Source of the DNA: a virus
Lineage: Duplodnaviria; Caudoviricetes
Direction: 5' to 3' (one strand)
DNA: 64,000 nucleotides
Virus record (IMG/VR): IMGVR_UViG_3300043104_000334
Below the pieces are notes generated by a model that saw only the letters and a list, made by a program, of their open reading frames with translations, did no database searches and was not told the origin of the DNA. The position numbers and the translations under genes are program-made. This document shows positions 1-64,000 of this stretch, piece after piece; within the stretch, counting starts at the first letter, position 1, and each line of letters opens with the position of its first letter.

Positions 1-230
1 GGATTACCTTTTGAATCTTTTACATAACATGTAGCTAGGTTTCTTGCCTGATAGATACCAGATGCAGACGATACATCTATACACGGTTCCATAAATGAGA
101 GCACAGAACTCTCAATCTCTTTCCTGCATAATATTTTGCTTACCTCAAGAGCATCCTTATCCCATTGTACATCAACTGTTCTTGTATAAAGCTGATTATT
201 CTTTATGAAATAAATACATCTCTTAGCCAT
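1..230 (-). CDS. 5' part of a protein (runs off the window) resembling the N-terminus of DarT1-associated NADAR/DUF6977-type proteins
   Basis: Not in the ORF track. ATG at 230 with AAGAGG upstream, open to base 1: MAKRCIYFIKNNQLYTRTVDVQWDKDALEVSKILCRKEIESSVLSFMEPCIDVSSASGIYQARNLATCYVKDSKGN. The pattern MAxR..VDxxW..(L/I)(E/D)(I/V)SSxS matches that family as I recall it. Confidence 0.4.
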   Translation of the reverse strand, partial: MAKRCIYFIKNNQLYTRTVDVQWDKDALEVSKILCRKEIESSVLSFMEPCIDVSSASGIYQARNLATCYVKDSKGN

Positions 231-245
231 ACGTAACGTTGCCTC

Positions 246-854
246 TTACTTTGTGGCAACTTTCTTCGCGGCATCAATAAGAGGAGAACTCTTCTTCCTT
301 TTCTTTGGAATGTCGATTACATCCTGATACTGTATACCGTTATCATCACAAATCTTTTTAAGGAATTCATTAAGCTCGGCACCGATTATCTTCTGCATCT
401 TATTATTGCTAGGTAGGCCAATAGGCAAGTTAATGTGCTCCGCCATATCAATTAAGGATTTTACGAACTCCGATACTACAATTGAGAAATCCTCGTTAGC
501 ACTATAAGAGCTCGCAAGACATACCTTAATAAGCTTAACGAGTTCCGGATGGACATTGATTGTTTTCGTAACAGCACCATCCGCTACGATATTGATTGTT
601 GCGTTACCGGGCTCAAGCTTAAACCCTTTCACGCCATCAATAATGTCCCAGATTAATGGCTGTTGTCCCAATTTACTCTTCCCTTTTACGGTACTCAGTT
701 TTACTTTATGTTCACCGATGTTAACCGCACCAAAGTAAGGCGGGTAAGAACCTGCCATGTTAAACAGTTCCTGATTCCTGCTTTGATTTGCAATAACAAC
801 CTCGTCCACAATATCATGACCTGTTGAACCCTCAGGAAAACTTTTAATCTTCAT
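246..854 (-). CDS. Hypothetical protein (202 aa, basic C-terminus)
   Basis: Co-oriented ORF with RBS, overlapping the end of the upstream gene. Confidence 0.75.
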   Translation of the reverse strand: MKIKSFPEGSTGHDIVDEVVIANQSRNQELFNMAGSYPPYFGAVNIGEHKVKLSTVKGKSKLGQQPLIWDIIDGVKGFKLEPGNATINIVADGAVTKTINVHPELVKLIKVCLASSYSANEDFSIVVSEFVKSLIDMAEHINLPIGLPSNNKMQKIIGAELNEFLKKICDDNGIQYQDVIDIPKKRKKSSPLIDAAKKVATK

Positions 855-1731
855 CTTCTGTTTCCTCCTCTACTGTACTGAGCAGTGTCATATACTCTTC
901 CTCAGACAAATAGGAATCCGGTTTATCAAACCACTTTAATTCACTTGTTGAGAATGTAACTTCGTAAATAGTAACGTTCTCATTGTATGTTGGCACTTCT
1001 ATTTCAGCATCATCAGAAGTATCATAGAAGATTTCAATATCTTCGCCGTTTGCCACTTTATCATAGTTCACATCAGACACAGCATAGGACACAATTCCCA
1101 TAGGCATATAATCTGATGTACGGATAAATAGCTGTTCGTACATAGACTCATAATCATCTGAACTTCCAAGAATCTCATAAACATAACACTCTGTATCAGT
1201 GCCATACCAACACTCTGTTTCATCAGCTAAAGTGTAGTCATTGATATTACTCAAAATATCCCACACATTATCTGTGACCGGAACGGTATCATAGGATGTC
1301 TTCACCCACACTTCATAATCCGTGTCATAGACATAGACATCATAGTTACCGTTCTCCTCATTCTCCTCCCAGTACTCATACAACTCTGTTCCATCAGAGT
1401 CGGAATACACATAGGAAGATTCTGTAGTGTTTCTTCCACATGTGTACACATAGTTGTACACATCAGAACCCTCACCTGCAACTGTATCTTCAATACTCAA
1501 TGTGAGAAGTGCATAGTCACAGGATTCTACTGCTTCCTCAGCTTTCTCGATAATCTCCGCAGAGTTAAGCTGAGAGGCTGTAAACAACTTGGCACCATCA
1601 AACTTAATAAATAGTGTCAATGCACCAATTACTAATGCACATGCAAATGTTGCACATGCAATAGTGATTGTTCTTCTTGAGATGCCACTCTTTTTCTCTT
1701 TGTCTTTTTTCTTACCCATTCTTATTCTCAC
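844..1731 (-). CDS. Membrane-anchored acidic extracytoplasmic protein (possible LolA/LppX-like beta fold)
   Basis: Basic N-terminus, one TM helix (ITIACATFACALVIGALTLFI), then a Tyr/Asp/Glu-rich beta-type domain. Confidence 0.65.
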   Translation of the reverse strand: MRIRMGKKKDKEKKSGISRRTITIACATFACALVIGALTLFIKFDGAKLFTASQLNSAEIIEKAEEAVESCDYALLTLSIEDTVAGEGSDVYNYVYTCGRNTTESSYVYSDSDGTELYEYWEENEENGNYDVYVYDTDYEVWVKTSYDTVPVTDNVWDILSNINDYTLADETECWYGTDTECYVYEILGSSDDYESMYEQLFIRTSDYMPMGIVSYAVSDVNYDKVANGEDIEIFYDTSDDAEIEVPTYNENVTIYEVTFSTSELKWFDKPDSYLSEEEYMTLLSTVEEETEDED

Positions 1732-3137
1732 TTTCTCAATTCTTGTCTAAAGATAGATACAGATAAATCTGTACTCAATAGTACATTTCTGAATCCCTTT
1801 GCACCACGAACACCCGCAGTCGATAAAGTTCGCACTCCTGCAAGTTCCTGCTCTTCAGTAAAGGTCATATGCATATCATAGTCAGTATGTCTTTGAACAA
1901 TATGGCCACCCTGTACATAACCAGACCGAATAGCTTTTCCTGCATAAGCAGCCTCAATACCCTTGTCATTGTACTGGTTAATGCATAATGCCGCAACATT
2001 CAACCGCTTTACAATCTTACGTGTAATTTCATAGGCATCCGTAATTATTTCATATTGCTCTCTACGCCTTGCCCATTTATCTGATGGTACAGAACTACAC
2101 AAGCCCATGTAGTCAATTACAACTAAGCCAAGATTAGTATATACTTTTGCAACACTCTCCGCTTCATCATAATAATCTTCTACGACTAAATCTTCCTTGA
2201 AGATGAACTTACCGTAGTTACCTGATTCAAATAAATCAATCCTAGCAGACTCATAAATCTGTTTCTGTTCATCCGTCATTTCATCATACTTGTTCATGAT
2301 ATTATCAGGTATCTTTATTCTGCCACCATACACACGTGTGATGTGATAAGCAATAAGAATATTCTCTGTCTGCGCTTTACTAAGCTCAAGTTCATACCAA
2401 AGCACATCTTTCTTTGCTTCAGTTAAAACTCTATAAGCAAAATGTACTTCACCAAATCTTGTTTTACCACCTTTAGGCTGAGAAGTGAATGTATAGATAA
2501 GTCTTGTGTAAATGCCACCGATGTCTCCATCAATACATGGAATTCCTGTTTTACAGATGAACTCCATTTTTCCCTCTTCTTCTTCCGTAGTTGAGTAATC
2601 TACATCTCTGATTTTCTCAGTGTTGTAAACATCATCCAATTCCGCCAAACTACTCCTAAGTCCTGCCGATACCTCATTTATATCAGACCCATCCATAAGC
2701 TTAGGATAAGCACTTAGCATAACATCCTGAATACTGTCAGAACGTTTACTAGACATAAAGTCATATATGTCTACTTTGAAATCTCTTCCAGTAAGGTCAG
2801 GCTGTATATAGGTATCATACGCAGCCTGTGTAGCCTCAGATATAATCTGATAAGCCTCCTCTAACTGTGAAGCTTCTCTGTAGTCAAGAGAAGTCATTGT
2901 CTCAGTCTTAACATTATATTTCTTAATGTCCTGCTTTCCATCAACTTTAAGGTAAGCAGTCAAGAACTCTTTTCTAGGAACAATTGATAACCGTGCGCAA
3001 TACTTCAGGAAACACACGAGAAGTCTATCAACTCCATTAAAGTTCTTAGGCTCAAAGTATCTAGCGAACCAGTTTGTATAAATGCCAGCACGCGGGTCTT
3101 CACCCTCATGCGTGAACCATTTAAAAACTCGTTCCAT
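1728..3137 (-). CDS. dnaB: DnaB-like (SF4) replicative helicase
   Basis: TGIPCID motif, Walker A SQPKGGKT, WYELE, Walker B LVVIDYMGL, LCINQYN; C-terminal SF4 layout. Confidence 0.8.
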   Translation of the reverse strand: MERVFKWFTHEGEDPRAGIYTNWFARYFEPKNFNGVDRLLVCFLKYCARLSIVPRKEFLTAYLKVDGKQDIKKYNVKTETMTSLDYREASQLEEAYQIISEATQAAYDTYIQPDLTGRDFKVDIYDFMSSKRSDSIQDVMLSAYPKLMDGSDINEVSAGLRSSLAELDDVYNTEKIRDVDYSTTEEEEGKMEFICKTGIPCIDGDIGGIYTRLIYTFTSQPKGGKTRFGEVHFAYRVLTEAKKDVLWYELELSKAQTENILIAYHITRVYGGRIKIPDNIMNKYDEMTDEQKQIYESARIDLFESGNYGKFIFKEDLVVEDYYDEAESVAKVYTNLGLVVIDYMGLCSSVPSDKWARRREQYEIITDAYEITRKIVKRLNVAALCINQYNDKGIEAAYAGKAIRSGYVQGGHIVQRHTDYDMHMTFTEEQELAGVRTLSTAGVRGAKGFRNVLLSTDLSVSIFRQELRK

Positions 3138-3166
3138 TATAATTCTCCTTTTCGGATTATTTGTAT

Positions 3167-3427
3167 TTAAATACGATTAAGGTATACTTCGAGATAATCA
3201 TCCTTAGTCAATGCAATATCAATGTCAGAGCTTTCAAGAGTATTATTGTAGTACTCTTTAACCTTGTCATTGAGTTCACTAACAAGCCTGTCAGTTAATG
3301 CACCAAGAATCTTGTCGGTTTCATTCGGTAACGGCAGGTGCCGATACTTCTTGAAGAGCTCTTCAAGAATTCTGTCACTAAGGATACTCTTAACATTCTT
3401 ATCAAGGCTTGATGATGTTAGCATCAT
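3167..3427 (-). CDS. Hypothetical protein (86 aa)
   Basis: Co-oriented ORF with AAGGAG RBS, between rnh and dnaB. Confidence 0.7.
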   Translation of the reverse strand: MMLTSSSLDKNVKSILSDRILEELFKKYRHLPLPNETDKILGALTDRLVSELNDKVKEYYNNTLESSDIDIALTKDDYLEVYLNRI

Positions 3428-3442
3428 AGTAACTTGCTCCTT

Positions 3443-3946
3443 TCATAAATTTATAAGCTTATCTAAATTGCAGATAGGGATATTCTTTCCCTTACAATAA
3501 GACATGTCATATGCCGCTGTACGGTCGGCATATGTATTGCCGGCGTTATCAGCATGTCCCTTAACCCAGATATAATTTATCTTAAGATTAGGAACCTGCT
3601 CAAGGATATCCCTTACAGATTTAACAAACCATTGTGTAGCCGGCTTATTTGTCTTCCACCCGCCTGTAAGCCATTCACCAACTCCCTTGTAATCATAGAT
3701 AAGGTCAAGCTGGTAAGTATCCATCAATTCTTCGTTCTTCTTCTGTACGTTAGCAGCCACAGACGTAATAGCGGACCAAGCTGCAAGCACCTCTCCACCA
3801 ACATTTCGCATAGACACAAATGCAGGGTTTGTACACTTAATGTGAATCTGGCTTACTGGAGCATTGCCATTCCAAAATACGATTCCGCCGTGCACCTCAC
3901 CGTTGTCTCCAAAACTACCATCTGTGTAAGCAATATACTTTTGCAT
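3443..3946 (-). CDS. rnhA: Ribonuclease HI
   Basis: YTDGS, RNVGGE, YDYKG and WVKGH..N..AD motifs give the full D-E-D-H-D catalytic set. Confidence 0.9.
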   Translation of the reverse strand: MQKYIAYTDGSFGDNGEVHGGIVFWNGNAPVSQIHIKCTNPAFVSMRNVGGEVLAAWSAITSVAANVQKKNEELMDTYQLDLIYDYKGVGEWLTGGWKTNKPATQWFVKSVRDILEQVPNLKINYIWVKGHADNAGNTYADRTAAYDMSYCKGKNIPICNLDKLINL

Positions 3947-3958
3947 ATGATATCTCCT

Positions 3959-4585
3959 TTACCAAAATGATTTTATACAAACCGTATTGTAAGCACCCGT
4001 ACCCCTCAGATACTTTAGCTTGTCAAACTTGTCTACTACCTTTAAATCCTGTTCTGAACCACCGAACATAAAGATAGTGAAACCATTAGACCGAACCCTG
4101 CGCTCAATGATATAACCGATGGTATCGAACATCCAAAACTGGACATCACGAGGTATACGTATCACGGCACATCTAGCATCCGAATAAAGCTGTGTCATTT
4201 CTTTGTCCGTATAGGAATTTAAAATATTCCTTACTTCAGTCACATCCTTTAAGGGCGGCATATCGAACCCTTTAGACGTAATCAAAGAATACAGGTTATA
4301 GGCCCACACAGTTTTACCGGAGTTTGGTCTAGAACATATAATCATGTTCTTTTGGTAAAATGCAATATCATTGACTATGGTAGTCATAAGCTCTTCCATG
4401 AACGTACCATAATCTTTTTGTTCTTTATCAGGTAGAAAGCTCTTATCAAACTTTAGTCCCTGATACTGAGCTGGTACACCATACACAATAGGCACCATGC
4501 TTGTTTGTTCTTTCATACAGTCTGGACACGGCTCTCCACTTACAAGCCTGCCAGTTCCACCACACTTGATACATACCGAACTCAC
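3959..4585 (-). CDS. DnaC/IstB-like helicase-loader ATPase with N-terminal zinc finger
   Basis: CIKCGGTG...CPDC zinc knuckle, GVPAQY..LKFD, Walker A SRPNSGKT, IIERR; lies two genes upstream of the helicase. Confidence 0.6.
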   Translation of the reverse strand: MSSVCIKCGGTGRLVSGEPCPDCMKEQTSMVPIVYGVPAQYQGLKFDKSFLPDKEQKDYGTFMEELMTTIVNDIAFYQKNMIICSRPNSGKTVWAYNLYSLITSKGFDMPPLKDVTEVRNILNSYTDKEMTQLYSDARCAVIRIPRDVQFWMFDTIGYIIERRVRSNGFTIFMFGGSEQDLKVVDKFDKLKYLRGTGAYNTVCIKSFW

Positions 4586-4640
4586 TTTAACACACTCCTA
4601 ACTTTACGTTATATTCCTGCTTATGCAGTGTCATATTTCT

Positions 4641-5018
4641 TTACATAAGATTATCCGCAATCTTATAGTACTTGCTTGGCAGAGCTTTTGTTTGCAGGTC
4701 CATAAGTATCTGGTCCATAATTGCTCCCATGCAGTCATCCGGATATCCTGTGACGTAAGCATTTCTGAATTTAAGGAAACTCAGATGATCCGGAAACGTT
4801 TTCTTGTAAGCATCACTCACATCAGACGAATGCTGCTTAAGCATAGCCTCGTTAACCAGTATGCAGGACAGGAAGAATGTATACTGCATTACATCCATCT
4901 CAGAACCGAGGTTACATTTGCCAATCCGGTTCACGAAGCTGTCAATTGCATTCTGAAGCTCAGTTTCCTTTGTGTTGCCCTGCACACTCTGCGCAGCCTT
5001 TAATAATTCTTCACTCAT
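4641..5018 (-). CDS. Hypothetical protein (125 aa) starting with an LLxAA leader (MSEELLKAAQSVQGNTKE)
   Basis: ORF with AAGGAGG RBS; N-terminus resembles the leaders in the 23.5-35 kb array. Confidence 0.7.
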   Translation of the reverse strand: MSEELLKAAQSVQGNTKETELQNAIDSFVNRIGKCNLGSEMDVMQYTFFLSCILVNEAMLKQHSSDVSDAYKKTFPDHLSFLKFRNAYVTGYPDDCMGAIMDQILMDLQTKALPSKYYKIADNLM

Positions 5019-5033
5019 TACTTAATCCTCCTT

Positions 5034-5486
5034 TTAATAGAACTGTTCCCAACAGTACTGTTTCTTCATACTTTCTATAAGCTGGTTGAAATCGTCCTTA
5101 CTTCGGATGTACGTAAACCTAAGCTCGGCTGACCTGTCTCTGTAAAGTTCACATAGCAAGCTAACAGCATGTGGAGTTATTTCTCCAACAACCCTAGGTA
5201 TTACTTTTGTTGTTTTAAGTAATGGCTGAAGATATCCAATATCAATCTTGTCATTAAGGTCTATAACAACCTCATCAAATCGTGAGCTTGCAATAAACGG
5301 GTGACTGGTAATTTTATTGAACTCAATGCTTGACATAACAACTGTGTCAAATGAAACTTCATTCATTACTATGTCTGTAACCAATAATCGCATACTTAAT
5401 CCTCCTGTATCACAGCTTGTCACCGAGATATAAGATTTCTGAGATAGCCGCCACAAGTTCATTAAGTCCAAACTCGTAAGCAACAA
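5034..5486 (-). CDS. Hypothetical protein
   Basis: Co-oriented ORF; the true start may be further in (MRLLVT). Confidence 0.6.
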   Translation of the reverse strand: MLLTSLDLMNLWRLSQKSYISVTSCDTGGLSMRLLVTDIVMNEVSFDTVVMSSIEFNKITSHPFIASSRFDEVVIDLNDKIDIGYLQPLLKTTKVIPRVVGEITPHAVSLLCELYRDRSAELRFTYIRSKDDFNQLIESMKKQYCWEQFY

Positions 5487-5955
5487 TCATAACAAGAATG
5501 AACTTTTTCTCCATACAATTGTTGACAGAACCGAACTTACGCTTAATAGCGGAAATCGCTGTCTCGATACTTGGCATCGTAGAAGACCCCATAGCAGCCA
5601 TGAAAAAGCTCTGTAATGCCTTCCGCTCAAATCCCATGTAGTTGATGTTGGATACACGGATTGTAACGATTTTGTTATATCTCACAATCTGCAGGTATCC
5701 ACACAATCTTGCATGTAATGCCGCGGCATTCTCAACGAAGAGCACAGCCTGACTCCGGGACTTTCCACTGTAGAGTGAATCATCATTTATCTTCTTATCA
5801 TGCAGGTCAATCTGATACTGCCGAATGATTCTGTTACGAATGTTTTCAAGAATATCTTCAACATCCTTTTCACTGTAGTCTTTACCATCAATAAGTAAAG
5901 CTGCTTCGATGTCAAGCATAATCTTGTTGATATCATAGAAATCTGATATTACCAT
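5410..5955 (-). CDS. Hypothetical protein (start revised to MVISDFY)
   Basis: AGGAG RBS upstream of the ATG at 5955, in frame with track ORF 5410..6069. Confidence 0.65.
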   Translation of the reverse strand: MVISDFYDINKIMLDIEAALLIDGKDYSEKDVEDILENIRNRIIRQYQIDLHDKKINDDSLYSGKSRSQAVLFVENAAALHARLCGYLQIVRYNKIVTIRVSNINYMGFERKALQSFFMAAMGSSTMPSIETAISAIKRKFGSVNNCMEKKFILVMIVAYEFGLNELVAAISEILYLGDKL

Positions 5956-5969
5956 AATTATTCTTCTCC

Positions 5970-6317
5970 TTATTTTGTTAACGCAATATAAACCTTGTCT
6001 CGTATACCGGATGGAAAATACGTATATATTACATCTGCGTATTCTTTGATATTTTCCAAATCTCTGCATAACTTATCAATACTCTCACTATGCGCAAATG
6101 CATTACGATATTCATACATAGCCACACTGAATACAAAGTTGCTAGTTATGTTCATTCTGTTTGGAGTATGCACATCTGATAATGATGCTGCCAAATACTT
6201 AAAATATTCACATACAACAAACACAATAAATAATTTGTCAGTACACATGCCAGACCTGAGCGTCAGTAAGCAATTATCTATCTTACTGTCTAATTCGTCC
6301 AATGACATTATACTCAT
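5970..6317 (-). CDS. Small helical protein with a HEPN-like RxxxxH motif (putative RNase)
   Basis: 115 aa, helical pattern, YEYRNAFAHSE in the C-terminal half. Confidence 0.45.
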   Translation of the reverse strand: MSIMSLDELDSKIDNCLLTLRSGMCTDKLFIVFVVCEYFKYLAASLSDVHTPNRMNITSNFVFSVAMYEYRNAFAHSESIDKLCRDLENIKEYADVIYTYFPSGIRDKVYIALTK

Positions 6318-6721
6318 TTCTGTACCTCCAAGTTATTATGCAGATCGTAATATATACCACCATGTGAATTCTCAAATTCATCATCTGTTATACCACACTC
6401 AAGCATTATACCAAAATACTCTTTTGCTATAGCTTTATGCTCTTTTGTTCCAAGCTCAGTACAAACAACCGACTTGCTTGTAAGGATAAGCTTTGACACA
6501 GGAAACCCACCATCTTCTACCTCGGTTTTATAAGACTCGAAAGCGCCGGTTGAGACAAGTTTATTTCCTAAGGATTCAAGCTTTATTTTGAATCGTTCAA
6601 ACTTTGTTTTCGGGGCTATAACACCTGCAGCTGATACTAATGTCTCAACCATATTATATCTCTCCATTCTGTTGCAACTCTTTATCATATCCAAAATAGA
6701 ACCCATTGTCCATGCAAGCAT
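6314..6721 (-). CDS. Hypothetical protein (likely start at 6667 or 6652)
   Basis: Co-oriented, overlapping neighbours. Confidence 0.6.
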   Translation of the reverse strand: MLAWTMGSILDMIKSCNRMERYNMVETLVSAAGVIAPKTKFERFKIKLESLGNKLVSTGAFESYKTEVEDGGFPVSKLILTSKSVVCTELGTKEHKAIAKEYFGIMLECGITDDEFENSHGGIYYDLHNNLEVQK

Positions 6722-7109
6722 CTACAATATGCCGAAGTACATCTGTTTTAGTCATAGCCCACGTAAATTCGTGGTCCATATAGAACTTTCCAGCAAACAA
6801 ATACAACCTCGTAAGAGCATTGTCTAATCTGCCAACAATAAGCTCCTTCGTTTCGGCATCTGTTTCTACAAAGGTATCATCAGCCGTGACATCTTCAATA
6901 AGCTGAAGAACTTCCATGATAGGCGTAAGGACCAACGGGTCTTTACAGTCTTTCACAAGCTGTCTTAACACCATACTCAATGACTGCTCAACCTGCCCGA
7001 GCTGTTGCTTCCGAATAGTTTCTCGTGTGTTTGCATGTAATCGCGGAATTACTCTCTCAAGTAATATGACCGCGCTCAACACTTCATTGTTGTCCTGACT
7101 CATCTTCAA
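6654..7109 (-). CDS. Hypothetical helical protein
   Basis: GGAGG RBS, co-oriented. Confidence 0.65.
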   Translation of the reverse strand: MKMSQDNNEVLSAVILLERVIPRLHANTRETIRKQQLGQVEQSLSMVLRQLVKDCKDPLVLTPIMEVLQLIEDVTADDTFVETDAETKELIVGRLDNALTRLYLFAGKFYMDHEFTWAMTKTDVLRHIVDACMDNGFYFGYDKELQQNGEI

Positions 7110-7446
7110 TTACCTCCTCCATGCTATCCTCTTCGACGTCCTCGTTACTGTAGGTAAATCTTGTGGCAACACCCTTTACCTTTGTCAAACTACTTGTTAT
7201 AGATGACCGTGTAGATGAGTCGATAAGCGTTATAATGCCTAATAGAATCACACAAGTCAAAGCTTCCTGCCAGTCTACAAATGTCGACAACTCAAATATC
7301 TTAGCTACAACTGACCAAGCAAGAAATATAAGTGATACGAAAAAGGCGTCTAGTGTATACCGCTGTGTTGGTACGATAAGCGCGTCAAAGAATTCTTCAA
7401 GCGCATCCATTATACCATCAATGAGTATTTTTAAGAAATCATTCAT
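7084..7446 (-). CDS. Small membrane protein (2 TM, acidic tail)
   Basis: Two hydrophobic segments (FFVSLIFLAWSVVA; ALTCVILLGIITLI). Confidence 0.7.
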   Translation of the reverse strand: MNDFLKILIDGIMDALEEFFDALIVPTQRYTLDAFFVSLIFLAWSVVAKIFELSTFVDWQEALTCVILLGIITLIDSSTRSSITSSLTKVKGVATRFTYSNEDVEEDSMEEVIEDESGQQ

Positions 7447-7457
7447 TAAGATTCACC

Positions 7458-7853
7458 TCAATCTCTTCTTTCAATTATATATGAAAGTCCAGTATAACTG
7501 TTTTCATATTCTGAACAGAAAAATGTTATTTTACATTCAGGATACGTAAAGTAGTATCTGTAAGATGGACAATTATCTTTAGTAAAGCTCACGTCAATAT
7601 AGGAAGAAGTTATATCCTCTGAATAAACAGAATAACCATCTGCTTTCATATTAACGTAAACATTACTAATACCATTTATTGTGGTAAGCCCAACATTGTC
7701 AGATAATACTTCATAGTAGGTATCAGTGTACTCATCAACAAGATAAACTGTGCCATTTGTTTCAATAGGCACATTGTTAATATTGTACGCCGTGATACCT
7801 ACACATAAGACAGTTGCTACTGTGAATAATAATTTACGTAATATTCTTATCAT
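7458..7853 (-). CDS. Secreted/membrane-anchored hypothetical protein
   Basis: N-terminal basic plus hydrophobic segment. Confidence 0.7.
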   Translation of the reverse strand: MIRILRKLLFTVATVLCVGITAYNINNVPIETNGTVYLVDEYTDTYYEVLSDNVGLTTINGISNVYVNMKADGYSVYSEDITSSYIDVSFTKDNCPSYRYYFTYPECKITFFCSEYENSYTGLSYIIERRD

Positions 7854-7864
7854 AGCAGTCTCCG

Positions 7865-8323
7865 TTACTTAACCCAACGTTCTACTTCCTCACCATTATA
7901 GTAGAGGTGCAGAACTTTGTTTCCATCAGAATCTTTCTTGATATCAATTGTAAATCCGATGGTACTAAGAGCATCCAGATTCTCCTGCTTATAGAAATCA
8001 GCTGGTTCCCACGTAAGGTAAATACGCCCAAACTCAATACGGATTTCATCGTCGGTTTTATACCACTTGATGTCCGTTTCCGGGTCATGCATGCCAAGCT
8101 TATTTGAATAATCATTAAGCTTCCCGGAACTCGTCATAAAACTTCTGATATATTCGATATTCGTTTCGGTAGAGTTCTGATTGTTAACATACCAGATAAG
8201 GTATACACAAGTTGCAATTACTACAATTGCACAGGGAATGAGAATATATTTCATTGTTCCCGCTCCCTGCATAAAATCTTTCTTCTTTGTTACTTTCCCA
8301 AGTTTACGTTTTGCCATAATCAT
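7865..8323 (-). CDS. Single-pass membrane protein
   Basis: Basic N-terminus, TM YILIPCAIVVIATCVYLIWY. Confidence 0.7.
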   Translation of the reverse strand: MIMAKRKLGKVTKKKDFMQGAGTMKYILIPCAIVVIATCVYLIWYVNNQNSTETNIEYIRSFMTSSGKLNDYSNKLGMHDPETDIKWYKTDDEIRIEFGRIYLTWEPADFYKQENLDALSTIGFTIDIKKDSDGNKVLHLYYNGEEVERWVK

Positions 8324-8577
8324 TCACCTCCATTAGTTTTCTTACTTCGTTCACTTTCAAGCCAAGCCTCAATCTCTTCATCACTAAGCCCTTCAACATT
8401 GTAAGCACTAATTTCTCCGTCATCTTCTGTGAGCTCGTATGAAACAGAATTAGCTTCCCTTGCTTCTTTCTGCAATTCATCAACAACAATAAGAGTTCCC
8501 ATAATGAGAACAATTGTTACAAATACACTTGATACTACAATCAATGTTTTGTTTTTGTGCCACAGATACTTAATCAT
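8320..8577 (-). CDS. Small single-pass membrane protein with acidic tail
   Basis: TM LIVVSSVFVTIVLIMGTLIVV; AGGAGG RBS. Confidence 0.65.
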   Translation of the reverse strand: MIKYLWHKNKTLIVVSSVFVTIVLIMGTLIVVDELQKEAREANSVSYELTEDDGEISAYNVEGLSDEEIEAWLESERSKKTNGGE

Positions 8578-8949
8578 TTATTTCCTCCTGTCAACGAGAT
8601 ACATCTCACTCATAAAATTATCCTCCTCAATCAGAAGAAAATCATATAAAGCACCGTCCTCAAGGTCTTTAAAGCAAACAGTACTCTTGCTTAAACTAAA
8701 CCCTATGAACTGCAACGTTTTGAATGAATCTTGCAATTCCAGTTTGTAATCACAGATTACACGCAACATCCAAACCGGAATTTCTAATTCCATTGTCTCA
8801 GCATTTATGATAAGATCACGTAGCCCGAACATATCTCCCATAGGCTCAGGTGACTTCTTTCTTTTTCTTTTGTCTTTCATCACAAGTGCTGTTACACCAC
8901 TTACCATTGTTACCATTGCTGTTACAAAAACTAGTTTTTTGTTCTTCAT
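8578..8949 (-). CDS. Single-pass membrane protein (start revised to MKNKKL)
   Basis: N-terminal TM followed by a basic stretch. Confidence 0.6.
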   Translation of the reverse strand: MKNKKLVFVTAMVTMVSGVTALVMKDKRKRKKSPEPMGDMFGLRDLIINAETMELEIPVWMLRVICDYKLELQDSFKTLQFIGFSLSKSTVCFKDLEDGALYDFLLIEEDNFMSEMYLVDRRK

Positions 8950-8968
8950 AAAAATTTCCATCCTTACT

Positions 8969-10708
8969 TTATTTGTGTTTCCATTGAGCATATAGCTTTA
9001 TTGTTTTGTTGTTCTTTGTAGTTAAATTCTTTATCTTTGTTTCATCACTGTAGCTTATACCTGTACCATCCGCTTTAGTGTTCCAACCAATAAATATGTA
9101 GTTCTTTCTAGTAAAGCTGCATGTAGGTAATCTATATGATTTTCCATACTTGCATACTTTGCTACTCATCGTTCCAGAACCACTATTTGAATAAAATTTT
9201 ATTTTATACGTATTTGGCATCCATTTCGCGTATAGTATATAATTCTTCTTTTTATTCTTTTGTATCTTAGTGACAGCCTTTGTCAAATCTTTGTCACTAT
9301 ACCATCCATCAAATGTGTAACCTAAACGTTCAGGCACCAACAATTTTGAGCCGGTAGATGGTAGATAATATTTAGTCTTACTCCCATTATTGCTACCATC
9401 ATTCATGTTATATTTTATTTTATAAGCACGTTCTGCAGATGTGATGCTACTATTTAGCTTGCCTTGTGTTGCTGCAACTGCCCTAACCTTTGTATAATCG
9501 GTCACCGTAATCTTTCCACTATAAATGTAGGATTTACTACTCGCTACACTTGGAGTTGTTCCGTCGGTTGTATAATATATGATTGAATTGTTAGTCTTAC
9601 AAGACATGGAAATACTATAACTAGTAATAATCTTTTTACCAGTCTTAGTGTCACTACTGTACACGGGAATAGCCTTTATTGTAACATTCTTTGTAACATC
9701 TGTTACTGCTGACAATGTACCAACATCATATTCATAACTATCTGTATCCATAGTACACTCAGGTAAGTACCCATCCCAATAAGACAACGCTGTGTGATTC
9801 TCAACAGTATCTTTATACTTGCTATAGGCATAATCACTTCTTGCAAAATAAGTATAGTATGGTTCATCTTCTGATTCTTGATCATCAAAAGTACAATCAA
9901 CATTATACCATGAGCCATTCATTAAAACCTTATTCCACTCATGATTATACCCTGTTACAGATATACAGTCTACACCAATTGCATTACACAACATTTCAAA
10001 TACATGAGCATAACCAGCACACACAGTGCTATTAAAGCAAAGTGCACTATACGCACTTTGTGTTAAGTATATGTCATCCTTTTCATTGTCTACCATTTTG
10101 TTTTCATCAAGCACATCATGATTGTATGTTATGTTTTCGCAAACTAAATCGTGTATTGACTTAACAGTATTTAAAACATCTGTAGTATCAATTTCGATCT
10201 CATTAATCCATGACTCGATAGCGTCTTTAAATAAAGCTGTAGCTTCAGCACGTTCAACACCATTTGCAAAACTACTATAGGACACTAAGTAAATTCCATT
10301 GTGATTATCAAGATGCCCTGTCAGCACTGATGTCTGCAAATAGTAATATTGTGGATTAGAATATCTGAACATCCTTTCAACAAATACCTGTTGCTCTAAT
10401 GTAAGTTCATCAGAATATATAAAATCAGAAATATAACGAGAGTTATATTCTGTAAAGTCCTTATTCGTATTCATGTATGTTAAACATAAGTTATTCAGCC
10501 TATCCCAGAAATCACGCTCAGGTTCATCAAGTTGATTGTAGAAATAGTATGTGGAAAATTTGTCCCAATAGGATGTATATGTTTCAGCCCGTTTAAATGT
10601 ATTAACATACTGTATGTTTGTGCTACTACTCGCATATGCTATATTTGAACTACTAGTCAATGATAGCATTAGTACAAGTATTAAGCACTTCTTCAAATTT
10701 AAAAACAC
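8969..10708 (-). CDS. Secreted transglutaminase-like cysteine protease with FN3-associated (chitobiase C-terminal-like) domain and Listeria-Bacteroides (InlB B-type) repeats
   Basis: Signal peptide after the GTG at 10708 (AAAGGGAG RBS); catalytic VCAGYA / HEWNKV / NVDCTFD; IYYTTDGTTP; GYTFDGWY..LYAKW and FIGWNT..LYAQW repeats. Confidence 0.8.
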   Translation of the reverse strand: MFLNLKKCLILVLMLSLTSSSNIAYASSSTNIQYVNTFKRAETYTSYWDKFSTYYFYNQLDEPERDFWDRLNNLCLTYMNTNKDFTEYNSRYISDFIYSDELTLEQQVFVERMFRYSNPQYYYLQTSVLTGHLDNHNGIYLVSYSSFANGVERAEATALFKDAIESWINEIEIDTTDVLNTVKSIHDLVCENITYNHDVLDENKMVDNEKDDIYLTQSAYSALCFNSTVCAGYAHVFEMLCNAIGVDCISVTGYNHEWNKVLMNGSWYNVDCTFDDQESEDEPYYTYFARSDYAYSKYKDTVENHTALSYWDGYLPECTMDTDSYEYDVGTLSAVTDVTKNVTIKAIPVYSSDTKTGKKIITSYSISMSCKTNNSIIYYTTDGTTPSVASSKSYIYSGKITVTDYTKVRAVAATQGKLNSSITSAERAYKIKYNMNDGSNNGSKTKYYLPSTGSKLLVPERLGYTFDGWYSDKDLTKAVTKIQKNKKKNYILYAKWMPNTYKIKFYSNSGSGTMSSKVCKYGKSYRLPTCSFTRKNYIFIGWNTKADGTGISYSDETKIKNLTTKNNKTIKLYAQWKHK

Positions 10709-10892
10709 AGCATACTCCCTTTCGCTATTTGCAGTGCTCATATAATATAAACAATCTCTAATGAGCACTGTAATAGTCAGTTGAACAGTCAATGCCTATT
10801 CCGCATAATGTATACGAATATTACTGTGAATACACCAGAGAATATCGTTATAGCAATATCCAGAATAGTATTGATTGTATGTAAACATTCTA

Positions 10893-11336
10893 TCATTTTA
10901 ACATCTCCACAAATGTTATAAGATATTGAATCCTATCGTGAATAGTAAATCTATTACGATAGAAAAAGTGACATATAAGAATAGCAATTAAAATAGACAT
11001 CATAATATTCTCAGATTTTGTAATCTTTAATTGCTTTCCTAAAATCCATGATATCCATGTTCGTATCACTATGATTCCAATAATTGGTGACATTATAAAT
11101 AAAGCAGCATTACTGCTATATGCTGTCTCCCAGTCAAAGTGAGCCATAGCAATTAACATATGACTCACTCCACACCCTGGGCATAACAATCCAGTTATCA
11201 CATTAAACAAACATGGTATCCCAATATTAAATTTTGATACCGTAATCGCCTGTAATGACATTACAATGCATAAGCATGCAGTAAGTAACAGCCGCTGCTT
11301 CGGTGACTTAAGCCGTAGCGTTTGCATTGAGCTCAT
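10893..11336 (-). CDS. DUF2752-like membrane protein
   Basis: IPCLFNVITGLLCPGCG motif, several TM segments, adjacent to a DUF4234-like gene. Confidence 0.8.
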   Translation of the reverse strand: MSSMQTLRLKSPKQRLLLTACLCIVMSLQAITVSKFNIGIPCLFNVITGLLCPGCGVSHMLIAMAHFDWETAYSSNAALFIMSPIIGIIVIRTWISWILGKQLKITKSENIMMSILIAILICHFFYRNRFTIHDRIQYLITFVEMLK

Positions 11337-11643
11337 TCTGCATAATGCAGTAGTTCACAATACCAAGACCGAAAATGGCAAGAATCAAGAATAAGATGGT
11401 ATTGTTTCCACCCTTGATGCTGTCCATCTTTACACCCATTTTGTAATTCCAGTACCACCCATAGATACCGCAGGTGATAATAGTAAACAGGAATGCTTTC
11501 CCTCCGGTTGTCTGATAGTCATCATCCGGTGTAAGAGTATTCATGTCATTCGTGATACATACGAACCAATAGATTCCATAGATACCACACGTGATGATAC
11601 TCAATATGATCTGCACTACAATGTTACGATTTTTAATTTCCAT
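11308..11643 (-). CDS. DUF4234-like membrane protein
   Basis: Duplicated IITCGIYGxYW motif, C-terminal MQNELN. Confidence 0.85.
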   Translation of the reverse strand: MEIKNRNIVVQIILSIITCGIYGIYWFVCITNDMNTLTPDDDYQTTGGKAFLFTIITCGIYGWYWNYKMGVKMDSIKGGNNTILFLILAIFGLGIVNYCIMQNELNANATA

Positions 11644-11719
11644 GTTTTTTAATTACCTTTCTTTTATACTTAACTCCTTAAAATATGCTCAGGGATTCAT
11701 ATCTAAGAAATTAGTTACC

Positions 11720-12082
11720 TTATAATTCGATTGTAAATAACTCGTTAGTTGATAAGATACCGAATGTGTATGTATTCTCATCATAATCGTCAAGATACAG
11801 TGTGTCATCTGATATATTGTTTTCGATACAATATTCATAGCACCTTTCTGTAAGAATATCGAGAACACTCTCAGATAAACTTTCAGTGTCAATGATGCTT
11901 ACGCTAATGTTACTAAGCGACAGCACATTATCTTCATGCGAGAAACCATCCTCTTGTATCACTGAATCCTCTGTATCGCTTACATAAGATTCATATTCAG
12001 CAGAAGATTTCTTGCTGTACAGATATACACACAGTATCATCATAACAACCACAAGTAAACATAACAAGACTTTCTTCTTCAT
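11720..12082 (-). CDS. Small membrane-anchored partner protein 1 (YxxYV..DTE motif)
   Basis: TM followed by AEYESYVSDTEDS; directly downstream of the M15 peptidase gene. Confidence 0.7.
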   Translation of the reverse strand: MKKKVLLCLLVVVMMILCVYLYSKKSSAEYESYVSDTEDSVIQEDGFSHEDNVLSLSNISVSIIDTESLSESVLDILTERCYEYCIENNISDDTLYLDDYDENTYTFGILSTNELFTIEL

Positions 12083-12090
12083 AATTCACC

Positions 12091-13110
12091 TCAATGATTA
12101 AACACTGAGAAGTGCATTGGGTCACATGAACTCTTTCCCCAGTTACCTCTCCAGTATAATCCGTATTTTTCAAATATTTGCATTATTGTACACCCCTTAT
12201 ATATGCAAGTGTATTTGTACTGGTTATCAGTCAGCTTGGACCAATTCTCATAAGACCTTGGATATGGTCTATCAGACGAGCCATTGTTTGTATTCCAATT
12301 CCAAGATACCTCATTTCCTTTTTGGTCACTATAGTTTATATCTATAGTACCACCATACGAATGAGTTGAAGTTGAATGACTGCTGCTAGAATTATTCATC
12401 TCTCTTACACAATATCCACCAGCAACAGTAATCACAGGTTGATCAGCGCTTTCATATATCTCTTTAAAAATCTGCTTTATGATAGGTTGCAATGTAGTAC
12501 AACACTGAACATTTATTGTAGCCGATACCTTAGTAAGATCTGTACTCGTCGGATTAGGGTTTGCCCATTGCCAAACATCAACCTGAATAGAACTCATAGC
12601 CTGACTATTCAAACTCCTAATGGTACTACCAGTTATACTATCACCTTGCCACTGTTTCAAGTCTGAATACGTATATGATGAGTTTGGATATAACAATGCA
12701 AATACTGCATTACAAGACTTTGTACTTCCACTACTACTACCAGCAGCTTGAGCTGTTTGCACAGCAGCTAATAACTCATTCAAGTCTGTTGGAACATCTG
12801 CAGATATTGTTGCTGAACCTGTTGAACCAATTGAACTAGCCAAATTATATGAACCTGATGCCATTTCGTCAGCATCATCCTCTGACATACCAATAGACAA
12901 GGCTAAACTTGTGTCCCCAGTTAGACCTGTATAGGACTGTACAAATATAAGATTCTTAGATAAACCTGAAGTACTATCAGGTTTAATAGAGTCATACGTT
13001 TCGAGAATGCTATCATTTGATGATGTACCAATAAGCAGATATATAGCAACCACAAACCCTATAAGAGTTACCAAGAATCTGAACAGTTTAAATAATGATT
13101 TAGTATTCAT
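12091..13110 (-). CDS. Membrane-anchored M15-family zinc peptidase (D-Ala-D-Ala carboxypeptidase / L-Ala-D-Glu endopeptidase type)
   Basis: GYCVR, STHSYGGTIDIN, FEKYGLYWRGNW and DPMHFS motifs; N-terminal TM plus a carrier domain shared with 13531..14460. Confidence 0.8.
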   Translation of the reverse strand: MNTKSLFKLFRFLVTLIGFVVAIYLLIGTSSNDSILETYDSIKPDSTSGLSKNLIFVQSYTGLTGDTSLALSIGMSEDDADEMASGSYNLASSIGSTGSATISADVPTDLNELLAAVQTAQAAGSSSGSTKSCNAVFALLYPNSSYTYSDLKQWQGDSITGSTIRSLNSQAMSSIQVDVWQWANPNPTSTDLTKVSATINVQCCTTLQPIIKQIFKEIYESADQPVITVAGGYCVREMNNSSSSHSTSTHSYGGTIDINYSDQKGNEVSWNWNTNNGSSDRPYPRSYENWSKLTDNQYKYTCIYKGCTIMQIFEKYGLYWRGNWGKSSCDPMHFSVFNH

Positions 13111-13144
13111 AGTGTCTCCTTATAGAATTTGTAAATGCGAAATG

Positions 13145-13528
13145 CTAATTTCTAAATATTGTATAGTACAAGTTTTCCTCTGCGTCATACAAGATATCCT
13201 GCTCCTTATCACCAATCAAGCACTCAATTGTTTTTGTATCTTCATCAAAAGAAACAAAGGTACAGTTACTCCAATCAATTGCTTCATCCGGAAATGTGTT
13301 TATGAATACTTCAAGATATTCCGGATCGATTGCACTGACTGCATCTTCATTGTTGACGAATACTTTATTTGATGTCATCTCAGAAATAGCGACACCGTCC
13401 TCCGAATCATAGGATTCAGTGTCATTTTTAATATATTGTTCATAACTTGCATCCTTACTCATTAGTATGACAACAACAGCGCAAACTAATACAATAGTAG
13501 TAATGAGCAACGGAATTATTTTCTTCAT
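13145..13528 (-). CDS. Small membrane-anchored partner protein 2 (YxxYI..DTE motif)
   Basis: TM followed by ASYEQYIKNDTES; directly downstream of the C39-like gene. Confidence 0.7.
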   Translation of the reverse strand: MKKIIPLLITTIVLVCAVVVILMSKDASYEQYIKNDTESYDSEDGVAISEMTSNKVFVNNEDAVSAIDPEYLEVFINTFPDEAIDWSNCTFVSFDEDTKTIECLIGDKEQDILYDAEENLYYTIFRN

Positions 13529-13530
13529 GC

Positions 13531-14460
13531 TTACCCAACCTTTCTTATTACCCAGTATCCCTTGAAATGATAATTGTATCCTTTGTGGGATGTTGCGAGG
13601 TTTCCGCTGGAGTCATATAATGGATAGTCATAAGTACTCACTGTATCATACGATACGCTGAGATGATTCTTTGCCTTAGTAGAACTATCTGCTACATGAA
13701 ATGATTTTCCATCATCACTCAAATCAGTTATACAAATTATATGACCACCATCAGTAAATAATCCACTACTTGAACTGACAAGGATAGCAGTATTAGCATC
13801 ACCCGCATATTTTTCAATTGCTCGCATTACAACTGAACAACCCACTGTGCTCGATGAATACTCAACCATTTCATATGTGCCATATGTTCCTTTACTATTT
13901 AGTTCCGTAACAAATGTTGTTGGACCATCCCAACCCATACCATTTGAGTTACCCCACCCAGCTCTTACAGTACTAGGGAATTGACTTTTGAAATCTGGTG
14001 GAGAAATAATTGTTCCGGACAACTCAGCTATAACGAATGTCATACTACAAAGTCCACAGCCATTATTACTAATATTACCACTTGGCCCAAGTGATGTACT
14101 AGCATAATTTGATTGTTGTACCTGATAATGATTATGATTAGAACTATCATGGGGTGAATTACCTGCAGTGTCATTTGCATTCTTACTCACTGAACCATAG
14201 GTGCCCGCAGCCATTTCTTGTGCATCAGATTCTGATACACCAACCGATAAAGCAAGACTTGTATCTCCTGTAAGACCAGTATACGACTTTAGGAAAACAA
14301 GTGTCTTAGATAATCCTGAAGTACTATCTGGTTTAAGAGAATTATACGTTGCAATTATACTACTATCCGATGATGCACCAATCATAAGATACACAGCAAT
14401 AACAAATCCCAGTATTATCATAAGGAATTTAAATATCTTTGCTAATATCCTACCACGCAT
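13531..14460 (-). CDS. Membrane-anchored C39-like (papain-fold) cysteine peptidase
   Basis: Q..GCGLCSM (Cys), GGHIICI (His), VADS (Asp); shared N-terminal carrier. Confidence 0.75.
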   Translation of the reverse strand: MRGRILAKIFKFLMIILGFVIAVYLMIGASSDSSIIATYNSLKPDSTSGLSKTLVFLKSYTGLTGDTSLALSVGVSESDAQEMAAGTYGSVSKNANDTAGNSPHDSSNHNHYQVQQSNYASTSLGPSGNISNNGCGLCSMTFVIAELSGTIISPPDFKSQFPSTVRAGWGNSNGMGWDGPTTFVTELNSKGTYGTYEMVEYSSSTVGCSVVMRAIEKYAGDANTAILVSSSSGLFTDGGHIICITDLSDDGKSFHVADSSTKAKNHLSVSYDTVSTYDYPLYDSSGNLATSHKGYNYHFKGYWVIRKVG

Positions 14461-14468
14461 AATTCCTC

Positions 14469-15527
14469 CTATAATCCAGATGTGTAATAGTACTTATAGA
14501 ATATATATCTAAGCACATGTGATATTGTATAGTTGCCTTTGTTGGTTCTGCCAACGCCACCATGATAAGATGAGAAATCGATTCCTGTAATATTCTCAAG
14601 TTGTGTTACATAAGTCTTAACGTTGATATCGTCTAAGGTTATCTCTCTGTTATAAGCTTTCTCCCTAGCATCAACAAACATCTGGTATCCTACCTGATAT
14701 ATTGCATCTTGTACGTCTTGTCTGTTAATAACGTTAATAAGCTTTTTACCGAAGTCATACGTAATAAGTGCACATCCTTGCTGAGCTAAAGCCCAACAAG
14801 CATACACCGTAATATCACTAATAGGGTCAATTCCACAATTTATCCATGTAGTACTATATTGCCTAAGCGATGTTGTATAACTCCAAATAGGATTAACTCT
14901 ATTATCTAAATGACTTTCATCCCAGTCATATGTAGTTATCTGGAATGGACCAACACCAAGTCCTGTCATAGCAGACGTTACCCTGCTTCCACTTCTAGGG
15001 GATTGCAATAACGCCACCGGAATACGATAACATTTGCCATCCTCGTTTGTATTGTAATTGGACTCAGTGTTTGCCATATACCAAGCACTGTCTACCTGTT
15101 CAAGATTTTTGGTAAGAGTAATCCAATCAATTTCCTTGTTATAAGTAGCTGGATTAAAATCCATTACATTTGTTAGACTGATGCCTTTATAGTCGGAATC
15201 AATTTCACCCCACATAGTAGCAAGGGCCATGCATGGGTTAATAGTTTCCAAAGCCATCTTATACATAGCAGTATTCTTGTCGCCGTATATTTCCTTAAGA
15301 GTCTGCGAATTAACACTCGCTAATGAGTAGTAAATGTTTTCATCAACTGTTGTAAGGTATTCACCAAACACATCATCAATAGCTACAACAGACTGTGTTG
15401 TAAGCGTAACCTTATTGACAGTACTCTTAGTACTCGTATCAGCCACAGCTTCGTTAGGCTTGATACAAGCACACACAAGCAACGCTAACACTTGTATTAC
15501 AACAAATAATTTGACTACTTCTTTCAT
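14469..15527 (-). CDS. Secreted protein, possible lysozyme-fold hydrolase
   Basis: Signal peptide (..EAVA); ALATMWGE and GVGPFQIT resemble lysozyme-superfamily motifs. Confidence 0.45.
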   Translation of the reverse strand: MKEVVKLFVVIQVLALLVCACIKPNEAVADTSTKSTVNKVTLTTQSVVAIDDVFGEYLTTVDENIYYSLASVNSQTLKEIYGDKNTAMYKMALETINPCMALATMWGEIDSDYKGISLTNVMDFNPATYNKEIDWITLTKNLEQVDSAWYMANTESNYNTNEDGKCYRIPVALLQSPRSGSRVTSAMTGLGVGPFQITTYDWDESHLDNRVNPIWSYTTSLRQYSTTWINCGIDPISDITVYACWALAQQGCALITYDFGKKLINVINRQDVQDAIYQVGYQMFVDAREKAYNREITLDDINVKTYVTQLENITGIDFSSYHGGVGRTNKGNYTISHVLRYIFYKYYYTSGL

Positions 15528-16639
15528 TATAAATCATGCTCCGTAAAATACTTATAGATAGCATTTGCATATTTAAGACGCTTACTACCACTACACGAAC
15601 TCTGTACGAGGTAATACTTATTACCGGACTTACTCCACTGATCTTTGCAGTTCTTGTAATTCTCATATGTAATTGCTACACGACCAGTAGCATCCTCTAT
15701 TGTTGTTGCGTCATAAATATTGTCAAATACATTATAGACTTTTAATTCCTCAATAATCATACAGCACTCAGCTGTAATCATAGTGGCTTCAAAGTCACTT
15801 GGGAACTGTTCATTTGCAAGCTCGTAGTACTCGAGCAAGGATTGCTGTCTTCTTGAATAAGTCCATTGTACACAGCCATACCCATACTTTCCACCACGAC
15901 AGGTATCCCTAACCTGCTCCATATTTGTACTGCATTCATAGGAACCTTGCTTCATTGCGAAACACCCCTCTACGTAAATGTTCCCTAAGATACCAGCAGC
16001 ATTCTCAGCAGGAACACCTTGTTGATTTACCAAGAAATCCCATAAGACTGCAATGGTGTTAATCTTATCTTTACAATCCCAATCAGGGGTTTCGTATTCA
16101 GTATTGTAAATCTCAACAAGTCTCTCAGTGTTAATGTTTACAGGTTCACTGTCATAAAGTGTACATCCACGGTCCTCAAGTTTTATACTTCCGATAATAA
16201 CTGAACTATCATAATAAGGAGAACTGAGAACATCATTCTCTTCATCAATAATTGTAGCCAGCTCATTCAGGTTAACCGTGCCAGACTTAGCATCTTCATT
16301 ATCAAGAGCTTTTACTTCGGTATCCCTAAGTTTGTAGAATGTACTAGATACACCGGCAACAGGAATATCAGATACACTGTTAAGTAGTTTAGCCTCACTG
16401 TAAATATTGATAAGGCGCAACGATACCCCTGCCGTTGTTTCTGCAGATTGACTTACCTCAATAAGCTCAATTACATCAGTGCCAGAGTCATCACACAAAT
16501 TGTATAAATCACTTAATGAGGCAAGACTGCTACAGAATACATAAAGGTTCAACACAAATATCAACACGATAATCGTGTTACCAACCTTTGCCAACGCGCT
16601 TCCATGTTTCATTACTACATCACTCAGTTTCTTAATCAT
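15527..16639 (-). CDS. Membrane-anchored phage-tail-lysozyme-domain protein
   Basis: AAGILGNIYVEG, GYGCVQWT, TYEN..RLKYANAIY. Confidence 0.8.
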   Translation of the reverse strand: MIKKLSDVVMKHGSALAKVGNTIIVLIFVLNLYVFCSSLASLSDLYNLCDDSGTDVIELIEVSQSAETTAGVSLRLINIYSEAKLLNSVSDIPVAGVSSTFYKLRDTEVKALDNEDAKSGTVNLNELATIIDEENDVLSSPYYDSSVIIGSIKLEDRGCTLYDSEPVNINTERLVEIYNTEYETPDWDCKDKINTIAVLWDFLVNQQGVPAENAAGILGNIYVEGCFAMKQGSYECSTNMEQVRDTCRGGKYGYGCVQWTYSRRQQSLLEYYELANEQFPSDFEATMITAECCMIIEELKVYNVFDNIYDATTIEDATGRVAITYENYKNCKDQWSKSGNKYYLVQSSCSGSKRLKYANAIYKYFTEHDL

Positions 16640-16671
16640 CTTTTCGATTCTCCCATCTTTTCGATTTGATT

Positions 16672-17097
16672 TTATTCTTCAGCATAGCTTCGATAAATAG
16701 TGCTAAGCATTTTCATTGCAGTCTCATTTAAGAACGTTCCTGCATCATAGTCAAACACATAATCGAAGTTGTACGTGAATTTGTTTCCATTATACATGGC
16801 AGATACAATAGGTTGCCCACCCTGCAACTTAGCCCGAACTTTCATAAGAGCAATACCAACGAAGTTCTTTGCAATCTTATGTTTGCACCGTTCACAATAG
16901 CAACATCCAAGCATCGAGTCATGTATGTGTGTCGAGTCATAGACAAGCATAGACTCACCGGTTTCGAGAAGTTCATTCCGATACTTTTCGTTACCAAGAC
17001 ACTTAAGGTAAACTACCCTAATAATGTCCTTGACATTTGTGTACTTGTCAAACTCACCATCATGAACCAATGTTTTACTTACTTTAACTATGTTCAT
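16672..17097 (-). CDS. Degenerate/truncated NADAR (YbiA-like) domain protein
   Basis: K..NEKYRNELLETGESMLVYD...D..LGCCYCERC...NFVGIALMKVR matches the C-terminal half of NADAR; the N-terminal half is missing. Confidence 0.6.
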   Translation of the reverse strand: MNIVKVSKTLVHDGEFDKYTNVKDIIRVVYLKCLGNEKYRNELLETGESMLVYDSTHIHDSMLGCCYCERCKHKIAKNFVGIALMKVRAKLQGGQPIVSAMYNGNKFTYNFDYVFDYDAGTFLNETAMKMLSTIYRSYAEE

Positions 17098-17108
17098 CAG
17101 ATCCTCCT

Positions 17109-17507
17109 TTAATAATCATATTTATCACCTGCATTGACTGTAAGCTTACCATCAGAATCAATTGTGATAGAGTACATTCTACTATTATAATAGAACAATG
17201 CACTATACCCATTTTCCTCTGTGTAGTACACCCAATTACACTCAGCAGCTACATCATAAGGGATACCATAGACTTCAAGAACTTTCTCATTTTCTGTAAG
17301 CACACTCGCAATGAAATTATCATCCGCATCCGTTGTACTTGTGATGTCAATCTGATTAGCCTCAGTGTCTTCTGCTACATAATCAGCATACTGATTTCTC
17401 TGCTTCGATTGATAAACCCATAAAGCAAAACAGATAGTCGCAAATACAAGAAATACGATGATATCCCTTATTACTTTTGTATTCAATCTAATTTCTTTAC
17501 GTTCCAT
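17109..17507 (-). CDS. Small membrane-anchored partner protein 3 (YxxYV..DTE motif; start revised to MERKEI)
   Basis: TM followed by NQYADYVAEDTEA; directly downstream of 17522..18790. Confidence 0.7.
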   Translation of the reverse strand: MERKEIRLNTKVIRDIIVFLVFATICFALWVYQSKQRNQYADYVAEDTEANQIDITSTTDADDNFIASVLTENEKVLEVYGIPYDVAAECNWVYYTEENGYSALFYYNSRMYSITIDSDGKLTVNAGDKYDY

Positions 17508-17521
17508 ATTTCCTGTTCTCC

Positions 17522-18790
17522 TTACTTTAATATATTCTCGTACACAAATATTGCTATACCACACCGCTTCTCCCAGCCACCAATTTCTTCACGTTCGTCA
17601 TAACTAACCTGACTTGCGCAATAATGTGTCCTGCCGCGTTTGTACTGAGATTTAAGTGCACACCGCTCATCCTTACTTGCAAAATAATATGTAGCCTGTT
17701 CAACACTATTGGCATTTTCATTAAACGTTTTAGCATCACTTGCCTGATAACTAGCTTTCATATACGTCAATATATATTCACATTGAAAGTTTGCATCGTA
17801 CCACTGTACTCCTTTATCAATTGCCGCTTGAACTATTTCCTTTGCAGTTCCTCCATCCCACTGTAATACACCTATCGCTTTGCCATTCTTAAAATCACCA
17901 GTTATCTTATTATTAACTATTTTAGCAGCTCCTCCACTCGCCCAATTAACTACTTCCTCATTTGACATTGGGCCATTGCTGCTAGGTGTTTCTTCTGCAC
18001 CTTGTCTACATCCCATATAGTACCCACACTCAGCATAGAAGTTACCAAGAACCCCGGCTATAGCATTTTTATTATATCCAGCAGCAGCTAACGTATTTGT
18101 GACAGCTACCATATTTTTTATTAAATCTGTCGCACCGTCTGGCGCTACAAGCAGTGACGTCATATAATCCTGACCGTTATCATCTACTGTAGCACCATGT
18201 AACGTATTTGTTTGATACAACCCAGGATATTTACTATCCCAATTTGTATTAGTAAATGAAATTGTTATAGGGTCTCCTGTAAGTCCAGAGAAATCACCAA
18301 CGCCAAGACTTGTACCACCTGATGAAACAGTTGATGAAGAACTGGTACCGGCTTCCGCAGTAGCCATATCAGCATCTTCCTGCTGAACATCACTGCTCAT
18401 AGTAAGCGTAACAGTTGTTGTGCCATCAGCATTTACTGTCACGTAAAATAACTTTTTATCAAATCCATTCTTTGAATTGCTAACACGAGCCGTAAGAGAC
18501 GTATACTGGTCTACAAGTTTGTCCAATGAGACATTGGCGGACACAATAAGGTATATTGTTATGACTACAATCAATCCAACAACTACTAAGCTGATAGTCG
18601 GATTAAATAATATAAATGTCAGTATACTAGGCTTATGCTTTGTTGGACCTTTTTCAGCTATCTTAGCATCCCTAGCAGCCTTTCTCGCTTGTGCTCTCTT
18701 TTCCCACTTTGAATAAACCTTTACAGACTCGGTTATTGTCTCCTCACCGTGGTCAGTCATGGTAGTGACTTGTCTCATTTCATACTTCAT
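17522..18790 (-). CDS. Membrane-anchored phage-tail-lysozyme-domain hydrolase
   Basis: NAIAGVLGNFYAECG, AIGVLQWD, ATYYFASKDER..R; N-terminal carrier shared with 19596..20462. Confidence 0.8.
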   Translation of the reverse strand: MKYEMRQVTTMTDHGEETITESVKVYSKWEKRAQARKAARDAKIAEKGPTKHKPSILTFILFNPTISLVVVGLIVVITIYLIVSANVSLDKLVDQYTSLTARVSNSKNGFDKKLFYVTVNADGTTTVTLTMSSDVQQEDADMATAEAGTSSSSTVSSGGTSLGVGDFSGLTGDPITISFTNTNWDSKYPGLYQTNTLHGATVDDNGQDYMTSLLVAPDGATDLIKNMVAVTNTLAAAGYNKNAIAGVLGNFYAECGYYMGCRQGAEETPSSNGPMSNEEVVNWASGGAAKIVNNKITGDFKNGKAIGVLQWDGGTAKEIVQAAIDKGVQWYDANFQCEYILTYMKASYQASDAKTFNENANSVEQATYYFASKDERCALKSQYKRGRTHYCASQVSYDEREEIGGWEKRCGIAIFVYENILK

Positions 18791-18798
18791 ATTATCAC

Positions 18799-19149
18799 CT
18801 ATTTATTCAGCAGACTACGGTACATTATCTCTAATGTAGTAAGCCTTCTGTTGTCATCGACTGATGGATTTACAAACGTACTTGGTGAGTATGTAACAGC
18901 ATCTAAGAATCCATTCTTAGAGATAGACCTGACAAGCGCTGATGCTGTTTCTTCATTTGTAACAATACAAATGTCAAGCGCTTCATCATAAGCTGCGATA
19001 AAATGTACAACAGCCGGAAATGTATAATCGGACACTTCTTCCAACTTACATGTGTCATCGTAGACCGTAAGCTTTTTGTTTATGTACACACCAGAAATTT
19101 CATAAGCCGCTAATTTCTGCGTATCATCATTCCTTAATAGTATTCTCAT
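18799..19149 (-). CDS. Hypothetical protein (116 aa)
   Basis: Co-oriented ORF with RBS. Confidence 0.65.
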   Translation of the reverse strand: MRILLRNDDTQKLAAYEISGVYINKKLTVYDDTCKLEEVSDYTFPAVVHFIAAYDEALDICIVTNEETASALVRSISKNGFLDAVTYSPSTFVNPSVDDNRRLTTLEIMYRSLLNK

Positions 19150-19170
19150 ATAGTTGCCCTCATCCCTTAA

Positions 19171-19599
19171 TTATTCTGCATTAGTGAGTTCGTTTATTGT
19201 ATCAGAGTCGCCAATATATTCATCATCGACATATAGCATTGCATAGAACTTATCATCAGTTATCCAGAAACTAGCATATGCATCGTTATCAAAGATTAGC
19301 ATACCGTTTACTGTATTATCATCGTTGCTTTCTCTAACATTAGATATTTGCACAAATGAGTATCCATAAAGTGAGCTAACATTGTTTATGAAGTCACTAA
19401 CATCCTGTCTGCCTTTTATGGAATCAGCCTCTAAACTATCGTAATAATTGAATGTGTCTGTTGTGCTGTCTTCACTTGATATGTATGCATCATATGTATT
19501 TTTATACTCACAATATTTGTGGTAGCATATGACTATAGCAATTATATTAAGTACCATAAGGATACCCAATATAACTAGACTCTTGTACTTGTCTTTCAT
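19171..19599 (-). CDS. Small membrane-anchored partner protein 4 (YxxYI..EDS motif)
   Basis: TM followed by NTYDAYISSEDST; start overlaps the stop of 19596..20462. Confidence 0.7.
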   Translation of the reverse strand: MKDKYKSLVILGILMVLNIIAIVICYHKYCEYKNTYDAYISSEDSTTDTFNYYDSLEADSIKGRQDVSDFINNVSSLYGYSFVQISNVRESNDDNTVNGMLIFDNDAYASFWITDDKFYAMLYVDDEYIGDSDTINELTNAE

Positions 19600-20462
19600 A
19601 CGTAAGACCCCCTGACTATCTTTACAATCTTACCCTTCCATTCTGGATGGCATACAGATGTTCCAGGATTACCGTGCCATGAACCTGTACCACTTGGATA
19701 CCATGTAGGAACACTTGTATTGTTTTTGTTTACGAGAAACTCTATTGTATTCATAGTGTCTGCACTCGCTTCATGTCCCCATACTGTCCAGTTGCTATCA
19801 CCACTACTTTTTATTTCACCCACTACACATGGTATTATTACAGTGCCATTAGACGTCTCAACATAAACATCAATTGTCTGTCCGACATCAGCTATGCCAC
19901 CATTATCAATCCATGATACTGCAACAACATACCTACCATCAACGACACCAAACCCTTCATCATCAAAAGCTGTTACATCACCGATCGTACTATCCCAATT
20001 AGGATATTTACTTTTTCGCCATATGTACTGTGGGGATGATTGACTTGTTATCATCTGCCAACCCATATACGTATAACAAAACTTGCTGTAAGGACAGCTA
20101 CTAAAGTCTATTGTATCACCATCTACGATAAGTTTGGTGTCACCTGAACTAGATTCAGTAGTACCAGCTTCCGCAGTAGCTGTATCAATATCTTCCTGTT
20201 GTATATCACTACTACTTGAGGTAAGTGTCAATGTTGTAGTTCCATCAGCATTTACCGTAACATAGAATAATTTCTTATTAAATCCATTCTTTGAACTAGT
20301 AGGCTTACTCGTCAATGACGTGTACTTTTCGATTAGAGTGGAGTCTTTCACCTGTATGGAGCAAACTAAAGCAATATATGCAGCTCCTAATATTAAGACT
20401 AATAATACAAGCCTTATTAAAATAGGAGACACTTTATGCTTTCCATTATTTTGATTATTCAT
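19596..20462 (-). CDS. Membrane-anchored putative cell-wall enzyme (C-terminal domain possibly 3D/double-psi-barrel-like)
   Basis: Shared carrier KNGFxKKLFYVTVNADGTTT; C-terminal TYMGWQMIT..SPQY..GRYVVAV..VGQTIDV..IPCVVGEIK. The fold assignment is inference. Confidence 0.5.
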   Translation of the reverse strand: MNNQNNGKHKVSPILIRLVLLVLILGAAYIALVCSIQVKDSTLIEKYTSLTSKPTSSKNGFNKKLFYVTVNADGTTTLTLTSSSSDIQQEDIDTATAEAGTTESSSGDTKLIVDGDTIDFSSCPYSKFCYTYMGWQMITSQSSPQYIWRKSKYPNWDSTIGDVTAFDDEGFGVVDGRYVVAVSWIDNGGIADVGQTIDVYVETSNGTVIIPCVVGEIKSSGDSNWTVWGHEASADTMNTIEFLVNKNNTSVPTWYPSGTGSWHGNPGTSVCHPEWKGKIVKIVRGSYV

Positions 20463-20534
20463 ATTTGTACCATAGAATGCAATGCATTTCCTTTATACGC
20501 AATTGAATAGACTATTTAACAATAACCTACTCAA

Positions 20535-20553
20535 TAGGGAGAAATTCTCCCTA
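20535..20553 (-). terminator. Inverted repeat overlapping the virB4-like stop codon
   Basis: TAGGGAGAA-A-TTCTCCCTA. Confidence 0.45.
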
Positions 20554-22635
20554 TGAACCGGACATAACATTTTTCTCTTTTACCGGTGTATTTACTTTAT
20601 ACTTCTTAAACTTGCCATCATCGTTCTTTTCAACCTCGACCTGAATAATAGGATAAAGATTCTTGTTCTGCATATTGTTAATAAACACAAAACAGTTCTT
20701 GTACCTGTTTGAACTTCCGGGTATCTTTATGTGGTCCTCGAGATGCTTAAGCCCAAACTGCTCAATAACAACTTTACGTGCATCAAGCGTAAGCTCACCA
20801 ACAAACAGTCCTCTTGTATTTTCAATAAGAGGCTTGGCAATTTCACTATTCTGCAATGCCTGTACTGAATTACCCAAGAGCAAGGTATCCTGATTCTGTG
20901 ACCGTCTAAGCGTATACTCCTGAACGTACATCTTCATGATTTCATCAGAAACAACCTGTGACTCTTCAAGTATTTTAAATGTACGCTTACCCTCAGCATA
21001 CTTTCTTGTTGTGAACTCACCATTAAGCTTTGACATATACAGAAACTTAAGTCGGAATAAATCCTCATCAATGTCTGAAATTGTTGCATCTCCAAGGATA
21101 CCAAAGTCAAATGCTAATGTGTCACTGTGCAGGATTTTGGCGTAATCAAACTCACGCTTAAACACATAAGACTTTGAACCTGTTGCAGACATAAACATCC
21201 TGAGTGTTCCGATAACAGTCTTATGAATGTTATACTGAGCACGCTTCTGTGGAGTAAGGTATTTCTCAAACCTATCAAACACTTCATAAGGATTCAACGA
21301 TTCCGTTGTGTTCCATGAGTTCATGTTTGTAGGTATCGCACCAATCGAGATGTACAATGTATCCAAGAATTCATCAAGCAATTCTTCAAGTTCAAGAAGC
21401 GTTTCTCTATCCCGAACACCAGATAAGATAATCATCTGTTCCTTTGAGAACTTTACTCTTGATTTGAAATAGGCTTCTGCATTATCCTGCGATGTATCTT
21501 CCTTGTGCATAACGAAACTGTTGATATACTCAGTTGACATAGGACGCAATGATACTGTATAGCCATTTGTAGCGTTGATGAAATTGGTATACTCATTACC
21601 TTTAATATCCATCATAACACAAGCAGAACCATTTTCATAAGCTGACTGTGCCATATTCATTGCGAGGACAGTCTTACCAACACCTGATGGCGCTACACAA
21701 TACATATTACGTGCAACAGTTATCTCACTAAAGTCAATATAGTAAGGCGTACCATTAAGCACATTCTGTCCGACATAATATCCTGTCTTATCGTTGTATG
21801 AGCCGCAGTTGGGAACAATCTGTGACAAAATGACATTTGTTGTCATAACAGGTGTTGTACCCTTGAGGTCATAGTTCTTTCCACCAAACATTGAAATGTA
21901 CTCAAGGTCACTACGAATAGAACCATGTGCTGGCATATAGATACATCCCATGGAACCAAGCATATCGAAGATAATCTTCTCTGCGTTGTTAAGGGTTTGA
22001 ATATCTTTAGCCCGAACAATAAGGTACATTCGAGTGTTCTTCAGTTGTTTGCCAGACTCAGCAACTTTTACTGTATATAGACACCTCGCTGACCTTTCAC
22101 GCATTCTCTTTGATGTAAGGTCAGAATCAAGGTTATTTTCCCACATGTTAATACGACTTTTTAAACCGGAATTATTAGGGTCATAATCATAATTACTATT
22201 CTTGAATGTTGCATCAAGTATAGCTCGATTGCCCCTATCACGAAGAGCAGAGTTAAGCACTCCTAAAAGTGTAATAGGAGTGCTTGTTCCCAACTCATAG
22301 ATTTGTATGATTGTTGACATGTACAGCTTTGTAACATACATGTTATTCGTAATAAGAATCCTGTCTCCGATGTTATCTGGAATCTTACCTCTGTCTTTCA
22401 TCGTAAGACTAACGAGATAAGAAATCCACATCTTCACCCATAAGAATCTATCGGGCTTTACTTTGCCCTCATTACGAATCTCAGCAGCTTTCCTAACTGA
22501 TTTCCGTATGTTCTTCTGAGTCTTTTCTGCGTCTACTTCGCCATACTCGTCATAGGCAACCTCAACTTTAGAAGCCTCTTCAATGTTATTACTCCTCTGC
22601 TTTGAGTCAGCCTTTAACTCATCCCTAAGCGCCAT
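20551..22635 (-). CDS. virB4: VirB4/ConE/PrgJ-like type IV secretion ATPase (start revised to MALRDE)
   Basis: About 695 aa; GYYVGQN..GTPYYID, Walker A APSGVGKT, MDIKGNEY, Walker B KILEESQ, LLGNSVQ..LIENT; AAGGAGG RBS. Confidence 0.75.
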   Translation of the reverse strand: MALRDELKADSKQRSNNIEEASKVEVAYDEYGEVDAEKTQKNIRKSVRKAAEIRNEGKVKPDRFLWVKMWISYLVSLTMKDRGKIPDNIGDRILITNNMYVTKLYMSTIIQIYELGTSTPITLLGVLNSALRDRGNRAILDATFKNSNYDYDPNNSGLKSRINMWENNLDSDLTSKRMRERSARCLYTVKVAESGKQLKNTRMYLIVRAKDIQTLNNAEKIIFDMLGSMGCIYMPAHGSIRSDLEYISMFGGKNYDLKGTTPVMTTNVILSQIVPNCGSYNDKTGYYVGQNVLNGTPYYIDFSEITVARNMYCVAPSGVGKTVLAMNMAQSAYENGSACVMMDIKGNEYTNFINATNGYTVSLRPMSTEYINSFVMHKEDTSQDNAEAYFKSRVKFSKEQMIILSGVRDRETLLELEELLDEFLDTLYISIGAIPTNMNSWNTTESLNPYEVFDRFEKYLTPQKRAQYNIHKTVIGTLRMFMSATGSKSYVFKREFDYAKILHSDTLAFDFGILGDATISDIDEDLFRLKFLYMSKLNGEFTTRKYAEGKRTFKILEESQVVSDEIMKMYVQEYTLRRSQNQDTLLLGNSVQALQNSEIAKPLIENTRGLFVGELTLDARKVVIEQFGLKHLEDHIKIPGSSNRYKNCFVFINNMQNKNLYPIIQVEVEKNDDGKFKKYKVNTPVKEKNVMSGS

Positions 22636-22727
22636 AAATATAGCCTCCTTCAAAAACAATTCTTAGCTGAATAATCCAATAGCACTGTGCTCATCTCATC
22701 AGCAAATTCGTATTCATGTTCTAAGCT

Positions 22728-23342
22728 TCATAAAGCTTCATCAAATTCTTTAATGTCTAAGTTGCCAGCCAGAATATGATTTCCGCCGACCCAAGAACTT
22801 CCATGAACTTTCACGTTTTCAGATAAACGTGCAAACTCATGTATTTGGGCGTCTTCAGAAACTTCTGCATTGTCAGAAACCTTAGCATAATCGTACACCC
22901 ATGCATAGCCGGATACCTTTGCATTACCGGATACTTTTGCATGTCCAAACACAGCAGCGCCATCTGACACGACTGCTGAACCATAGACATGTGCATCACC
23001 GTCAACCAGTGTCTTGTCTGTCACATGTGCAGAATCACTGATGTATGCACTTCCCCATACTCTTGCATCACCATCAACACATCCACCGGAAATCATAGCT
23101 TTACCACGTACTTCCGCATTACCAGCAACTATAGCATTGTCAAATACTGTTGCAGACTCGTAGACCCAGCAGTTTCCACTCTGGCTGAGATTACTTGGCG
23201 ACTCAATGTATCCGCCTATATCCCCATCCATAACGTCTTTGAAATTCTTTACCGCCTGAATCTGATAGAGCGTACGATTGCCAATTGTCAAGGTTCTGTC
23301 CTTTAATAAAACGTACTTGATATCTCCACTAATTTTACTCAT
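22728..23342 (-). CDS. Hexapeptide-repeat (LbH) protein, phage-associated family; no leader
   Basis: LYQIQAVKNF..GDIGGYIESPSNLSQSGNCWV plus repeats. Confidence 0.85.
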   Translation of the reverse strand: MSKISGDIKYVLLKDRTLTIGNRTLYQIQAVKNFKDVMDGDIGGYIESPSNLSQSGNCWVYESATVFDNAIVAGNAEVRGKAMISGGCVDGDARVWGSAYISDSAHVTDKTLVDGDAHVYGSAVVSDGAAVFGHAKVSGNAKVSGYAWVYDYAKVSDNAEVSEDAQIHEFARLSENVKVHGSSWVGGNHILAGNLDIKEFDEAL

Positions 23343-23464
23343 TGCTTTGTACCTCCACTGTACAATAATTGCTATTACGTTATCATTATTTCCTTATCAT
23401 TTATATATGCTCATTTTGGTATATACCTTTCAGTAGCATAAATTATTTTTGTGAGTTCCTGCTT

Positions 23465-24457
23465 TTATTTCTTAAGTGTATTCTCGTAAAATGCCTTAGC
23501 TGCATCCTCATGCTGCTTATAACCACTGAAGCTGAAGAAATAGGATGGAATCATCTCGTATATCATTTCCTTTTGCCAAGGTGTAAGACTGCCAAAATTC
23601 TTGTCCTCGAATAGTCCATGTACAATTGTGCATACTACACAGTCGTAAGCTTTTCTATCAGGGTACTTATCGTACTTATGATACCGCTCACATATTGTCT
23701 CATACTTACACTGTTCAAAGTAAAGCTCATCGTAATCACAGGTATCACCAGGCATTTCAAGGACACAAGCACACTCAACGATATATAGATTCTTATTATG
23801 CAATCCATTAATAAGCGATGCTACGTGTGCATCCTTATTTAAGGATAACAGTCTCTTCGCACGTTCCATTCCGTCCGAAAGTGTTCTAGGTGATACCAAC
23901 TTGATAAGCTCACTTCTACCAATCAACTTGAGATAATTCATGAACGCTATATGCTCTTTAGTCACGTAATTTGATAGGTCATGCTCCGGAGCAACAATGA
24001 TATATGTTGGATCATTAACTATCTTTGTAGAACCACTGGGCGGGTACGCTGTAAAGATAAGTTCTCTTGTACCAGTCATCTCTGGACAATTGATAAGTCT
24101 TCCACCATTAATAAGCTCCACAACAGGATACTCCTCATAATTGTAAGCACCAATCGAGAAGTTTTCGTTTTTGTTAATGAACATAACCTGTGTTCCATCG
24201 ATAATGATCTTCTTAAGCTTGTTACTAGGGGACTCCGACCACCGACCATAAGACAATCCATCATTTGTCTCCGGTCCGATACAAGGCTGTCTGCTCTCTC
24301 CATATATTGTAAGTGCACCACCACCAAATATCTTAATGACTTCTGCATTACCAGTGTAAATTGGACCTACCTTCACTTGCTCTCCGAACGTATTATAAGT
24401 CATGACTTTACCGTCGATTGCACTGGCAGCACCTAAAAGTGTATTCATACTTGACAT
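23465..24457 (-). CDS. Hypothetical protein (330 aa), not LbH, carrying the array leader MSSMNTLLGAA
   Basis: GGAGG RBS; no hexapeptide repeats; N-terminus matches the leader of its neighbours. Confidence 0.8.
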   Translation of the reverse strand: MSSMNTLLGAASAIDGKVMTYNTFGEQVKVGPIYTGNAEVIKIFGGGALTIYGESRQPCIGPETNDGLSYGRWSESPSNKLKKIIIDGTQVMFINKNENFSIGAYNYEEYPVVELINGGRLINCPEMTGTRELIFTAYPPSGSTKIVNDPTYIIVAPEHDLSNYVTKEHIAFMNYLKLIGRSELIKLVSPRTLSDGMERAKRLLSLNKDAHVASLINGLHNKNLYIVECACVLEMPGDTCDYDELYFEQCKYETICERYHKYDKYPDRKAYDCVVCTIVHGLFEDKNFGSLTPWQKEMIYEMIPSYFFSFSGYKQHEDAAKAFYENTLKK

Positions 24458-24490
24458 AGCTGTTTACCTCCATTTAACTATAATCAATCC

Positions 24491-25969
24491 TTACTGTAAT
24501 ATCCAGTCAGCAATGTTATTACTCATGATCTGCATATTCCCAAGAAATACTGTGCTACCACCTTGGTCTGCATTCCCGTATATCTGAGCATTTTCGTATA
24601 CATTAGTTTCGCCGTGTACTTTAGCGTTACCATAAACCTTAGCACCACCATCAATGACAGCATTATCGTAAACCTCAGCGCTACCAAATACTTCTGCGTT
24701 ACCACTTATTTTAGCACTGCCATGAATTTTAGCAACACCACGGACTACAGCATCATCAGAAATCTCAGCGTTATCGAAAATATTAGCATTGTCAAAAATC
24801 CTAGCATTTCCACAAATTACGGCCTCACCTGTAACATTAGCTTTCCAAGACACTTCTGCATTATCAGTTATAACACATTCCCCACCAATATATGCTTCAC
24901 CAAATATTTTAGCTTCACCACTAATGCAAACCGCTCCACCAATGCTAGCCTTTTCATAGACCTTAGCATTGTTACACACATCACCATTGTAGACGCTAGC
25001 ATCATCATAAATCTTGGCATTATCATGTACTAATGAATCACCACTTATTTTAGCATTATTGTATATTATAGCATTGTCATATACCGCAGCATTGCCTTCA
25101 ACAATAGCACGGCCATAAACCTTAGCCTTATTATATATCTTAGCTGACCGTTTTACTACAGTTTTGCCAAAGACTTGAGCATCACCATACACCTCTGCTT
25201 GATCATAGACATGAGCATTATCAAAGACTTTAGCATTATCGTGAATATAAGCTTCATCAAATACTCTTGCGTCTCCAAAAACGCATGCATTGCCATCCAC
25301 CCAACAACTCCCCTCATGAGAAAGATTTTCCTCATTCTCTATCCATCCACCATGTCTTCCTTCTACAACCGCTAGTTTATTATCCCACGTCCTCCAGACG
25401 TTTTTTAATGCTCTTATTTCATGTAAGATATGACCATCTACCTCTTTAATTGCACCAGTGAATTCATATTTCTTAGTTACTTCACCTCTTTTGAATGGAG
25501 TATCGTATACACTGTCTGTACCACACAGTAACAGTTTATCTACCCGAGCTCTACCATAAACTTGAGCTTGATCACAAACTTGAGCGCCATCATAGACTTT
25601 AGCATCATCATAGACTTTAGCCGAACCAAACACCCGTGCATTACCCCGGACTTGAGCATCACCATAAACTTGAGCATCATCTGATACTTGAGCGCTACCA
25701 GAAACCTTAGCATTACCATACACCATAGCATCATCAAATACCCAGCAAGTGCCTTCTTGAGCAAGATTGCCCTCGTGTTCTACCCAACCACCCATATCAC
25801 CAATCTTAACTTCTCTGCCATTACAATTAAAATCCTTTAAAGATTTTATTCTGCTGCATATACGTTCAAGTGTCACACTCTTATAATCAGATAATTCGTA
25901 TTTCTTATTTACATCCTTATTAGTATCAACTTTACCTGCTGCCCTTAAGAGCATATTCATATCAGCCAT
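24491..25969 (-). CDS. Two-unit hexapeptide-repeat protein with leader (start revised to MADMNMLLRAA)
   Basis: Two head domains plus two repeat tracts; GGAGG RBS. Confidence 0.85.
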   Translation of the reverse strand: MADMNMLLRAAGKVDTNKDVNKKYELSDYKSVTLERICSRIKSLKDFNCNGREVKIGDMGGWVEHEGNLAQEGTCWVFDDAMVYGNAKVSGSAQVSDDAQVYGDAQVRGNARVFGSAKVYDDAKVYDGAQVCDQAQVYGRARVDKLLLCGTDSVYDTPFKRGEVTKKYEFTGAIKEVDGHILHEIRALKNVWRTWDNKLAVVEGRHGGWIENEENLSHEGSCWVDGNACVFGDARVFDEAYIHDNAKVFDNAHVYDQAEVYGDAQVFGKTVVKRSAKIYNKAKVYGRAIVEGNAAVYDNAIIYNNAKISGDSLVHDNAKIYDDASVYNGDVCNNAKVYEKASIGGAVCISGEAKIFGEAYIGGECVITDNAEVSWKANVTGEAVICGNARIFDNANIFDNAEISDDAVVRGVAKIHGSAKISGNAEVFGSAEVYDNAVIDGGAKVYGNAKVHGETNVYENAQIYGNADQGGSTVFLGNMQIMSNNIADWILQ

Positions 25970-25973
25970 AAGT

Positions 25974-26699
25974 TTACCTCCATTTATCATTTACATATTC
26001 ACAAATATCAGTGTCACCATGAATACATTCAGGTTCATTAATTTTAACATTACCATGAACTCTAGCATTACCGCACACTAGTACCTGATTACCTATATCT
26101 GCGTTGTCATAGACCTGAGCCTTGTCACATACAGTACCAGTTACTATAGCATTGTTATAAATTTTAGCATCATCATGTACCTTAGCCATACCACGGACTT
26201 CAGTGCCACCATAGATTTTAACCCTGCCGCTAACTACTGCTGTTCCATGAACCTCAGCATTATCATAGATTTTGGCTTCCCCAAAAATCTTAGTAGAGTC
26301 ATAAACCCGCGCAGAATTAAAGACTTGAGCATTACCGAAGACTCTAGCGTCATGACAAACTTGAGCATTATCATATATTTGAGCTTCATCAAATACCTCA
26401 GCATGTTCACTAATTTCAGCACCATCATAAACTCTAGCTTTACCCCAAACTTTAGCATTATCGAATACCCAACAATTCCCTTCCTGAGAAAGATTAGTTT
26501 CACTCTCAACAAATCCACCTAATTCACCGATTTTAATTTCTGAGTCCATACCCCATTTAATACTCTTTAAAGCCTTTATCCTATGAAGAGTATGACCAAA
26601 CATTTCGCATGTTTTATCTGTAAGTTCATATTTCTTATCTGATTCCTTATTAGTATCAACCTTTCCAGCTGCTCTCAAGAGTTCGCTTATATCATTCAT
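25974..26699 (-). CDS. Hexapeptide-repeat protein with leader (start revised to MNDISELLRAA)
   Basis: Head domain plus repeats. Confidence 0.85.
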   Translation of the reverse strand: MNDISELLRAAGKVDTNKESDKKYELTDKTCEMFGHTLHRIKALKSIKWGMDSEIKIGELGGFVESETNLSQEGNCWVFDNAKVWGKARVYDGAEISEHAEVFDEAQIYDNAQVCHDARVFGNAQVFNSARVYDSTKIFGEAKIYDNAEVHGTAVVSGRVKIYGGTEVRGMAKVHDDAKIYNNAIVTGTVCDKAQVYDNADIGNQVLVCGNARVHGNVKINEPECIHGDTDICEYVNDKWR

Positions 26700-26731
26700 A
26701 ATTTTCTCCATCCTACTTCATAGATTTATTG

Positions 26732-26770
26732 CTGTTTTGGGGGGTTGGATATTGCACCCAACCCCAACAG
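26732..26770 (-). terminator. GC-rich hairpin inside the array
   Basis: CTGTT..GGGGTTGG / CCAACCCC AACAG inverted repeat just after the stop of 26781..27638. Confidence 0.55.
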
Positions 26771-26780
26771 GTTTACTTAA

Positions 26781-27638
26781 TTAACAAAGTTCATCTGACG
26801 CCATGATATGCATATCACCAGTTACAGAAGTTTTACCAGCAACATCTGAGCTACCACTGATAAATGCATGTCCATCGACATAAGCATCTCCATGTACTGT
26901 GACAAATTTATTTATAATAGTATTACCCGTCACAATAGCTTTTTCATAGATACATGCACCTCCTGAAACCTTTGCATTACATCTCACTTGAGCAGCATCA
27001 TGTACACGTGCATCTCCGCATACTAATGCATTGTCAGCAATAATTGCTGCACCATAGACCTCAGCATTATCTTTAACTGTTGCATGGTTGCAAAGAAAGG
27101 CTTTACCATATACCCGCGCGCTACCATCAACACTTGCATTGTCATTCATTTGGGCATCTTCAAATATAGCCGTTTCGCCACTGACAATGCAATCATTATC
27201 AATAATAGCATTGTCATAAATCTGTGCATGACCTCTTACAATTACATGACCATCCACAGAAGCATCGCCATAAATCTTGGCTGCACCACATATAACTGCA
27301 TTGCCGTCGACCTTTGCATTGTCATAAACCCATGCATCATCCATGACAAGTGCATCACCAGCAATCAACGCGTCTCCAAATACGAAAGCTTTACCTGTCA
27401 CCCAGCACGTTCCGTACTGTGGCAAGTTCTCTTCACTTTCAATAAATCCGCCAAGGTCTCCCGGATGCACATCTTTCCAGTGTGTCCTGAAGTACCCAAG
27501 AGCTTTGATACGATGAAGAATTATGCCCTTATAATTGTATGTTTCGTCAGTAAGTTCATATTTCTTACCTAACCCCTTAGTAGTATCAATCTTCCCAGCT
27601 GCATCCAACAGTGTATTCATATTAACCGTATTATTCAT
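26781..27638 (-). CDS. Hexapeptide-repeat protein with leader (MNTLLDAAGKID)
   Basis: Head domain plus repeats. Confidence 0.85.
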   Translation of the reverse strand: MNNTVNMNTLLDAAGKIDTTKGLGKKYELTDETYNYKGIILHRIKALGYFRTHWKDVHPGDLGGFIESEENLPQYGTCWVTGKAFVFGDALIAGDALVMDDAWVYDNAKVDGNAVICGAAKIYGDASVDGHVIVRGHAQIYDNAIIDNDCIVSGETAIFEDAQMNDNASVDGSARVYGKAFLCNHATVKDNAEVYGAAIIADNALVCGDARVHDAAQVRCNAKVSGGACIYEKAIVTGNTIINKFVTVHGDAYVDGHAFISGSSDVAGKTSVTGDMHIMASDELC

Positions 27639-27677
27639 ATCAAATATACTCCTTATCTCGATTTTTATTTTTAACTG

Positions 27678-28334
27678 TTACCTTTTACTAAACTGTAAGA
27701 ATTTTTCATACTCCGACCTTTTCTTAGACTCAGCTATGTATGTTATATTCTCATACACCATGTTGTCATCGTAATCATTAGTATGCTCCATATCCATATT
27801 GACACCAAGACAACCAATGCCTCTCAGTATTGAATGACCGGTGACCTTTACGTTGCCACCAACAATGAAAGTTCCATGAATAGTAATATTACCATTCACT
27901 TCAGCATTTCCTTTTACGCAGGTACAGATCTCAAGAACTGATGAACCAAAGACTTTAGCATTCTCATTAACACATGACTGCCCACTCATCCATGTTTCAC
28001 CACCAACAACCGCATTGTTGAATAGATGACTAAGACCACACATAAAAGCATTATCTTTGAGCACTGCACTATGTGTGACAAGTGACTTTCCACACATCTT
28101 AGCATTGTTCATAACTTTAGCATGAGCAAACACTTGAGCATCCTCGTAAACTTCTGCATCATCATACACCCAGCAATTGTCTATTGTATCAAGATTATGT
28201 TCCGATTGAATATAGCCACCTAAGTCACCTTTTTTCACATCCCCAAAATCTTTTAACGCAACAATCCGATGTAGTACCAATCCGTTGGTAAGTACCTTGG
28301 TATTGTTTGTAAGTGCATATTTATCATTATTCAT
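27678..28334 (-). CDS. Hexapeptide-repeat protein, no leader, extra C-terminal tail (start revised to MNNDKY)
   Basis: LHRIVALKDFGDVKKGDLGGYIQSEHNL. Confidence 0.85.
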   Translation of the reverse strand: MNNDKYALTNNTKVLTNGLVLHRIVALKDFGDVKKGDLGGYIQSEHNLDTIDNCWVYDDAEVYEDAQVFAHAKVMNNAKMCGKSLVTHSAVLKDNAFMCGLSHLFNNAVVGGETWMSGQSCVNENAKVFGSSVLEICTCVKGNAEVNGNITIHGTFIVGGNVKVTGHSILRGIGCLGVNMDMEHTNDYDDNMVYENITYIAESKKRSEYEKFLQFSKR

Positions 28335-28347
28335 ATTACTTGACCCC

Positions 28348-28890
28348 TTATCTACCCTTAGCATGTATGGAAGCATTACCACATATACATGTTGAACTCA
28401 CTACCTCAACATTATATATGGATGCATTTCCGTATACTCTTGCATCATCATGAACCTCTGCCCCACACACTATTGCATTGCAATAAACCATAGCATTATC
28501 ATATACTTCTGCAAGACCAGATACTTCTGCAGCTCCAAATACCTTGGCATTATTATATACCTCAGAATTACCAGATATTTTAGCGTCTTCGTATACCATA
28601 GCGTCGTCACGTACACTGGCACCAAAGAAACACATAGCATTATCGAATATCCAGCAGTTACCATCCTGCGATAAATTTTCCTCACATTCAACAAACCCAC
28701 CAAGGTCTCCAGCTTTAACAAATCTATCTCCACAATTAAAGCTTTTGAGTGCCTTGATTCTATGGAATGCATACTTCTTGTTATCCCCATACTCAATGGT
28801 TTCATCAGATAATACATATTTCTTATCTGTATTCTCTTTGTCACCATACACAGTATTTGCTGCATTCACAAGTGCTTTCATATCTGTCAT
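28348..28890 (-). CDS. Hexapeptide-repeat protein with leader (start revised to MTDMKALVNAA)
   Basis: Head domain plus repeats; GAAAGGA RBS. Confidence 0.85.
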   Translation of the reverse strand: MTDMKALVNAANTVYGDKENTDKKYVLSDETIEYGDNKKYAFHRIKALKSFNCGDRFVKAGDLGGFVECEENLSQDGNCWIFDNAMCFFGASVRDDAMVYEDAKISGNSEVYNNAKVFGAAEVSGLAEVYDNAMVYCNAIVCGAEVHDDARVYGNASIYNVEVVSSTCICGNASIHAKGR

Positions 28891-28926
28891 AGTATCAATC
28901 CTTTCTACATCATACATTCAGTATAC

Positions 28927-29742
28927 TCATTCAAATATACCATTTTCAATATTGTCACTGTCACAAATAAATGCCGAGCCACGTATTTCTGACCACCCAC
29001 TTATTACTGCATCGTCACAAACTATAGCGCTTCCATGTACCCGTGCATTACCCAAAATCTTAGCATTATCGAATACTCTTGCATTCCCGTTAATTTTTGA
29101 GTTATTACATATCTGGGCATTCCCGCATACAAAAGCATGGTCACTGACTTCAACATTATCACGGACTTGCGCATGGTCATAAACACATGCACCGCCTGTA
29201 ACCCTAGCATGTCCATAAACTGTGGCATTGCCGAATATAATAGCATCATGCATAATGGTAGCATAGTCATAAACTCTGGCATTGTCAAATATCCTAACGT
29301 TGTCATATATCTCAGCACTACCACAAACAAAAGCGTCATCATATACTCTAACATTATTGTATAATGTAGCATCTTCATACACCTTTGCATTACCATAGAC
29401 TCTGACAGAAGAATCAAGGTAAGCATTGTCAAGCACTCGTGCATTGTCATAAACGTATGCAAAGTCTCCAATATGTGCATCACCGTACACTTTGGCATTG
29501 CCATATATGCATGCTCCCTTATATGCCCAACAACTGCCATCCTGTGATAGGTTACTCTCAGACTCAAGCCATCCACCTAAATCTCCGGCTTTTATATCAC
29601 CATATCTAGTACTGAATGAACGTAAAGCTTGTATACGATGAAGTACATGACCATTTACTTCTCTAACCTCATCTGTAAGCTTGTACTTATCTTTAGGTTC
29701 ACACATGCTAGCAGCTCTCAATATCTTATTTATATTAGTCAT
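28927..29742 (-). CDS. Hexapeptide-repeat protein with leader (MTNINKILRAA)
   Basis: Head domain plus repeats. Confidence 0.85.
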   Translation of the reverse strand: MTNINKILRAASMCEPKDKYKLTDEVREVNGHVLHRIQALRSFSTRYGDIKAGDLGGWLESESNLSQDGSCWAYKGACIYGNAKVYGDAHIGDFAYVYDNARVLDNAYLDSSVRVYGNAKVYEDATLYNNVRVYDDAFVCGSAEIYDNVRIFDNARVYDYATIMHDAIIFGNATVYGHARVTGGACVYDHAQVRDNVEVSDHAFVCGNAQICNNSKINGNARVFDNAKILGNARVHGSAIVCDDAVISGWSEIRGSAFICDSDNIENGIFE

Positions 29743-29815
29743 AATTCACCTCACCTAATACTCTAACGATACCACAAACTATAGGAACATAGCTAAATCA
29801 GCATTTGAACACACT

Positions 29816-30451
29816 TTAGTATTGACATATTCTTGTACTGCCAAAGACCTGAGCAGAATCACCAACCTTAGCATTACCATATACGCTGGCACTAGCGCCA
29901 ACCTTAGCGTTACCATACACTCTAGCATTATTAGAAATCTCAGCATTATTACTTACACTAGCATTGCCATATACTCTAGCATCATCGAAGACTCTGGTAT
30001 GGCCAGAGACCTTGGCATTACCAGATACCTTAGCATGACCAGATACCTTAGCACTGCCGAATACTTTGGCATGGCACGAGACTTGAGCATGACTGGTCAC
30101 TATAGCATCACAGCTAACCCTAGCATTATCAAAGACTCTAGCCTCGTTATCAACCTTAGCATTATCACAGACTCTAGCCTCATCAAAAACCTTAGCGTCA
30201 TCAAATACCCAGGCGGTACACAACTGAGCGAGATTAGTCTCGCTCTCTATCCAACCACCCAGGTCACCAGCCTTAACCTCTCTATCTTGACATGGAAAGT
30301 CCATTAGAGCTTTTACTCTATGAAGAGTATGACCATCCATCTCAATAGTTTCATCAGTGAGTTCATACTTCTTCTTATCTGTTTCCTCAGTAGTATTAAC
30401 CTTTTCAGCTGCTTTTCCAGCTGCTTTTAATAGTGTATTTACATTAGACAT
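29816..30451 (-). CDS. Hexapeptide-repeat protein with leader (MSNVNTLLKAA)
   Basis: Head domain plus repeats. Confidence 0.85.
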   Translation of the reverse strand: MSNVNTLLKAAGKAAEKVNTTEETDKKKYELTDETIEMDGHTLHRVKALMDFPCQDREVKAGDLGGWIESETNLAQLCTAWVFDDAKVFDEARVCDNAKVDNEARVFDNARVSCDAIVTSHAQVSCHAKVFGSAKVSGHAKVSGNAKVSGHTRVFDDARVYGNASVSNNAEISNNARVYGNAKVGASASVYGNAKVGDSAQVFGSTRICQY

Positions 30452-30476
30452 AATTTCTTACCTCCATTTATTATAT

Positions 30477-31325
30477 TCAACTAGAGACTCTGGCATTTCC
30501 ACAGATTACAGCATCACCATGGATGTGGGCTTTATCACACACTATAGTATTACCAGCGATTTTAACATTACCATGCACGAGAGCATTATTACAGACCACA
30601 GCCTGATCATAGACCTGAGCACTGTCATAGACTTGAACCATGCCGGAAACTATTGTTTTACCATAGACTTGAGCATCACCAAGAATACAAGCTTTGTCAG
30701 ATACTCTTGCATAATCATAAACCTGTGCATTACCGTAAACCTGAACATTGTCAGAGACTTTAGCACTACCATAGACCTTAGCATTACCATAAATCCGAAC
30801 ATTATCAGAAACTTTAGCATCACCATAGACTTTAGCGCTATCACCAATCAAAACGTTATCATAGACTTTAACAGAACCATAGACTACAGCACGATCAAAG
30901 ACCTTAGCAAAACAATAGATTTCTCCACCATAAACTCGAGCTTCACCAAAAACTTTAACATTACCATAGACTCTAGCATCACCATGGACTTTAGCATCAC
31001 CGTAAACTTTGGTATTGCCATAAATCATAGCTTCATCGAATACTTCTGCATTATCATCAATTTTGGCATTACCATAAACTTGAGCATTGTCAAAAACCCA
31101 ACAATTACCTTCATGAGACAGATTATCTTCATTCTCAATAAATCCGCCTAGGTCTCCAGCTTTGACTCCTCTGCCTTGACAATTAAAATCTTTTAAAGAT
31201 TTTATTCTGTAGAGTGTGTTACCATCAATTTCTTTAGTCTCGTTAGTGAATTCATACTTTTTATCCGATTCCTCTTTAGGGGCAACCCTTTCAGCTGCCC
31301 CTAAAAGTGTGTTGATATCTGCCAT
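30477..31325 (-). CDS. Hexapeptide-repeat protein with leader (MADINTLLGAA)
   Basis: Head domain plus repeats. Confidence 0.85.
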   Translation of the reverse strand: MADINTLLGAAERVAPKEESDKKYEFTNETKEIDGNTLYRIKSLKDFNCQGRGVKAGDLGGFIENEDNLSHEGNCWVFDNAQVYGNAKIDDNAEVFDEAMIYGNTKVYGDAKVHGDARVYGNVKVFGEARVYGGEIYCFAKVFDRAVVYGSVKVYDNVLIGDSAKVYGDAKVSDNVRIYGNAKVYGSAKVSDNVQVYGNAQVYDYARVSDKACILGDAQVYGKTIVSGMVQVYDSAQVYDQAVVCNNALVHGNVKIAGNTIVCDKAHIHGDAVICGNARVSS

Positions 31326-31361
31326 AATATTTTATCTCCATATTTCTCAAATATTAACATA

Positions 31362-33116
31362 TTAAAAGACTTCAGTATACCCATAAACTTTGGCATGACC
31401 ACCGACCGTGGCTTTGCCATAAACTTTAGCACTACCATAGACTATAGCATTTTTATATACCTGAGCATTGCCATAGACTTGAGCATAGTTAGAGATATTT
31501 GTGTCACCATAGACTTGAGCATTATCAAAGACTTTAGCATATCCACTAACAATAGCATGCTCGAAAACTTGAGCATCTTTATAAACTTCAGCATTACCAC
31601 ATATACAAGCATTGTCATAAACTGCAGCGTTATCATGTACTCGAGCTTTGCTACCGATTTTGGCATTACCAGAGACCTGAGCATGATCAGATACTTCAGC
31701 ATTATTATAAACCGAAGCATTACCATATACTTGAGCACTATCACATACTACGGTATTATCATATACCTCAGACTTACCATAAACTGTAGCGTATCCTCCC
31801 ACCATAGCATCAAAAGCTATGCTGGCATCGTCATAGACCCTAGCACTACCACTAATAGCAGCATTATCATGTACACCAGCATTACCAAAAATCTTGGCTT
31901 CGTCTATTACACAAGCACTACAAGTGACCGAAGCATTCCCGCTGACCGAAGCATTATCACATACTTTAGCATTGTCAAATATCCAGCAAGTGTCGTTGTG
32001 AGAAAGATTATCCTCGCTCTCAACAAAACCACCTAAATCACCAGCTTTGACTTCTTTACCTTGACACGTAAAGTTTTTCAGGGCTTTTATTCTGTGAAGT
32101 ATGCACTCTTCAAAGTCAATTGTTTCATCTGTTAATTCGTACTTCTTACCCTGCTCTTCAGTAGTATTAGTATGCACTCCACCATGTACTTTAGCATTAC
32201 TGTAGACTTTGGCGTTACTACAGACACTAATACTACTATCATAGACTCGAGCGTTATCATAGACCTGTGCATCACCATAGACTTGTGCTTTACCGTAGAC
32301 TTGAGCGTTATCAAAGAGCTGAGCGTTATCATACACCTCAGCATAATCACATACACTAGCCTTATTATAAATCTGAGCATTACCATACACCTGAGCCGCA
32401 TCGAATACAACAGCATAGTCATATACCTTAGCATTGCCGTATACCTTAGCATGACAACTAATATCAGCCTTGTCACAGATTTCAGCCATGTCATAGACTT
32501 CAGCATTTCCATAGACATGTGCATCGCCGTAGACCTGAGCATTGTCACTAACTTTAGCTGTATCATATATTCTAGCATTATCAGATACTATAGCATTGCC
32601 ACATACTAGTGCATTATCATAGATTTTAGCGGCGTCATAAACTTCGGCCTTATCACATACCCAAGCATCATCATAAATCTGAGCATTATCATAAACTTCA
32701 GCATCATCGTAGACTTGAGCATTGCCATAGACTTGAGCATTACCACATACCTGAGCATCATCATATACTTCAGCCTCGTCATACACCAGTGAATCACCAT
32801 AGACCTGGGCATCTCCATATAGGCCAGCATTGTTACTTACCTTAGCATTACCGTATACCTTAGCATCATCAAATATCCAACAAGTGCCTTTTTGATCAAG
32901 ATTAGTTTCACTTTCTACCCATCCGCCCAAACTACCGGCTTTGACCTCTCTCTCCTGACACTTAAATTCTTTTAATGCTCTTATTCTGTGAAGTGTATGA
33001 CCCTCTGCCTCAATTGTTTCATCTGTAAGTTCATACTTCTTCTCATCCTTATCCGTTACTTGTTTGGTAGGGACAGCCTTTCCAGCTGCTCCCAGTAACA
33101 TATCAAGATTACTCAT
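31362..33116 (-). CDS. Two-unit hexapeptide-repeat protein with leader (MSNLDMLLGAA)
   Basis: Two head domains plus two repeat tracts. Confidence 0.85.
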   Translation of the reverse strand: MSNLDMLLGAAGKAVPTKQVTDKDEKKYELTDETIEAEGHTLHRIRALKEFKCQEREVKAGSLGGWVESETNLDQKGTCWIFDDAKVYGNAKVSNNAGLYGDAQVYGDSLVYDEAEVYDDAQVCGNAQVYGNAQVYDDAEVYDNAQIYDDAWVCDKAEVYDAAKIYDNALVCGNAIVSDNARIYDTAKVSDNAQVYGDAHVYGNAEVYDMAEICDKADISCHAKVYGNAKVYDYAVVFDAAQVYGNAQIYNKASVCDYAEVYDNAQLFDNAQVYGKAQVYGDAQVYDNARVYDSSISVCSNAKVYSNAKVHGGVHTNTTEEQGKKYELTDETIDFEECILHRIKALKNFTCQGKEVKAGDLGGFVESEDNLSHNDTCWIFDNAKVCDNASVSGNASVTCSACVIDEAKIFGNAGVHDNAAISGSARVYDDASIAFDAMVGGYATVYGKSEVYDNTVVCDSAQVYGNASVYNNAEVSDHAQVSGNAKIGSKARVHDNAAVYDNACICGNAEVYKDAQVFEHAIVSGYAKVFDNAQVYGDTNISNYAQVYGNAQVYKNAIVYGSAKVYGKATVGGHAKVYGYTEVF

Positions 33117-33147
33117 AATTACTACCTCTCTTTAAATTATGTTTTAT

Positions 33148-35079
33148 TTACTCGTAGACTTCAGTATCACCATAGATTTCAGTATTACAAACTCTAGCAT
33201 TACCATGGACTTTAGCTTTGCCATAAACCTTTGCATTCTCGAAAACCGTGGCCCTACCATAAATTTGAGCATCACCACATACTAATACATTTTCACAAAC
33301 TTTAGCATGCTCATAAACGCGTGCATTGTAGCATACTTTAGCATCGTTGCATACTATAGCATTACCATATACCTGAGCGTAATGATATACCTGAGCATCA
33401 TTATATATTTTAGCATAGTCATAGATTTTAGCATAGTCATAGACTTTTGCACTACCATAGACTTCTGCATGGTCATATACTGTAGTCTTGTCATCTAGTG
33501 CAGCACTACCATAAACTTTAGCACTACCATAAACCTCAACGTCTCCACGCACTTCAGCATTACCATAAACTTGAGCAGTATCCAGAACTTGAGCATCACC
33601 ATATACCTTTGCATCACCATACACTTCGGCACCATTATACACTCGAGCAGTACCGTAGATTTCCGCACAACCATAAACACTGGCGTAGCAATCTACTCTA
33701 GCCTCACCAAAGACCTCAGCATTATCAAATACTTGTGCTTTATCAAATACCCAGCAAGTATCTTTGTGAGAAAGATTCTTATCTTCCTCTACAAAACCGC
33801 CTAAGTCACCAATTTTAACATCTCTGCCTTGACAATCAAAGTCCTTTAAAGATTTTATTCTGTGAAGAGTGTGACCATCTATCATGATTATCTCATCAGT
33901 AAATTCATACTTCTTACCGACTATTTCTGTGTTAGCATCTACCGCTCTTAATGTCTCAAGTTCACGACTAGTACTAATCTCCTCATCGAAGACTAGTAAA
34001 TCACCACAAACGTGAGTATGATAGTTAATCAAGGAACGGCCACAGACTTTAGCATTACCACTGACTTGAGCATCACTCAATAGTAAAGCCTTACCAAAGA
34101 CCATACCGTAGCCACTTACTTGGGCATCATCCCTGATTTCGGCCTTGTCATAAACATGGGCACGGTCAAAGACCTTAGCACACCCATGAATATTAGCATT
34201 TTTATATACATGAGCAGTACCATAAACTTGAGCGTCGTCATAAACTTGAGCATCCCCACTAATCATGCTAAAGTCATAGACTTTAGCCATGCCATAAACT
34301 TGAGCATTATCATAAACCTGAGCATTACCGTAAACCTGAGCTTTATTAAAGATATTAGCGGTGCCGTACACTCTAGCCATAGCGTAAAGTCTGGATATAC
34401 CATGGATAATAGCGTCAGCAAAAACTGCTGCTTCATCATAGACTGAAGCATTGTCGTAAACTTTAGCGCTACCGAAAATACTAGCCTCCCCATAGATTCG
34501 TGCATCATCATATACTTGAGCATTTTCAAATATATGCGCATCACCATAAACTTGAGCATCATCTGATACTTGAGCGCTACCAGAAACCTTAGCATTACCA
34601 TACACTTTAGCGCCCATATAAACTTTTGCTTTACCCCAGATATTTGCACTCTCGTAGATTTCGGCCCAATCACAAACCGCAGCATTGTCATGAACAGTAG
34701 CTTTATCAAATACTTTAACTGACCCGCCTACTTTAGCCCTGTCGAAGACTTGAGCATTATCAGAAACTCTAGCGTCATCATACACTTTAGCATCGCCGAA
34801 GACTTGTGCTTCATCAAATACCCAGCAAGCATCTTCTTGTGATAGGTTACTCTCACTTTCAACCCAACCACCTAAGTCACCAACTCTTACATCTCTACCC
34901 TGACAAGTAAAATTCTTTAGAGATTTTATTCTATGGACAATATGGCTACCTGCTATGAGAACGACACGGTTATCTACTCTTGTTGTCTCGTCCGTTAATT
35001 CATATTTTTTCTCTACTTCCTTATTGCTAGTGTCAGAACATCTAAATGCTGCCCCTAGCAGTTCATCTAAACTACTCAT
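33148..35079 (-). CDS. Two-unit hexapeptide-repeat protein with leader (MSSLDELLGAA)
   Basis: Two head domains plus two repeat tracts; first gene of the array. Confidence 0.85.
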   Translation of the reverse strand: MSSLDELLGAAFRCSDTSNKEVEKKYELTDETTRVDNRVVLIAGSHIVHRIKSLKNFTCQGRDVRVGDLGGWVESESNLSQEDACWVFDEAQVFGDAKVYDDARVSDNAQVFDRAKVGGSVKVFDKATVHDNAAVCDWAEIYESANIWGKAKVYMGAKVYGNAKVSGSAQVSDDAQVYGDAHIFENAQVYDDARIYGEASIFGSAKVYDNASVYDEAAVFADAIIHGISRLYAMARVYGTANIFNKAQVYGNAQVYDNAQVYGMAKVYDFSMISGDAQVYDDAQVYGTAHVYKNANIHGCAKVFDRAHVYDKAEIRDDAQVSGYGMVFGKALLLSDAQVSGNAKVCGRSLINYHTHVCGDLLVFDEEISTSRELETLRAVDANTEIVGKKYEFTDEIIMIDGHTLHRIKSLKDFDCQGRDVKIGDLGGFVEEDKNLSHKDTCWVFDKAQVFDNAEVFGEARVDCYASVYGCAEIYGTARVYNGAEVYGDAKVYGDAQVLDTAQVYGNAEVRGDVEVYGSAKVYGSAALDDKTTVYDHAEVYGSAKVYDYAKIYDYAKIYNDAQVYHYAQVYGNAIVCNDAKVCYNARVYEHAKVCENVLVCGDAQIYGRATVFENAKVYGKAKVHGNARVCNTEIYGDTEVYE

Positions 35080-35340
35080 AACTTATCTTTCCTTTCATCA
35101 AATTATATTATTCTTTATAGATTTTAGCTGCAATCCTAGTATTTGCATTATCGCGAAATGGAATATAATAATCTATTATACCTGCATCAATATTCTTATT
35201 AACTACTTCTGTGGTCTTAGCTGGTATTAACATATTAATATCAATTATAATGACTACCTTTCAATTATCTTTCAATTATATATGATATTTCCATGCTACG
35301 GGTTTCAGTTTGCTACTATTATTAAATTACTCAAAACATA

Positions 35341-35374
35341 TAGCCCTAGTGTATATTAATATACACTAGGGCTA
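35341..35374. terminator. Perfect 34-bp palindrome, probable terminator of the upstream membrane operon
   Basis: TAGCCCTAGTGTATATTAATATACACTAGGGCTA is its own reverse complement; 4 nt after the 35379 stop, followed by TATGTTTT on the minus strand. Confidence 0.7.
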
Positions 35375-35378
35375 ATCG

Positions 35379-36503
35379 TCATTTTCTTTCAAGTAACGCA
35401 ATAATGTTCTTTACAATACTCATAGAAGAATACTCACTTATTCTCGCAGATGTATCAAGCTTTTCAAAATCTTTAATGTACTTAATAAACTGCGTTGTAT
35501 TCTCATAAGAAATGATTCTTCCAAGCGGAATATCCGCGGGTGCATCTTTTAAATCGGATACTGTGTACATAACTTCTACGTTTGGTCCAACAACATGAGG
35601 CACTGAGTATCCACCTCTGTCAAGAATTATCAGAATAGAGATATTAGACGAATTCTTTAAGACATCCTGCATAATGTTAGGCTGCATACCAAGCATAAGA
35701 ATATCACCTTGTATTACGTCACGCTCGATAAGATTGTGATGCGGAACAAGGTTGGGATAAAGCGGAATCTTACCATCTGCATAATACCCCTCAATAACAA
35801 GTATTCTTGTAGGCATCGCGTAAAGAGTCTTCATAATCTCTTTCAGATAGTACACAAGTGTATCTGTATACTGAACTCTTGAAATCTCCTTTATGTAAAG
35901 AATCTTATCGTAAGAATTCTTGTCAACCTGAAACAGTTTATTCTTATCAACACCTGCATTATACTGATAATTGATACGGGATATAAGTGCATGAAACTTT
36001 GACTGATAGGAAAGCTTATTTGCACTCTCCAGCTGGATTGTGTAGTCCTTATCATCAATCTCCGCTTGCATACCCTCTACAATAGACTGAAGTCGCGACA
36101 CCTGATTTGAGTAAGCAAGCATCTGCTTAAAGTAATCATTGTTCCTATCGGTGAGATACTTGAGTGTATCCATGAATTCCTTTTCATGTGCACCAAGCAG
36201 CATTATGATTTCACTAACATCCCGACACTCAGCAATCTTCTGAACCATTTTGTCCTGAGTAAGTACCTCATCCTCTAAATCAAGCTCGATTACAAGATTA
36301 TAGTTAATCCTCCGGACATTTTCAATGTACTTCATAAGACCAGTAGGCGTGAAGAACTCATGCGCGAAATCCTGCCGAATAACAACTTTATTAGAGGATA
36401 AATTATCTACAGCAATTTTGTCCAACTCAGACTTGGTATGAATAAATTTATATCCATCAACCTTGTCTTTCGTTTCCTCTACTAATGATGCTAAATACAT
36501 CAT
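35379..36503 (-). CDS. Hypothetical cytoplasmic protein with central coiled coil
   Basis: 374-aa ORF overlapping the upstream gene; heptad stretch QMLAYSNQVSRLQSIVEGMQAEI. Confidence 0.75.
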   Translation of the reverse strand: MMYLASLVEETKDKVDGYKFIHTKSELDKIAVDNLSSNKVVIRQDFAHEFFTPTGLMKYIENVRRINYNLVIELDLEDEVLTQDKMVQKIAECRDVSEIIMLLGAHEKEFMDTLKYLTDRNNDYFKQMLAYSNQVSRLQSIVEGMQAEIDDKDYTIQLESANKLSYQSKFHALISRINYQYNAGVDKNKLFQVDKNSYDKILYIKEISRVQYTDTLVYYLKEIMKTLYAMPTRILVIEGYYADGKIPLYPNLVPHHNLIERDVIQGDILMLGMQPNIMQDVLKNSSNISILIILDRGGYSVPHVVGPNVEVMYTVSDLKDAPADIPLGRIISYENTTQFIKYIKDFEKLDTSARISEYSSMSIVKNIIALLERK

Positions 36504-37683
36504 AGACGATTTCCTCCCCTCTCAAGTTAATTCCATTTGCTTCAACGACTTCCGCAATAAGGTTACTCTTATCAAGAACGACCCGCACGATATCAGTCAT
36601 CTCAGTTGATGTAATGTTACATTCATTCTTCTTATTCATACGCATACCAACCAAGATTACCTTTGTTGGGTCAACATCATAAAGGAGTGAGTTGCAGCAT
36701 TCAAGAACATCCGGTACTGTATCAGCACACACAATACTATAGTATGAACCATAGGGAGTCTGCGTAAAATCACACTCCTTTATGAAGTAATCAACATAGC
36801 CGAGTAAGTTGCTGCTGAGAATGTCGAATACAAAATCATAGTTAAATATAATTCTGTTCTTGCATCCAATAACAATAAGCCGGGCTGAGCTTGCTTTAAT
36901 ATCCTGCACGATTTTTGTAGGGTTAACCATGAACTCCTCAAGGTCAATAAACTCATAATCAACTGATGACTTAAGCACCATATCAGTCAACCGGTGATAT
37001 TGAATGTCACTCTCAACAATAAGCGTTTTTCCTGTCAATGCAAGATACTGTGCCTCAATGAATGTAAAGAGCGTACGCTCAACTGACTGCTTCCCAACAA
37101 CATAGTATGTGCTAGACAAAATGTCTACGCTAGGAATTTGAATTTCCGGCTCTGCCATTTGTGGTATAGCAGACAGCTGTTCTTCATCTGTTTCATAATC
37201 ATTCTCATCAGTCTCGTACTTCTTAATATTTTGTGCAACTGCATATTCAGAAGCACGCATACGATAAGTGATTACTTCAGTCTCCGACTCATCAGCAATA
37301 CGTGCTGCTCCTGATACAATATCAGAAATAAATCTTGACGATAAATCTCCCTGATAGAATGTGATGGTTGTAATACCATTATCTTCAAGGAATGAACTTA
37401 CGGCATCACTTGACGTTGTCTCACTAATGAGATAAATACAACTTCCAGTAAGCTTCAAAAATGGCGCTGAAAGCAAATCCAGAAGTCTCGCCATATTTGT
37501 ACTTGTAAAGGGAAGTTCCTTTTCTGAGATAACGATAGAACCAAGTACAATAGGTGTGGTGTTAATATACTCCTCGAACTTTATGAAGTCGGGAAATATA
37601 CTTATATCATATACCGGAGTGACACTCTTTATTGAGTCATCAATGTTACCGGCAACAATAAACATTCTTTCCTTAGAAATCAT
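36457..37683 (-). CDS. MinD/ParA/CpaE-like protein with a degenerate P-loop
   Basis: YYVVGKQSVERTLFTFIEAQYLALTGKTLIVESD mirrors the ParA/MinD layout xxVxGKGGVGKT..A..LA..GKxVLxxDxD; N-terminal receiver-like alpha/beta domain and acidic linker. Confidence 0.5.
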   Translation of the reverse strand: MISKERMFIVAGNIDDSIKSVTPVYDISIFPDFIKFEEYINTTPIVLGSIVISEKELPFTSTNMARLLDLLSAPFLKLTGSCIYLISETTSSDAVSSFLEDNGITTITFYQGDLSSRFISDIVSGAARIADESETEVITYRMRASEYAVAQNIKKYETDENDYETDEEQLSAIPQMAEPEIQIPSVDILSSTYYVVGKQSVERTLFTFIEAQYLALTGKTLIVESDIQYHRLTDMVLKSSVDYEFIDLEEFMVNPTKIVQDIKASSARLIVIGCKNRIIFNYDFVFDILSSNLLGYVDYFIKECDFTQTPYGSYYSIVCADTVPDVLECCNSLLYDVDPTKVILVGMRMNKKNECNITSTEMTDIVRVVLDKSNLIAEVVEANGINLRGEEIVYDVFSIISRGNERQG

Positions 37684-38591
37684 GATTGTCTCCTCTCCTC
37701 AAGACTTGATGTTTCCTCAGCAGGTACAAGCTCCTTTGGAACGTTATCATCATACCAGAGTACCTTGGAAGCATAATACTCATCGTTATCATACTTCTTG
37801 ATAAGCATATTCTTAAGGTCGGCAAATCCACAGATATCTCTGTTGAATAGTTCAATAACGTCATCATAATCACAAACTTTTATTTCATTAAATAAAAGAG
37901 CAATTTCTGACGATGTTAACTCACCCATATGAGCGATAAGCTTTTTCCAAGCATACTTGGCAGACGTTACCAAGAACGTTACTCTGTATAATCCAGTATG
38001 CTCACGAGACCATTCATCCTGATATGCATAGAACCCGATTCGTTCCTGTATTACTTCATTGTCTTTATACCGTTTAAGGTTTGGCAGAGTATCTTCACAT
38101 AACAGTTCATCTACCGTATTGTGTAACATCATATCCCACTGCCAACCACCATTGTCTAATTCGTTCATAAAATTTTCCATATCAACGGAAAGTTTATCTT
38201 CCGTAAGATACTCTCTTAAGTACCCAGAAATCAAGAGACCTACTCTACCATTATCAAATTCAATAAGACCATTCTCATGAACATGATTAACATGTATGAG
38301 TTCATCTGCCGATTTATACTCATCATTTCTTTGCTGCTCATAGAACTGCATTTTTACTTTTTCCTTACCAAGAATGATGAGAGCCATTCTCCCCGTAAAA
38401 AGAAGATCAAATATACAAACCCACCAGAACTTAATAGGCGTACCCTGCAATAAGAATAACCATATAAGTAATGGTAAAGCAGCACAGGCAAGAGTAAGCA
38501 CAATAGGTAATACTCTACCCTCATACTCACCAAATACGCTATCTATATTCAATAGCGTATTTATGTTTTCTTTTCCTTTAAACCTCTTCAT
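37680..38591 (-). CDS. Two-TM protein with cytoplasmic domain, possibly a PrgI/VirB3-like T4SS accessory (start revised to MKRFKG)
   Basis: Two N-terminal TM helices followed by a soluble domain; context of the membrane operon. Confidence 0.45.
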   Translation of the reverse strand: MKRFKGKENINTLLNIDSVFGEYEGRVLPIVLTLACAALPLLIWLFLLQGTPIKFWWVCIFDLLFTGRMALIILGKEKVKMQFYEQQRNDEYKSADELIHVNHVHENGLIEFDNGRVGLLISGYLREYLTEDKLSVDMENFMNELDNGGWQWDMMLHNTVDELLCEDTLPNLKRYKDNEVIQERIGFYAYQDEWSREHTGLYRVTFLVTSAKYAWKKLIAHMGELTSSEIALLFNEIKVCDYDDVIELFNRDICGFADLKNMLIKKYDNDEYYASKVLWYDDNVPKELVPAEETSSLEERRQS

Positions 38592-38645
38592 ACAATCACC
38601 TTTCATAAATGTGGGTTTGGCATTTAACCAAACCCACATAATTTC

Positions 38646-41600
38646 TTAAATAGGACTATACGTTCCATTCTCCTCACGCTCTTCGTCTCTTGCAAGCATA
38701 TCATCAACAGAGTTACTGTCATAATCATCAGAACTATATCTTCTGGATGTTCTTGAATCTCCATAAGCATTATTCTGCTTAGACAGAATTTTCTCTGCAA
38801 TAACATTCTGAGCATGTAGAAGACCAGATGTAATGGAACTGCCAATGTGTGCCCATTCACTAAATCCATTATTTTGCCAATCTTTAATCTCAATGTAGAC
38901 AATTCCACATAAACCAAAAATGTAAGCTATTTGCGTAAGCAACCCAACAGTCAATGCCAACACCGAACCAAATCCATACTCAGAAATTGATAAGGATAAT
39001 TTAAGCATTCCTGCATAAGCATAATTTACCATGACAAGGCAAGCACAGCCTATTAGGTAACCCTCAACGCACTTACTGTCTTTCCTAAATAGGACTTTCC
39101 TGAATACGGAATTTATGAGCAATAGTGCTATAATGATTATCAAACAAATAGGTTTCATCATACTTGTGAGCCACAATAGAACAAGATAGAATGCTGTAAG
39201 GATTACACCAATTGTTCCAGACTCCTCATAAGCAAATCTTGCAAAACTGTAAGAGTAATACTTGTACACAGAACCTCTATCAGCTATCATAAGCCGAATG
39301 ATGTCTCGTGTATCAATATTCATAATCTCAATAGCATTACCAGTATGAATATTGAATACCTGATTGAACTTGATTGATAACTGCAGTGCAAAAACCTTTA
39401 AGAACACTTCATCCGGAATCTTTCCAAGTACGCTCTTATTAGCTGCAATATAGTTTCTTGCATACTCATAAATTTCATTTATCTTAGTCTGCGTTGAATC
39501 ATCCTCAGTTGTACCGGTTGGATACCATCTTGACTGTTTCATCTTGCTTATTTGTTCATCCGTAAATGTACCAGACGTATAAGACATAAGATTTGTTCCA
39601 GTCTGCAGAACTTCATTGAGTCCAAGAATATCATAACCATCGTCCAAGAACTCACTAGAGGTGAGATAAGGTGAGATAATATCATAAGTCATGATATGAC
39701 CATTCGAGCCAACATCCCAAGAATATGCAGTAATATCCTTTGATGTATTATACTCATCAATATTAGCTACAAGCTTATCAAGAAATACATAATAAGGGAT
39801 AGTAAATGAAACTACACTGTCCTTATCGCCAGCTGTACCACTACCGGAACTGCTCGAGTAAGCAATATTAGACAACTGATTCTGTGTCGGATAATACACT
39901 ATACTTGTAGAGTCAAAGATACTTTGAACGTTCATATAGAGTCCATCACCCTTTAACTCAACATTGTCCTGTAATGCCATTGCATTATCAGTTAGCTGAC
40001 TTTCATACAATTCCGTAACTGTACTGTATGTATTATTGAATAGCACCTCACTAATAATTTCCCACCAGTTGACAGATACATCATCCAACTTAACATAAAG
40101 CTCGGTTGTTGTCTCAGGAGTAGTAACACTTGTAATTCCAATTTCGGCACCATCAAAACTCTTAACATAGTTAAGCATCATGATGTATCCAGACTCACTC
40201 GCTAGGAGCTGTTTATTAGCCTTATAGTAAGACCAACTAATAAGGTTAGGAACTACAGTAAGTACAACTAAAACAAGCATACATGTGAATATAAACTTAC
40301 CTACGCTCTTGATTCCAAGATGGTTCTTTACTGCATCTAGATATAAGCTTATTGCTAAACCTACAAGCATCAATGCAAATACAACCTTGAACACATAAAG
40401 AACAATGTACTCAATACCAGTCACAAATGCAAGATTAGGAATAGTTACGATTGAGTTACCACCAGTCTCAGAACCGTTAGCACTAACCACTAAGGCATCG
40501 GTTAATTCTTCAAGCTTATAAGCCATATAAACTCCAGCTTTAGAAATATCCGTTGCTCCTGATAATCCCTCATAATCATAATCAATATATTCGATAGGCG
40601 CACCACGCAAAGTTTCTACAACGAGATTTACAAGTGTTTTAGAATATATTGCTCCAGACGCAGCCTTATTGAAATAGGCATCATTATAAAACAGCTCTTT
40701 GACAATAGTAGAATTCTTGTTAAGATTCTCCCACTGAATAATTGCAGATGATGACTGACCTGATAGAGATGATGTTCTCAACGTAAGCACACCGGACCTG
40801 TCAACAATCATATAGCCACCAGCATTCTCACGCTTTACCTCTTCACCGTACTGTCCAACACTCGTTGTATCTGACGCAGTAATTGTAGACGTTGTATAGA
40901 TTGGATTTCCGTCATCATCATATCCGCTAATGTACTGAACCTGCTGAGTAGTTTCTCCGTTTGACTCATAGGATACACCAGTAAGCCATTCGTACACTTC
41001 ATCGGAGAATTCACCAGTAACAAGCTTGTTTCCATTATTATAATACTCCGACCATCCTACTGTATTAGGATTCCAGTTAGTACCGCATAACGTAGCATTG
41101 CAAGCTGCTGGAATAATGACAAGACCAGATTCGGTAATAATGTTTCCAAACAAGTCACAGAAGATAGGCGCATCCAAATCTAATGCGGAAGCAGAATCAT
41201 TCTTCATTTGGTCTTCCAGATTTGCTAACATACAATAATTGTATATACTCCGCCAGTCAGAAGAAGTCGTACCCGGAGTAGAACAAATTGCCTTACTTGA
41301 TTTGAAGATTGCATTATCTGACGCAAGTGCACGTAAGCATTCATTGTAGAGTTCTGCACTCCTGTATACAGCAGATACTACACCATAGGACTGCTTTACT
41401 GAATACTCATACTCATTAAACACACTGTTCTCACCAATAAGGTCATCATCAGAAAGAACATAAACATCAGCAATACTGGATGTCAACGTAGGTGTGCCTC
41501 CAAGCTTTGTTACACTATTCGCAAGTGTACTTGAATAGTATGTGTTTGAGCCAGTCTTAAGTATCTGTTCAGCACTCAGGTCAAATAAATCACCAACCCA

Positions 41601-44486
41601 ATTCTTGAGTGAATCCCAAGTGTTATCAGTGTTTGTACTTGAACCATTTCGTACAGCTGTGTAATCGAGACTTCCTATAACAGAGCTAATATCTTTAGCA
41701 TTGTAAAAGTTATCATCAACAGTAAGAATGATATCTCTGTCATAGTTTAACAAATCTCTTAACGTAGCAACACGAGTACCTGACACCTCACCTGATACTT
41801 TTGCATTTACAATAGCAGAGTTATCAGTGTTGATATAGAGTGCTTTTCTATAGAATGCGTATTTATAATAGAAATCAGAAATAAAGTCTGTGTCACTAAT
41901 GTACGAAATTGATTCAGCATCATAAAGATTTGTCTCTAACGGAACATACAATGCAGACACTGCAAATCCTTTACACCACTGGTCAGACATTGACTTATCT
42001 TCAATGTTGAAGAAGATGCCAAGAGGTTCATCTATAGAGGACTCTCCTGTAGTGGCTTGTGTATAAATATATGGATTATTTCTCAGCTCATTAAAGAATT
42101 CTTCATGGTCAGAATATATTCCAAGATATTCTTGTATTGCTGTTGTCCATCCACCAGTTTCTGCACTATTCAGAATATCAAGAAATTCACAAAGGTCATG
42201 TAATTCGATAATAGACCTAAGCATGTTTATAGATACTTCATCACCATTTACTTGTAACGTTTCTCCGTCAAGTGAGTCTACTGAATTACCAGTAAACCAT
42301 GAAAACTGTCCATCGATATTACTCACGTAATTAGAATCGCTTGATGAATAATCGCCACCCTTAAAATATTCACGAAGGCCAGCTGGGTCATACTTATTTT
42401 CTTCGCCACCCTCACTAAATGCAGCTACATCAAATGCATAAGACACATCATAAAGTAAACATACAAATTTTGAAAGACCTCCCGCTGTTGATTCGAGGAC
42501 TCCAAGATTTTCCATATTACTTCCAAATAATGTAATACCATCTGGAAGATTTAATGGCCAATATGTATCGTTTAGTCCATCGGAAAATTGTCCTATACTT
42601 TCTAGTATGCTAGCCAATGTTTGATCATATATATTGTAGATACTAGAGCTGTCTTCTGACCCAACACCATATAACTGCGTACCGATAAGATACTGTACAA
42701 GTGTATTACAATTTCTAGCTACATTGTAAACAGAATTTGTATCACGAAGACTGGAGTCTCTATTATTTACTGTTTCAGATATCGTATCTAGTATATTACT
42801 ATTTTCACTAGCAAACGACGTTCCAATATTGGATGAATACTGCTCAGTTGGCACATACCCTGTTAATAATGGTAACAGCTCATTAGAGTTCAATGCATCA
42901 TTGTCATCAATAAACGAACTATATGCAACACCAAGTAAATCTTGTTGAGCAGAAGTAAGACTATCCCATATGTCTTTAATACTACTTTCAGTATCAGTAT
43001 CTTTTTTCGTCCAATTGGTGTACATATATACCCTTTTATCTGAACCATAAACAATATACTTACCAGAATTAAAATTATCACTCGAGCTGCCTGCACAGTA
43101 TATGTTATACCCCAAAATAAACGACATTATAATAAATGAATCTTCACTATTTATTTCTTTATAATCACCTTCAACCTGAATTTGTTCACCAAATTCTTGA
43201 CTTAATCTTGTCGATTCACTTCGAGATACAAATTCATCAGCGTAATACCCTAATATCGAACCTAAATCTGGTGCACAATTTTTAACTAAATTACAAAAAT
43301 TTGGTAAGTAGGTCTTAAAGTCAGAGACACTAACATCAGTCTCACATAAATCACAGAATAAACCCATGAAAAACTGTGTAACATAACCAATAGACGTATC
43401 GTCACTACTAGTTGACGTTAGTGCACTGACACTTGTATCACCGAAGTCTATAAAATCATCCAGTTCAATATCCTTTGGCATACTTACATTATTTTTTAAT
43501 AACCCTCTTGGATTATCTTCATCTTCTTCGTATTGCACAGTAATTGTATTTTCGTCTGTAGTCAGCTTCAATGTATATGGCGTAGATACCATAATGCTCT
43601 GAGCTGAATCATCCCATGTTATGTATTCATTTAAATCAGTATATGTACCAATACTAGATAATGATTGACCATTAAAATCCTGTTGAAAAGCTTCCTTATC
43701 ATATTTAGACTCAAGTAATAACCTTACTGCTGCTTCATCCAATATTACGCTACCATCGGAATTCATATTAGTATTACCTGACCAGTTTGTTACAACTGTA
43801 TCGTTACACGTAATAAGAAAGAAATCTTTTGACTTAAGCGTAAGAAATGCAAAATCATCTTGTTTAGTAGCAATCTTTCCATATTGCAGCACGTATACAA
43901 TTACATAACAGTAAAGCTTGTCTTCTGCATTATAATCACATGACACAATTAATTGGGAAGCTTGATTACTGTCAGACTGATTTGTATAATACCAATAAAT
44001 ACCAGTAGTTGTTCCAAACTCCTCTTGTAACTCTGACTTTTCAGGTAGCCCAGATTCTTTTATATCAACATACCCACCACTTTTTATTTTTATATTAGTA
44101 ATCCGCTGATATATGATATCATAACATGTAGTGCTTGTTCCGTAATCTGAACCATCTGAATTCACAATCAGAGAACCATTTGACTTACCGTTCGAATCTT
44201 TTAAATTACCATCAGTTGTATCCATATACACACTCAGGTCACTTACTGACTTTACTGTAGGGCCGACTGAATTATCAGATTGATATTTTGTCTTATCTGA
44301 TAATGAATATAGCCCAAAATCAACATTCATTCTATCGACGCTTGCAGATTTAGGATCTATTGTATATTCACTAGGTAAATAGGTGGCTGCTTCAACAGTA
44401 ACAGCTTCAGCAAGAATAGGCAGTATCATCATTATAATAATTATGACAATCATTACCCAGCTTATAAGTCTCTTAAATTTTCCCAT
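38646..44486 (-). CDS. Giant (1946 aa) signal-peptide, multi-TM membrane protein; candidate VirB6-like channel component
   Basis: Signal peptide (..VEAA), about 1350-aa extracellular region, 2-TM block, second soluble region, 4-TM C-terminal block. The VirB6 role is inference. Confidence 0.6.
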   Translation of the reverse strand: MGKFKRLISWVMIVIIIIMMILPILAEAVTVEAATYLPSEYTIDPKSASVDRMNVDFGLYSLSDKTKYQSDNSVGPTVKSVSDLSVYMDTTDGNLKDSNGKSNGSLIVNSDGSDYGTSTTCYDIIYQRITNIKIKSGGYVDIKESGLPEKSELQEEFGTTTGIYWYYTNQSDSNQASQLIVSCDYNAEDKLYCYVIVYVLQYGKIATKQDDFAFLTLKSKDFFLITCNDTVVTNWSGNTNMNSDGSVILDEAAVRLLLESKYDKEAFQQDFNGQSLSSIGTYTDLNEYITWDDSAQSIMVSTPYTLKLTTDENTITVQYEEDEDNPRGLLKNNVSMPKDIELDDFIDFGDTSVSALTSTSSDDTSIGYVTQFFMGLFCDLCETDVSVSDFKTYLPNFCNLVKNCAPDLGSILGYYADEFVSRSESTRLSQEFGEQIQVEGDYKEINSEDSFIIMSFILGYNIYCAGSSSDNFNSGKYIVYGSDKRVYMYTNWTKKDTDTESSIKDIWDSLTSAQQDLLGVAYSSFIDDNDALNSNELLPLLTGYVPTEQYSSNIGTSFASENSNILDTISETVNNRDSSLRDTNSVYNVARNCNTLVQYLIGTQLYGVGSEDSSSIYNIYDQTLASILESIGQFSDGLNDTYWPLNLPDGITLFGSNMENLGVLESTAGGLSKFVCLLYDVSYAFDVAAFSEGGEENKYDPAGLREYFKGGDYSSSDSNYVSNIDGQFSWFTGNSVDSLDGETLQVNGDEVSINMLRSIIELHDLCEFLDILNSAETGGWTTAIQEYLGIYSDHEEFFNELRNNPYIYTQATTGESSIDEPLGIFFNIEDKSMSDQWCKGFAVSALYVPLETNLYDAESISYISDTDFISDFYYKYAFYRKALYINTDNSAIVNAKVSGEVSGTRVATLRDLLNYDRDIILTVDDNFYNAKDISSVIGSLDYTAVRNGSSTNTDNTWDSLKNWVGDLFDLSAEQILKTGSNTYYSSTLANSVTKLGGTPTLTSSIADVYVLSDDDLIGENSVFNEYEYSVKQSYGVVSAVYRSAELYNECLRALASDNAIFKSSKAICSTPGTTSSDWRSIYNYCMLANLEDQMKNDSASALDLDAPIFCDLFGNIITESGLVIIPAACNATLCGTNWNPNTVGWSEYYNNGNKLVTGEFSDEVYEWLTGVSYESNGETTQQVQYISGYDDDGNPIYTTSTITASDTTSVGQYGEEVKRENAGGYMIVDRSGVLTLRTSSLSGQSSSAIIQWENLNKNSTIVKELFYNDAYFNKAASGAIYSKTLVNLVVETLRGAPIEYIDYDYEGLSGATDISKAGVYMAYKLEELTDALVVSANGSETGGNSIVTIPNLAFVTGIEYIVLYVFKVVFALMLVGLAISLYLDAVKNHLGIKSVGKFIFTCMLVLVVLTVVPNLISWSYYKANKQLLASESGYIMMLNYVKSFDGAEIGITSVTTPETTTELYVKLDDVSVNWWEIISEVLFNNTYSTVTELYESQLTDNAMALQDNVELKGDGLYMNVQSIFDSTSIVYYPTQNQLSNIAYSSSSGSGTAGDKDSVVSFTIPYYVFLDKLVANIDEYNTSKDITAYSWDVGSNGHIMTYDIISPYLTSSEFLDDGYDILGLNEVLQTGTNLMSYTSGTFTDEQISKMKQSRWYPTGTTEDDSTQTKINEIYEYARNYIAANKSVLGKIPDEVFLKVFALQLSIKFNQVFNIHTGNAIEIMNIDTRDIIRLMIADRGSVYKYYSYSFARFAYEESGTIGVILTAFYLVLLWLTSMMKPICLIIIIALLLINSVFRKVLFRKDSKCVEGYLIGCACLVMVNYAYAGMLKLSLSISEYGFGSVLALTVGLLTQIAYIFGLCGIVYIEIKDWQNNGFSEWAHIGSSITSGLLHAQNVIAEKILSKQNNAYGDSRTSRRYSSDDYDSNSVDDMLARDEEREENGTYSPI

Positions 44487-44501
44487 TATTCCTTACCTCT
44501 C

Positions 44502-44529
44502 TATTGTAAATATTTAAATAGTTACAATA
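44502..44529. promoter_or_regulatory. 28-bp near-perfect palindrome just upstream of the RBS of the 1946-aa gene
   Basis: TATTGTAA-A-TATTTAAATA-G-TTACAATA. Confidence 0.4.
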
Positions 44530-44531
44530 AT

Positions 44532-44559
44532 ATTGGGGATGTAAACATACATCCCCAAT
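44532..44559 (-). terminator. Hairpin after the 515-aa gene
   Basis: ATTGGGGATGTA-AACA-TACATCCCCAAT, 12-bp perfect stem. Confidence 0.7.
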
Positions 44560-44599
44560 TGTGTTGTTTGTTATTTTGTCTTTGATTTCATCGTAATTG

Positions 44600-46147
44600 C
44601 TAGTTCATACTTGATTTCTTAAGCGTATCTGCACTTAGTGTTTTAACTCCAACACACGTTGTTGTATCAACATCAGTCCATGTGCTTAATAAGTATGTCG
44701 GGTTACTGTCAGCTGACTTCGTGAGTCTGAATTCTGTAACACGAACGGTAGTACTTGACTTTCCACTATCACTAGTTATAGCAACTGACCAATCACCAAC
44801 CAAGCTAACTTTTAAGTATGCAAACTTTTGATCTGTACTCATAGCCTTAGATAATCTTTCACGGTCTGATGAACTAAACGATAATAATGGTGTTGCGCTA
44901 CTCGTCTGTGATACAGATGCTGTCTGCAATGTAGCATTAAAAGAAGCAATATCATTACCGTCTGTATCAATTGCGGTAACAGTCACAACTTTTCCAAGTG
45001 TTCCCTTTATGTCCCCAGTACCGTCACCTACCTTGATTGCATTTATAGTCAAGGTAAATGCACCATTGGCTACTTCTGGAACACTACTTATACCACCACA
45101 TACAATAAGGTTAGCAGAACTAATATTTGCAACGGCAACAGGAGTAGCAGTGATTGACCATACCATGTAGTCATCAGAACTTAACAGTGTAGTATGCTGG
45201 CTAGTGAGAATGCTACTTGCCTGTATCCAATATTTATAGCTCATTGTACCATTGGTCGCTTGCGCCGAATATACACCACCATCAATCAGCTTATACGAAT
45301 TTGATACAGACACAGCACTAGACTGAATTGTAGCATTTATAGATACAGAGTAACCCTCATTTGCACCAAGTACTGTTCTACAAGTTTCATTGTCAAATGC
45401 ATCAATAAGGTTCTGTTCAATAACATATGCAACATTCTGAACATTACTCTTATCCATATCACTGTACTTAGTTGCCATGACAGAAACCATATCACTAGCC
45501 ATTGTGTTGATATTCTGTTCAAGTGCATCCTGTGAACCGTCTGTTGACAATGTATAGACTGTAAAGTTATCACTGATGCCTGATACAACCTGTACAGGGT
45601 CAACGTTATTGATTACGGCTGATAAGGCATATGTTGCACCCGAGCCAATCCAGTTTGCAATCTTTGCAGGATAGCCAAAGAAGATAAGCATACCTATGAA
45701 AATCTGTGCCACAAGAAGTGGAATAGACTTCATGAAATATTGTTTCTTATCAACAGGTGCACCATCTTCAAAATCAGTAAGCTGCTTTATATTGGGAATA
45801 AGTCCCAATACGAATGTAAGCAATCCACCGAGTTTCTGTACAGCTGCATTACCACGCCCGGGCACGTTGATACCCTGAATCGTACCAGTAACACCAGCTA
45901 CAGCCTGATTCTTTACATCATCAACCTTATCCCAAAAAGCCGGGTTGACAACATAAAGGCCGGACATAGCATTCTTAAGAATTGAGAAAATTACGATTCC
46001 AAATCCAACAATAGAGATTACCCAACATGAGAACGTTCCAAGGGCACTCACGATATCATTAATTTGATACAGATTACCCTCTGTCCAAGCTTCACTGAAC
46101 AAGTTCTGGCTGGCATCTACTGTGGAAGCTACAGTTGTGAAGTTCAT
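44600..46147 (-). CDS. Membrane protein with N-terminal hydrophobic helices and a Ser/Thr-rich extracellular beta domain
   Basis: TM segments WVISIVGFGIVIFSIL and LLVAQIFIGMLIFFG; C-terminal S/T/V-rich region. Confidence 0.7.
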   Translation of the reverse strand: MNFTTVASTVDASQNLFSEAWTEGNLYQINDIVSALGTFSCWVISIVGFGIVIFSILKNAMSGLYVVNPAFWDKVDDVKNQAVAGVTGTIQGINVPGRGNAAVQKLGGLLTFVLGLIPNIKQLTDFEDGAPVDKKQYFMKSIPLLVAQIFIGMLIFFGYPAKIANWIGSGATYALSAVINNVDPVQVVSGISDNFTVYTLSTDGSQDALEQNINTMASDMVSVMATKYSDMDKSNVQNVAYVIEQNLIDAFDNETCRTVLGANEGYSVSINATIQSSAVSVSNSYKLIDGGVYSAQATNGTMSYKYWIQASSILTSQHTTLLSSDDYMVWSITATPVAVANISSANLIVCGGISSVPEVANGAFTLTINAIKVGDGTGDIKGTLGKVVTVTAIDTDGNDIASFNATLQTASVSQTSSATPLLSFSSSDRERLSKAMSTDQKFAYLKVSLVGDWSVAITSDSGKSSTTVRVTEFRLTKSADSNPTYLLSTWTDVDTTTCVGVKTLSADTLKKSSMN

Positions 46148-46178
46148 TCTTCTACCTCCATTATGTCTACACTAACCA

Positions 46179-49100
46179 TTATAATGTCTTTGCCCATTTC
46201 ATTATTGTACCGTACCACTCTGCGCCCCACATAATTATTCTTATAAGATTTCCATTTAAGAATAGTGCGAATGCTAAGTACAATAGTATACATGGTAGAA
46301 GAACTTTTCTCCAGTTCCAATTGGCTATATTGCGTCCACCAAATGTAAGAACACGAACCGGGTCAATGAACTTGTCACAAAGAATTTGTACTATTTTAAT
46401 ATCCCCAACAAAACTTAATCCAATAAGAATTGTCATAAGGATAATACCAATCATAGGTAATACCTTAAATGCAAATATGATAAGGAAAGACGCTCCCGTA
46501 TCTATTGCAGTTAAGATGTCTGATGTTCCTAAGCCATCCAACCAGTCTTCCAGTGGATTAGTATAGTAATCATCAATTTCAATTTCACTTACTCCTGAAC
46601 CATAATCAACCGTGATTCCACTAGGCTCAATGATAAGTACATCATAGGCTGACGAACGATATACTCTATACGCTTTTGTAGCGCCATCAAGTGCTATAGG
46701 ATTATACTTGGTTGATACAAAGTTAAATAATTTAGTAGTCGAGTCCGATGTACTTGAATTAAGCTTAACTTGCGTTGAACCATAATAAACCTTTGTTGCA
46801 TCAGTTACATATTGAGTAATATCATTTATCTCGATAGTCTCTAACGAGTTACCACCAAACTTATTATAAATACCAGTTGGTGCAGGAATGAAATAGTTTA
46901 CAGAACTTGAGTCTTCATATGTTGTTGTTACACCTAATGAAGTATCAAACTTCTGTAAGAACGGTAAGATATTTGTTGTTGTCTCGGCATCAGTATACTG
47001 ATCACCAAGTTTTGCCACATCACTTGTGGTTATACCTTTATAGGCTGTTCCATCAATACGTATGTAAGGTGAATCTGACTTATCAGATAATGTAACACCA
47101 TACGGCAAAGACTTACCAGTTTTCCTAGTATTGTCTTTGAACTTTACTGCTGTACCATAATAGTTAAGATTATAGTTAATAATCTTAGGGTTAGCACTAT
47201 TTGACGTATCCAGAGCCAATGGCAATAGGTATTCGCCCTCAAGATATTTCTTTAAGGTGAATTCTGAGTTGCTAGGTAGATTGTAAATATATCCAATACT
47301 ATCCACCCAGTATATAGCACCCGCATCATTTGATGTAAGAGCAACATTCGTATTACCAGTCTCATCAGTGGTATTCCAACCACAACAGTTTGAAATAGAC
47401 TGGTCGGTGAGATCAAATCTACGAATCACATAATCTGCTGAGAAATAATACTTACCAGTGTAAGAATAGAGATTAGCAATTGCATCATAAGTCATCTTAA
47501 GATACCATGGCATACTCTCATCATCAGCATCATATCCATAGACATTTTTTAACTGTTGTTTTAGAGAAACGGTTGACGAAGTATATGACAAGGATGCTTC
47601 TTCAACCTTGGATGCCAAATCACTCCATCGTGTATCAGCATCCTCAGGTGCACTCACTTTTTGTTTAGTGTCACTGCCCTTGTCAACAAATCCATTCTCG
47701 AACGCAGTTCTTAAATAATAAACATATAGTTGTGCTACTGCACCATCTTCTGTATCTTTTATGAAACATAGGTAGTTTGCAGTAGGTACAAATGTTGATA
47801 AACGCAATCTGGAGATATCACTTGAATCTTCCCAATAGGTATATCCATCAAGAGATTCACCATCGTAGATTGTGCTCTTAATCATATTAAGAGAACAAGC
47901 TGCACTTGTAGATACAGCATCGGAAGTAGTGATACTACTTACTTCCGGATAATTGTAGCAAGCAACATCAACAGTATTGAACCAGTCACTTGAAACACCA
48001 CTTGTATCAAGGTCATAGATAACACAATCTGCAACACCAAGATTACTCTGGAAAGTTTCGGTCTTAGTGTCATTAACTGTGTAACTATTTCTAACGATAC
48101 CCATTACACAGCGGTAATCAAAGTACATCTCATTATCCTGTTCACTATCAATGTAAACAAGAGTAGGAGCTGAACCATTGTCATACATAAGGTCATACAG
48201 AGTATTACCAATCTGTATAGTATGCTGTGTATCATTTACAATAACCTGACCCTCAGTAGTCATGAAATAGTAAGCACCATTATCACGTAATTTTGGCTGT
48301 CCATCAGATGTAGTAACTACAACATAGCCAGATGCTACCATATCACTCCATGAAATAAGAATCTGTTGATTCCTATCCATGATAGTTGTTGTTGCAACTG
48401 ATGTTTCAATAGATGTTGCAGACTCACTAGTATCTGCATCTGTAGATGTGTCAGCAGCGATTTCTCCTAAGTCCTCACTAACGGCTTTTAACGCAGATTC
48501 AGTACCGTATACTGTATAGGCAGAACCATTATACGTTGCACCAATAATACCCTGCGAAATAAGATTGGAAATATATGTATCGTCTGAAGAACTGTAAAAC
48601 TTTGTAAGATTCTCTTTTAAAAATGCTTTATAATCTCCGCTCACTGCTGCACTATAATTGGTCGAATCAAACGCAACAGATACTTGTTGATTGTTACTGT
48701 TATCCGTGTAGTCAGCCATATAAGACTCTGGGTACATGCCAAGCAGAAATTGGGTAAGAAAAGTATTATACGTTTTCTCCACAGTGTATGCATCTACATT
48801 TGACGTTCTACGTGTACTCGACGAAAAAGATGACTTACTTTTTTCACGCAATGTATCCCAAAACTTAGAATTAAGACTAGTTGAATCATCTGCATGAAAG
48901 TAAGCCTGAAATCCAGTAAGCAGTGAATTAGACATCAGACTAGACTGTATAAATGAAACCATCGTACCATTGTTATCACCAATGTAATTAAATTTCATTC
49001 TTGTACCATATTCATATATGGTACTGAGTCTATTTAATAGCTTAACATCTGCAGACGATGGTATACTCACAGTACTATTCGTAACAAATGCACTATCAGA

Positions 49101-51581
49101 CGTATACCCAGTAATTAAATTATATTTTACAGGATTGTAGTCAGCTAGTGATGTTAAAGTCTGTTTTGATGTACTATTTACATTTGCATTAGCAGCATAA
49201 ATCTGAACTCTCCAGCTAGCCTCGGATGAATAATGTACCAACTGTGCATCATCGTCATCTATACTTAGCGTGGCAGCATTTACAGACATCGGCGTAGTCA
49301 GCGCAGTCAACTTTGCAGACAGTGTCTCCAACACTGTAGCATTCGAAGACGTCTCTGTTGACGCTTTAGGTTTATCTTCTCCTGCTCTGATATAGTCAGT
49401 ACAGTTCCTTGTAGCATACTCAGACTTCTTATCAAATGTAAGATAATATCCTGAGTCAAGTGTTACTGTTGCAACCTTGTTATCATCATCACCGCTTATA
49501 GTGTATTTTGAGAAATATCCACCACCGAGTGCACTACTAGGAATCTCCAGATAAGTAACAGTGTTATCTTGCATTGTTGTGTCACCCTCAACATGCATGG
49601 TAACATAGAAGTTTCCTGTATACGTTTTTGGAACTGATACTTTATACCATTCTGTTCCATCAGTAAGAGTTATTGTTGAGACACTTACTGCTGAGCCATC
49701 GATCATCTCACTTATATCAGTGCTCTGCTTCGACATTACAACTGGAGTTCCAGTTGTGCCTAATGTTACCTCATTTGTTTTGCAGAGTAAATAATCATAT
49801 GTAGATGATGCCGCATGGTCATACGTTGAACTTGTTGCAAACTGACCATTTGAAATGCTCATATCATAAACAGGATAGTAATAATCTTCCTGCATAACAT
49901 CACTTAAGTTAAGGACAATATCAATTGTCTTATAATCCGTTCTTGAATCTTCATCGGCAATTCGCATAGCCATTGTAAGCAGCTGGTCACGCGTGATATA
50001 ACCTGTATAAGATATATCATAGAGGATTGATTCGTTACCCTCAGTGTATTCATTGAAATCAAGAATTCCACGAGCAGCAAGATAGGCCCATGCATCTGCA
50101 ATATCAGTACCGAGCTGAATAGGATAGTGAGTACCGTAAACCTGTAATAAAGCCTTGAGCTCACTATCATTCATGACAGGTTCACCATAAGCCTGCATCA
50201 TCCTCGTTGCAAGCTGGAAGAACTCTGAAAATGTAATAGGCTCTCTAGCTGATTCAGCATACTCACTAGGGATAAACCCTGCATTAATTGCTTTGCTCCA
50301 ATAGATATAGTCCATTGTAGCAGTGCCAGAATCTTCACCAGATTTTGCTATTGTCTTAGAAATGATATTAGACCGTGACATAAACATATAGAAGTCCCAG
50401 CCATTATATCCATCATCCCCAGCGACTGGATTTGATAATCCAGTAAATACAGGCGAAGACTCAGGAGTAATAGTTGTATCCTTGGACATAAAACTTTGAT
50501 ACGAAATTTGCTCCTGTCCAAGTGCACGATAAAGTACTGTTACAGCATCAATCCAACAAATATTATCCTCCGGAATAAGTTCCTGATAATAGGAAAGAAT
50601 ACTTGCAGTAGCAGATTCGCCATCAGTGGCGACATATGACTGATTGTTACCAGATAATCCAGTAGCAGTTGTATCAGCCTCAGCAACGTTTGTCTGTAAA
50701 ATCAATCCCTCTGCTCTAACAATAATATCATATCCAAGAATCTCTTGTGCACGTGTAGTACGTGAATTATTTGGATTGTTAAGTGTAGTAATGCCGGTGT
50801 CCCAATAGCCGGTATACACACTCGCAAATTTCCCTGTAACAGTGACAAAATCCTCAAGATAAGGAATATCTGATGATGCAGGCTTCCATAAGCAATTTGA
50901 ATACGTGTTATTTAATGAATATACATGTGCAACTTTATAGTTATGTTGCATATTCTCAATAACCTGAGTCATATCATCAAGCTGCTTAGATATAGTGGAT
51001 AAGCTAGTATCCATGTTTCCAGATATCTCGATAATAGATTCCATATTACCATTAACAGTCTGGAATTCAAGTTGCAGATTCTGTTTAAAGTTGCTGTTGA
51101 TAGAGGTAGCAGCATCCGATATCGCAGTAGTGATACTTGTAGCAGCATCCCCGACAGCTTCACTCACCTTGTCATCATCACTACTCAAAGTTGAATTTAT
51201 GGAATTAAGTGTTGACTGAATCCCACTCAAATCCGTATTTGTTGTTCCTATTGCATCTTTGATTGCAGTAGCGTTATTGTTGAGGTCCGCCATCGTAATG
51301 CTACCAGTGCCCATGATAGTACTGATAGCGTCCGTAGCGTCACACTCAAATGTATATGTACTGCCAAGAGAATTGTCATCATCCTCAGAAGCAGAAGCAG
51401 TTACATTGCCACTATTCCGCGCAAGATAGATAAGGTTATCCTTTATGATACCACATTTATCAACGATACCACTATCAGCAATTGCACCACATATTGTAGC
51501 AACCGGATTAACGTTAAGCGTAAAACTTAAAATGAAACAAGCTGTACCGGCAAGAATCCTTTTTCTTCTTTGTCTATTCAT
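46179..51581 (-). CDS. Giant (1800 aa) surface protein: signal peptide, coiled coil, degenerate SLH-like repeats, C-terminal TM pair
   Basis: ICWIDAVTVLYRAL, ITFSEFFQLATRM and ITRDQLLTMAMRI resemble SLH ITRAE motifs; C-terminal hydrophobic helices. Confidence 0.65.
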   Translation of the reverse strand: MNRQRRKRILAGTACFILSFTLNVNPVATICGAIADSGIVDKCGIIKDNLIYLARNSGNVTASASEDDDNSLGSTYTFECDATDAISTIMGTGSITMADLNNNATAIKDAIGTTNTDLSGIQSTLNSINSTLSSDDDKVSEAVGDAATSITTAISDAATSINSNFKQNLQLEFQTVNGNMESIIEISGNMDTSLSTISKQLDDMTQVIENMQHNYKVAHVYSLNNTYSNCLWKPASSDIPYLEDFVTVTGKFASVYTGYWDTGITTLNNPNNSRTTRAQEILGYDIIVRAEGLILQTNVAEADTTATGLSGNNQSYVATDGESATASILSYYQELIPEDNICWIDAVTVLYRALGQEQISYQSFMSKDTTITPESSPVFTGLSNPVAGDDGYNGWDFYMFMSRSNIISKTIAKSGEDSGTATMDYIYWSKAINAGFIPSEYAESAREPITFSEFFQLATRMMQAYGEPVMNDSELKALLQVYGTHYPIQLGTDIADAWAYLAARGILDFNEYTEGNESILYDISYTGYITRDQLLTMAMRIADEDSRTDYKTIDIVLNLSDVMQEDYYYPVYDMSISNGQFATSSTYDHAASSTYDYLLCKTNEVTLGTTGTPVVMSKQSTDISEMIDGSAVSVSTITLTDGTEWYKVSVPKTYTGNFYVTMHVEGDTTMQDNTVTYLEIPSSALGGGYFSKYTISGDDDNKVATVTLDSGYYLTFDKKSEYATRNCTDYIRAGEDKPKASTETSSNATVLETLSAKLTALTTPMSVNAATLSIDDDDAQLVHYSSEASWRVQIYAANANVNSTSKQTLTSLADYNPVKYNLITGYTSDSAFVTNSTVSIPSSADVKLLNRLSTIYEYGTRMKFNYIGDNNGTMVSFIQSSLMSNSLLTGFQAYFHADDSTSLNSKFWDTLREKSKSSFSSSTRRTSNVDAYTVEKTYNTFLTQFLLGMYPESYMADYTDNSNNQQVSVAFDSTNYSAAVSGDYKAFLKENLTKFYSSSDDTYISNLISQGIIGATYNGSAYTVYGTESALKAVSEDLGEIAADTSTDADTSESATSIETSVATTTIMDRNQQILISWSDMVASGYVVVTTSDGQPKLRDNGAYYFMTTEGQVIVNDTQHTIQIGNTLYDLMYDNGSAPTLVYIDSEQDNEMYFDYRCVMGIVRNSYTVNDTKTETFQSNLGVADCVIYDLDTSGVSSDWFNTVDVACYNYPEVSSITTSDAVSTSAACSLNMIKSTIYDGESLDGYTYWEDSSDISRLRLSTFVPTANYLCFIKDTEDGAVAQLYVYYLRTAFENGFVDKGSDTKQKVSAPEDADTRWSDLASKVEEASLSYTSSTVSLKQQLKNVYGYDADDESMPWYLKMTYDAIANLYSYTGKYYFSADYVIRRFDLTDQSISNCCGWNTTDETGNTNVALTSNDAGAIYWVDSIGYIYNLPSNSEFTLKKYLEGEYLLPLALDTSNSANPKIINYNLNYYGTAVKFKDNTRKTGKSLPYGVTLSDKSDSPYIRIDGTAYKGITTSDVAKLGDQYTDAETTTNILPFLQKFDTSLGVTTTYEDSSSVNYFIPAPTGIYNKFGGNSLETIEINDITQYVTDATKVYYGSTQVKLNSSTSDSTTKLFNFVSTKYNPIALDGATKAYRVYRSSAYDVLIIEPSGITVDYGSGVSEIEIDDYYTNPLEDWLDGLGTSDILTAIDTGASFLIIFAFKVLPMIGIILMTILIGLSFVGDIKIVQILCDKFIDPVRVLTFGGRNIANWNWRKVLLPCILLYLAFALFLNGNLIRIIMWGAEWYGTIMKWAKTL

Positions 51582-51582
51582 T

Positions 51583-51975
51583 TTAGGTCACCTTCCTCCT
51601 GATTTTCACTATAAACATATAGTCTACATTTATAGGTAAATCCTGTTTGAATATCTCAAATGTGTAGTATCTTCCAAGCCCTCTCACAGGATGTATTACT
51701 TCATCCAAGTAAGGTATATATTTGGATGATACGGACAGGGTTACCGAATCATGCTCACCACTTTCAAGCTGTTGCGCAGCTGTCCTAAGCAACTTTGTTA
51801 GGGATGCTTCCATTCGTAATTGCATACTCGATAATTTCTCCGCGGCATCAAGTTCAGCAACATCATCGTTATTAAACTTGTGTACCAAAAGCTTAAGCTG
51901 GTCTAACCAAGACAACTTGGCTAGCGTCGTATTTTCCGTAGCTTTAATATGCGAACTAACTATTTCACCGTCCAT
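51583..51975 (-). CDS. Hypothetical protein (start revised to MDGEIV)
   Basis: GAAAGGA RBS, co-oriented. Confidence 0.7.
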   Translation of the reverse strand: MDGEIVSSHIKATENTTLAKLSWLDQLKLLVHKFNNDDVAELDAAEKLSSMQLRMEASLTKLLRTAAQQLESGEHDSVTLSVSSKYIPYLDEVIHPVRGLGRYYTFEIFKQDLPINVDYMFIVKIRRKVT

Positions 51976-51988
51976 ACTTAAGTTCCTT

Positions 51989-52648
51989 TCAATTATAATC
52001 ACTAAGCAACGCATTACACGTTTTTACTGAGTCAGCATAGAGATTATCATAAAATGATTTATCTCTGATGACTAGCGGTAAGAGATAATCTTTCACCATC
52101 GTATCATCGTTAACACGTTCTGTTGCAACTTCAATTTCATGTGGCACAACATTTATCAACTCAGAAGCACCACTCACATTATCCGGATTAATCGTACTTA
52201 CATCTGGTAATGTATAAGAATAAGTACGCAAATCAGATAAGACAAGTAGTGTAACTTGTTCTGCGGTTGGTATAATCATTTTACCCTCGCTTGTAAATAA
52301 TGAGTAATGTCCATCCTGCAACGACTCAATTATCTTATTATATGCCACATTAAAAATATTATCTGTGATAAGATGCGTAAGGACCCCTTTACCCATGTCA
52401 GTATTAAGCATCTCACGATATTCATCAAGATACTCATCATAAGCTGGTTCACCCATGAGCTTCTCAGGAGTTCTTTCCACAAAGTGTAATTTGTCCTTTA
52501 ACTCTGGTTTTCGTAACCAAACCTCTTTAATCCATGGAGCGTCAGGCAATACTGCACCAAATAAGTATTCATCCTTATTCTCAATATTCAGGTCTCTATT
52601 TCTAGCAATTTCCTCTGCGACTGCTATGTGTAATCTCCAATTAGGCAT
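51989..52648 (-). CDS. Zinc-dependent phospholipase C / nuclease P1-fold protein
   Basis: MPNWRLH, YLFGAVLPD, LHF and GVLTHLITD metal-ligand pattern. Confidence 0.75.
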   Translation of the reverse strand: MPNWRLHIAVAEEIARNRDLNIENKDEYLFGAVLPDAPWIKEVWLRKPELKDKLHFVERTPEKLMGEPAYDEYLDEYREMLNTDMGKGVLTHLITDNIFNVAYNKIIESLQDGHYSLFTSEGKMIIPTAEQVTLLVLSDLRTYSYTLPDVSTINPDNVSGASELINVVPHEIEVATERVNDDTMVKDYLLPLVIRDKSFYDNLYADSVKTCNALLSDYN

Positions 52649-52750
52649 TATAGCCTCCTAACTGTCCAATCAACAAAGTACATACGTAAACATATCTTAT
52701 AAGATTGAACTATATTTTATTTACAGGATAGTATATTAACATATTAAGGA

Positions 52751-52963
52751 CTACTTATCAGACTTAAGAGCATTCCTTAATCTTTTTAAGAATGAACGTT
52801 CATACCTTTTCTTTACGCAATATATAGTATACAGTCCATCTTTATACATGGACTGATTATAAATGCATACGCCACATTTGTTACAACCAAAGTAACACAT
52901 GTCAGTAGAACAGTCTATTCTTTCATCAGATTTTATATAGGTACAACTTTCCTGTTTTATCAT
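52751..52963 (-). CDS. Small Cys-rich hypothetical protein
   Basis: 70 aa with 7 Cys, co-oriented, overlapping the end of the AAA gene. Confidence 0.4.
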   Translation of the reverse strand: MIKQESCTYIKSDERIDCSTDMCYFGCNKCGVCIYNQSMYKDGLYTIYCVKKRYERSFLKRLRNALKSDK

Positions 52964-53810
52964 CTATACCAACCTTTACACGTAAAGAGTCCATAAAGAA
53001 ATTATAAATGTCTGATTCGTTAATCTGTTCACTACCCTGTATGATTGCAATCTTCTCAGCGCGCTCAACCCAAGTTTCAATCTCGTAGTAAGATAAGGCT
53101 GTATACTCACGTGCATGATAAAGAAGAATCTCTTTTATATCTCCCTGCATATCATTGTTTAAGGTGAATGCTGGAAGCATAAACTTTCGTATTGTATCCT
53201 CAAGATTTTCAAGAGGCGGAATTTCAAATTTAAGTTTCACGTTAAAACGACGAATAAAAGCTGGGTCAAGTTCTGTATACAGGTTTGTAGCCGCAACAAA
53301 TATACACTCAGGATTCATCCTATCTAATAACTGAAATAGAGCATTGTTTGCTCTTCGTACGTTGGGGTCCTCTGGGACAGACTTATCAGACCTGTCCCTA
53401 GCAATAGCATCACACTCATCCAAAAAGATGATTGCTTTACCAATATGATTCCCTAACTTGAATATATCCTCTAAGGCCACAGCAGCGTTTCCAGTTGATA
53501 AAGCATTAGCAATATCAATAGCCAACAGTTCGTAATTAAAATTTGCTGCTAAGCACTTTGTAAGGAATGTCTTACCAGTACCGGACGCACCGTAGTTAAT
53601 CATCCGGTTTACTGGCTTAAGACCATAATGAATAAACTTATCTTTATACTCAGTCTCAACTAAGAAGTCATTCACTTTCTTTCTATTCTCATCTGACAGG
53701 ATTACAGAGTCCATTGTCAATCCTGATAAATCATCAGGTAGGCAATATCTGTTGTAAATATCTTGTAATTCATCTGATAATGAATTATACAATTCAATGT
53801 TCATGTACAC
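52926..53810 (-). CDS. Classic AAA-family ATPase
   Basis: Walker A GASGTGKT, Walker B IIFLDECD, second region of homology AATN..LDPAFIRRF. Confidence 0.9.
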   Translation of the reverse strand: MYMNIELYNSLSDELQDIYNRYCLPDDLSGLTMDSVILSDENRKKVNDFLVETEYKDKFIHYGLKPVNRMINYGASGTGKTFLTKCLAANFNYELLAIDIANALSTGNAAVALEDIFKLGNHIGKAIIFLDECDAIARDRSDKSVPEDPNVRRANNALFQLLDRMNPECIFVAATNLYTELDPAFIRRFNVKLKFEIPPLENLEDTIRKFMLPAFTLNNDMQGDIKEILLYHAREYTALSYYEIETWVERAEKIAIIQGSEQINESDIYNFFMDSLRVKVGIDDKTGKLYLYKI

Positions 53811-53856
53811 CTCACAATATGTAACATAGTATAAGTGTATAGAATAAAGAATTGTT

Positions 53857-54429
53857 TTACTCTTTACACTTTGTAATAATTTCCTGCACTTTCAAAATCG
53901 GAGCATGGTGCTCTCTTGCAATATCTTCGATGGTCCAATGTGCTCTACGTAAAGCTAAGATACCGTCGATATCCATGCCGGCGTAGGCTTCATCTTCTTT
54001 TACCGAAGTAGAAGCAGAAGTAGAAACATTATTTCTTTTCTGCAGCTGAACTGTGATGCTCCTCTTAAGACCACTCGGTTTACGATGCATTGTTCTTGCA
54101 ATATCGAGAACATCCATACCTGAATCATAGAGGTCGAGTAACATCTTTATCTCGGCATCATTAAGCGGCCCATTCTTCAACTCTCCCGGCGCCGTAATCT
54201 CATCTTCTACTTTCTTTACCGTAGTACGCTTAAGTACCTCAGTTCCTTGTTTTTCAAATAACTTAAGATACGCTGCTTCAATCTGTGCGTAACAGTCTGC
54301 ACAGAAATCCTTGGAAATCTTCTCCACTTTTTGACCACAGTTAACCCTCTGAGTGACAAGCTGTACAACATTGTTTCTATCACACTTCTTACCACATCTA
54401 TCACATGAATACGTAATATGTTTCATCAA
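53857..54429 (-). CDS. Zinc-ribbon plus tandem HTH putative DNA-binding protein
   Basis: CDRC...CADC; GMDVLDIARTMHRK and WTIEDIARE HTH-like segments. Confidence 0.6.
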   Translation of the reverse strand: MMKHITYSCDRCGKKCDRNNVVQLVTQRVNCGQKVEKISKDFCADCYAQIEAAYLKLFEKQGTEVLKRTTVKKVEDEITAPGELKNGPLNDAEIKMLLDLYDSGMDVLDIARTMHRKPSGLKRSITVQLQKRNNVSTSASTSVKEDEAYAGMDIDGILALRRAHWTIEDIAREHHAPILKVQEIITKCKE

Positions 54430-54475
54430 TACTCTCCTTTATAAACAGACCTAGATAATTCTAGATTCTATTCCA

Positions 54476-54501
54476 TGGGGAGACAAATTGACATCTCCCC
54501 A
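54476..54501 (-). terminator. Hairpin after 54513..55301
   Basis: TGGGGAGA / TCTCCCCA inverted repeat. Confidence 0.55.
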
Positions 54502-54512
54502 GCTACAGTTTA

Positions 54513-55301
54513 TTATTTCTTGATTTTGAATTTGATTGTTCTTGTATTACCAGCTTTATCAGTTACCTTTAATGTATAAGACCCAGCCTTTGTTACTTTC
54601 TTACCAGTCTTTATCGTCTTACCATTTAAGGTTGCTTTCTTGATACCACTCGTTTCATCAGAAAACTTAATTGTCACAGCCTTTGAATACGTTTTCCCAT
54701 TTTTAACCCCGGATACAGTTGGCTTTGTACTGTCAACCTTTACAGTAAATGTTTTCTTTGCATTCACTGTTTTAACGGTAACCTTATGACTTCCATCGGA
54801 CAATTTTACTGATACAGGTGTATCTGTATCTTTCACTTTTGCAGTCTTCCCATCAACCTTAACACTCTTGATTTCATCAACCGAATCAATGTGAATAGTC
54901 TTTGTTTTGAGCCATCTAGATTTACATAACTCCTGAACACAAATAGTGTCAGTTGATTCAACTGTGTAGACATTGAGTTCTCCAGAATTCGTATTACTAT
55001 CTGGATATGTATATGTCTCATGACCCGGTGTTAGCCATGGTGGTAATACTGGTGTATAGTCTGTTACCACACCTTCAGTTGGTTCAATGTAATCATACGG
55101 CGGATCCCACTCTTCATTACCCCAGTCATCATCATCTATTGCGGTTGACTCATCACAAGTTTCTTCATCCGCTGTTATAAGCTCAGTCGACTTCGTATCC
55201 TCTATGACACAGATATTATTTACTGTAGGACTACACTCTGTTCCATAACCCGGCAAGCATAATGCTGCAATGAGTATGGCTATTGAATTATACACTCTCA
55301 T
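54513..55301 (-). CDS. Secreted protein with C-terminal Ig-like domains
   Basis: Signal-like N-terminus, acidic linker, DSTKPTVSGVKNGKTY...SGIK...YTLKVTDKAGN. Confidence 0.75.
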   Translation of the reverse strand: MRVYNSIAILIAALCLPGYGTECSPTVNNICVIEDTKSTELITADEETCDESTAIDDDDWGNEEWDPPYDYIEPTEGVVTDYTPVLPPWLTPGHETYTYPDSNTNSGELNVYTVESTDTICVQELCKSRWLKTKTIHIDSVDEIKSVKVDGKTAKVKDTDTPVSVKLSDGSHKVTVKTVNAKKTFTVKVDSTKPTVSGVKNGKTYSKAVTIKFSDETSGIKKATLNGKTIKTGKKVTKAGSYTLKVTDKAGNTRTIKFKIKK

Positions 55302-55328
55302 TACATTAACCCCACTAACATTTGTATA

Positions 55329-55356
55329 CTCCCTAGTACGTAATTATACTAGGGAG
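55329..55356 (-). terminator. Hairpin after the 55365 gene
   Basis: CTCCCTAGTA-CGTAATTA-TACTAGGGAG. Confidence 0.65.
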
Positions 55357-55364
55357 CTTTGGTA

Positions 55365-56765
55365 CTATTTCTTCTTACTGGTCTTAGTCTTAGCCTTAGC
55401 TTTCTTGATAGTGAATTTCACTGTCTTGGTGTTGCCAGACTTGTCAGTGACCTTTAAGGTGTGAGAACCTTTCTTGGAAACGGTATAGCCAGACTGTGCT
55501 TTCTTGACACTGATTTTCTTACCATCAAGAGTTACAGATTTAATACCAGACTGCTTATCACTTACTTTGAACTTAACAGACTTGGTGTATGTCTTGTTGT
55601 TCTTGATACCGGATACAGTTGGCTTGGTCGTATCCTGTGCCTTTAACTGTACTGCAAAGGATACACCGAACTTTTTTGTGAGATACGGATTGGATGTTGT
55701 TCCCTCACCAAATACAAGACGAACCCAGAGTTCACCATCATCAGTAAACTTGTATGTGTACTTACCAGATTTGTTCTTGAGTTCTACACCGAAACATTTC
55801 GGGTCCCAAACAGCCTCAGTAGCACCCGGAACTGTTGGAGTCTCAGAATAACTATATTTAGTTGAGTCAATAATATTGACTTCTTGTACAAGGTCACCAA
55901 TGTTGTTTGTGAATGTTACAGTATTACCCTTGATTGAGTACGAGAATGCTTTACTGACTGGAAGAGCACCAATGGCAACTTCTGTTGTGTCAGGATTCTG
56001 GAATAACCATGAATCTGGCTCATAACCTAGCCAAACATAATATGTCCCTGCTGGCAGAATGACACAGGTTCTGTTTACGGCCTCAATCAAACCATTTGAC
56101 CCAACATTATCTGTTGTGTCTAATGCTGCCGTGCTTTGAATAAGATTATTATTCATAGATGTATCGTTAACATCATACACACCATACATCTGACAGCCAC
56201 GCTGGTTGAAGTTAGCTGTCACAATATATACAACGGAATCCTCTTTAATTGTAAAAGTTGCAGACTTGTAGTTTTCTTCGCTGAAGTGAGTTTTCCAAGT
56301 GTAACTGTCCTGCATGATAATTGGGAATTCACTCGGCACAAGTTCTGTTGCATGGTACTTGGAAGTATAACCATTACCTTCCCAACCTACTGACACAGAC
56401 ATCCCTTCGGTATCACCCGTAAGTAAATCTGATAAATCAACCAAATCTATCTTTTCACCAACTTTTAACCAATAGTACTCAGAGTACTCAGCGTAAATTG
56501 TACCGACTGGGTCGTTATAATCCACGATAATCCACTCATTACCGACTTCGTCCCACTCATACGTGAAGCCACCTTTTTCATATCTTCTGCCATCTTTTTC
56601 ATCTTCCCTGAACATGTCCAGTTCAGGATGATCGACATAACAATTGTGTAAAATCACAGGTTCCTCATGAGTTGTGAGTGCCAGTACACTGTCTTTGCTT
56701 GATGCCACTGTTAAGACAGTTACCATCATAAAAACTACCATCATAAATCTCTTTAAGTTACTCAT
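55365..56765 (-). CDS. Secreted protein with C-terminal Ig-like domain and Lys-rich tail (start revised to MSNLKRF)
   Basis: AAGGAGG RBS, signal peptide, DTTKPTVSGIKNNKTY...HTLKVTDKSGN. Confidence 0.8.
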   Translation of the reverse strand: MSNLKRFMMVVFMMVTVLTVASSKDSVLALTTHEEPVILHNCYVDHPELDMFREDEKDGRRYEKGGFTYEWDEVGNEWIIVDYNDPVGTIYAEYSEYYWLKVGEKIDLVDLSDLLTGDTEGMSVSVGWEGNGYTSKYHATELVPSEFPIIMQDSYTWKTHFSEENYKSATFTIKEDSVVYIVTANFNQRGCQMYGVYDVNDTSMNNNLIQSTAALDTTDNVGSNGLIEAVNRTCVILPAGTYYVWLGYEPDSWLFQNPDTTEVAIGALPVSKAFSYSIKGNTVTFTNNIGDLVQEVNIIDSTKYSYSETPTVPGATEAVWDPKCFGVELKNKSGKYTYKFTDDGELWVRLVFGEGTTSNPYLTKKFGVSFAVQLKAQDTTKPTVSGIKNNKTYTKSVKFKVSDKQSGIKSVTLDGKKISVKKAQSGYTVSKKGSHTLKVTDKSGNTKTVKFTIKKAKAKTKTSKKK

Positions 56766-56842
56766 AATTATATCCTCCTTTAGATATACTTTTTCTATCA
56801 TTTATATATGTGGAATGTAACTGACCACTTTCAGAAATTTGG

Positions 56843-56877
56843 ATTGATGATATCAGATAATTCTGAATATCATCAAT
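56843..56877 (-). terminator. Imperfect hairpin after the truncated gene fragment
   Basis: ATTGATGATAT-CAGA / TCTG-A-ATATCATCAAT. Confidence 0.45.
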
Positions 56878-56908
56878 GAAGAGGTTTGGCGACCTCTCCA
56901 TGTTGTAA

Positions 56909-57028
56909 TTACTTCTTGTTACGCTTTTTTGTGATTGTAAAACGCACAGTTTTTATGTTACCGGCGTAGTCAATAACATACAGGCTGTGCAAGCCAACTT
57001 CCGAAACAGTATATCCGGCATATACTTC
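56909..57028 (-). pseudogene. Orphan 3' fragment of a third Ig-like-domain surface protein gene
   Basis: Translates EVYAGYTVSEVGLHSLYVIDYAGNIKTVRFTITKKRNKK*, homologous to GYTVSKKGSHTLKVTDKSGNTKTVKFTIKK of 55365..56765; in-frame TAA immediately upstream at 57029-57031. Confidence 0.8.
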
Positions 57029-57037
57029 TTACAGAAA

Positions 57038-58027
57038 TTAAACTATATCATACTGAACTTTTGCTAACCATTTACGAACTTTTTTTCCAGCGGGATATTT
57101 ATAGTTTCTTATGAGCAATAATAAGAAATTCCATTTTAAAGGTGTTAATTTTCCGATATAAAAAATTAAGGATTCCATATTAGGGAAATCGGGTAAGTAT
57201 TGTTCAATTTCATTAATCATTTCTTTCGTTACAGGTTTACTTGGCGCTTCATAATTTAAGGTATTTAAGGCAGAAAAACATTTGCCAATAGGACGACTGT
57301 ATATTCTCTTACGCTTGAGATTTTCATATTCATTTTCTAATCGTACAGTGTCGGCATATACTAACTCTTTAAGTATAAATCCAATTTCATTGTAATATGT
57401 ATATAAACATTCTACATTATGATATAAAAATGATAAATTGGTTTTATCCATTTTTTCCTCTAAGTAAATACATACATCGTCAGAATAATCACAATCACTA
57501 TCATTATAAATCCATTTATCAGTTGTAAAAGTATCATGTAATTCTTGGATATCCTTAATATCAAGACTTGGTAAAATATTGCTTACCTGCTCCTTGGAAT
57601 ACAATACGATATTATCTTCATTTGTAAATCTTTTCAAAAATTCTGTTAATGCAAAAATTTTTTTTAATTCGAGGTTTGCTTTTAATGTGATAACAAACTT
57701 CGAAGAATTTTTTTCCATGATAATTTCAAGTAAGGCTCGAATATGTTTTGCAGAGGGATTTCTATTTTTTCCAATGTCATATATTTCTGCTTTTAGGCTT
57801 TCAAGGGATACTTTAGAAGTTTCATTTTTTTCAGCTAGAGCGAATGCTCTCTTTGCTACCTCATAAGGCTTAATCTTGTACAAGGATAGCAGGTTATCCC
57901 ATTCTTCTCTACTACAAGCAGGGGGGTTAATTAGACTATTAAGTTTAAGTGTATTAATCCATCTATCAATATAGTCAAATTTAATTGAATGTAGAATATC
58001 GGAAATTAGCGCATCTTTTTTATCCAT
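57038..58027 (-). CDS. Very AT-rich cargo protein of unknown function (329 aa)
   Basis: GGAGG RBS; transcribed divergently from the mobilization operon. Confidence 0.75.
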   Translation of the reverse strand: MDKKDALISDILHSIKFDYIDRWINTLKLNSLINPPACSREEWDNLLSLYKIKPYEVAKRAFALAEKNETSKVSLESLKAEIYDIGKNRNPSAKHIRALLEIIMEKNSSKFVITLKANLELKKIFALTEFLKRFTNEDNIVLYSKEQVSNILPSLDIKDIQELHDTFTTDKWIYNDSDCDYSDDVCIYLEEKMDKTNLSFLYHNVECLYTYYNEIGFILKELVYADTVRLENEYENLKRKRIYSRPIGKCFSALNTLNYEAPSKPVTKEMINEIEQYLPDFPNMESLIFYIGKLTPLKWNFLLLLIRNYKYPAGKKVRKWLAKVQYDIV

Positions 58028-58166
58028 ATTTTAAATCCTCCAAATGCTGTTTTTTTTTAATGTTGCTAACTGGGACATAGAAACAATATGTTTTACACTA
58101 CAATTACCAGCTGGAAACAAAATAATAATAACAATCAAATTATAATTTAACAAGGAGGAAACATTA

Positions 58167-58508
58167 ATGGAAGTAACAAGTATTACTTTAACACCGAAAC
58201 AGATCATAGGAAATGCAGAGGGGACGGGTTTATTAACTCGTATGTCGGCAGGCTATGATTATGAAGACGGAAAAAGGACTGACAAGCAGACACATATCAA
58301 ATATGAGGTGGTTTGTCCGGATAACCTTTTTGAGAAGATAATAGTAAAAGTTCCTGGGGTAAAGCCTGTAGTCACACTAGAGCAACTCGAACAGCAGAGG
58401 GGAAAGATTACGATTAAGTTCAAAAATCTTACCGGAAAATTTTATCGTAAAAATAGCGGAGAATACGCACTCTCATGTAGTGCAGAAAGCGCGGAGGTGA
58501 TTGCATAA
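58167..58508 (+). CDS. Small OB-fold-like ssDNA-binding/relaxosome accessory protein (DUF961/YdcP-like)
   Basis: YDYEDGKRTD..Y..FEKIIVKVPG..IKFKNL pattern; first gene of the mobilization operon. Confidence 0.6.
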   Translation: MEVTSITLTPKQIIGNAEGTGLLTRMSAGYDYEDGKRTDKQTHIKYEVVCPDNLFEKIIVKVPGVKPVVTLEQLEQQRGKITIKFKNLTGKFYRKNSGEYALSCSAESAEVIA

Positions 58509-59314
58509 TGGAGATTATAGAACTTTTTGTTGCAATAATAACTTTCCCGATAACTTGGTTTTGGGAGCATTTTGAGCGGTACAAGGATGAAAATAGCATC
58601 TGGAAGATTATTCTGCTTTTTGCAGGCTCGCTAACAGGGCTGGTATTGTTCTGTGGTACTTCCATTTGGCTTATAGCTTATCTTTTGGAGTACCATTTTG
58701 AATGGGTGGTAATTGCCGGACTTATCATATGGTTATATGCCTATGTAAAATCAAAAATGGATAAGAAAAAAGCTGAAAATACCATGCAGGAAGTAGTGCC
58801 GGTAATAGACAGTTCTCTTGCAGAATTACAGACACAAGCAGAAAAAGGTTATCCGTTCATGAGAAACATAATCTATCAGACTGCAAAGAACGTAGCACCG
58901 GATATTGGTGGAATTGTACCAAGGTTATTGCAGGAAATAGAAATACCCGATGGGCATTATGTATTAGCTCATAAGGTTTGTTTCTATCAGTTTAAGTTGG
59001 ATAAAGCAGACATAAGGATGCAGTACCAGCTTGATGACCTTTTTGAATTTAAACTGCAATTTCAGAACGTGTGCGCTCGCCTAATTGGTGCAGGAAATTT
59101 TCCAACTTTGCAGATGCAAAACTACATGGATGCTTATGGAAATTGGCATGATGCTGTTTGCATTGATGTGATAGAGGACGTTGGAAATACCTTTATTATT
59201 CAAGCGGTATTTGCGTCCCCTGCTTATGCAGAGTACCTGCATCAGATACAGCTAAATCAGCAAGGGGGAAACATAGATACATCTGTACCGGATGCTGAAT
59301 GGGGCAATCACTAA
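58508..59314 (+). CDS. Membrane protein (2-3 TM) of the mobilization module
   Basis: N-terminal TM helices; TAATG coupling on both sides. Confidence 0.75.
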   Translation: MEIIELFVAIITFPITWFWEHFERYKDENSIWKIILLFAGSLTGLVLFCGTSIWLIAYLLEYHFEWVVIAGLIIWLYAYVKSKMDKKKAENTMQEVVPVIDSSLAELQTQAEKGYPFMRNIIYQTAKNVAPDIGGIVPRLLQEIEIPDGHYVLAHKVCFYQFKLDKADIRMQYQLDDLFEFKLQFQNVCARLIGAGNFPTLQMQNYMDAYGNWHDAVCIDVIEDVGNTFIIQAVFASPAYAEYLHQIQLNQQGGNIDTSVPDAEWGNH

Positions 59315-60048
59315 TGAGGTGGGGATATATAGCAGGAGCCGGTGGAAAACCGCCGGTTCCCCTATTCCTTCCGGTAGAGAGCTATTGTCATGTACTGATA
59401 ACGGGGACGAGTGGATCGGGCAAGTCTTATGCACTCATGTATCTTTTAGGATGTCTGTTGCAGGATATACCAGAAATAGATGTGTATTTCTGCGATTTTA
59501 AAAACTCGGAGGATTTTGCCTTTTTGAAAGGCTATCCTCATTATTATAGCGGGAATGATTGCTATAAGGGAGTTATGGCATACTATGAAAGTTTTTGTAA
59601 TGCCCGGACAGCAGGAAAAACAGCAAGAAGACATATTCTCATATTTGATGAATACCCAGCATTTATAAACTATTTATCGACAAAGGATAAGCAGGATAGG
59701 ACAAAGAATGCCGGGGATATTTTAGGGGCTGTTGCAGAAATTTTAATGCTCGGCAGGGGTATCCAATATGGAATATGGATTGTTACTCAAAGAGCGGATG
59801 CGTCCCTGTTTTCGAATGGTGCAAGGGATAATTTTATGATAGTGCTGGGACTTGGAAGAATGAGTAAAGAGCAAAAAGGTATGGTTTTTTCCGGAGAAGA
59901 GTTGCCAGACAAAATCTATCATCAAGGAGAAGGCTGCCTTTTAGCAGACGGACACCCATTGTATGAGGTTGCTTATCCGCGCATACGAAATAGTATTGAC
60001 TGGAAGAAACATATCAAAGAAATATTGATGAAACATTGTAACGAATAG
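59314..60048 (+). CDS. FtsK/SpoIIIE (TcpA-like) ATPase, candidate coupling protein (start revised to the TAATG overlap)
   Basis: HVLITGTSGSGKS, CDFK, ILIFDEY, GRGIQ, VTQRADA..RDNF. Confidence 0.85.
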   Translation: MRWGYIAGAGGKPPVPLFLPVESYCHVLITGTSGSGKSYALMYLLGCLLQDIPEIDVYFCDFKNSEDFAFLKGYPHYYSGNDCYKGVMAYYESFCNARTAGKTARRHILIFDEYPAFINYLSTKDKQDRTKNAGDILGAVAEILMLGRGIQYGIWIVTQRADASLFSNGARDNFMIVLGLGRMSKEQKGMVFSGEELPDKIYHQGEGCLLADGHPLYEVAYPRIRNSIDWKKHIKEILMKHCNE

Positions 60049-60053
60049 ACTAC

Positions 60054-60129
60054 TCCCCGGCTTGCCCCTGCCAAGGGCAAGGGGCAAAGACCGGGGAAAG
60101 GTGTCTAGGGAAGTATTACCTAGACACCT
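60054..60129 (+). promoter_or_regulatory. Rolling-circle origin (dso/oriT): GC-rich hairpin plus a stem-loop with the nonanucleotide AAGTATTAC
   Basis: AGGTGTCTAGG (60099-60109) / CCTAGACACCT (60119-60129) with AAGTATTAC at 60111-60119; nested inverted repeat at 60054-60097. Confidence 0.85.
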
Positions 60130-60160
60130 CTGTCGCATGTAGCAAGGAGGTTAAAATAAA

Positions 60161-60331
60161 ATGAATATAATAGATGAACTATTGGATAGAAGAGAAGTTC
60201 ATGAGCTGATTGATGAAATTAGAGATGAACTTAAAGAGCGAAGACTGTATAGAGAAGAGTATTTCTCTAAAATGGATGACTTGATTAATTGCTTGAATAA
60301 AATATCTGAACAAGATAAGGAGGAACCCTAA
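60161..60331 (+). CDS. Small helical hypothetical protein (56 aa)
   Basis: Not in the track; AAGGAGG RBS; MNIIDELLDRREVHELIDEIRDEL...; TAATG overlap with rep. Confidence 0.7.
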   Translation: MNIIDELLDRREVHELIDEIRDELKERRLYREEYFSKMDDLINCLNKISEQDKEEP

Positions 60332-61329
60332 TGGATGAAGATGTATGTCGTATACAGAGCCGCAAATGGCAATTAACGATAAATAACCCATTGGAAAAGG
60401 GATGTACACATGATGCAATTAAAAAGAACGTCTGTACCTTGAAATCACTCCGTTACTTTTGCTTGAGTGATGAAGTAGCAAAGACCCACCATACCCATGT
60501 ATATTTGCTTTTTCAATCTCCCGTAAGATTCAGTACAATAAAGAAATTGTTTCCAGAAGCTCATATAGAAAAGGCATATGGTTCTTCGGTACAGAACAGA
60601 GACTATGTTTTTAAGGAAGGGGAAAAGTGGTCGAAGGATAAAAAGAAAGAGACAAATCTTCCGGATACTCATGAAGAATGGGGAGAATTACCGAAAGAAC
60701 GGCAAGGGGAAAGAAATGATTTGACGGCTCTCTATGAGATGATTTCAGAAGGGAAAAGCAACTTTGATATACTGGAAGAGCAACCTCAATTTATATCCCA
60801 GCTTGAGCGTATGGATAAAGTAAGGCAGATTATACAGGAAGAAAACTATAAAGAGGTTTTTCGTAAATTAGAAGTAGCATACTTGTATGGCGATACCGGA
60901 ACCGGAAAGACACGCAGTATTATGGAACAGTACGGCTATACAAACGTATTTCGGGTAACGAATTATAAACACCCTTTTGACCAGTACAAAGGGCAGGATG
61001 TTATCATGTTTGAGGAATTTCAGAGCTCCATTCCTATCAATCAAATGCTGATATATCTTGACGGATATCCAGTTACCCTTCCATGCAGATATTCGGATAA
61101 AGTTGCTTGCTATACGAAAGCATATATTCTGTCGAACATAGACCTAAAGGAACAGTACCCGGACACACAAATCTACAGCCCGGAAACATGGAATGCCTTT
61201 TTAAGACGCATACACAGGGTACAGGTCTTTCGGAATGGTCAGGTAGAAACATACAGCTTATTTAATTATCTGAACGAATTTCACATGTTGACAGCAGAGC
61301 AGACATCTTTTTGCCCGTTTAAGGAGTAG
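60331..61329 (+). CDS. rep: CRESS-type rolling-circle Rep (HUH endonuclease + superfamily 3 helicase)
   Basis: Motif I WQLTINNP, motif II HHTHVY, motif III NRDYVFK, Walker A GDTGTGKT, Walker B IMFEEF, motif C ILSN, arginine finger AFLRRI. Confidence 0.92.
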   Translation: MDEDVCRIQSRKWQLTINNPLEKGCTHDAIKKNVCTLKSLRYFCLSDEVAKTHHTHVYLLFQSPVRFSTIKKLFPEAHIEKAYGSSVQNRDYVFKEGEKWSKDKKKETNLPDTHEEWGELPKERQGERNDLTALYEMISEGKSNFDILEEQPQFISQLERMDKVRQIIQEENYKEVFRKLEVAYLYGDTGTGKTRSIMEQYGYTNVFRVTNYKHPFDQYKGQDVIMFEEFQSSIPINQMLIYLDGYPVTLPCRYSDKVACYTKAYILSNIDLKEQYPDTQIYSPETWNAFLRRIHRVQVFRNGQVETYSLFNYLNEFHMLTAEQTSFCPFKE

Positions 61330-61335
61330 ATGCCT

Positions 61336-61506
61336 ATGGAAAGAAGACTGCTGTCTCTCAAAGAATTGTGTGACTATCTGGGAATCGGAGAAACTAAAGC
61401 AAGGGAGTTAGTAAGAGGGCATAATGGGTTCGGGGTACGGATTGGTAATCGCTGGTATGCCGATAAAAATAAGTTGGATCAATGGCTAGAGAAAATGGCT
61501 GTTTAG
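61336..61506 (+). CDS. xis: Excisionase-like HTH protein (56 aa)
   Basis: Not in the track; MERRLLSLKELCDYLGIGETKARELV..RIGNRWYADKNKLDQWL; directly upstream of the integrase. Confidence 0.85.
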   Translation: MERRLLSLKELCDYLGIGETKARELVRGHNGFGVRIGNRWYADKNKLDQWLEKMAV

Positions 61507-61507
61507 A

Positions 61508-61537
61508 TTGAAAACAGGGGGTTTGCGGTAGTATACT
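61508..61537 (+). promoter_or_regulatory. Putative sigma-A promoter of the integrase
   Basis: TTGAAA-N18-TATACT, overlapping an imperfect inverted repeat (AGGGGGTTTG..GTAGT / ACTAC..CAAACTCCCT). Confidence 0.4.
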
Positions 61538-61593
61538 GATAAAGACACAACTACACAAACTCCCTTTGATTTACCGAAGAAAGGAGCGCTGGA

Positions 61594-62736
61594 ATGGGTA
61601 AATCATTAAAGGGGAAAGAATTGGGTAAAGGAATTACCCAGCGTAAAGATGGAGGGTTTCAAGCGAGATTTATCAATAGATTTGGCAAGAGACAGACTAT
61701 TTACGCAAAAACATATAATGAAATTTCAAAGAAATTAAGAGATGAGCAGTATGAGGATGATAGGCAACTAAATGTGGTCACTAGCAACATGACGCTGGAT
61801 GAGTGGTTTGATAAATGGCTTGATACCTGCAAAAAACATTGCAGAGATACCACCAAACGAACATATCAGATTCAGTACAATCGCTTGCGAAAAAATCTCG
61901 GATGGAGAAAATTAACGAGATTGAATCTGGTGGTTATACAAGATGCATTTAATGAGTTGGCAACAGATAATATGCGCTGTGATTGTAAGTCGTTACTGGT
62001 TGATATTCTTAATCGCGCGGTTGAAACTGACCTCTTGGTTAAAAATGTGGCGGTGGGTGTTAATCCGATTATTGACAATGCAGAAAAAGAAGAGAAAAGG
62101 ATTCTTAGTGATGAAGAAGTGGAAATACTTCTTGATACTTCAAAAGGCGGTCAGTTGTATCCGTTCTTTGTTCTTGGACTTGGAACAGGCATGAGAATGG
62201 GCGAAATGTTAGGGCTGACTTGGGATTGTGTCGACTTTGAAAGCGGAATCATTAAGGTGGAGAAAACACTTTGTTATCTGCCGAATGATGGCGTTGCGCA
62301 GTATGAATTTCATGCTCCCAAAACTAAAGCAGGAAAGCGAAGTATTCCAATGACACGGGAGGTTAGGGATGTACTTCTGGAACAGAAAGCATGGAAAGAA
62401 CGTGTTGCGGTTCGTCATGATCCGCGTGTCGGGATGGAGAATCTTGTATTTTGCAGTAAGACAAACAATCCCATCAATGAGGCGAATGTCAGAGGGGCTA
62501 TCCGTTATCTGGTTAAGAGGATTAACCGAGAACATCCAGACCAGAATTTTGAGCCGTTTACGCCGCATGGGTTAAGACATACCTTTGCAACTAAGGCGAT
62601 TGCAAAGGGAATGCGTCCGAAAACCTTGCAAAAGATTCTCGGTCATAATTCCCTGCAAATGACAATGGATTTATATTGCCATGTTGAAGACTGTACGCTC
62701 AAAGAAGAAATGTCGCTCTTGGGCGAAGTGGTGTAA
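61594..62736 (+). CDS. int: Tyrosine recombinase/integrase with Tn916-like N-terminal arm-binding domain
   Basis: GMRMGE (R), PKT (K), HGLRHT (HxxR), LGH, TMDLY (Y). Confidence 0.95.
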   Translation: MGKSLKGKELGKGITQRKDGGFQARFINRFGKRQTIYAKTYNEISKKLRDEQYEDDRQLNVVTSNMTLDEWFDKWLDTCKKHCRDTTKRTYQIQYNRLRKNLGWRKLTRLNLVVIQDAFNELATDNMRCDCKSLLVDILNRAVETDLLVKNVAVGVNPIIDNAEKEEKRILSDEEVEILLDTSKGGQLYPFFVLGLGTGMRMGEMLGLTWDCVDFESGIIKVEKTLCYLPNDGVAQYEFHAPKTKAGKRSIPMTREVRDVLLEQKAWKERVAVRHDPRVGMENLVFCSKTNNPINEANVRGAIRYLVKRINREHPDQNFEPFTPHGLRHTFATKAIAKGMRPKTLQKILGHNSLQMTMDLYCHVEDCTLKEEMSLLGEVV

Positions 62737-62828
62737 AAGTGGTGTAGAAGCAATACGAGGGATTGAAAAAATCCCGTAAAATCAAGGGAAAAACGGCTAT
62801 TCACTTGAAGTTTTTCATTTTTCAAGTG
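62726..62828. repeat. Candidate att-right region: arm-type direct repeats and a core-like inverted repeat
   Basis: AAGTGGTGTA at 62726 and 62737; CACTTGAA (62802) - 11 nt - TTCAAGTG (62821). Confidence 0.5.
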
Positions 62829-62889
62829 TGTGAGGAGAAATAGATGGATAGAATTGCAGAAAATCATGGATATGCTTGTGGGATTATGT

Positions 62890-63192
62890 TTAGAATTTGC
62901 TCGGCGTATACCGTACTGTGACGATATGCACCTCCTTCTTTTCTTTCAGCACACGGTAGATGATACAATAATTTTTAACGAATAACTGGCGGTAATCTCC
63001 GTTGGCATAAGCCCCAACATGGCGGATTGCGCCACGTTCGGGTAATTGTTCCAAACTAAAAATCGCTTTTTCAAGTTCATCAACCATGTTCAAAGCCGTA
63101 CGGGGTGCTAAAAGGGTTTCAGCAATATAGGTATAGATATCGTCTAAATCCCGGTAAGCGCGGGCATAGAGCTTTACATCATATTTATCCAA
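62890..63192 (-). CDS. RelE/ParE-family toxin (TTG start at 63192)
   Basis: YDVKLYARAYRDLDDIYTYIA..LEQLPERG..YRQLFVKNYCIIYRV; overlaps the antitoxin stop. Confidence 0.9.
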   Translation of the reverse strand: MDKYDVKLYARAYRDLDDIYTYIAETLLAPRTALNMVDELEKAIFSLEQLPERGAIRHVGAYANGDYRQLFVKNYCIIYRVLKEKKEVHIVTVRYTPSKF

Positions 63193-63448
63193 AGTGCTTC
63201 CTCCGTAAAGAGGAAAGAGCTTCCCTTGCGTCCAGTAGAACACCGTCGGTAGCATATTCTTTTTCGGCTTCGCTGATAGCTGCATCCGTCCTCGCTGTTT
63301 CGGTCATTTCTTCATATGTTTCAATGCTCATAATCACTAAATCACCGTAGCCGTTCTTGGTGATAAAAAGCGGCTCCCGCCTTGCATGGCAAAGCTCGGA
63401 AATTTCAGTAGTATTTCTAAGGTCGGTAATCGGTCTAATTTGCGGCAT
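63185..63448 (-). CDS. Phd/YefM-family antitoxin
   Basis: IRPITDLRN..EPLFITKNGYGDLVIMSIETYE; AAGGAGG RBS. Confidence 0.92.
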   Translation of the reverse strand: MPQIRPITDLRNTTEISELCHARREPLFITKNGYGDLVIMSIETYEEMTETARTDAAISEAEKEYATDGVLLDAREALSSLRRKHFG

Positions 63449-63596
63449 ATAACACGCCTCCTTTCTTGTACGTTATTATAGCAGAATTTTGCGCAAGTGA
63501 CAAGGCGCTTATGCCGGTGACGGCAAATACTGTGGAAGCCGCAGCTGCCCTTCAACATTCATCCCAGCGAAATCCCCCACGAAGTCGGATTAGCGC

Positions 63597-63630
63597 AAAA
63601 AAACATTCGGATTCTTCGGATGTTTTTTTT
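63597..63630 (+). terminator. Rho-independent (possibly bidirectional) terminator
   Basis: AAAAAAACATTCGGA-TTC-TTCGGATGTTTTTTTT with G-U pairs. Confidence 0.65.
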
Positions 63631-63784
63631 GTGCCCAGGCATTAGAATAAAGCTACCAATCAGAGGGGAGTATGGGAAGCCATCCATAGACATACAGGAA
63701 TAAAGTACCATAACTGGATGCAAAAGAGGGCGGTTATCGTACCAGGGGACTACGCAGGCTGGATAGAGAAATCAGGTGTGAGAC

Positions 63785-64000
63785 ATGAATGCAGAATGGG
63801 AGAACACCCTGCGGCAGGCCATCGAGATTCTGAAGGAGACGAGGGCGACAGCAGAGAGTAATGTCAATAACATGTACTGGACGAACGTCAGGATGAACAA
63901 CAATCGCAGACAGTTTGCCCCCGGAGAACTGGCAAAGGGAGAAGAACTCGAGAGAGAATTGAGCAGTCTGGTCGATATTTATGACCGGATGATCACGATA
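63785..64000 (+). CDS. 5' part of a hypothetical protein (runs off the window)
   Basis: MNAEWENTLRQAIEILKETRATAESNVNNMYWTNVR... open to the end of the window; AGGTG upstream. Confidence 0.55.
   Translation, partial: MNAEWENTLRQAIEILKETRATAESNVNNMYWTNVRMNNNRRQFAPGELAKGEELERELSSLVDIYDRMITI

Follow-up and report, generated by a model that had tools for sequence, protein, structure and literature searches.

Exchangeable pairs of wall hydrolase and membrane partner genes beside a VirB4-like ATPase in giant elements of gut Lachnospiraceae

Directly after a VirB4-like ATPase gene, a 64,000-nucleotide stretch of DNA (IMG/VR record IMGVR_UViG_3300043104_000334; the whole stretch is called the window below) encodes four co-directional wall hydrolases (H1 to H4) with one shared juxtamembrane carrier and unrelated catalytic ends, each followed by a small membrane protein whose ectodomain varies with the catalytic domain among related elements. 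With a probability of roughly 0.45, these enzymes serve a Gram-positive T4SS-like machine as accessory wall hydrolases, and each is paired with a cognate inhibitor or regulator that is tethered to the membrane. Gram-positive conjugation has two thick walls to cross, and to our knowledge only single multidomain hydrolases (PrgK, TraG, and CwlT) have been studied for it. The arrangement described here may represent an alternative design, with a conserved core and exchangeable enzyme/partner cassettes that have a common carrier, and it is found across a family of gut elements of 150-290 kb that are abundant and uncultured. A first-pass annotation of this DNA had stated that characterised Gram-positive T4SSs typically have one hydrolase, which is broadly right, although the pCW3 T4SS has two. 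New here are the core enzymes F and E, which have no partner, the large element family, the presence of the carrier on many C-terminal families, the tracking of catalytic domains by partners, and the exchange of cassettes.

The element and its ATPase

The ATPase gene (20551..22659, minus strand; the public gene call begins 8 codons in and gives 694 aa) matches the Pfam TraG P-loop family PF19044 with 29.9 bits. Its best NCBIfam matches are all VirB4 families (VirB4_plasma at 2e-11, the CD1110 family at 6.8e-9, VirB4_CagE, and TraC), but these range from 2e-11 to 2.4e-4 and from 19 to 42 bits against cut-offs of 325-643; the location beside VirB4 that had been proposed agrees with the families matched, while every one of these NCBIfam scores is sub-threshold. 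Because the ATPase is VirB4-like only below curated cut-offs, and no relaxase or VirD4 was found within the 64-kb window, the T4SS assignment is provisional. More than 268 homologs of the ATPase are on 150-290 kb contigs, and the protein marks a large family of elements of this size in Lachnospiraceae MAGs, nearly all with hydrolase batteries; it has no match in 50,697 phage records. The element is giant, apparently plasmid-like and probably extrachromosomal, and belongs to gut Lachnospiraceae. The host is uncultured and monoderm. The position of the hydrolase module directly after the ATPase is conserved in 47 loci of related elements (numbered with the prefix L below), and 35 pairs of a large and a small TM protein gene are present in 21 loci.

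All features discussed below are on the minus strand, and the eight hydrolase and partner ORFs were confirmed. The four wall hydrolases first proposed stand as H1 to H4, but the locus has a total of six exported wall-enzyme-like genes, since F and E have to be added, both without a small partner gene. Two small soluble ORFs are also found among the cassettes. One (18799..19149, 116 aa) has no assigned function and no Pfam or NCBIfam match, and has relatives with 23-25% identity upstream of an H3-like gene in L003, L005, and L007. The other (16672..17097, 141 aa) is NADAR-like (PF08719 at 34.1 bits against a cut-off of 35.1) and probably lies outside the wall module. At the far edge of the variable region, a bitopic 152-aa protein (7865..8323) is a candidate PrgL/VirB8-like component and is 78% identical in L008 and 21-36% identical in distant elements.

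Catalytic domains

H1 (12091..13110) has a TM segment, carrier subtype 1, and an M15_4 zinc peptidase domain (Pfam Peptidase_M15_4, 41.5 bits against a cut-off of 25) with a motif of the SxHxxGxAxD type (STHSYGGTID) and a C-terminal DPMH. H3 (17522..18790) has a cytoplasmic N-terminal tail of about 65 aa, which is conserved in L003, L008, and L012, then a TM segment, carrier subtype 2, and Phage_lysozyme2 (Pfam, 71 bits). The M15 and lysozyme ends previously named are confirmed, but the C39-like end given to H2 (13531..14460; TM segment, carrier subtype 1) reaches only 21.0 bits for Pfam Peptidase_C39_2, below the cut-off of 24, and hhalign of H2 against a bona fide C39_2 relative gave no match. 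Cys135 (in GCG) and His240 (in GGH) of H2 are invariant in 5 homologs, and H2 is probably a papain-like Cys peptidase. H4 (19596..20462; TM segment, carrier subtype 2, Ser-rich linker) has no Pfam match; its C-terminal domain is 39-55% identical to a domain without annotation at the N-terminus of CHAP and NlpC/P60+Amidase_5 lysins. The AF2 model of this domain (pLDDT 85.6) has uniform yet weak fold matches (expansin, cerato-platanin, GH45, MltA, and YuiC), and the top structural rows are nearly all DPBB with weak scores (Foldseek E>=0.05, VIA Z<=4.5), so a DPBB fold (barwin/expansin/MltA/3D-like) is probable.

The two enzymes without partners are conserved. F (15527..16639) has a TM segment and Phage_lysozyme2 (Pfam, 70 bits), with orthologs of 27-55% identity in L001, L003, L010, L016, and L044. 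E (14469..15527) is exported or lipoprotein-like and its orthologs across the element family are 42-67% identical. It has no Pfam, NCBIfam, or PDB sequence match, but has invariant WGE and GxGPxQ motifs, which may resemble those of lysozyme-like transglycosylases; since there is no Pfam match, we can only infer a role for E as a wall enzyme.

The carrier

H1 to H4 and F each have a single hydrophobic N-terminal segment, and the enzyme anchors are strongly hydrophobic (Kyte-Doolittle mean >1.6 over 19 residues). Just past the hydrophobic N-terminus, H1 and H2 are 73% identical over 59 residues, and beyond this they are unrelated. The corresponding segment of about 60 residues in H3 and H4 is a second version. 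Y, S, K, and L are invariant in an alignment of both versions, which therefore form one carrier family with two subtypes: subtype 1 is coded at 12847-13023 in H1 and 14197-14373 in H2 (profile 81.7 bits), and subtype 2 at 18347-18535 in H3 (97.8 bits) and 20163-20354 in H4 (82 bits). Among all six-frame ORFs of the window, the carrier profile matches exactly H1 to H4, all full-length, so the shared carrier is not due to chance; the two carrier versions with swapped C-termini reported in the first-pass annotation are accordingly found in these four and no others. The profile has no PDB sequence match. In H1 and H2 the hydrophobic N-terminus is followed by small residues (G-T/A-S-S) that could be a signal-peptidase site, in which case these enzymes would be released and not tethered.

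The carrier profile recovered 105 proteins (about 100 clusters), of which 98 were analysable for their C-terminal families. The C-terminal parts of these 98 belong to at least 11 sequence-unrelated families, which are also seen on different N-terminal modules. Further C-terminal domains are therefore attached to the carrier elsewhere, and the possibility raised earlier, that carriers always have the same C-terminal domains, does not agree with these families. Every C-terminal domain with a name is a peptidoglycan hydrolase or esterase (M15_4, Phage_lysozyme2, Hydrolase_2, C39_2, GDSL+lysozyme2, VgrG3_C-like, and Amidase_3+NlpC/P60), and no nucleases, deaminases, or pore formers are among the named domains; roughly half of the families are unnamed, and two of the unnamed ones have invariant Cys/His pairs.

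The partner proteins

After each of H1 to H4 there is a protein of 120-142 aa in which a single N-terminal TM helix is directly followed by a YxxY motif, as had been claimed for all four. The start codon of each partner gene either overlaps the stop of its hydrolase gene or is at most 14 nt away from it, each partner gene is preceded by a separate Shine-Dalgarno sequence, and each is translationally coupled to its hydrolase gene. The partner of H1 (p1, 11720..12082, 120 aa) has the motif YESY and a GAGGTG Shine-Dalgarno sequence with an 8-nt gap; p2 (13145..13528, 127 aa) has YEQY and a 2-nt gap from the H2 stop. For p3 (17109..17507, YADY), the most likely start is the ATG at 17507, preceded by AGGAG, and not an upstream GTG; the resulting 132-aa form is the public gene call. 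The start of p4 (19171..19599, 142 aa, YDAY) overlaps the H4 stop in ATGA. Every partner-type gene comes after a full-length hydrolase, and the YxxY motif goes with the canonical carrier (9/12, versus 2/23).

The partner ectodomains are 75-105 aa and very acidic, with a net charge of -14 to -21 (p1 -21, p2 -20). The catalytic domains are not basic, so simple charge complementarity with the partners is not indicated. In the AF2 model of p4 (pLDDT 77), the TM helix (3-41) passes through the YxxY motif and is followed by an acidic disordered linker, one helix, and five antiparallel strands. No significant structural match to this model was obtained with Foldseek or with VIA, whose list was filled by the TM helix; the best Foldseek match is CagD, a T4SS protein of H. 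pylori (E=0.14), and there are NTF2-like and cystatin-like rows with weak scores.

Co-variation and cassette exchange

In all inter-element comparisons, partner ectodomains are similar only where the catalytic domains are similar (5/15 versus 0/390, p=3e-8), and the same is true for distant elements with ATPase identity <70% (3/11 versus 0/351, p=2e-5). Partner similarity is not linked to similarity of the N-terminal module; the partner ectodomains follow the catalytic domain and not the carrier. Among comparisons with similar catalytic domains, detectable partner similarity is kept in no more than a quarter to a third (6/24, 5/15, and 3/11). Three elements with 84-85% identical ATPases have three different catalytic domains and three different partners at the same position upstream of a conserved M15 pair. 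The identities of catalytic domains and partners do not follow ATPase identity, an incongruence that indicates exchange of cassettes. The polymorphic grammar that the first-pass annotation had called effector/immunity-like is supported by the carrier on at least 11 C-terminal families, the co-variation of partners, and the incongruence with the ATPase.

Function of the cassettes

As accessory hydrolases with tethered partners, the cassettes would make this region the hypervariable module with which a T4SS-like envelope machine breaches the wall, with F and E as a conserved core and exchangeable two-gene cassettes around them. The first gene of a cassette would encode a peptidoglycan hydrolase that its TM segment and 60-residue carrier keep on the outer side of the membrane. 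The second, coupled gene would encode a bitopic partner of the same topology, its constant TM/YxxY part placed beside the carrier and its variable acidic alpha+beta ectodomain perhaps bound to the cognate catalytic domain. A partner acting as tethered inhibitor or regulator could spare the wall of the producer, a form of cis-protection, for as long as the enzyme has not been engaged at the machine. Jointly the enzymes may cut glycan, stem-peptide, and cross-link bonds and open the wall of the donor, perhaps also that of the recipient; the diversity of enzymes would be driven by host wall chemotypes. Should the partners prove to be inhibitors, they would offer a new and varied set of proteins that specifically inhibit peptidoglycan hydrolases, and would show how a cell can safely display several lytic enzymes on its surface. 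Either way, the carrier, which has no known relative, is a new protein family, and so are several of the unnamed catalytic families.

The same grammar would be expected of an interbacterial weapon, a Gram-positive counterpart of the X-T4SS X-Tfe/X-Tfi or of bacteriolysin/immunity pairs, in which the hydrolases are released after signal-peptidase cleavage or passed at contact, lyse competing Firmicutes, and the partners are immunity proteins for the carrier cell and its kin. The constant N-terminus, the exchanged C-terminal domains, the co-varying small gene adjoining, and the exchange of cassettes out of step with the backbone, as in toxin/immunity loci, are all consistent with this, as is the possible signal-peptidase motif behind the h-region of H1 and H2; peptidoglycan hydrolases are also frequent antibacterial effectors (PMC10933484). 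However, Pfam at E<=0.1 gives only catalytic families for H1 to H4 and no known trafficking domain (LXG, XVIPCD, PAAR, RHS, or WXG-like), all named domains are directed at peptidoglycan with no other toxin class seen, no orphan toxin tips or immunity arrays are present (carrier copies in the window are only in H1 to H4), no VirD4 was seen in the window, and the conserved cytoplasmic tail before the TM segment of H3-type proteins fits a resident membrane protein. A weapon is therefore unlikely, and contact killing, as first suggested, looks less likely than a machine-associated role. A broader version, also rather improbable, is that the cassettes are an arsenal of a Gram-positive T4SS-like machine directed at recipients or competitors, where private enzyme sets of each element choose the neighbouring cells entered or killed and cognate immunity is tethered in the carrier cell. 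If the enzymes do act on recipients or rivals, the cassettes would be host-range or competition determinants of giant mobile elements. In the case of such an arsenal, no earlier polymorphic effector/immunity system linked to a T4SS would be known from monoderm bacteria, and the cassettes would determine host range directly.

The partners could instead be PrgL/TraH-like (VirB8-like) adaptors that take the hydrolase to the channel without inhibiting it, but their ectodomains are shorter than VirB8 domains, are hypervariable, and track the catalytic domain, while for an adaptor one would expect binding to the constant carrier. Partners are absent for the core hydrolases F and E, and the bitopic protein at 7865-8323, conserved family-wide, is a better VirB8-like candidate. 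An adaptor role, quite unlikely on these grounds, would nonetheless fit the p4 model (a helix on an antiparallel sheet, with weak matches that include CagD and NTF2-like domains), the gene order of pCF10 and pIP501, where a gene for a small, bitopic, VirB8-like product comes after the hydrolase gene, and the binding of PrgK to PrgL (PMC11323569, PMC12102498). A lysis module, with holin- or pinholin-like small TM proteins and SAR endolysin-like enzymes that release the element or its particles, is very unlikely: the enzyme families are phage-type (Phage_lysozyme2, and the H4 domain common to phage lysins) and a small membrane protein accompanies each enzyme, but the anchors are strongly hydrophobic and do not resemble SAR segments, which are rich in Gly/Ala, the partners carry a large ectodomain that is acidic in place of a short charged cytoplasmic tail, no lysis cassette is known to have four to six pairs as these elements do, and neither the partners (PHROG lysis or holin families) nor the ATPase (phage records) have a match.

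Comparison with known systems

SleB-YpeB of Bacillus spores is a bicistronic pair of a wall hydrolase and a partner that is anchored at its N-terminus and, through its ectodomain, controls or stabilises the hydrolase. The cassettes share the bicistronic arrangement with an anchored partner, and Hydrolase_2 (SleB-type) domains are found in the cassettes of relatives; however, YpeB has PepSY domains, none of which were detected here, and its context is germination, not a mobile element. Polymorphic toxin/immunity loci, reportedly described by Zhang et al. 2012, likewise have a constant N-terminal part, swapped C-terminal domains, a co-varying small gene, and recombinational exchange. The present loci differ in having no known trafficking domain, orphan tips, or immunity arrays, in a repertoire that is apparently limited to wall hydrolases, and in their place inside a secretion-machine operon.

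The X-Tfe/X-Tfi pairs of the X-T4SS in Xanthomonas and Stenotrophomonas are in a T4SS locus and, as here, include several peptidoglycan hydrolases with a common non-catalytic domain, each adjoined by a cognate envelope-located protein (PMC10933484, PMC8740702); X-Tfi immunity proteins chiefly guard against cis-intoxication (PMC10933484). In contrast to XVIPCD, which is C-terminal, cytoplasmic, and read by VirD4, the common domain here is N-terminal and extracytoplasmic behind a TM segment; the host is monoderm, the window has no VirD4, and a killing role is putative.

In Gram-positive T4SSs, the canonical place of the VirB1-like hydrolase is after VirB4, followed by a bitopic membrane protein. 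The closest precedent is the PrgK-PrgL pair of pCF10, to which no sequence similarity was found. As in this pair (and TraG-TraH of pIP501 and CwlT of ICEBs1), the hydrolase gene is just downstream of VirB4 (here, of the VirB4-like ATPase gene), the anchor is an N-terminal TM segment with the catalytic domains outside, and the gene that follows is for a small membrane protein of N-in/C-out topology. PrgK binds PrgL, the bitopic protein encoded downstream, and its muramidase is restrained by its own extra domains (PMC11323569). In the elements described here, the activities are on four to six polypeptides and not on one multidomain protein, the enzymes have a dedicated common carrier module, each variable enzyme has a fast-evolving partner with which it is exchanged between elements, and restraint, if any, would be in trans and not within the protein.

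Organization of the hydrolase row

All genes of the region are carried on the minus strand. First in transcription order is the VirB4-like ATPase (20551-22659, 702 aa), followed by the carrier-bearing hydrolase gene H4 (19596-20462, 288 aa) with its partner p4 (142 aa), a soluble ORF of 116 aa, H3 (17522-18790, 422 aa) with p3 (132 aa), a NADAR-like ORF (16672-17097, 141 aa), the exported proteins F (15527-16639, 370 aa) and E (14469-15527, 352 aa), H2 (13531-14460, 309 aa) with p2 (127 aa), and H1 (12091-13110, 339 aa) with p1 (120 aa). Adjacent genes for small DUF4234 and DUF2752 membrane proteins (10893-11643; 95.5 and 50.6 bits) come after p1, a secreted Transglut_core protein (8969-10792, 607 aa) lies directly downstream of the cassette row, and a bitopic protein (7865-8323, 152 aa) stands beyond the variable region. 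The NADAR-like ORF, inside the hydrolase row, lacks a TM segment and aligns to NADAR over the domain's C-terminal half at 34.1 bits (cut-off 35.1). The DUF4234 and DUF2752 pair is missing at the corresponding place in L003 and L008, two loci of related elements recovered with the ATPase. The 607-aa protein also has CHB_HEX_C_1/Fn3_assoc and two Listeria-Bacteroides repeats, and may be additional surface or wall-active cargo. Promoter and terminator scans gave no excess over shuffled expectation, so operon boundaries are not callable. Short contigs from four gut metatranscriptome libraries overlap parts of most cassette genes at ≥99% identity, a weak hint of RNA, as contigs of this kind carry no information on transcription, strand, or level.

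In Pfam searches, H1 matches Peptidase_M15_4 (41.5 bits), with zinc-ligand motifs readable in the sequence, and H3 and F match Phage_lysozyme2 (71 and 70 bits); these two lysozyme genes alone gave matches to PHROGs. H2 had been described as a C39-like cysteine peptidase. Its Cys/His pair is indeed invariant among homologs, but the match to Peptidase_C39_2 is weak and sub-threshold (21 bits), and the putative peptidase assignment rests on these two features. The H2 family gave no alignment with a C39_2-positive relative in hhalign. The ATPase resembles VirB4-type families only, with scores far under their cut-offs in Pfam and NCBIfam, and PDB sequences returned nothing significant for it. The first-pass annotation counted four wall hydrolases, which is correct for the carrier-bearing genes; in the row as a whole, the number of exported, wall-enzyme-like proteins rises by two, F and E, neither of which has a partner.

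Neither H4 nor E has any Pfam match, and E is also without a match in NCBIfam or among PDB sequences. No exported protein of the module is better conserved than E, whose invariant WGE and GxGPxQ motifs are reminiscent of lysozyme-like transglycosylases. The last 160 residues of H4 have relatives at 39-55% identity in two sets of proteins: other TM-anchored proteins, and soluble CHAP or NlpC/P60+Amidase_5 lysins, in which they correspond to the unannotated N-terminal domain. Its presence in lysins makes the H4 C-terminal domain a lysin module. A profile of the domain found nothing significant among PDB sequences. A confident AlphaFold model from 14 homologs (pLDDT 85.6) matched almost exclusively double-psi beta-barrel proteins in Foldseek and VIA-align, including expansins, cerato-platanins, GH45, MltA, and YuiC, all weakly (E≥0.05, Z≤4.5). 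The fold is thus probably, to judge from the model, a double-psi beta-barrel, and we read H4 as a candidate wall module that binds or cleaves glycan.

The carrier and its partners

The carrier is a juxtamembrane segment of about 60 residues. H1 and H2 are 73% identical across 59 residues behind their one hydrophobic N-terminal segment; a second version is common to H3 and H4 in the same position. Since Y, S, K, and L are invariant in an alignment of the two versions, these are subtypes of one carrier family. In the window, the carrier profile matches H1-H4 and no other ORF. Beyond the carrier come a Ser/Gly-rich linker and then catalytic ends with no relation to one another; alignment and profile bear out the earlier reading of two shared carriers with different C-terminal domains attached. 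The H3 and H4 carriers are 75-83% identical in DNA across about 160 nt with no exact patches, so no gene conversion has taken place very recently. H3-type hydrolases (window H3 residues 1-65; L003, L008, L012) have a cytoplasmic tail ahead of the TM segment that is conserved, basic, and 60-85 aa long; it could contact the cytoplasmic ATPase and is missing from other carrier proteins.

Each of the four hydrolase genes is directly followed, as had been noticed, by a gene for a small protein with a single N-terminal TM helix and a Y-x-x-Y motif immediately behind it. The partner starts overlap the hydrolase stop or fall ≤14 nt away, and each of p1-p4 has a separate ribosome-binding site; the start of p3, corrected from the first reading, is most likely the ATG at 17507. 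The partner ectodomains have a net charge of -14 to -21 and a pI of about 4.05. Charge complementarity between enzyme and partner was ruled out, since the catalytic domains are not basic. An AlphaFold model of p4 from 17 divergent partners (pLDDT 77) consists of a TM helix continuing through YxxY, a disordered acidic linker, and one helix packed on five antiparallel strands. Foldseek gave no significant structural match and the VIA list holds mostly TM-helix matches; among the weak fold rows are CagD, a T4SS protein of H. pylori, and domains of NTF2-like or cystatin-like type. The partner found nothing over chance in the Atlas, and 14 partners match no Pfam family, the SocA_Panacea match of one relative being sub-threshold.

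The element family

The cassette proteins are confined to about 13 near-identical contigs, the longest of 200 kb. The ATPase has more than 268 homologs, of which the best 120 are 52-100% identical and come from contigs 150-290 kb long; one of these bears a Lachnospiraceae MAG label. A search with the ATPase alignment recovered two loci in Lachnospiraceae MAGs and 45 in metagenomes (ATPase identity 31-86%). There was no match by tblastn with the ATPase to 50,697 phage and 72,556 plasmid records, nor in scans of IMG/VR with the single ATPase and with a 14-sequence alignment. In L045 (BNJT01002820.1), many short ORFs at 10281-16582 take the place of the ATPase and the E ortholog; the cause is either an assembly full of frameshifts or decay of this copy of the element. 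The Hodor megaplasmids were considered as the identity of the family and rejected, as they exceed 300 kb, have Rep_3 and VirD4, and are not reported to carry such cassettes (PMC12934698). Neither the element family nor such cassettes are described in the literature searched.

Where the flank is long enough, nearly every locus encodes, within 10 kb past the ATPase, three to seven 250-600 aa proteins that have a TM segment at the N-terminus; in 35 cases the gene directly behind one of these is for a single-TM protein of 90-240 aa. The named catalytic domains in these relatives are Phage_lysozyme2, Hydrolase_2 (SleB-type), C39_2 (50 bits), M15_4, a GDSL esterase fused to lysozyme2, VgrG3_C-like, and Amidase_3 with NlpC/P60; all are wall-active. 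F and E are kept across the family (27-55% and 42-67% identity, respectively), never with a partner. The 152-aa bitopic protein is also family-wide (78% identity in L008, 21-36% in distant elements) and forms the distal boundary of the variable region; it is a candidate PrgL/VirB8-like component. At L010:14768-15373 and L044:14037-14633, the partner position after a Hydrolase_2-type enzyme is occupied by a signal-peptide protein of 198-201 aa with the motif FIGDSRTVG, by its sequence a putative SGNH/GDSL-like second enzyme and not a YxxY partner.

Exchange of catalytic domains and partners

BLAST clustering of the protein halves places one carrier on many C-terminal families, and single C-terminal families on three or four N-modules. 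The window, L003, and L008, whose ATPases are 84-85% identical, have three different catalytic domains at the same site upstream of the M15 pair, with the same carrier in all three and a different partner in each. An exhaustive search of 1.84 billion representative proteins with the carrier profile gave 105 matches (E≤1e-3). Three proteins of more than 1,600 aa have weak, internal, multi-stretch matches; in the others the match is close to the N-terminus, and nearly all are 220-440 aa in length. Only two proteins, both of the element itself, came up in a word-index search with the carrier, and the carrier profile found nothing significant among PDB sequences. The C-terminal parts of the 98 analysable matches fall into 11 sequence-unrelated families (28, 24, 17, 11, 5, 4, 3, 2, 2, 1, and 1 members), which supports the swapping of C-terminal domains proposed for the window. 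The largest family is Phage_lysozyme2, the fifth is M15_4, and the rest have no Pfam match; in the second and third, Cys and His are invariant in papain-like contexts. Profiles of three unnamed catalytic families matched nothing significantly among PDB sequences, the sole hint being NlpC/P60 for the largest unnamed family (E=0.47). The carrier, the partners, and several of the catalytic domains are new protein families.

Partners were compared by their ectodomains after removal of the TM helix and motif, leaving out the conserved 152-aa family and the two SGNH-like enzymes in partner position. Partners of different elements are detectably similar in 5 of the 15 comparisons whose catalytic domains resemble each other, against 0 of 390 where these do not, so the small neighboring gene does vary with the swapped catalytic domain, as had been supposed. 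In elements with ATPase identity below 70%, the counts are 3/11 and 0/351 (p=2e-5). The same comparisons show no association of partner similarity with N-module similarity. The YxxY motif is found in 9 of 12 partners that accompany a canonical carrier versus 2 of 23 others, counts that are phylogenetically non-independent and from which the regex window clipped three true cases. L008 and L033 have ATPases of 33% identity, while one catalytic domain is 45% and the corresponding partner 32% identical; for L036 and L029 the values are 35%, 46%, and 30%. The reverse is seen for the window and L003, with ATPases of 84% identity and M15 proteins of just 33%, no closer than the window M15 is to that of L033 (37%). 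This discordance indicates that the enzyme and partner units differ in history from the backbone.

Proposed function of the cassettes and comparison with known systems

We rate the cassettes as candidate T4SS wall hydrolases behaving like a polymorphic locus. For the partner, we favor a cognate tethered inhibitor or regulator of its enzyme above an adaptor for targeting, on three grounds: the variable part of each partner follows the catalytic domain and not the carrier, the core enzymes F and E manage without a partner, and another conserved bitopic protein could fill the VirB8 role. There is precedent in the X-Tfi system, where such proteins can exist mainly against cis-intoxication (PMC10933484). 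A role of the cassettes as a weapon is possible, though less likely, in that small residues behind the hydrophobic segment of H1 and H2 might permit release by signal peptidase; however, a trafficking domain, orphan tips, and non-wall toxins were all looked for and none was found, and the conserved cytoplasmic tail of H3-type proteins is typical of resident membrane proteins. A lysis cassette fits poorly with strongly hydrophobic anchors, partners with large acidic ectodomains, and four to six pairs in each element.

The cassettes follow the pattern of Gram-positive T4SSs in their position after VirB4 and in the order of hydrolase and then bitopic protein. In those systems PrgK binds PrgL, and extra domains within PrgK itself down-regulate the muramidase (PMC11323569); TraH and PrgL are VirB8-like (PMC12102498). 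The design described here differs in being split and multiplied, with a conserved core (F and E) and exchangeable pairs on a common carrier.

Follow-up and report, generated by a model that had tools for sequence, protein, structure and literature searches.

Short address peptides in described systems

Terminal address peptides that are short and recur on unrelated cargo are both rare and valuable: they show which proteins form a cargo set, bring hidden machines to light and can be used as fusion tags. The capsid-targeting sequence (CTS) of phage T4 is an N-terminal peptide of ~10 residues common to unrelated, polymorphic, rapidly evolving proteins (IPI/IPII/IPIII, Alt). It belongs to one mobile element, is portable between cargos, and marks non-homologous genes held in variable cassettes, the hyperplastic loci of the T4 internal proteins. 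Its end is a prohead-protease site, and it depends on a scaffold core.

BMC encapsulation peptides (~18 residues) and encapsulin cargo-loading peptides (mostly C-terminal) are short, terminal and amphipathic, and are joined to non-homologous cargo by poorly conserved flexible linkers. The MIX/FIX markers of T6SS and the LXG marker of T7SS are folded domains of 100–200 residues tied to known T6SS/T7SS cores; they mark the N-termini of diverse, fast-evolving effectors beside apparatus genes, and the cargo part is swapped in cassette-like fashion. Double-glycine leaders, cleaved by C39 peptidase-ABC exporters, are short N-terminal peptides that lack a hydrophobic core, with a conserved hydrophobic pair and small end residues.

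A common leader on ten neighbouring proteins

The window, i.e. the whole 64,000-nucleotide stretch of DNA analysed, is part of a giant mobile element (~193 kb, circular) that encodes its own RNA polymerase. Ten of its proteins, encoded at 23465–35079, start with M-x(1-4)-[ND]-x-L-L-x-A-A: nine beta-solenoid paralogs and an unrelated 330-aa protein. The leader is a 12-residue N-terminal peptide (…N-x-L-L-x-A-A-G-K…; consensus [ND]-x-L-L-x-A-A-[GSN]-K, about residues 3–12) joined to its cargo by a flexible linker, a polar, disordered tether of 10–20 residues. The array comprises the following genes:

33148..35079, minus strand: two-unit YdcK-type beta-solenoid, 643 aa; leader MSSLDELLGAA, at the N-terminus only
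31362..33116, minus strand: two-unit solenoid, 584 aa; leader MSNLDMLLGAAGK
30477..31325, minus strand: solenoid, 282 aa; leader MADINTLLGAAER
29816..30451, minus strand: solenoid, 211 aa; leader MSNVNTLLKAAGK
28927..29742, minus strand: solenoid, 271 aa; leader MTNINKILRAAS
28348..28890, minus strand: solenoid, 180 aa from an RBS-preceded start; leader MTDMKALVNAAN
27678..28334, minus strand: leaderless solenoid paralog; starts MNNDKYAL
26781..27620, minus strand: solenoid; leader MNTLLDAAGK
25974..26699, minus strand: solenoid; leader MNDISELLRAAGK
24491..25969, minus strand: two-unit solenoid, 492 aa; leader MADMNMLLRAAGK
23465..24457, minus strand: 330-aa protein; start at 24457, begins MSSMNTLLGAASAID; leader MSSMNTLLGAAS
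22728..23342, minus strand: leaderless solenoid paralog

All nine paralog leaders quoted in a preliminary description of this DNA are present on the minus strand, with a ribosome-binding site (RBS) ahead of each ATG (35079, 33116, 31325, 30451, 29742, 28890, 27620, 26699 and 25969). The two paralogs said to lack it, 22728–23342 and 27678–28334, indeed have the head domain at their very start.

The core [LIMVF][LIVMF]x[AS][AS] lies within the first 16 residues in 20/150 genes, vs about 3 expected (null rate 0.00175 per internal position); chance origin of the N-terminal motif is excluded. A position-specific scoring matrix (PSSM) was trained on the solenoid leaders only, with a null of 34,710 internal positions in non-solenoid proteins (maximum 15.7 bits). 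On this matrix the N-terminus of the 330-aa protein scores 24.0 bits, which confirms that the leader extends to this unrelated neighbour. Against the same null maximum, other leaders of the element reach 12.9 (246-aa protein), 11.9 (442-aa) and 10.6 bits (112-aa), while those of a Fic protein (2.3 bits) and a 125-aa protein (4.6 bits) are not significant alone. Once the leader is stripped, the cargo families have no mutual similarity (all E > 0.09). The possibility that the leader occurs only on the paralogs, raised earlier as grounds for dismissing an address role, therefore falls away, as non-homologous proteins carry it.

The Leu and Ala core codons vary synonymously between copies, which indicates that selection acts on the peptide. 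That the peptide persists through such synonymous change speaks against a translation-ramp or mRNA-motif reading, which is rejected. The second units of two-unit solenoids carry no leader (PSSM best 1.3 bits or less), and an apparent internal remnant, noticed by eye in the 643-aa protein, does not score on the PSSM.

The solenoid cargo

Ten paralogs match the YdcK repeat family PF18836 at 40–115 bits vs the Pfam cut-off of 30; the 189-aa paralog scores 28.7 bits, under that cut-off, and the 234-aa paralog has no PF18836 match. In the AF2 model of the 211-aa solenoid, a helix (residues 3–18) is followed by a low-confidence disordered linker (19–28) and then by head and solenoid, with strands every 6 residues. 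A Foldseek search of the model against the PDB returned nothing at E ≤ 0.001, with YdcK (2pig) listed weakly; the literature on YdcK yielded nothing useful. The idea that the solenoids are DNA mimics was dropped because their pI (4.5–6.1) is close to the element median of 5.3.

The solenoid family is otherwise one of phages: the paralogs match the temperate-phage families phrog_5070 and phrog_7964, and homologs of the body occur in 91 phage records. Unlike the element paralogs, the phage YdcK-type members begin at the head domain (MTKKYEL...), without leader and tether. Among the matches listed, the match begins at residue 20–42 in 24/25 records; the exception is phage phiST1, whose protein starts MTKKYEL.

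Leaders elsewhere in the element and in related elements

Walking along the element, the leader is also found on the Fic, 246-aa, 442-aa, 125-aa and 112-aa proteins and on two further solenoids, and tagged genes lie up to 80–100 kb away from the array. Two of these proteins are in the window:

6314..6652, minus strand: 112-aa protein; leader MVETLVSAAG
4641..5018, minus strand: 125-aa protein; leader MSEELLKAAQ

The 125-aa protein had been named as a probable carrier. Its match is weak alone and gains weight only because a 42%-identical homolog (P0130) keeps the motif as MNIMIKAAS.

The tagged Fic protein (259 aa) matches PF02661 (Fic/DOC) at 68.2 bits vs a cut-off of 24, as well as the SoFic and PDC-S04 models; its nearest named homologs are from Anaerovorax and Faecalimonas. 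Ordinary bacterial Fic proteins begin at YEDV..WW and have no leader. The closest relatives of the element Fic (61–69% identity) possess a 15-aa leader extension. Since neither the phage homologs of the solenoid nor ordinary Fic proteins have it, the leader is an add-on.

In related elements (~186–189 kb), three non-solenoid families have orthologs, at 42–69% identity, that keep the leader. Orthologs of the 246-aa protein at 46–49% identity start MNDLLRAAT and MNELLRAAS. In the relatives L024 and L028 (contigs of 188.6 and 188.8 kb) the leader scores 18.6 bits on Fic and 20.6 bits on a 254-aa protein; a new 172-aa protein also carries it and lies where this element has two solenoids. Judged by these gene comparisons, the tag stays at the locus while the cargo behind it is swapped; it is an add-on that is selected at the peptide level, confined to the extreme N-terminus and kept in orthologs. 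Carried by many unrelated proteins and retained in their orthologs, the leader behaves like a portable address label. The earlier proposal of an address label is thus supported in part, as regards a portable, peptide-level-selected add-on common to non-homologous proteins.

A purely structural role appears highly improbable. The helix might cap or oligomerise the solenoids, or dock tagged proteins on one intracellular scaffold; the leader is predicted to be helical (AF2), and left-handed beta-helix proteins are often trimeric. However, it is also found on Fic and other non-solenoid folds, it is missing from phage homologs, two paralogs and internal units, and a disordered linker parts it from the fold.

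The 330-aa protein and recombination

The 330-aa protein matches no Pfam, PHROG, NCBIfam or PADLOC family, and a tblastn search against phages gave no match. Its AF2 model (pLDDT 57) is too poor for a fold search, and its Atlas model is likewise poor, with beta-helix-like hints only (TM < 0.5). The conserved core starts near residue 30, and the more distant homologs are without the leader. In the relative L001 the motif is gone both from the 49%-identical ortholog (−2.7 bits) and from the 309-aa solenoid beside it (−4.3 bits), so the tag is dispensable for some cargo.

Over the RBS and first 8 codons, the DNA of the 330-aa gene shares 79% and 72% identity with two solenoid genes (family D18). 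This likeness fits acquisition by recombination, and a single event would explain that one case. The leader at large could, by extension, be a relic: a solenoid 5′ end (RBS and first codons) that illegitimate or homologous recombination carried into neighbouring genes, where it persists without a function of its own. The L001 ortholog and the two paralogs that do well without a leader agree with such an origin. It leaves unexplained why the peptide is conserved despite synonymous change, and against it stand the leaders kept in the orthologs of three other families (42–69% identity, up to 20.6 bits), those on genes 80–100 kb from the array, and their loss from internal units after gene fusion. 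A relic is considered very unlikely. The one-off recombination suggested beforehand for the 330-aa gene thus agrees with the leaderless ortholog and distant homologs of that gene, but does not extend to the other families, whose orthologs keep the leader.

Comparison with described signals

Sec signals have a positive n-region, a hydrophobic h-region of 7–15 residues and an AxA-type cleavage site. As stated in the preliminary description, the leader is not of this kind: it has no hydrophobic h-region, its L-L and A-A pairs are split by a polar residue, and a charged linker follows. Nor is it a Tat or lipoprotein signal, since neither twin arginines nor a lipobox (L-[AS]-[GA]-C) occurs in any leader sequence. 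A simple hydrophobic-stretch scan found no TM segments in the tagged proteins of the window.

The CTS of T4 is matched in architecture, in all the traits listed above for its peptide and cargo, including a ~10-residue N-terminal peptide on non-homologous proteins. It differs in having no sequence likeness to the leader, and in its protease site and scaffold core; no conserved Glu or cleavage motif follows the leader. Loading of cargo into a virion-like particle, to be injected with DNA in the T4 manner, would suit this architecture, the jumbo-phage-like traits of the element (single coding strand, own RNA polymerase, replisome parts) and a solenoid family that is otherwise a phage family. Yet among the Pfam results (about 150 genes, 136 of 193 kb) there is no family for capsid, portal, terminase, prohead protease or tail, and the Pfam/PHROG results over the same span contain no capsid, scaffold or protease gene. 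Twenty unexplained proteins scanned against PHROG yielded only weak matches under lysozyme-type domains and none to a capsid, portal or terminase family, and IMG/VR scans with three queries found no match and no relatives. Particle targeting is therefore regarded as distinctly unlikely.

Each of the remaining systems resembles the leader in part. With the BMC and encapsulin peptides it shares a short, terminal, amphipathic form and a poorly conserved flexible linker to non-homologous cargo; with the MIX/FIX/LXG markers, an N-terminal position on diverse, fast-evolving proteins beside apparatus genes and cassette-like exchange of the cargo part; with double-glycine leaders, a short N-terminal form without a hydrophobic core, a conserved hydrophobic pair and small residues at the end. 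The leader helix is shorter than BMC peptides and, unlike most encapsulin peptides, N-terminal; nothing from a BMC shell or encapsulin family turned up in the genes read (136 of 193 kb). In contrast to MIX/FIX/LXG domains, it is a 12-residue peptide, and the tagged genes lie beside a divergent VirB4-like block. It differs from double-glycine leaders in lacking GG/GA at a fixed distance, and its hydrophobic residues do not follow the −4/−7/−12 pattern. A C39 PCAT substrate would call for an ABC exporter, and none turned up in the genes read; the only C39-like domain there, a C39_2 match at 13531–14460 (21 bits vs the Pfam cut-off of 24), lies on a membrane-anchored hydrolase cassette.

Candidate machines and readers

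Three features of the window could supply a machine or a reader:

20551..22659, minus strand: VirB4-like P-loop ATPase, candidate machine, just downstream of the array
35379..51581, minus strand: block upstream of the array (1800-aa, 515-aa, 1946-aa multi-TM, 319-aa membrane, 408-aa and 374-aa proteins)
52926..53810, minus strand: classical-clade AAA ATPase, IetA-like (E 1e-39), candidate reader

The VirB4 assignment is weak: the Pfam TraG P-loop scores 29.9 vs a cut-off of 25.8, and the NCBIfam matches fall far below their cut-offs (VirB4_plasma 42 bits vs 590; CD1110 34.6 vs 325). A Walker A motif is present at residue 314 in the 694-aa form. The 136 of 193 kb covered revealed neither a relaxase nor a coupling protein. 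Both in the element and in L001, the array sits between the membrane block and this ATPase. Cargo diverges faster than its neighbours: the 330-aa protein shares 49% identity with its counterpart in L001, vs 84–85% for the adjacent 408-aa/374-aa pair, the sole pair of the block measured. A complex prediction of leader residues 1–45 with the 408-aa and 374-aa proteins scored 0.00, which is uninformative either way.

The AAA protein (PAN/Cdc48/FtsH-like) might read the leader for another purpose. Leader and tether could form an initiation site for this ATPase, or an Hsp70 binding site, serving timed degradation, unfolding or folding of beta-solenoids and other cargo. Terminal-tag unfoldases need a hydrophobic terminal motif and a disordered tether (ssrA/ClpX-type recognition), which the leader on its 10–20-residue tether suits, and N-x-L-L-x-A-A-G resembles the DnaK model peptide NRLLLTG, a lead only. 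The AAA gene is, however, 18 kb off the array, and its IetA likeness suggests a defence role instead. Such handling is unlikely on this evidence; it could precede export and so overlaps the explanation preferred here.

That explanation, given about even confidence, takes the leader as a portable N-terminal recognition tag for cargo of the element, probably for transfer or export. The tag would be a short helix (about residues 3–12) on its polar tether, preceding unrelated, cytoplasmically made, fast-evolving accessory proteins: YdcK-type solenoids, one Fic enzyme and at least five uncharacterised families. One putative element-encoded partner would read it, most likely so that the cargo leaves the cell or enters the next host alongside the DNA. 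Since the main cargo array is embedded in the apparatus gene block, the candidate route is a T4SS-like apparatus that would combine giant membrane proteins, the VirB4-like ATPase and membrane-anchored cell-wall hydrolases.

Implications for giant mobile elements

Searches of phage, plasmid, IMG/VR and species-genome collections gave no match to the giant element class. A megablast of 20 kb against phages gave no match, nor did the VirB4-like protein against plasmids and species genomes, and the RpoB-like protein is ~25% identical at most to any rpoB in the phage collection. The ‘Hodor’ gut megaplasmids are not the same element, because they exceed 300 kb and RNA polymerase is not mentioned in the text (PMC12934698).

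More tentatively, the LLxAA leader may act as the delivery signal for a protein-transfer pathway not yet described, in a new class of ~190-kb circular, RNA-polymerase-encoding elements with effector cassettes, probably in hosts of the class Clostridia. Interchangeable N-terminally tagged cassettes (solenoids, Fic, others) would then be sent out of the donor or, with the DNA, into the next host, and lineage-specific leader variants would co-evolve with a putative receptor.

The motif yields a candidate effector list of at least seven protein families and about 18 genes. It provides a handle for receptor finding through co-variation across related 180–250-kb elements, and it makes the question of what these giant elements send or protect directly testable.

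The solenoid array and its leader

Twelve tandem genes occupy the minus strand at 22.7-35.1 kb of the window, and 11 of them encode YdcK-type hexapeptide beta-solenoids. All 11 solenoids have hits to two PHROGs of unknown function, phrog_5070 and phrog_7964, and 10 lie above the Pfam cut-off for PF18836. Nine start with M-x(1-4)-[ND]-x-L-L-x-A-A-[GSN]-K, directly after a GGAGG-type ribosome-binding site (RBS); this leader is followed by a polar linker of variable length and then by the head motif KKYELTDE. In the AF2 model of the 211-aa paralog (pLDDT 80), residues 3-18 form a helix and 19-28 a linker of low confidence; behind these come a small beta head and then the solenoid, which is regular. 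The preliminary description had placed the leader on nine paralogs and on an unrelated 330-aa neighbour, and it is indeed seen on all of them at RBS-preceded starts. The two paralogs said to lack it begin at the head motif.

Solenoid genes without a leader, or with two units
22728-23342, minus strand: leaderless solenoid paralog, begins at the head motif
27678-28334, minus strand: leaderless solenoid paralog, begins at the head motif
24491-25969: two-unit gene (fusion of two head-plus-solenoid units)
31362-33116: two-unit gene
33148-35079: two-unit gene
L022:789-2126 (a separate locus): two-unit gene

In all four two-unit genes the second unit retains linker and head without a leader (best score at most 1.3 bits), an arrangement that speaks against the rival reading of the leader as an assembly element. 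The 18-nt codon periodicity of the array also gives rise to long ORFs on the other strand, which are spurious.

The leader on unrelated proteins

The leader also stands on proteins of other families. Beyond the circle junction it was verified on five more proteins: the 442-aa, Fic and 246-aa proteins and two additional solenoids. The scores below come from a position matrix trained on solenoid leaders only.

Non-solenoid proteins with the leader, and matrix scores of their N-termini
23465-24457, minus strand: 330-aa protein, 12th array gene; N-terminus MSSMNTLLGAASAID; 24.0 bits
4641-5018: 125-aa protein with the leader motif; 4.6 bits, not significant alone
6314-6652: 112-aa protein with the leader motif; 10.6 bits
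Beyond circle junction: 442-aa protein; leader MEETVTELLKAAETAG; 11.9 bits
Beyond circle junction: Fic protein, 259 aa (PF02661, 68 bits); leader MSGELFNAANVIS; 2.3 bits, not significant alone
Beyond circle junction: 246-aa protein; leader MNMNQLLSAATTGG; 12.9 bits

The best of 34,710 internal positions in non-solenoid proteins reaches 15.7 bits. Across the 150 genes called in the assembled 136 kb of the element, the core pattern [LIMVF][LIVMF]x[AS][AS] occurs at 0.00175 per internal position, and 20 genes have it within their first 16 residues vs ~3 expected. The leader is absent from the ~60 genes surrounding the RNA polymerase genes. When the cargo families are compared minus their first 20 residues, they share no mutual similarity. 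The 330-aa protein has no match among Pfam, PHROG, NCBIfam or PADLOC models; its AF2 model is poor: the N-half is rich in beta structure, the C-half is helical, and the leader is modelled without confidence. At 37680-38639, next to the 1946-aa giant protein, lies a membrane protein whose residues 8-21 (ENINTLLNIDSVFG) resemble the leader; this stretch precedes its TM segment and scores 5 bits.

Conservation as a peptide

Between copies, the leader Leu codons vary (CTG/CTA/TTA/CTT/CTC/TTG), as do the Ala codons (GCA/GCT/GCC/GCG), and the paralog leader regions share just 62-79% DNA identity. By this codon usage, the leader is kept as a peptide, not as DNA. The rival reading, that it is a recombination relic, draws on the 330-aa gene, whose RBS and first codons are 79% DNA-identical to those of a solenoid gene (family D18). 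For this gene alone, that identity makes gain of the tag by recombination a fair account.

Alignment of homologs shows that the leader is an add-on to the solenoid body. Body homologs occur in 91 phage records, chiefly from temperate phages that infect Streptococcus, Bacteroides, Liberibacter and Bacillus. Among the 25 records listed, 24 match only from query residue 20-42; the exception, phage phiST1, matches from residue 5, yet its protein begins MTKKYEL. The phiST1 gene lies in the early region and adjoins an ERF recombinase. In a set of 120 Fic homologs, the ordinary bacterial proteins begin at the conserved YEDV..WW, and the seven closest (61-69% identity) bear the leader as a 15-residue extension. 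Several more distant Fic proteins (P0016-P0126), some on 186-209-kb contigs, have a different but related extension of type LDDSLSKAISSMS (e.g. M-S-T-L-D-D-S-L-S-K-A-I-S-S-M-S), which may represent this tag in a lineage-specific form.

Related elements

Orthologs of the 246-aa protein (46-49% identity) start MNDLLRAAT and MNELLRAAS. The leader tentatively assigned to 4641-5018 in the preliminary description is present as a motif, and a homolog at 42% identity retains MNIMIKAAS; the matrix score falls short of establishing it by itself. In two syntenic relatives (L024 and L028, contigs of 188.6 and 188.8 kb), the Fic leader scores 18.6 bits and that of the 254-aa ortholog 20.6 bits, and the leader also appears on a new 172-aa non-solenoid protein in the slot held here by two solenoids.

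In a third relative, L001, the slot flanked by the conserved 374-aa gene on one side and the VirB4-like gene on the other holds a different set: AbiEii, a gene for 144 aa, a single tagged solenoid (23.5 bits), an ortholog of the 330-aa protein and a 309-aa solenoid. The AbiEii toxin-like gene and its 144-aa partner fill part of the slot, at L001:7714-8978. A recognisable leader is lost from the 330-aa ortholog (-2.7 bits) and the 309-aa solenoid (-4.3 bits). Thus the tag is usually, not always, retained. The preliminary description had named a one-off recombination without conservation as grounds for rejecting a targeting role; the D18 identity and the L001 loss bear this out in part for the 330-aa gene, whereas other families retain the leader. 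Since the 330-aa ortholog shares only 49% identity, where its 408- and 374-aa neighbours share 84-85%, the cargo evolves fast.

The carrier element

Window proteins recur on JGI contigs 193,287 and 193,223 bp long, whose break points differ, so the element is a circle of ~193 kb; nearly all its genes lie on the same strand. A version of 200,315 bp has the window as its final 64 kb and, from ~56.9 kb of the window on, bears an extra integrative element. This small insertion (56920-64000) carries a 329-aa gene, FtsK-like, Viral_Rep (HUH) and HTH genes, a tyrosine integrase gene and ParE/Phd, and is absent from the 193-kb copies, whose sequence continues past this point. Together with the adjacent 478-aa gene it has a 98% identical copy in another contig, near chromosomal-type genes.

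Walking along the element assembled 136 kb. Its rpoB- and rpoC-like genes are very divergent, since no rpoB of the phage collection is more than ~25% identical to them. Replisome parts are present as genes resembling those for DnaB, primase, UvrD and a clamp loader, and there are also a T2SSE ATPase and giant membrane and surface proteins; protein lengths include 1800, 1946 and 2455 aa. No relatives of the element were found in phage, plasmid, IMG/VR or species-genome collections. No virion family, including capsid, portal and terminase, was recognised in the 136 kb, which counts against a further alternative, a T4-like particle packaging signal.

The VirB4-like ATPase gene is followed by membrane-anchored cell-wall hydrolase genes, in repeated cassettes:
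11720-20462, after the VirB4-like gene: Phage_lysozyme2 (two), M15 (one), C39-like (one, scoring below cut-off)

The leader could also be a handling tag for Hsp70 or for the classical AAA ATPase at 52926-53810, which matches IetA defence ATPase models (E 1e-39); no IetS-like protease gene adjoins it.

Function of the leader

These results are consistent with a portable recognition tag that a flexible tether joins to its cargo. A terminal address peptide common to unrelated cargo is already known in kind, from the T4 CTS, microcompartment and encapsulin peptides and effector marker modules; the leader sequence, its carrier element and its presumed reader are new. Because the array sits within a block of T4SS-like genes and the cargo looks effector-like (Fic, polymorphic cassettes), we favour delivery as the purpose: tagged cargo would leave the cell or enter the next host.
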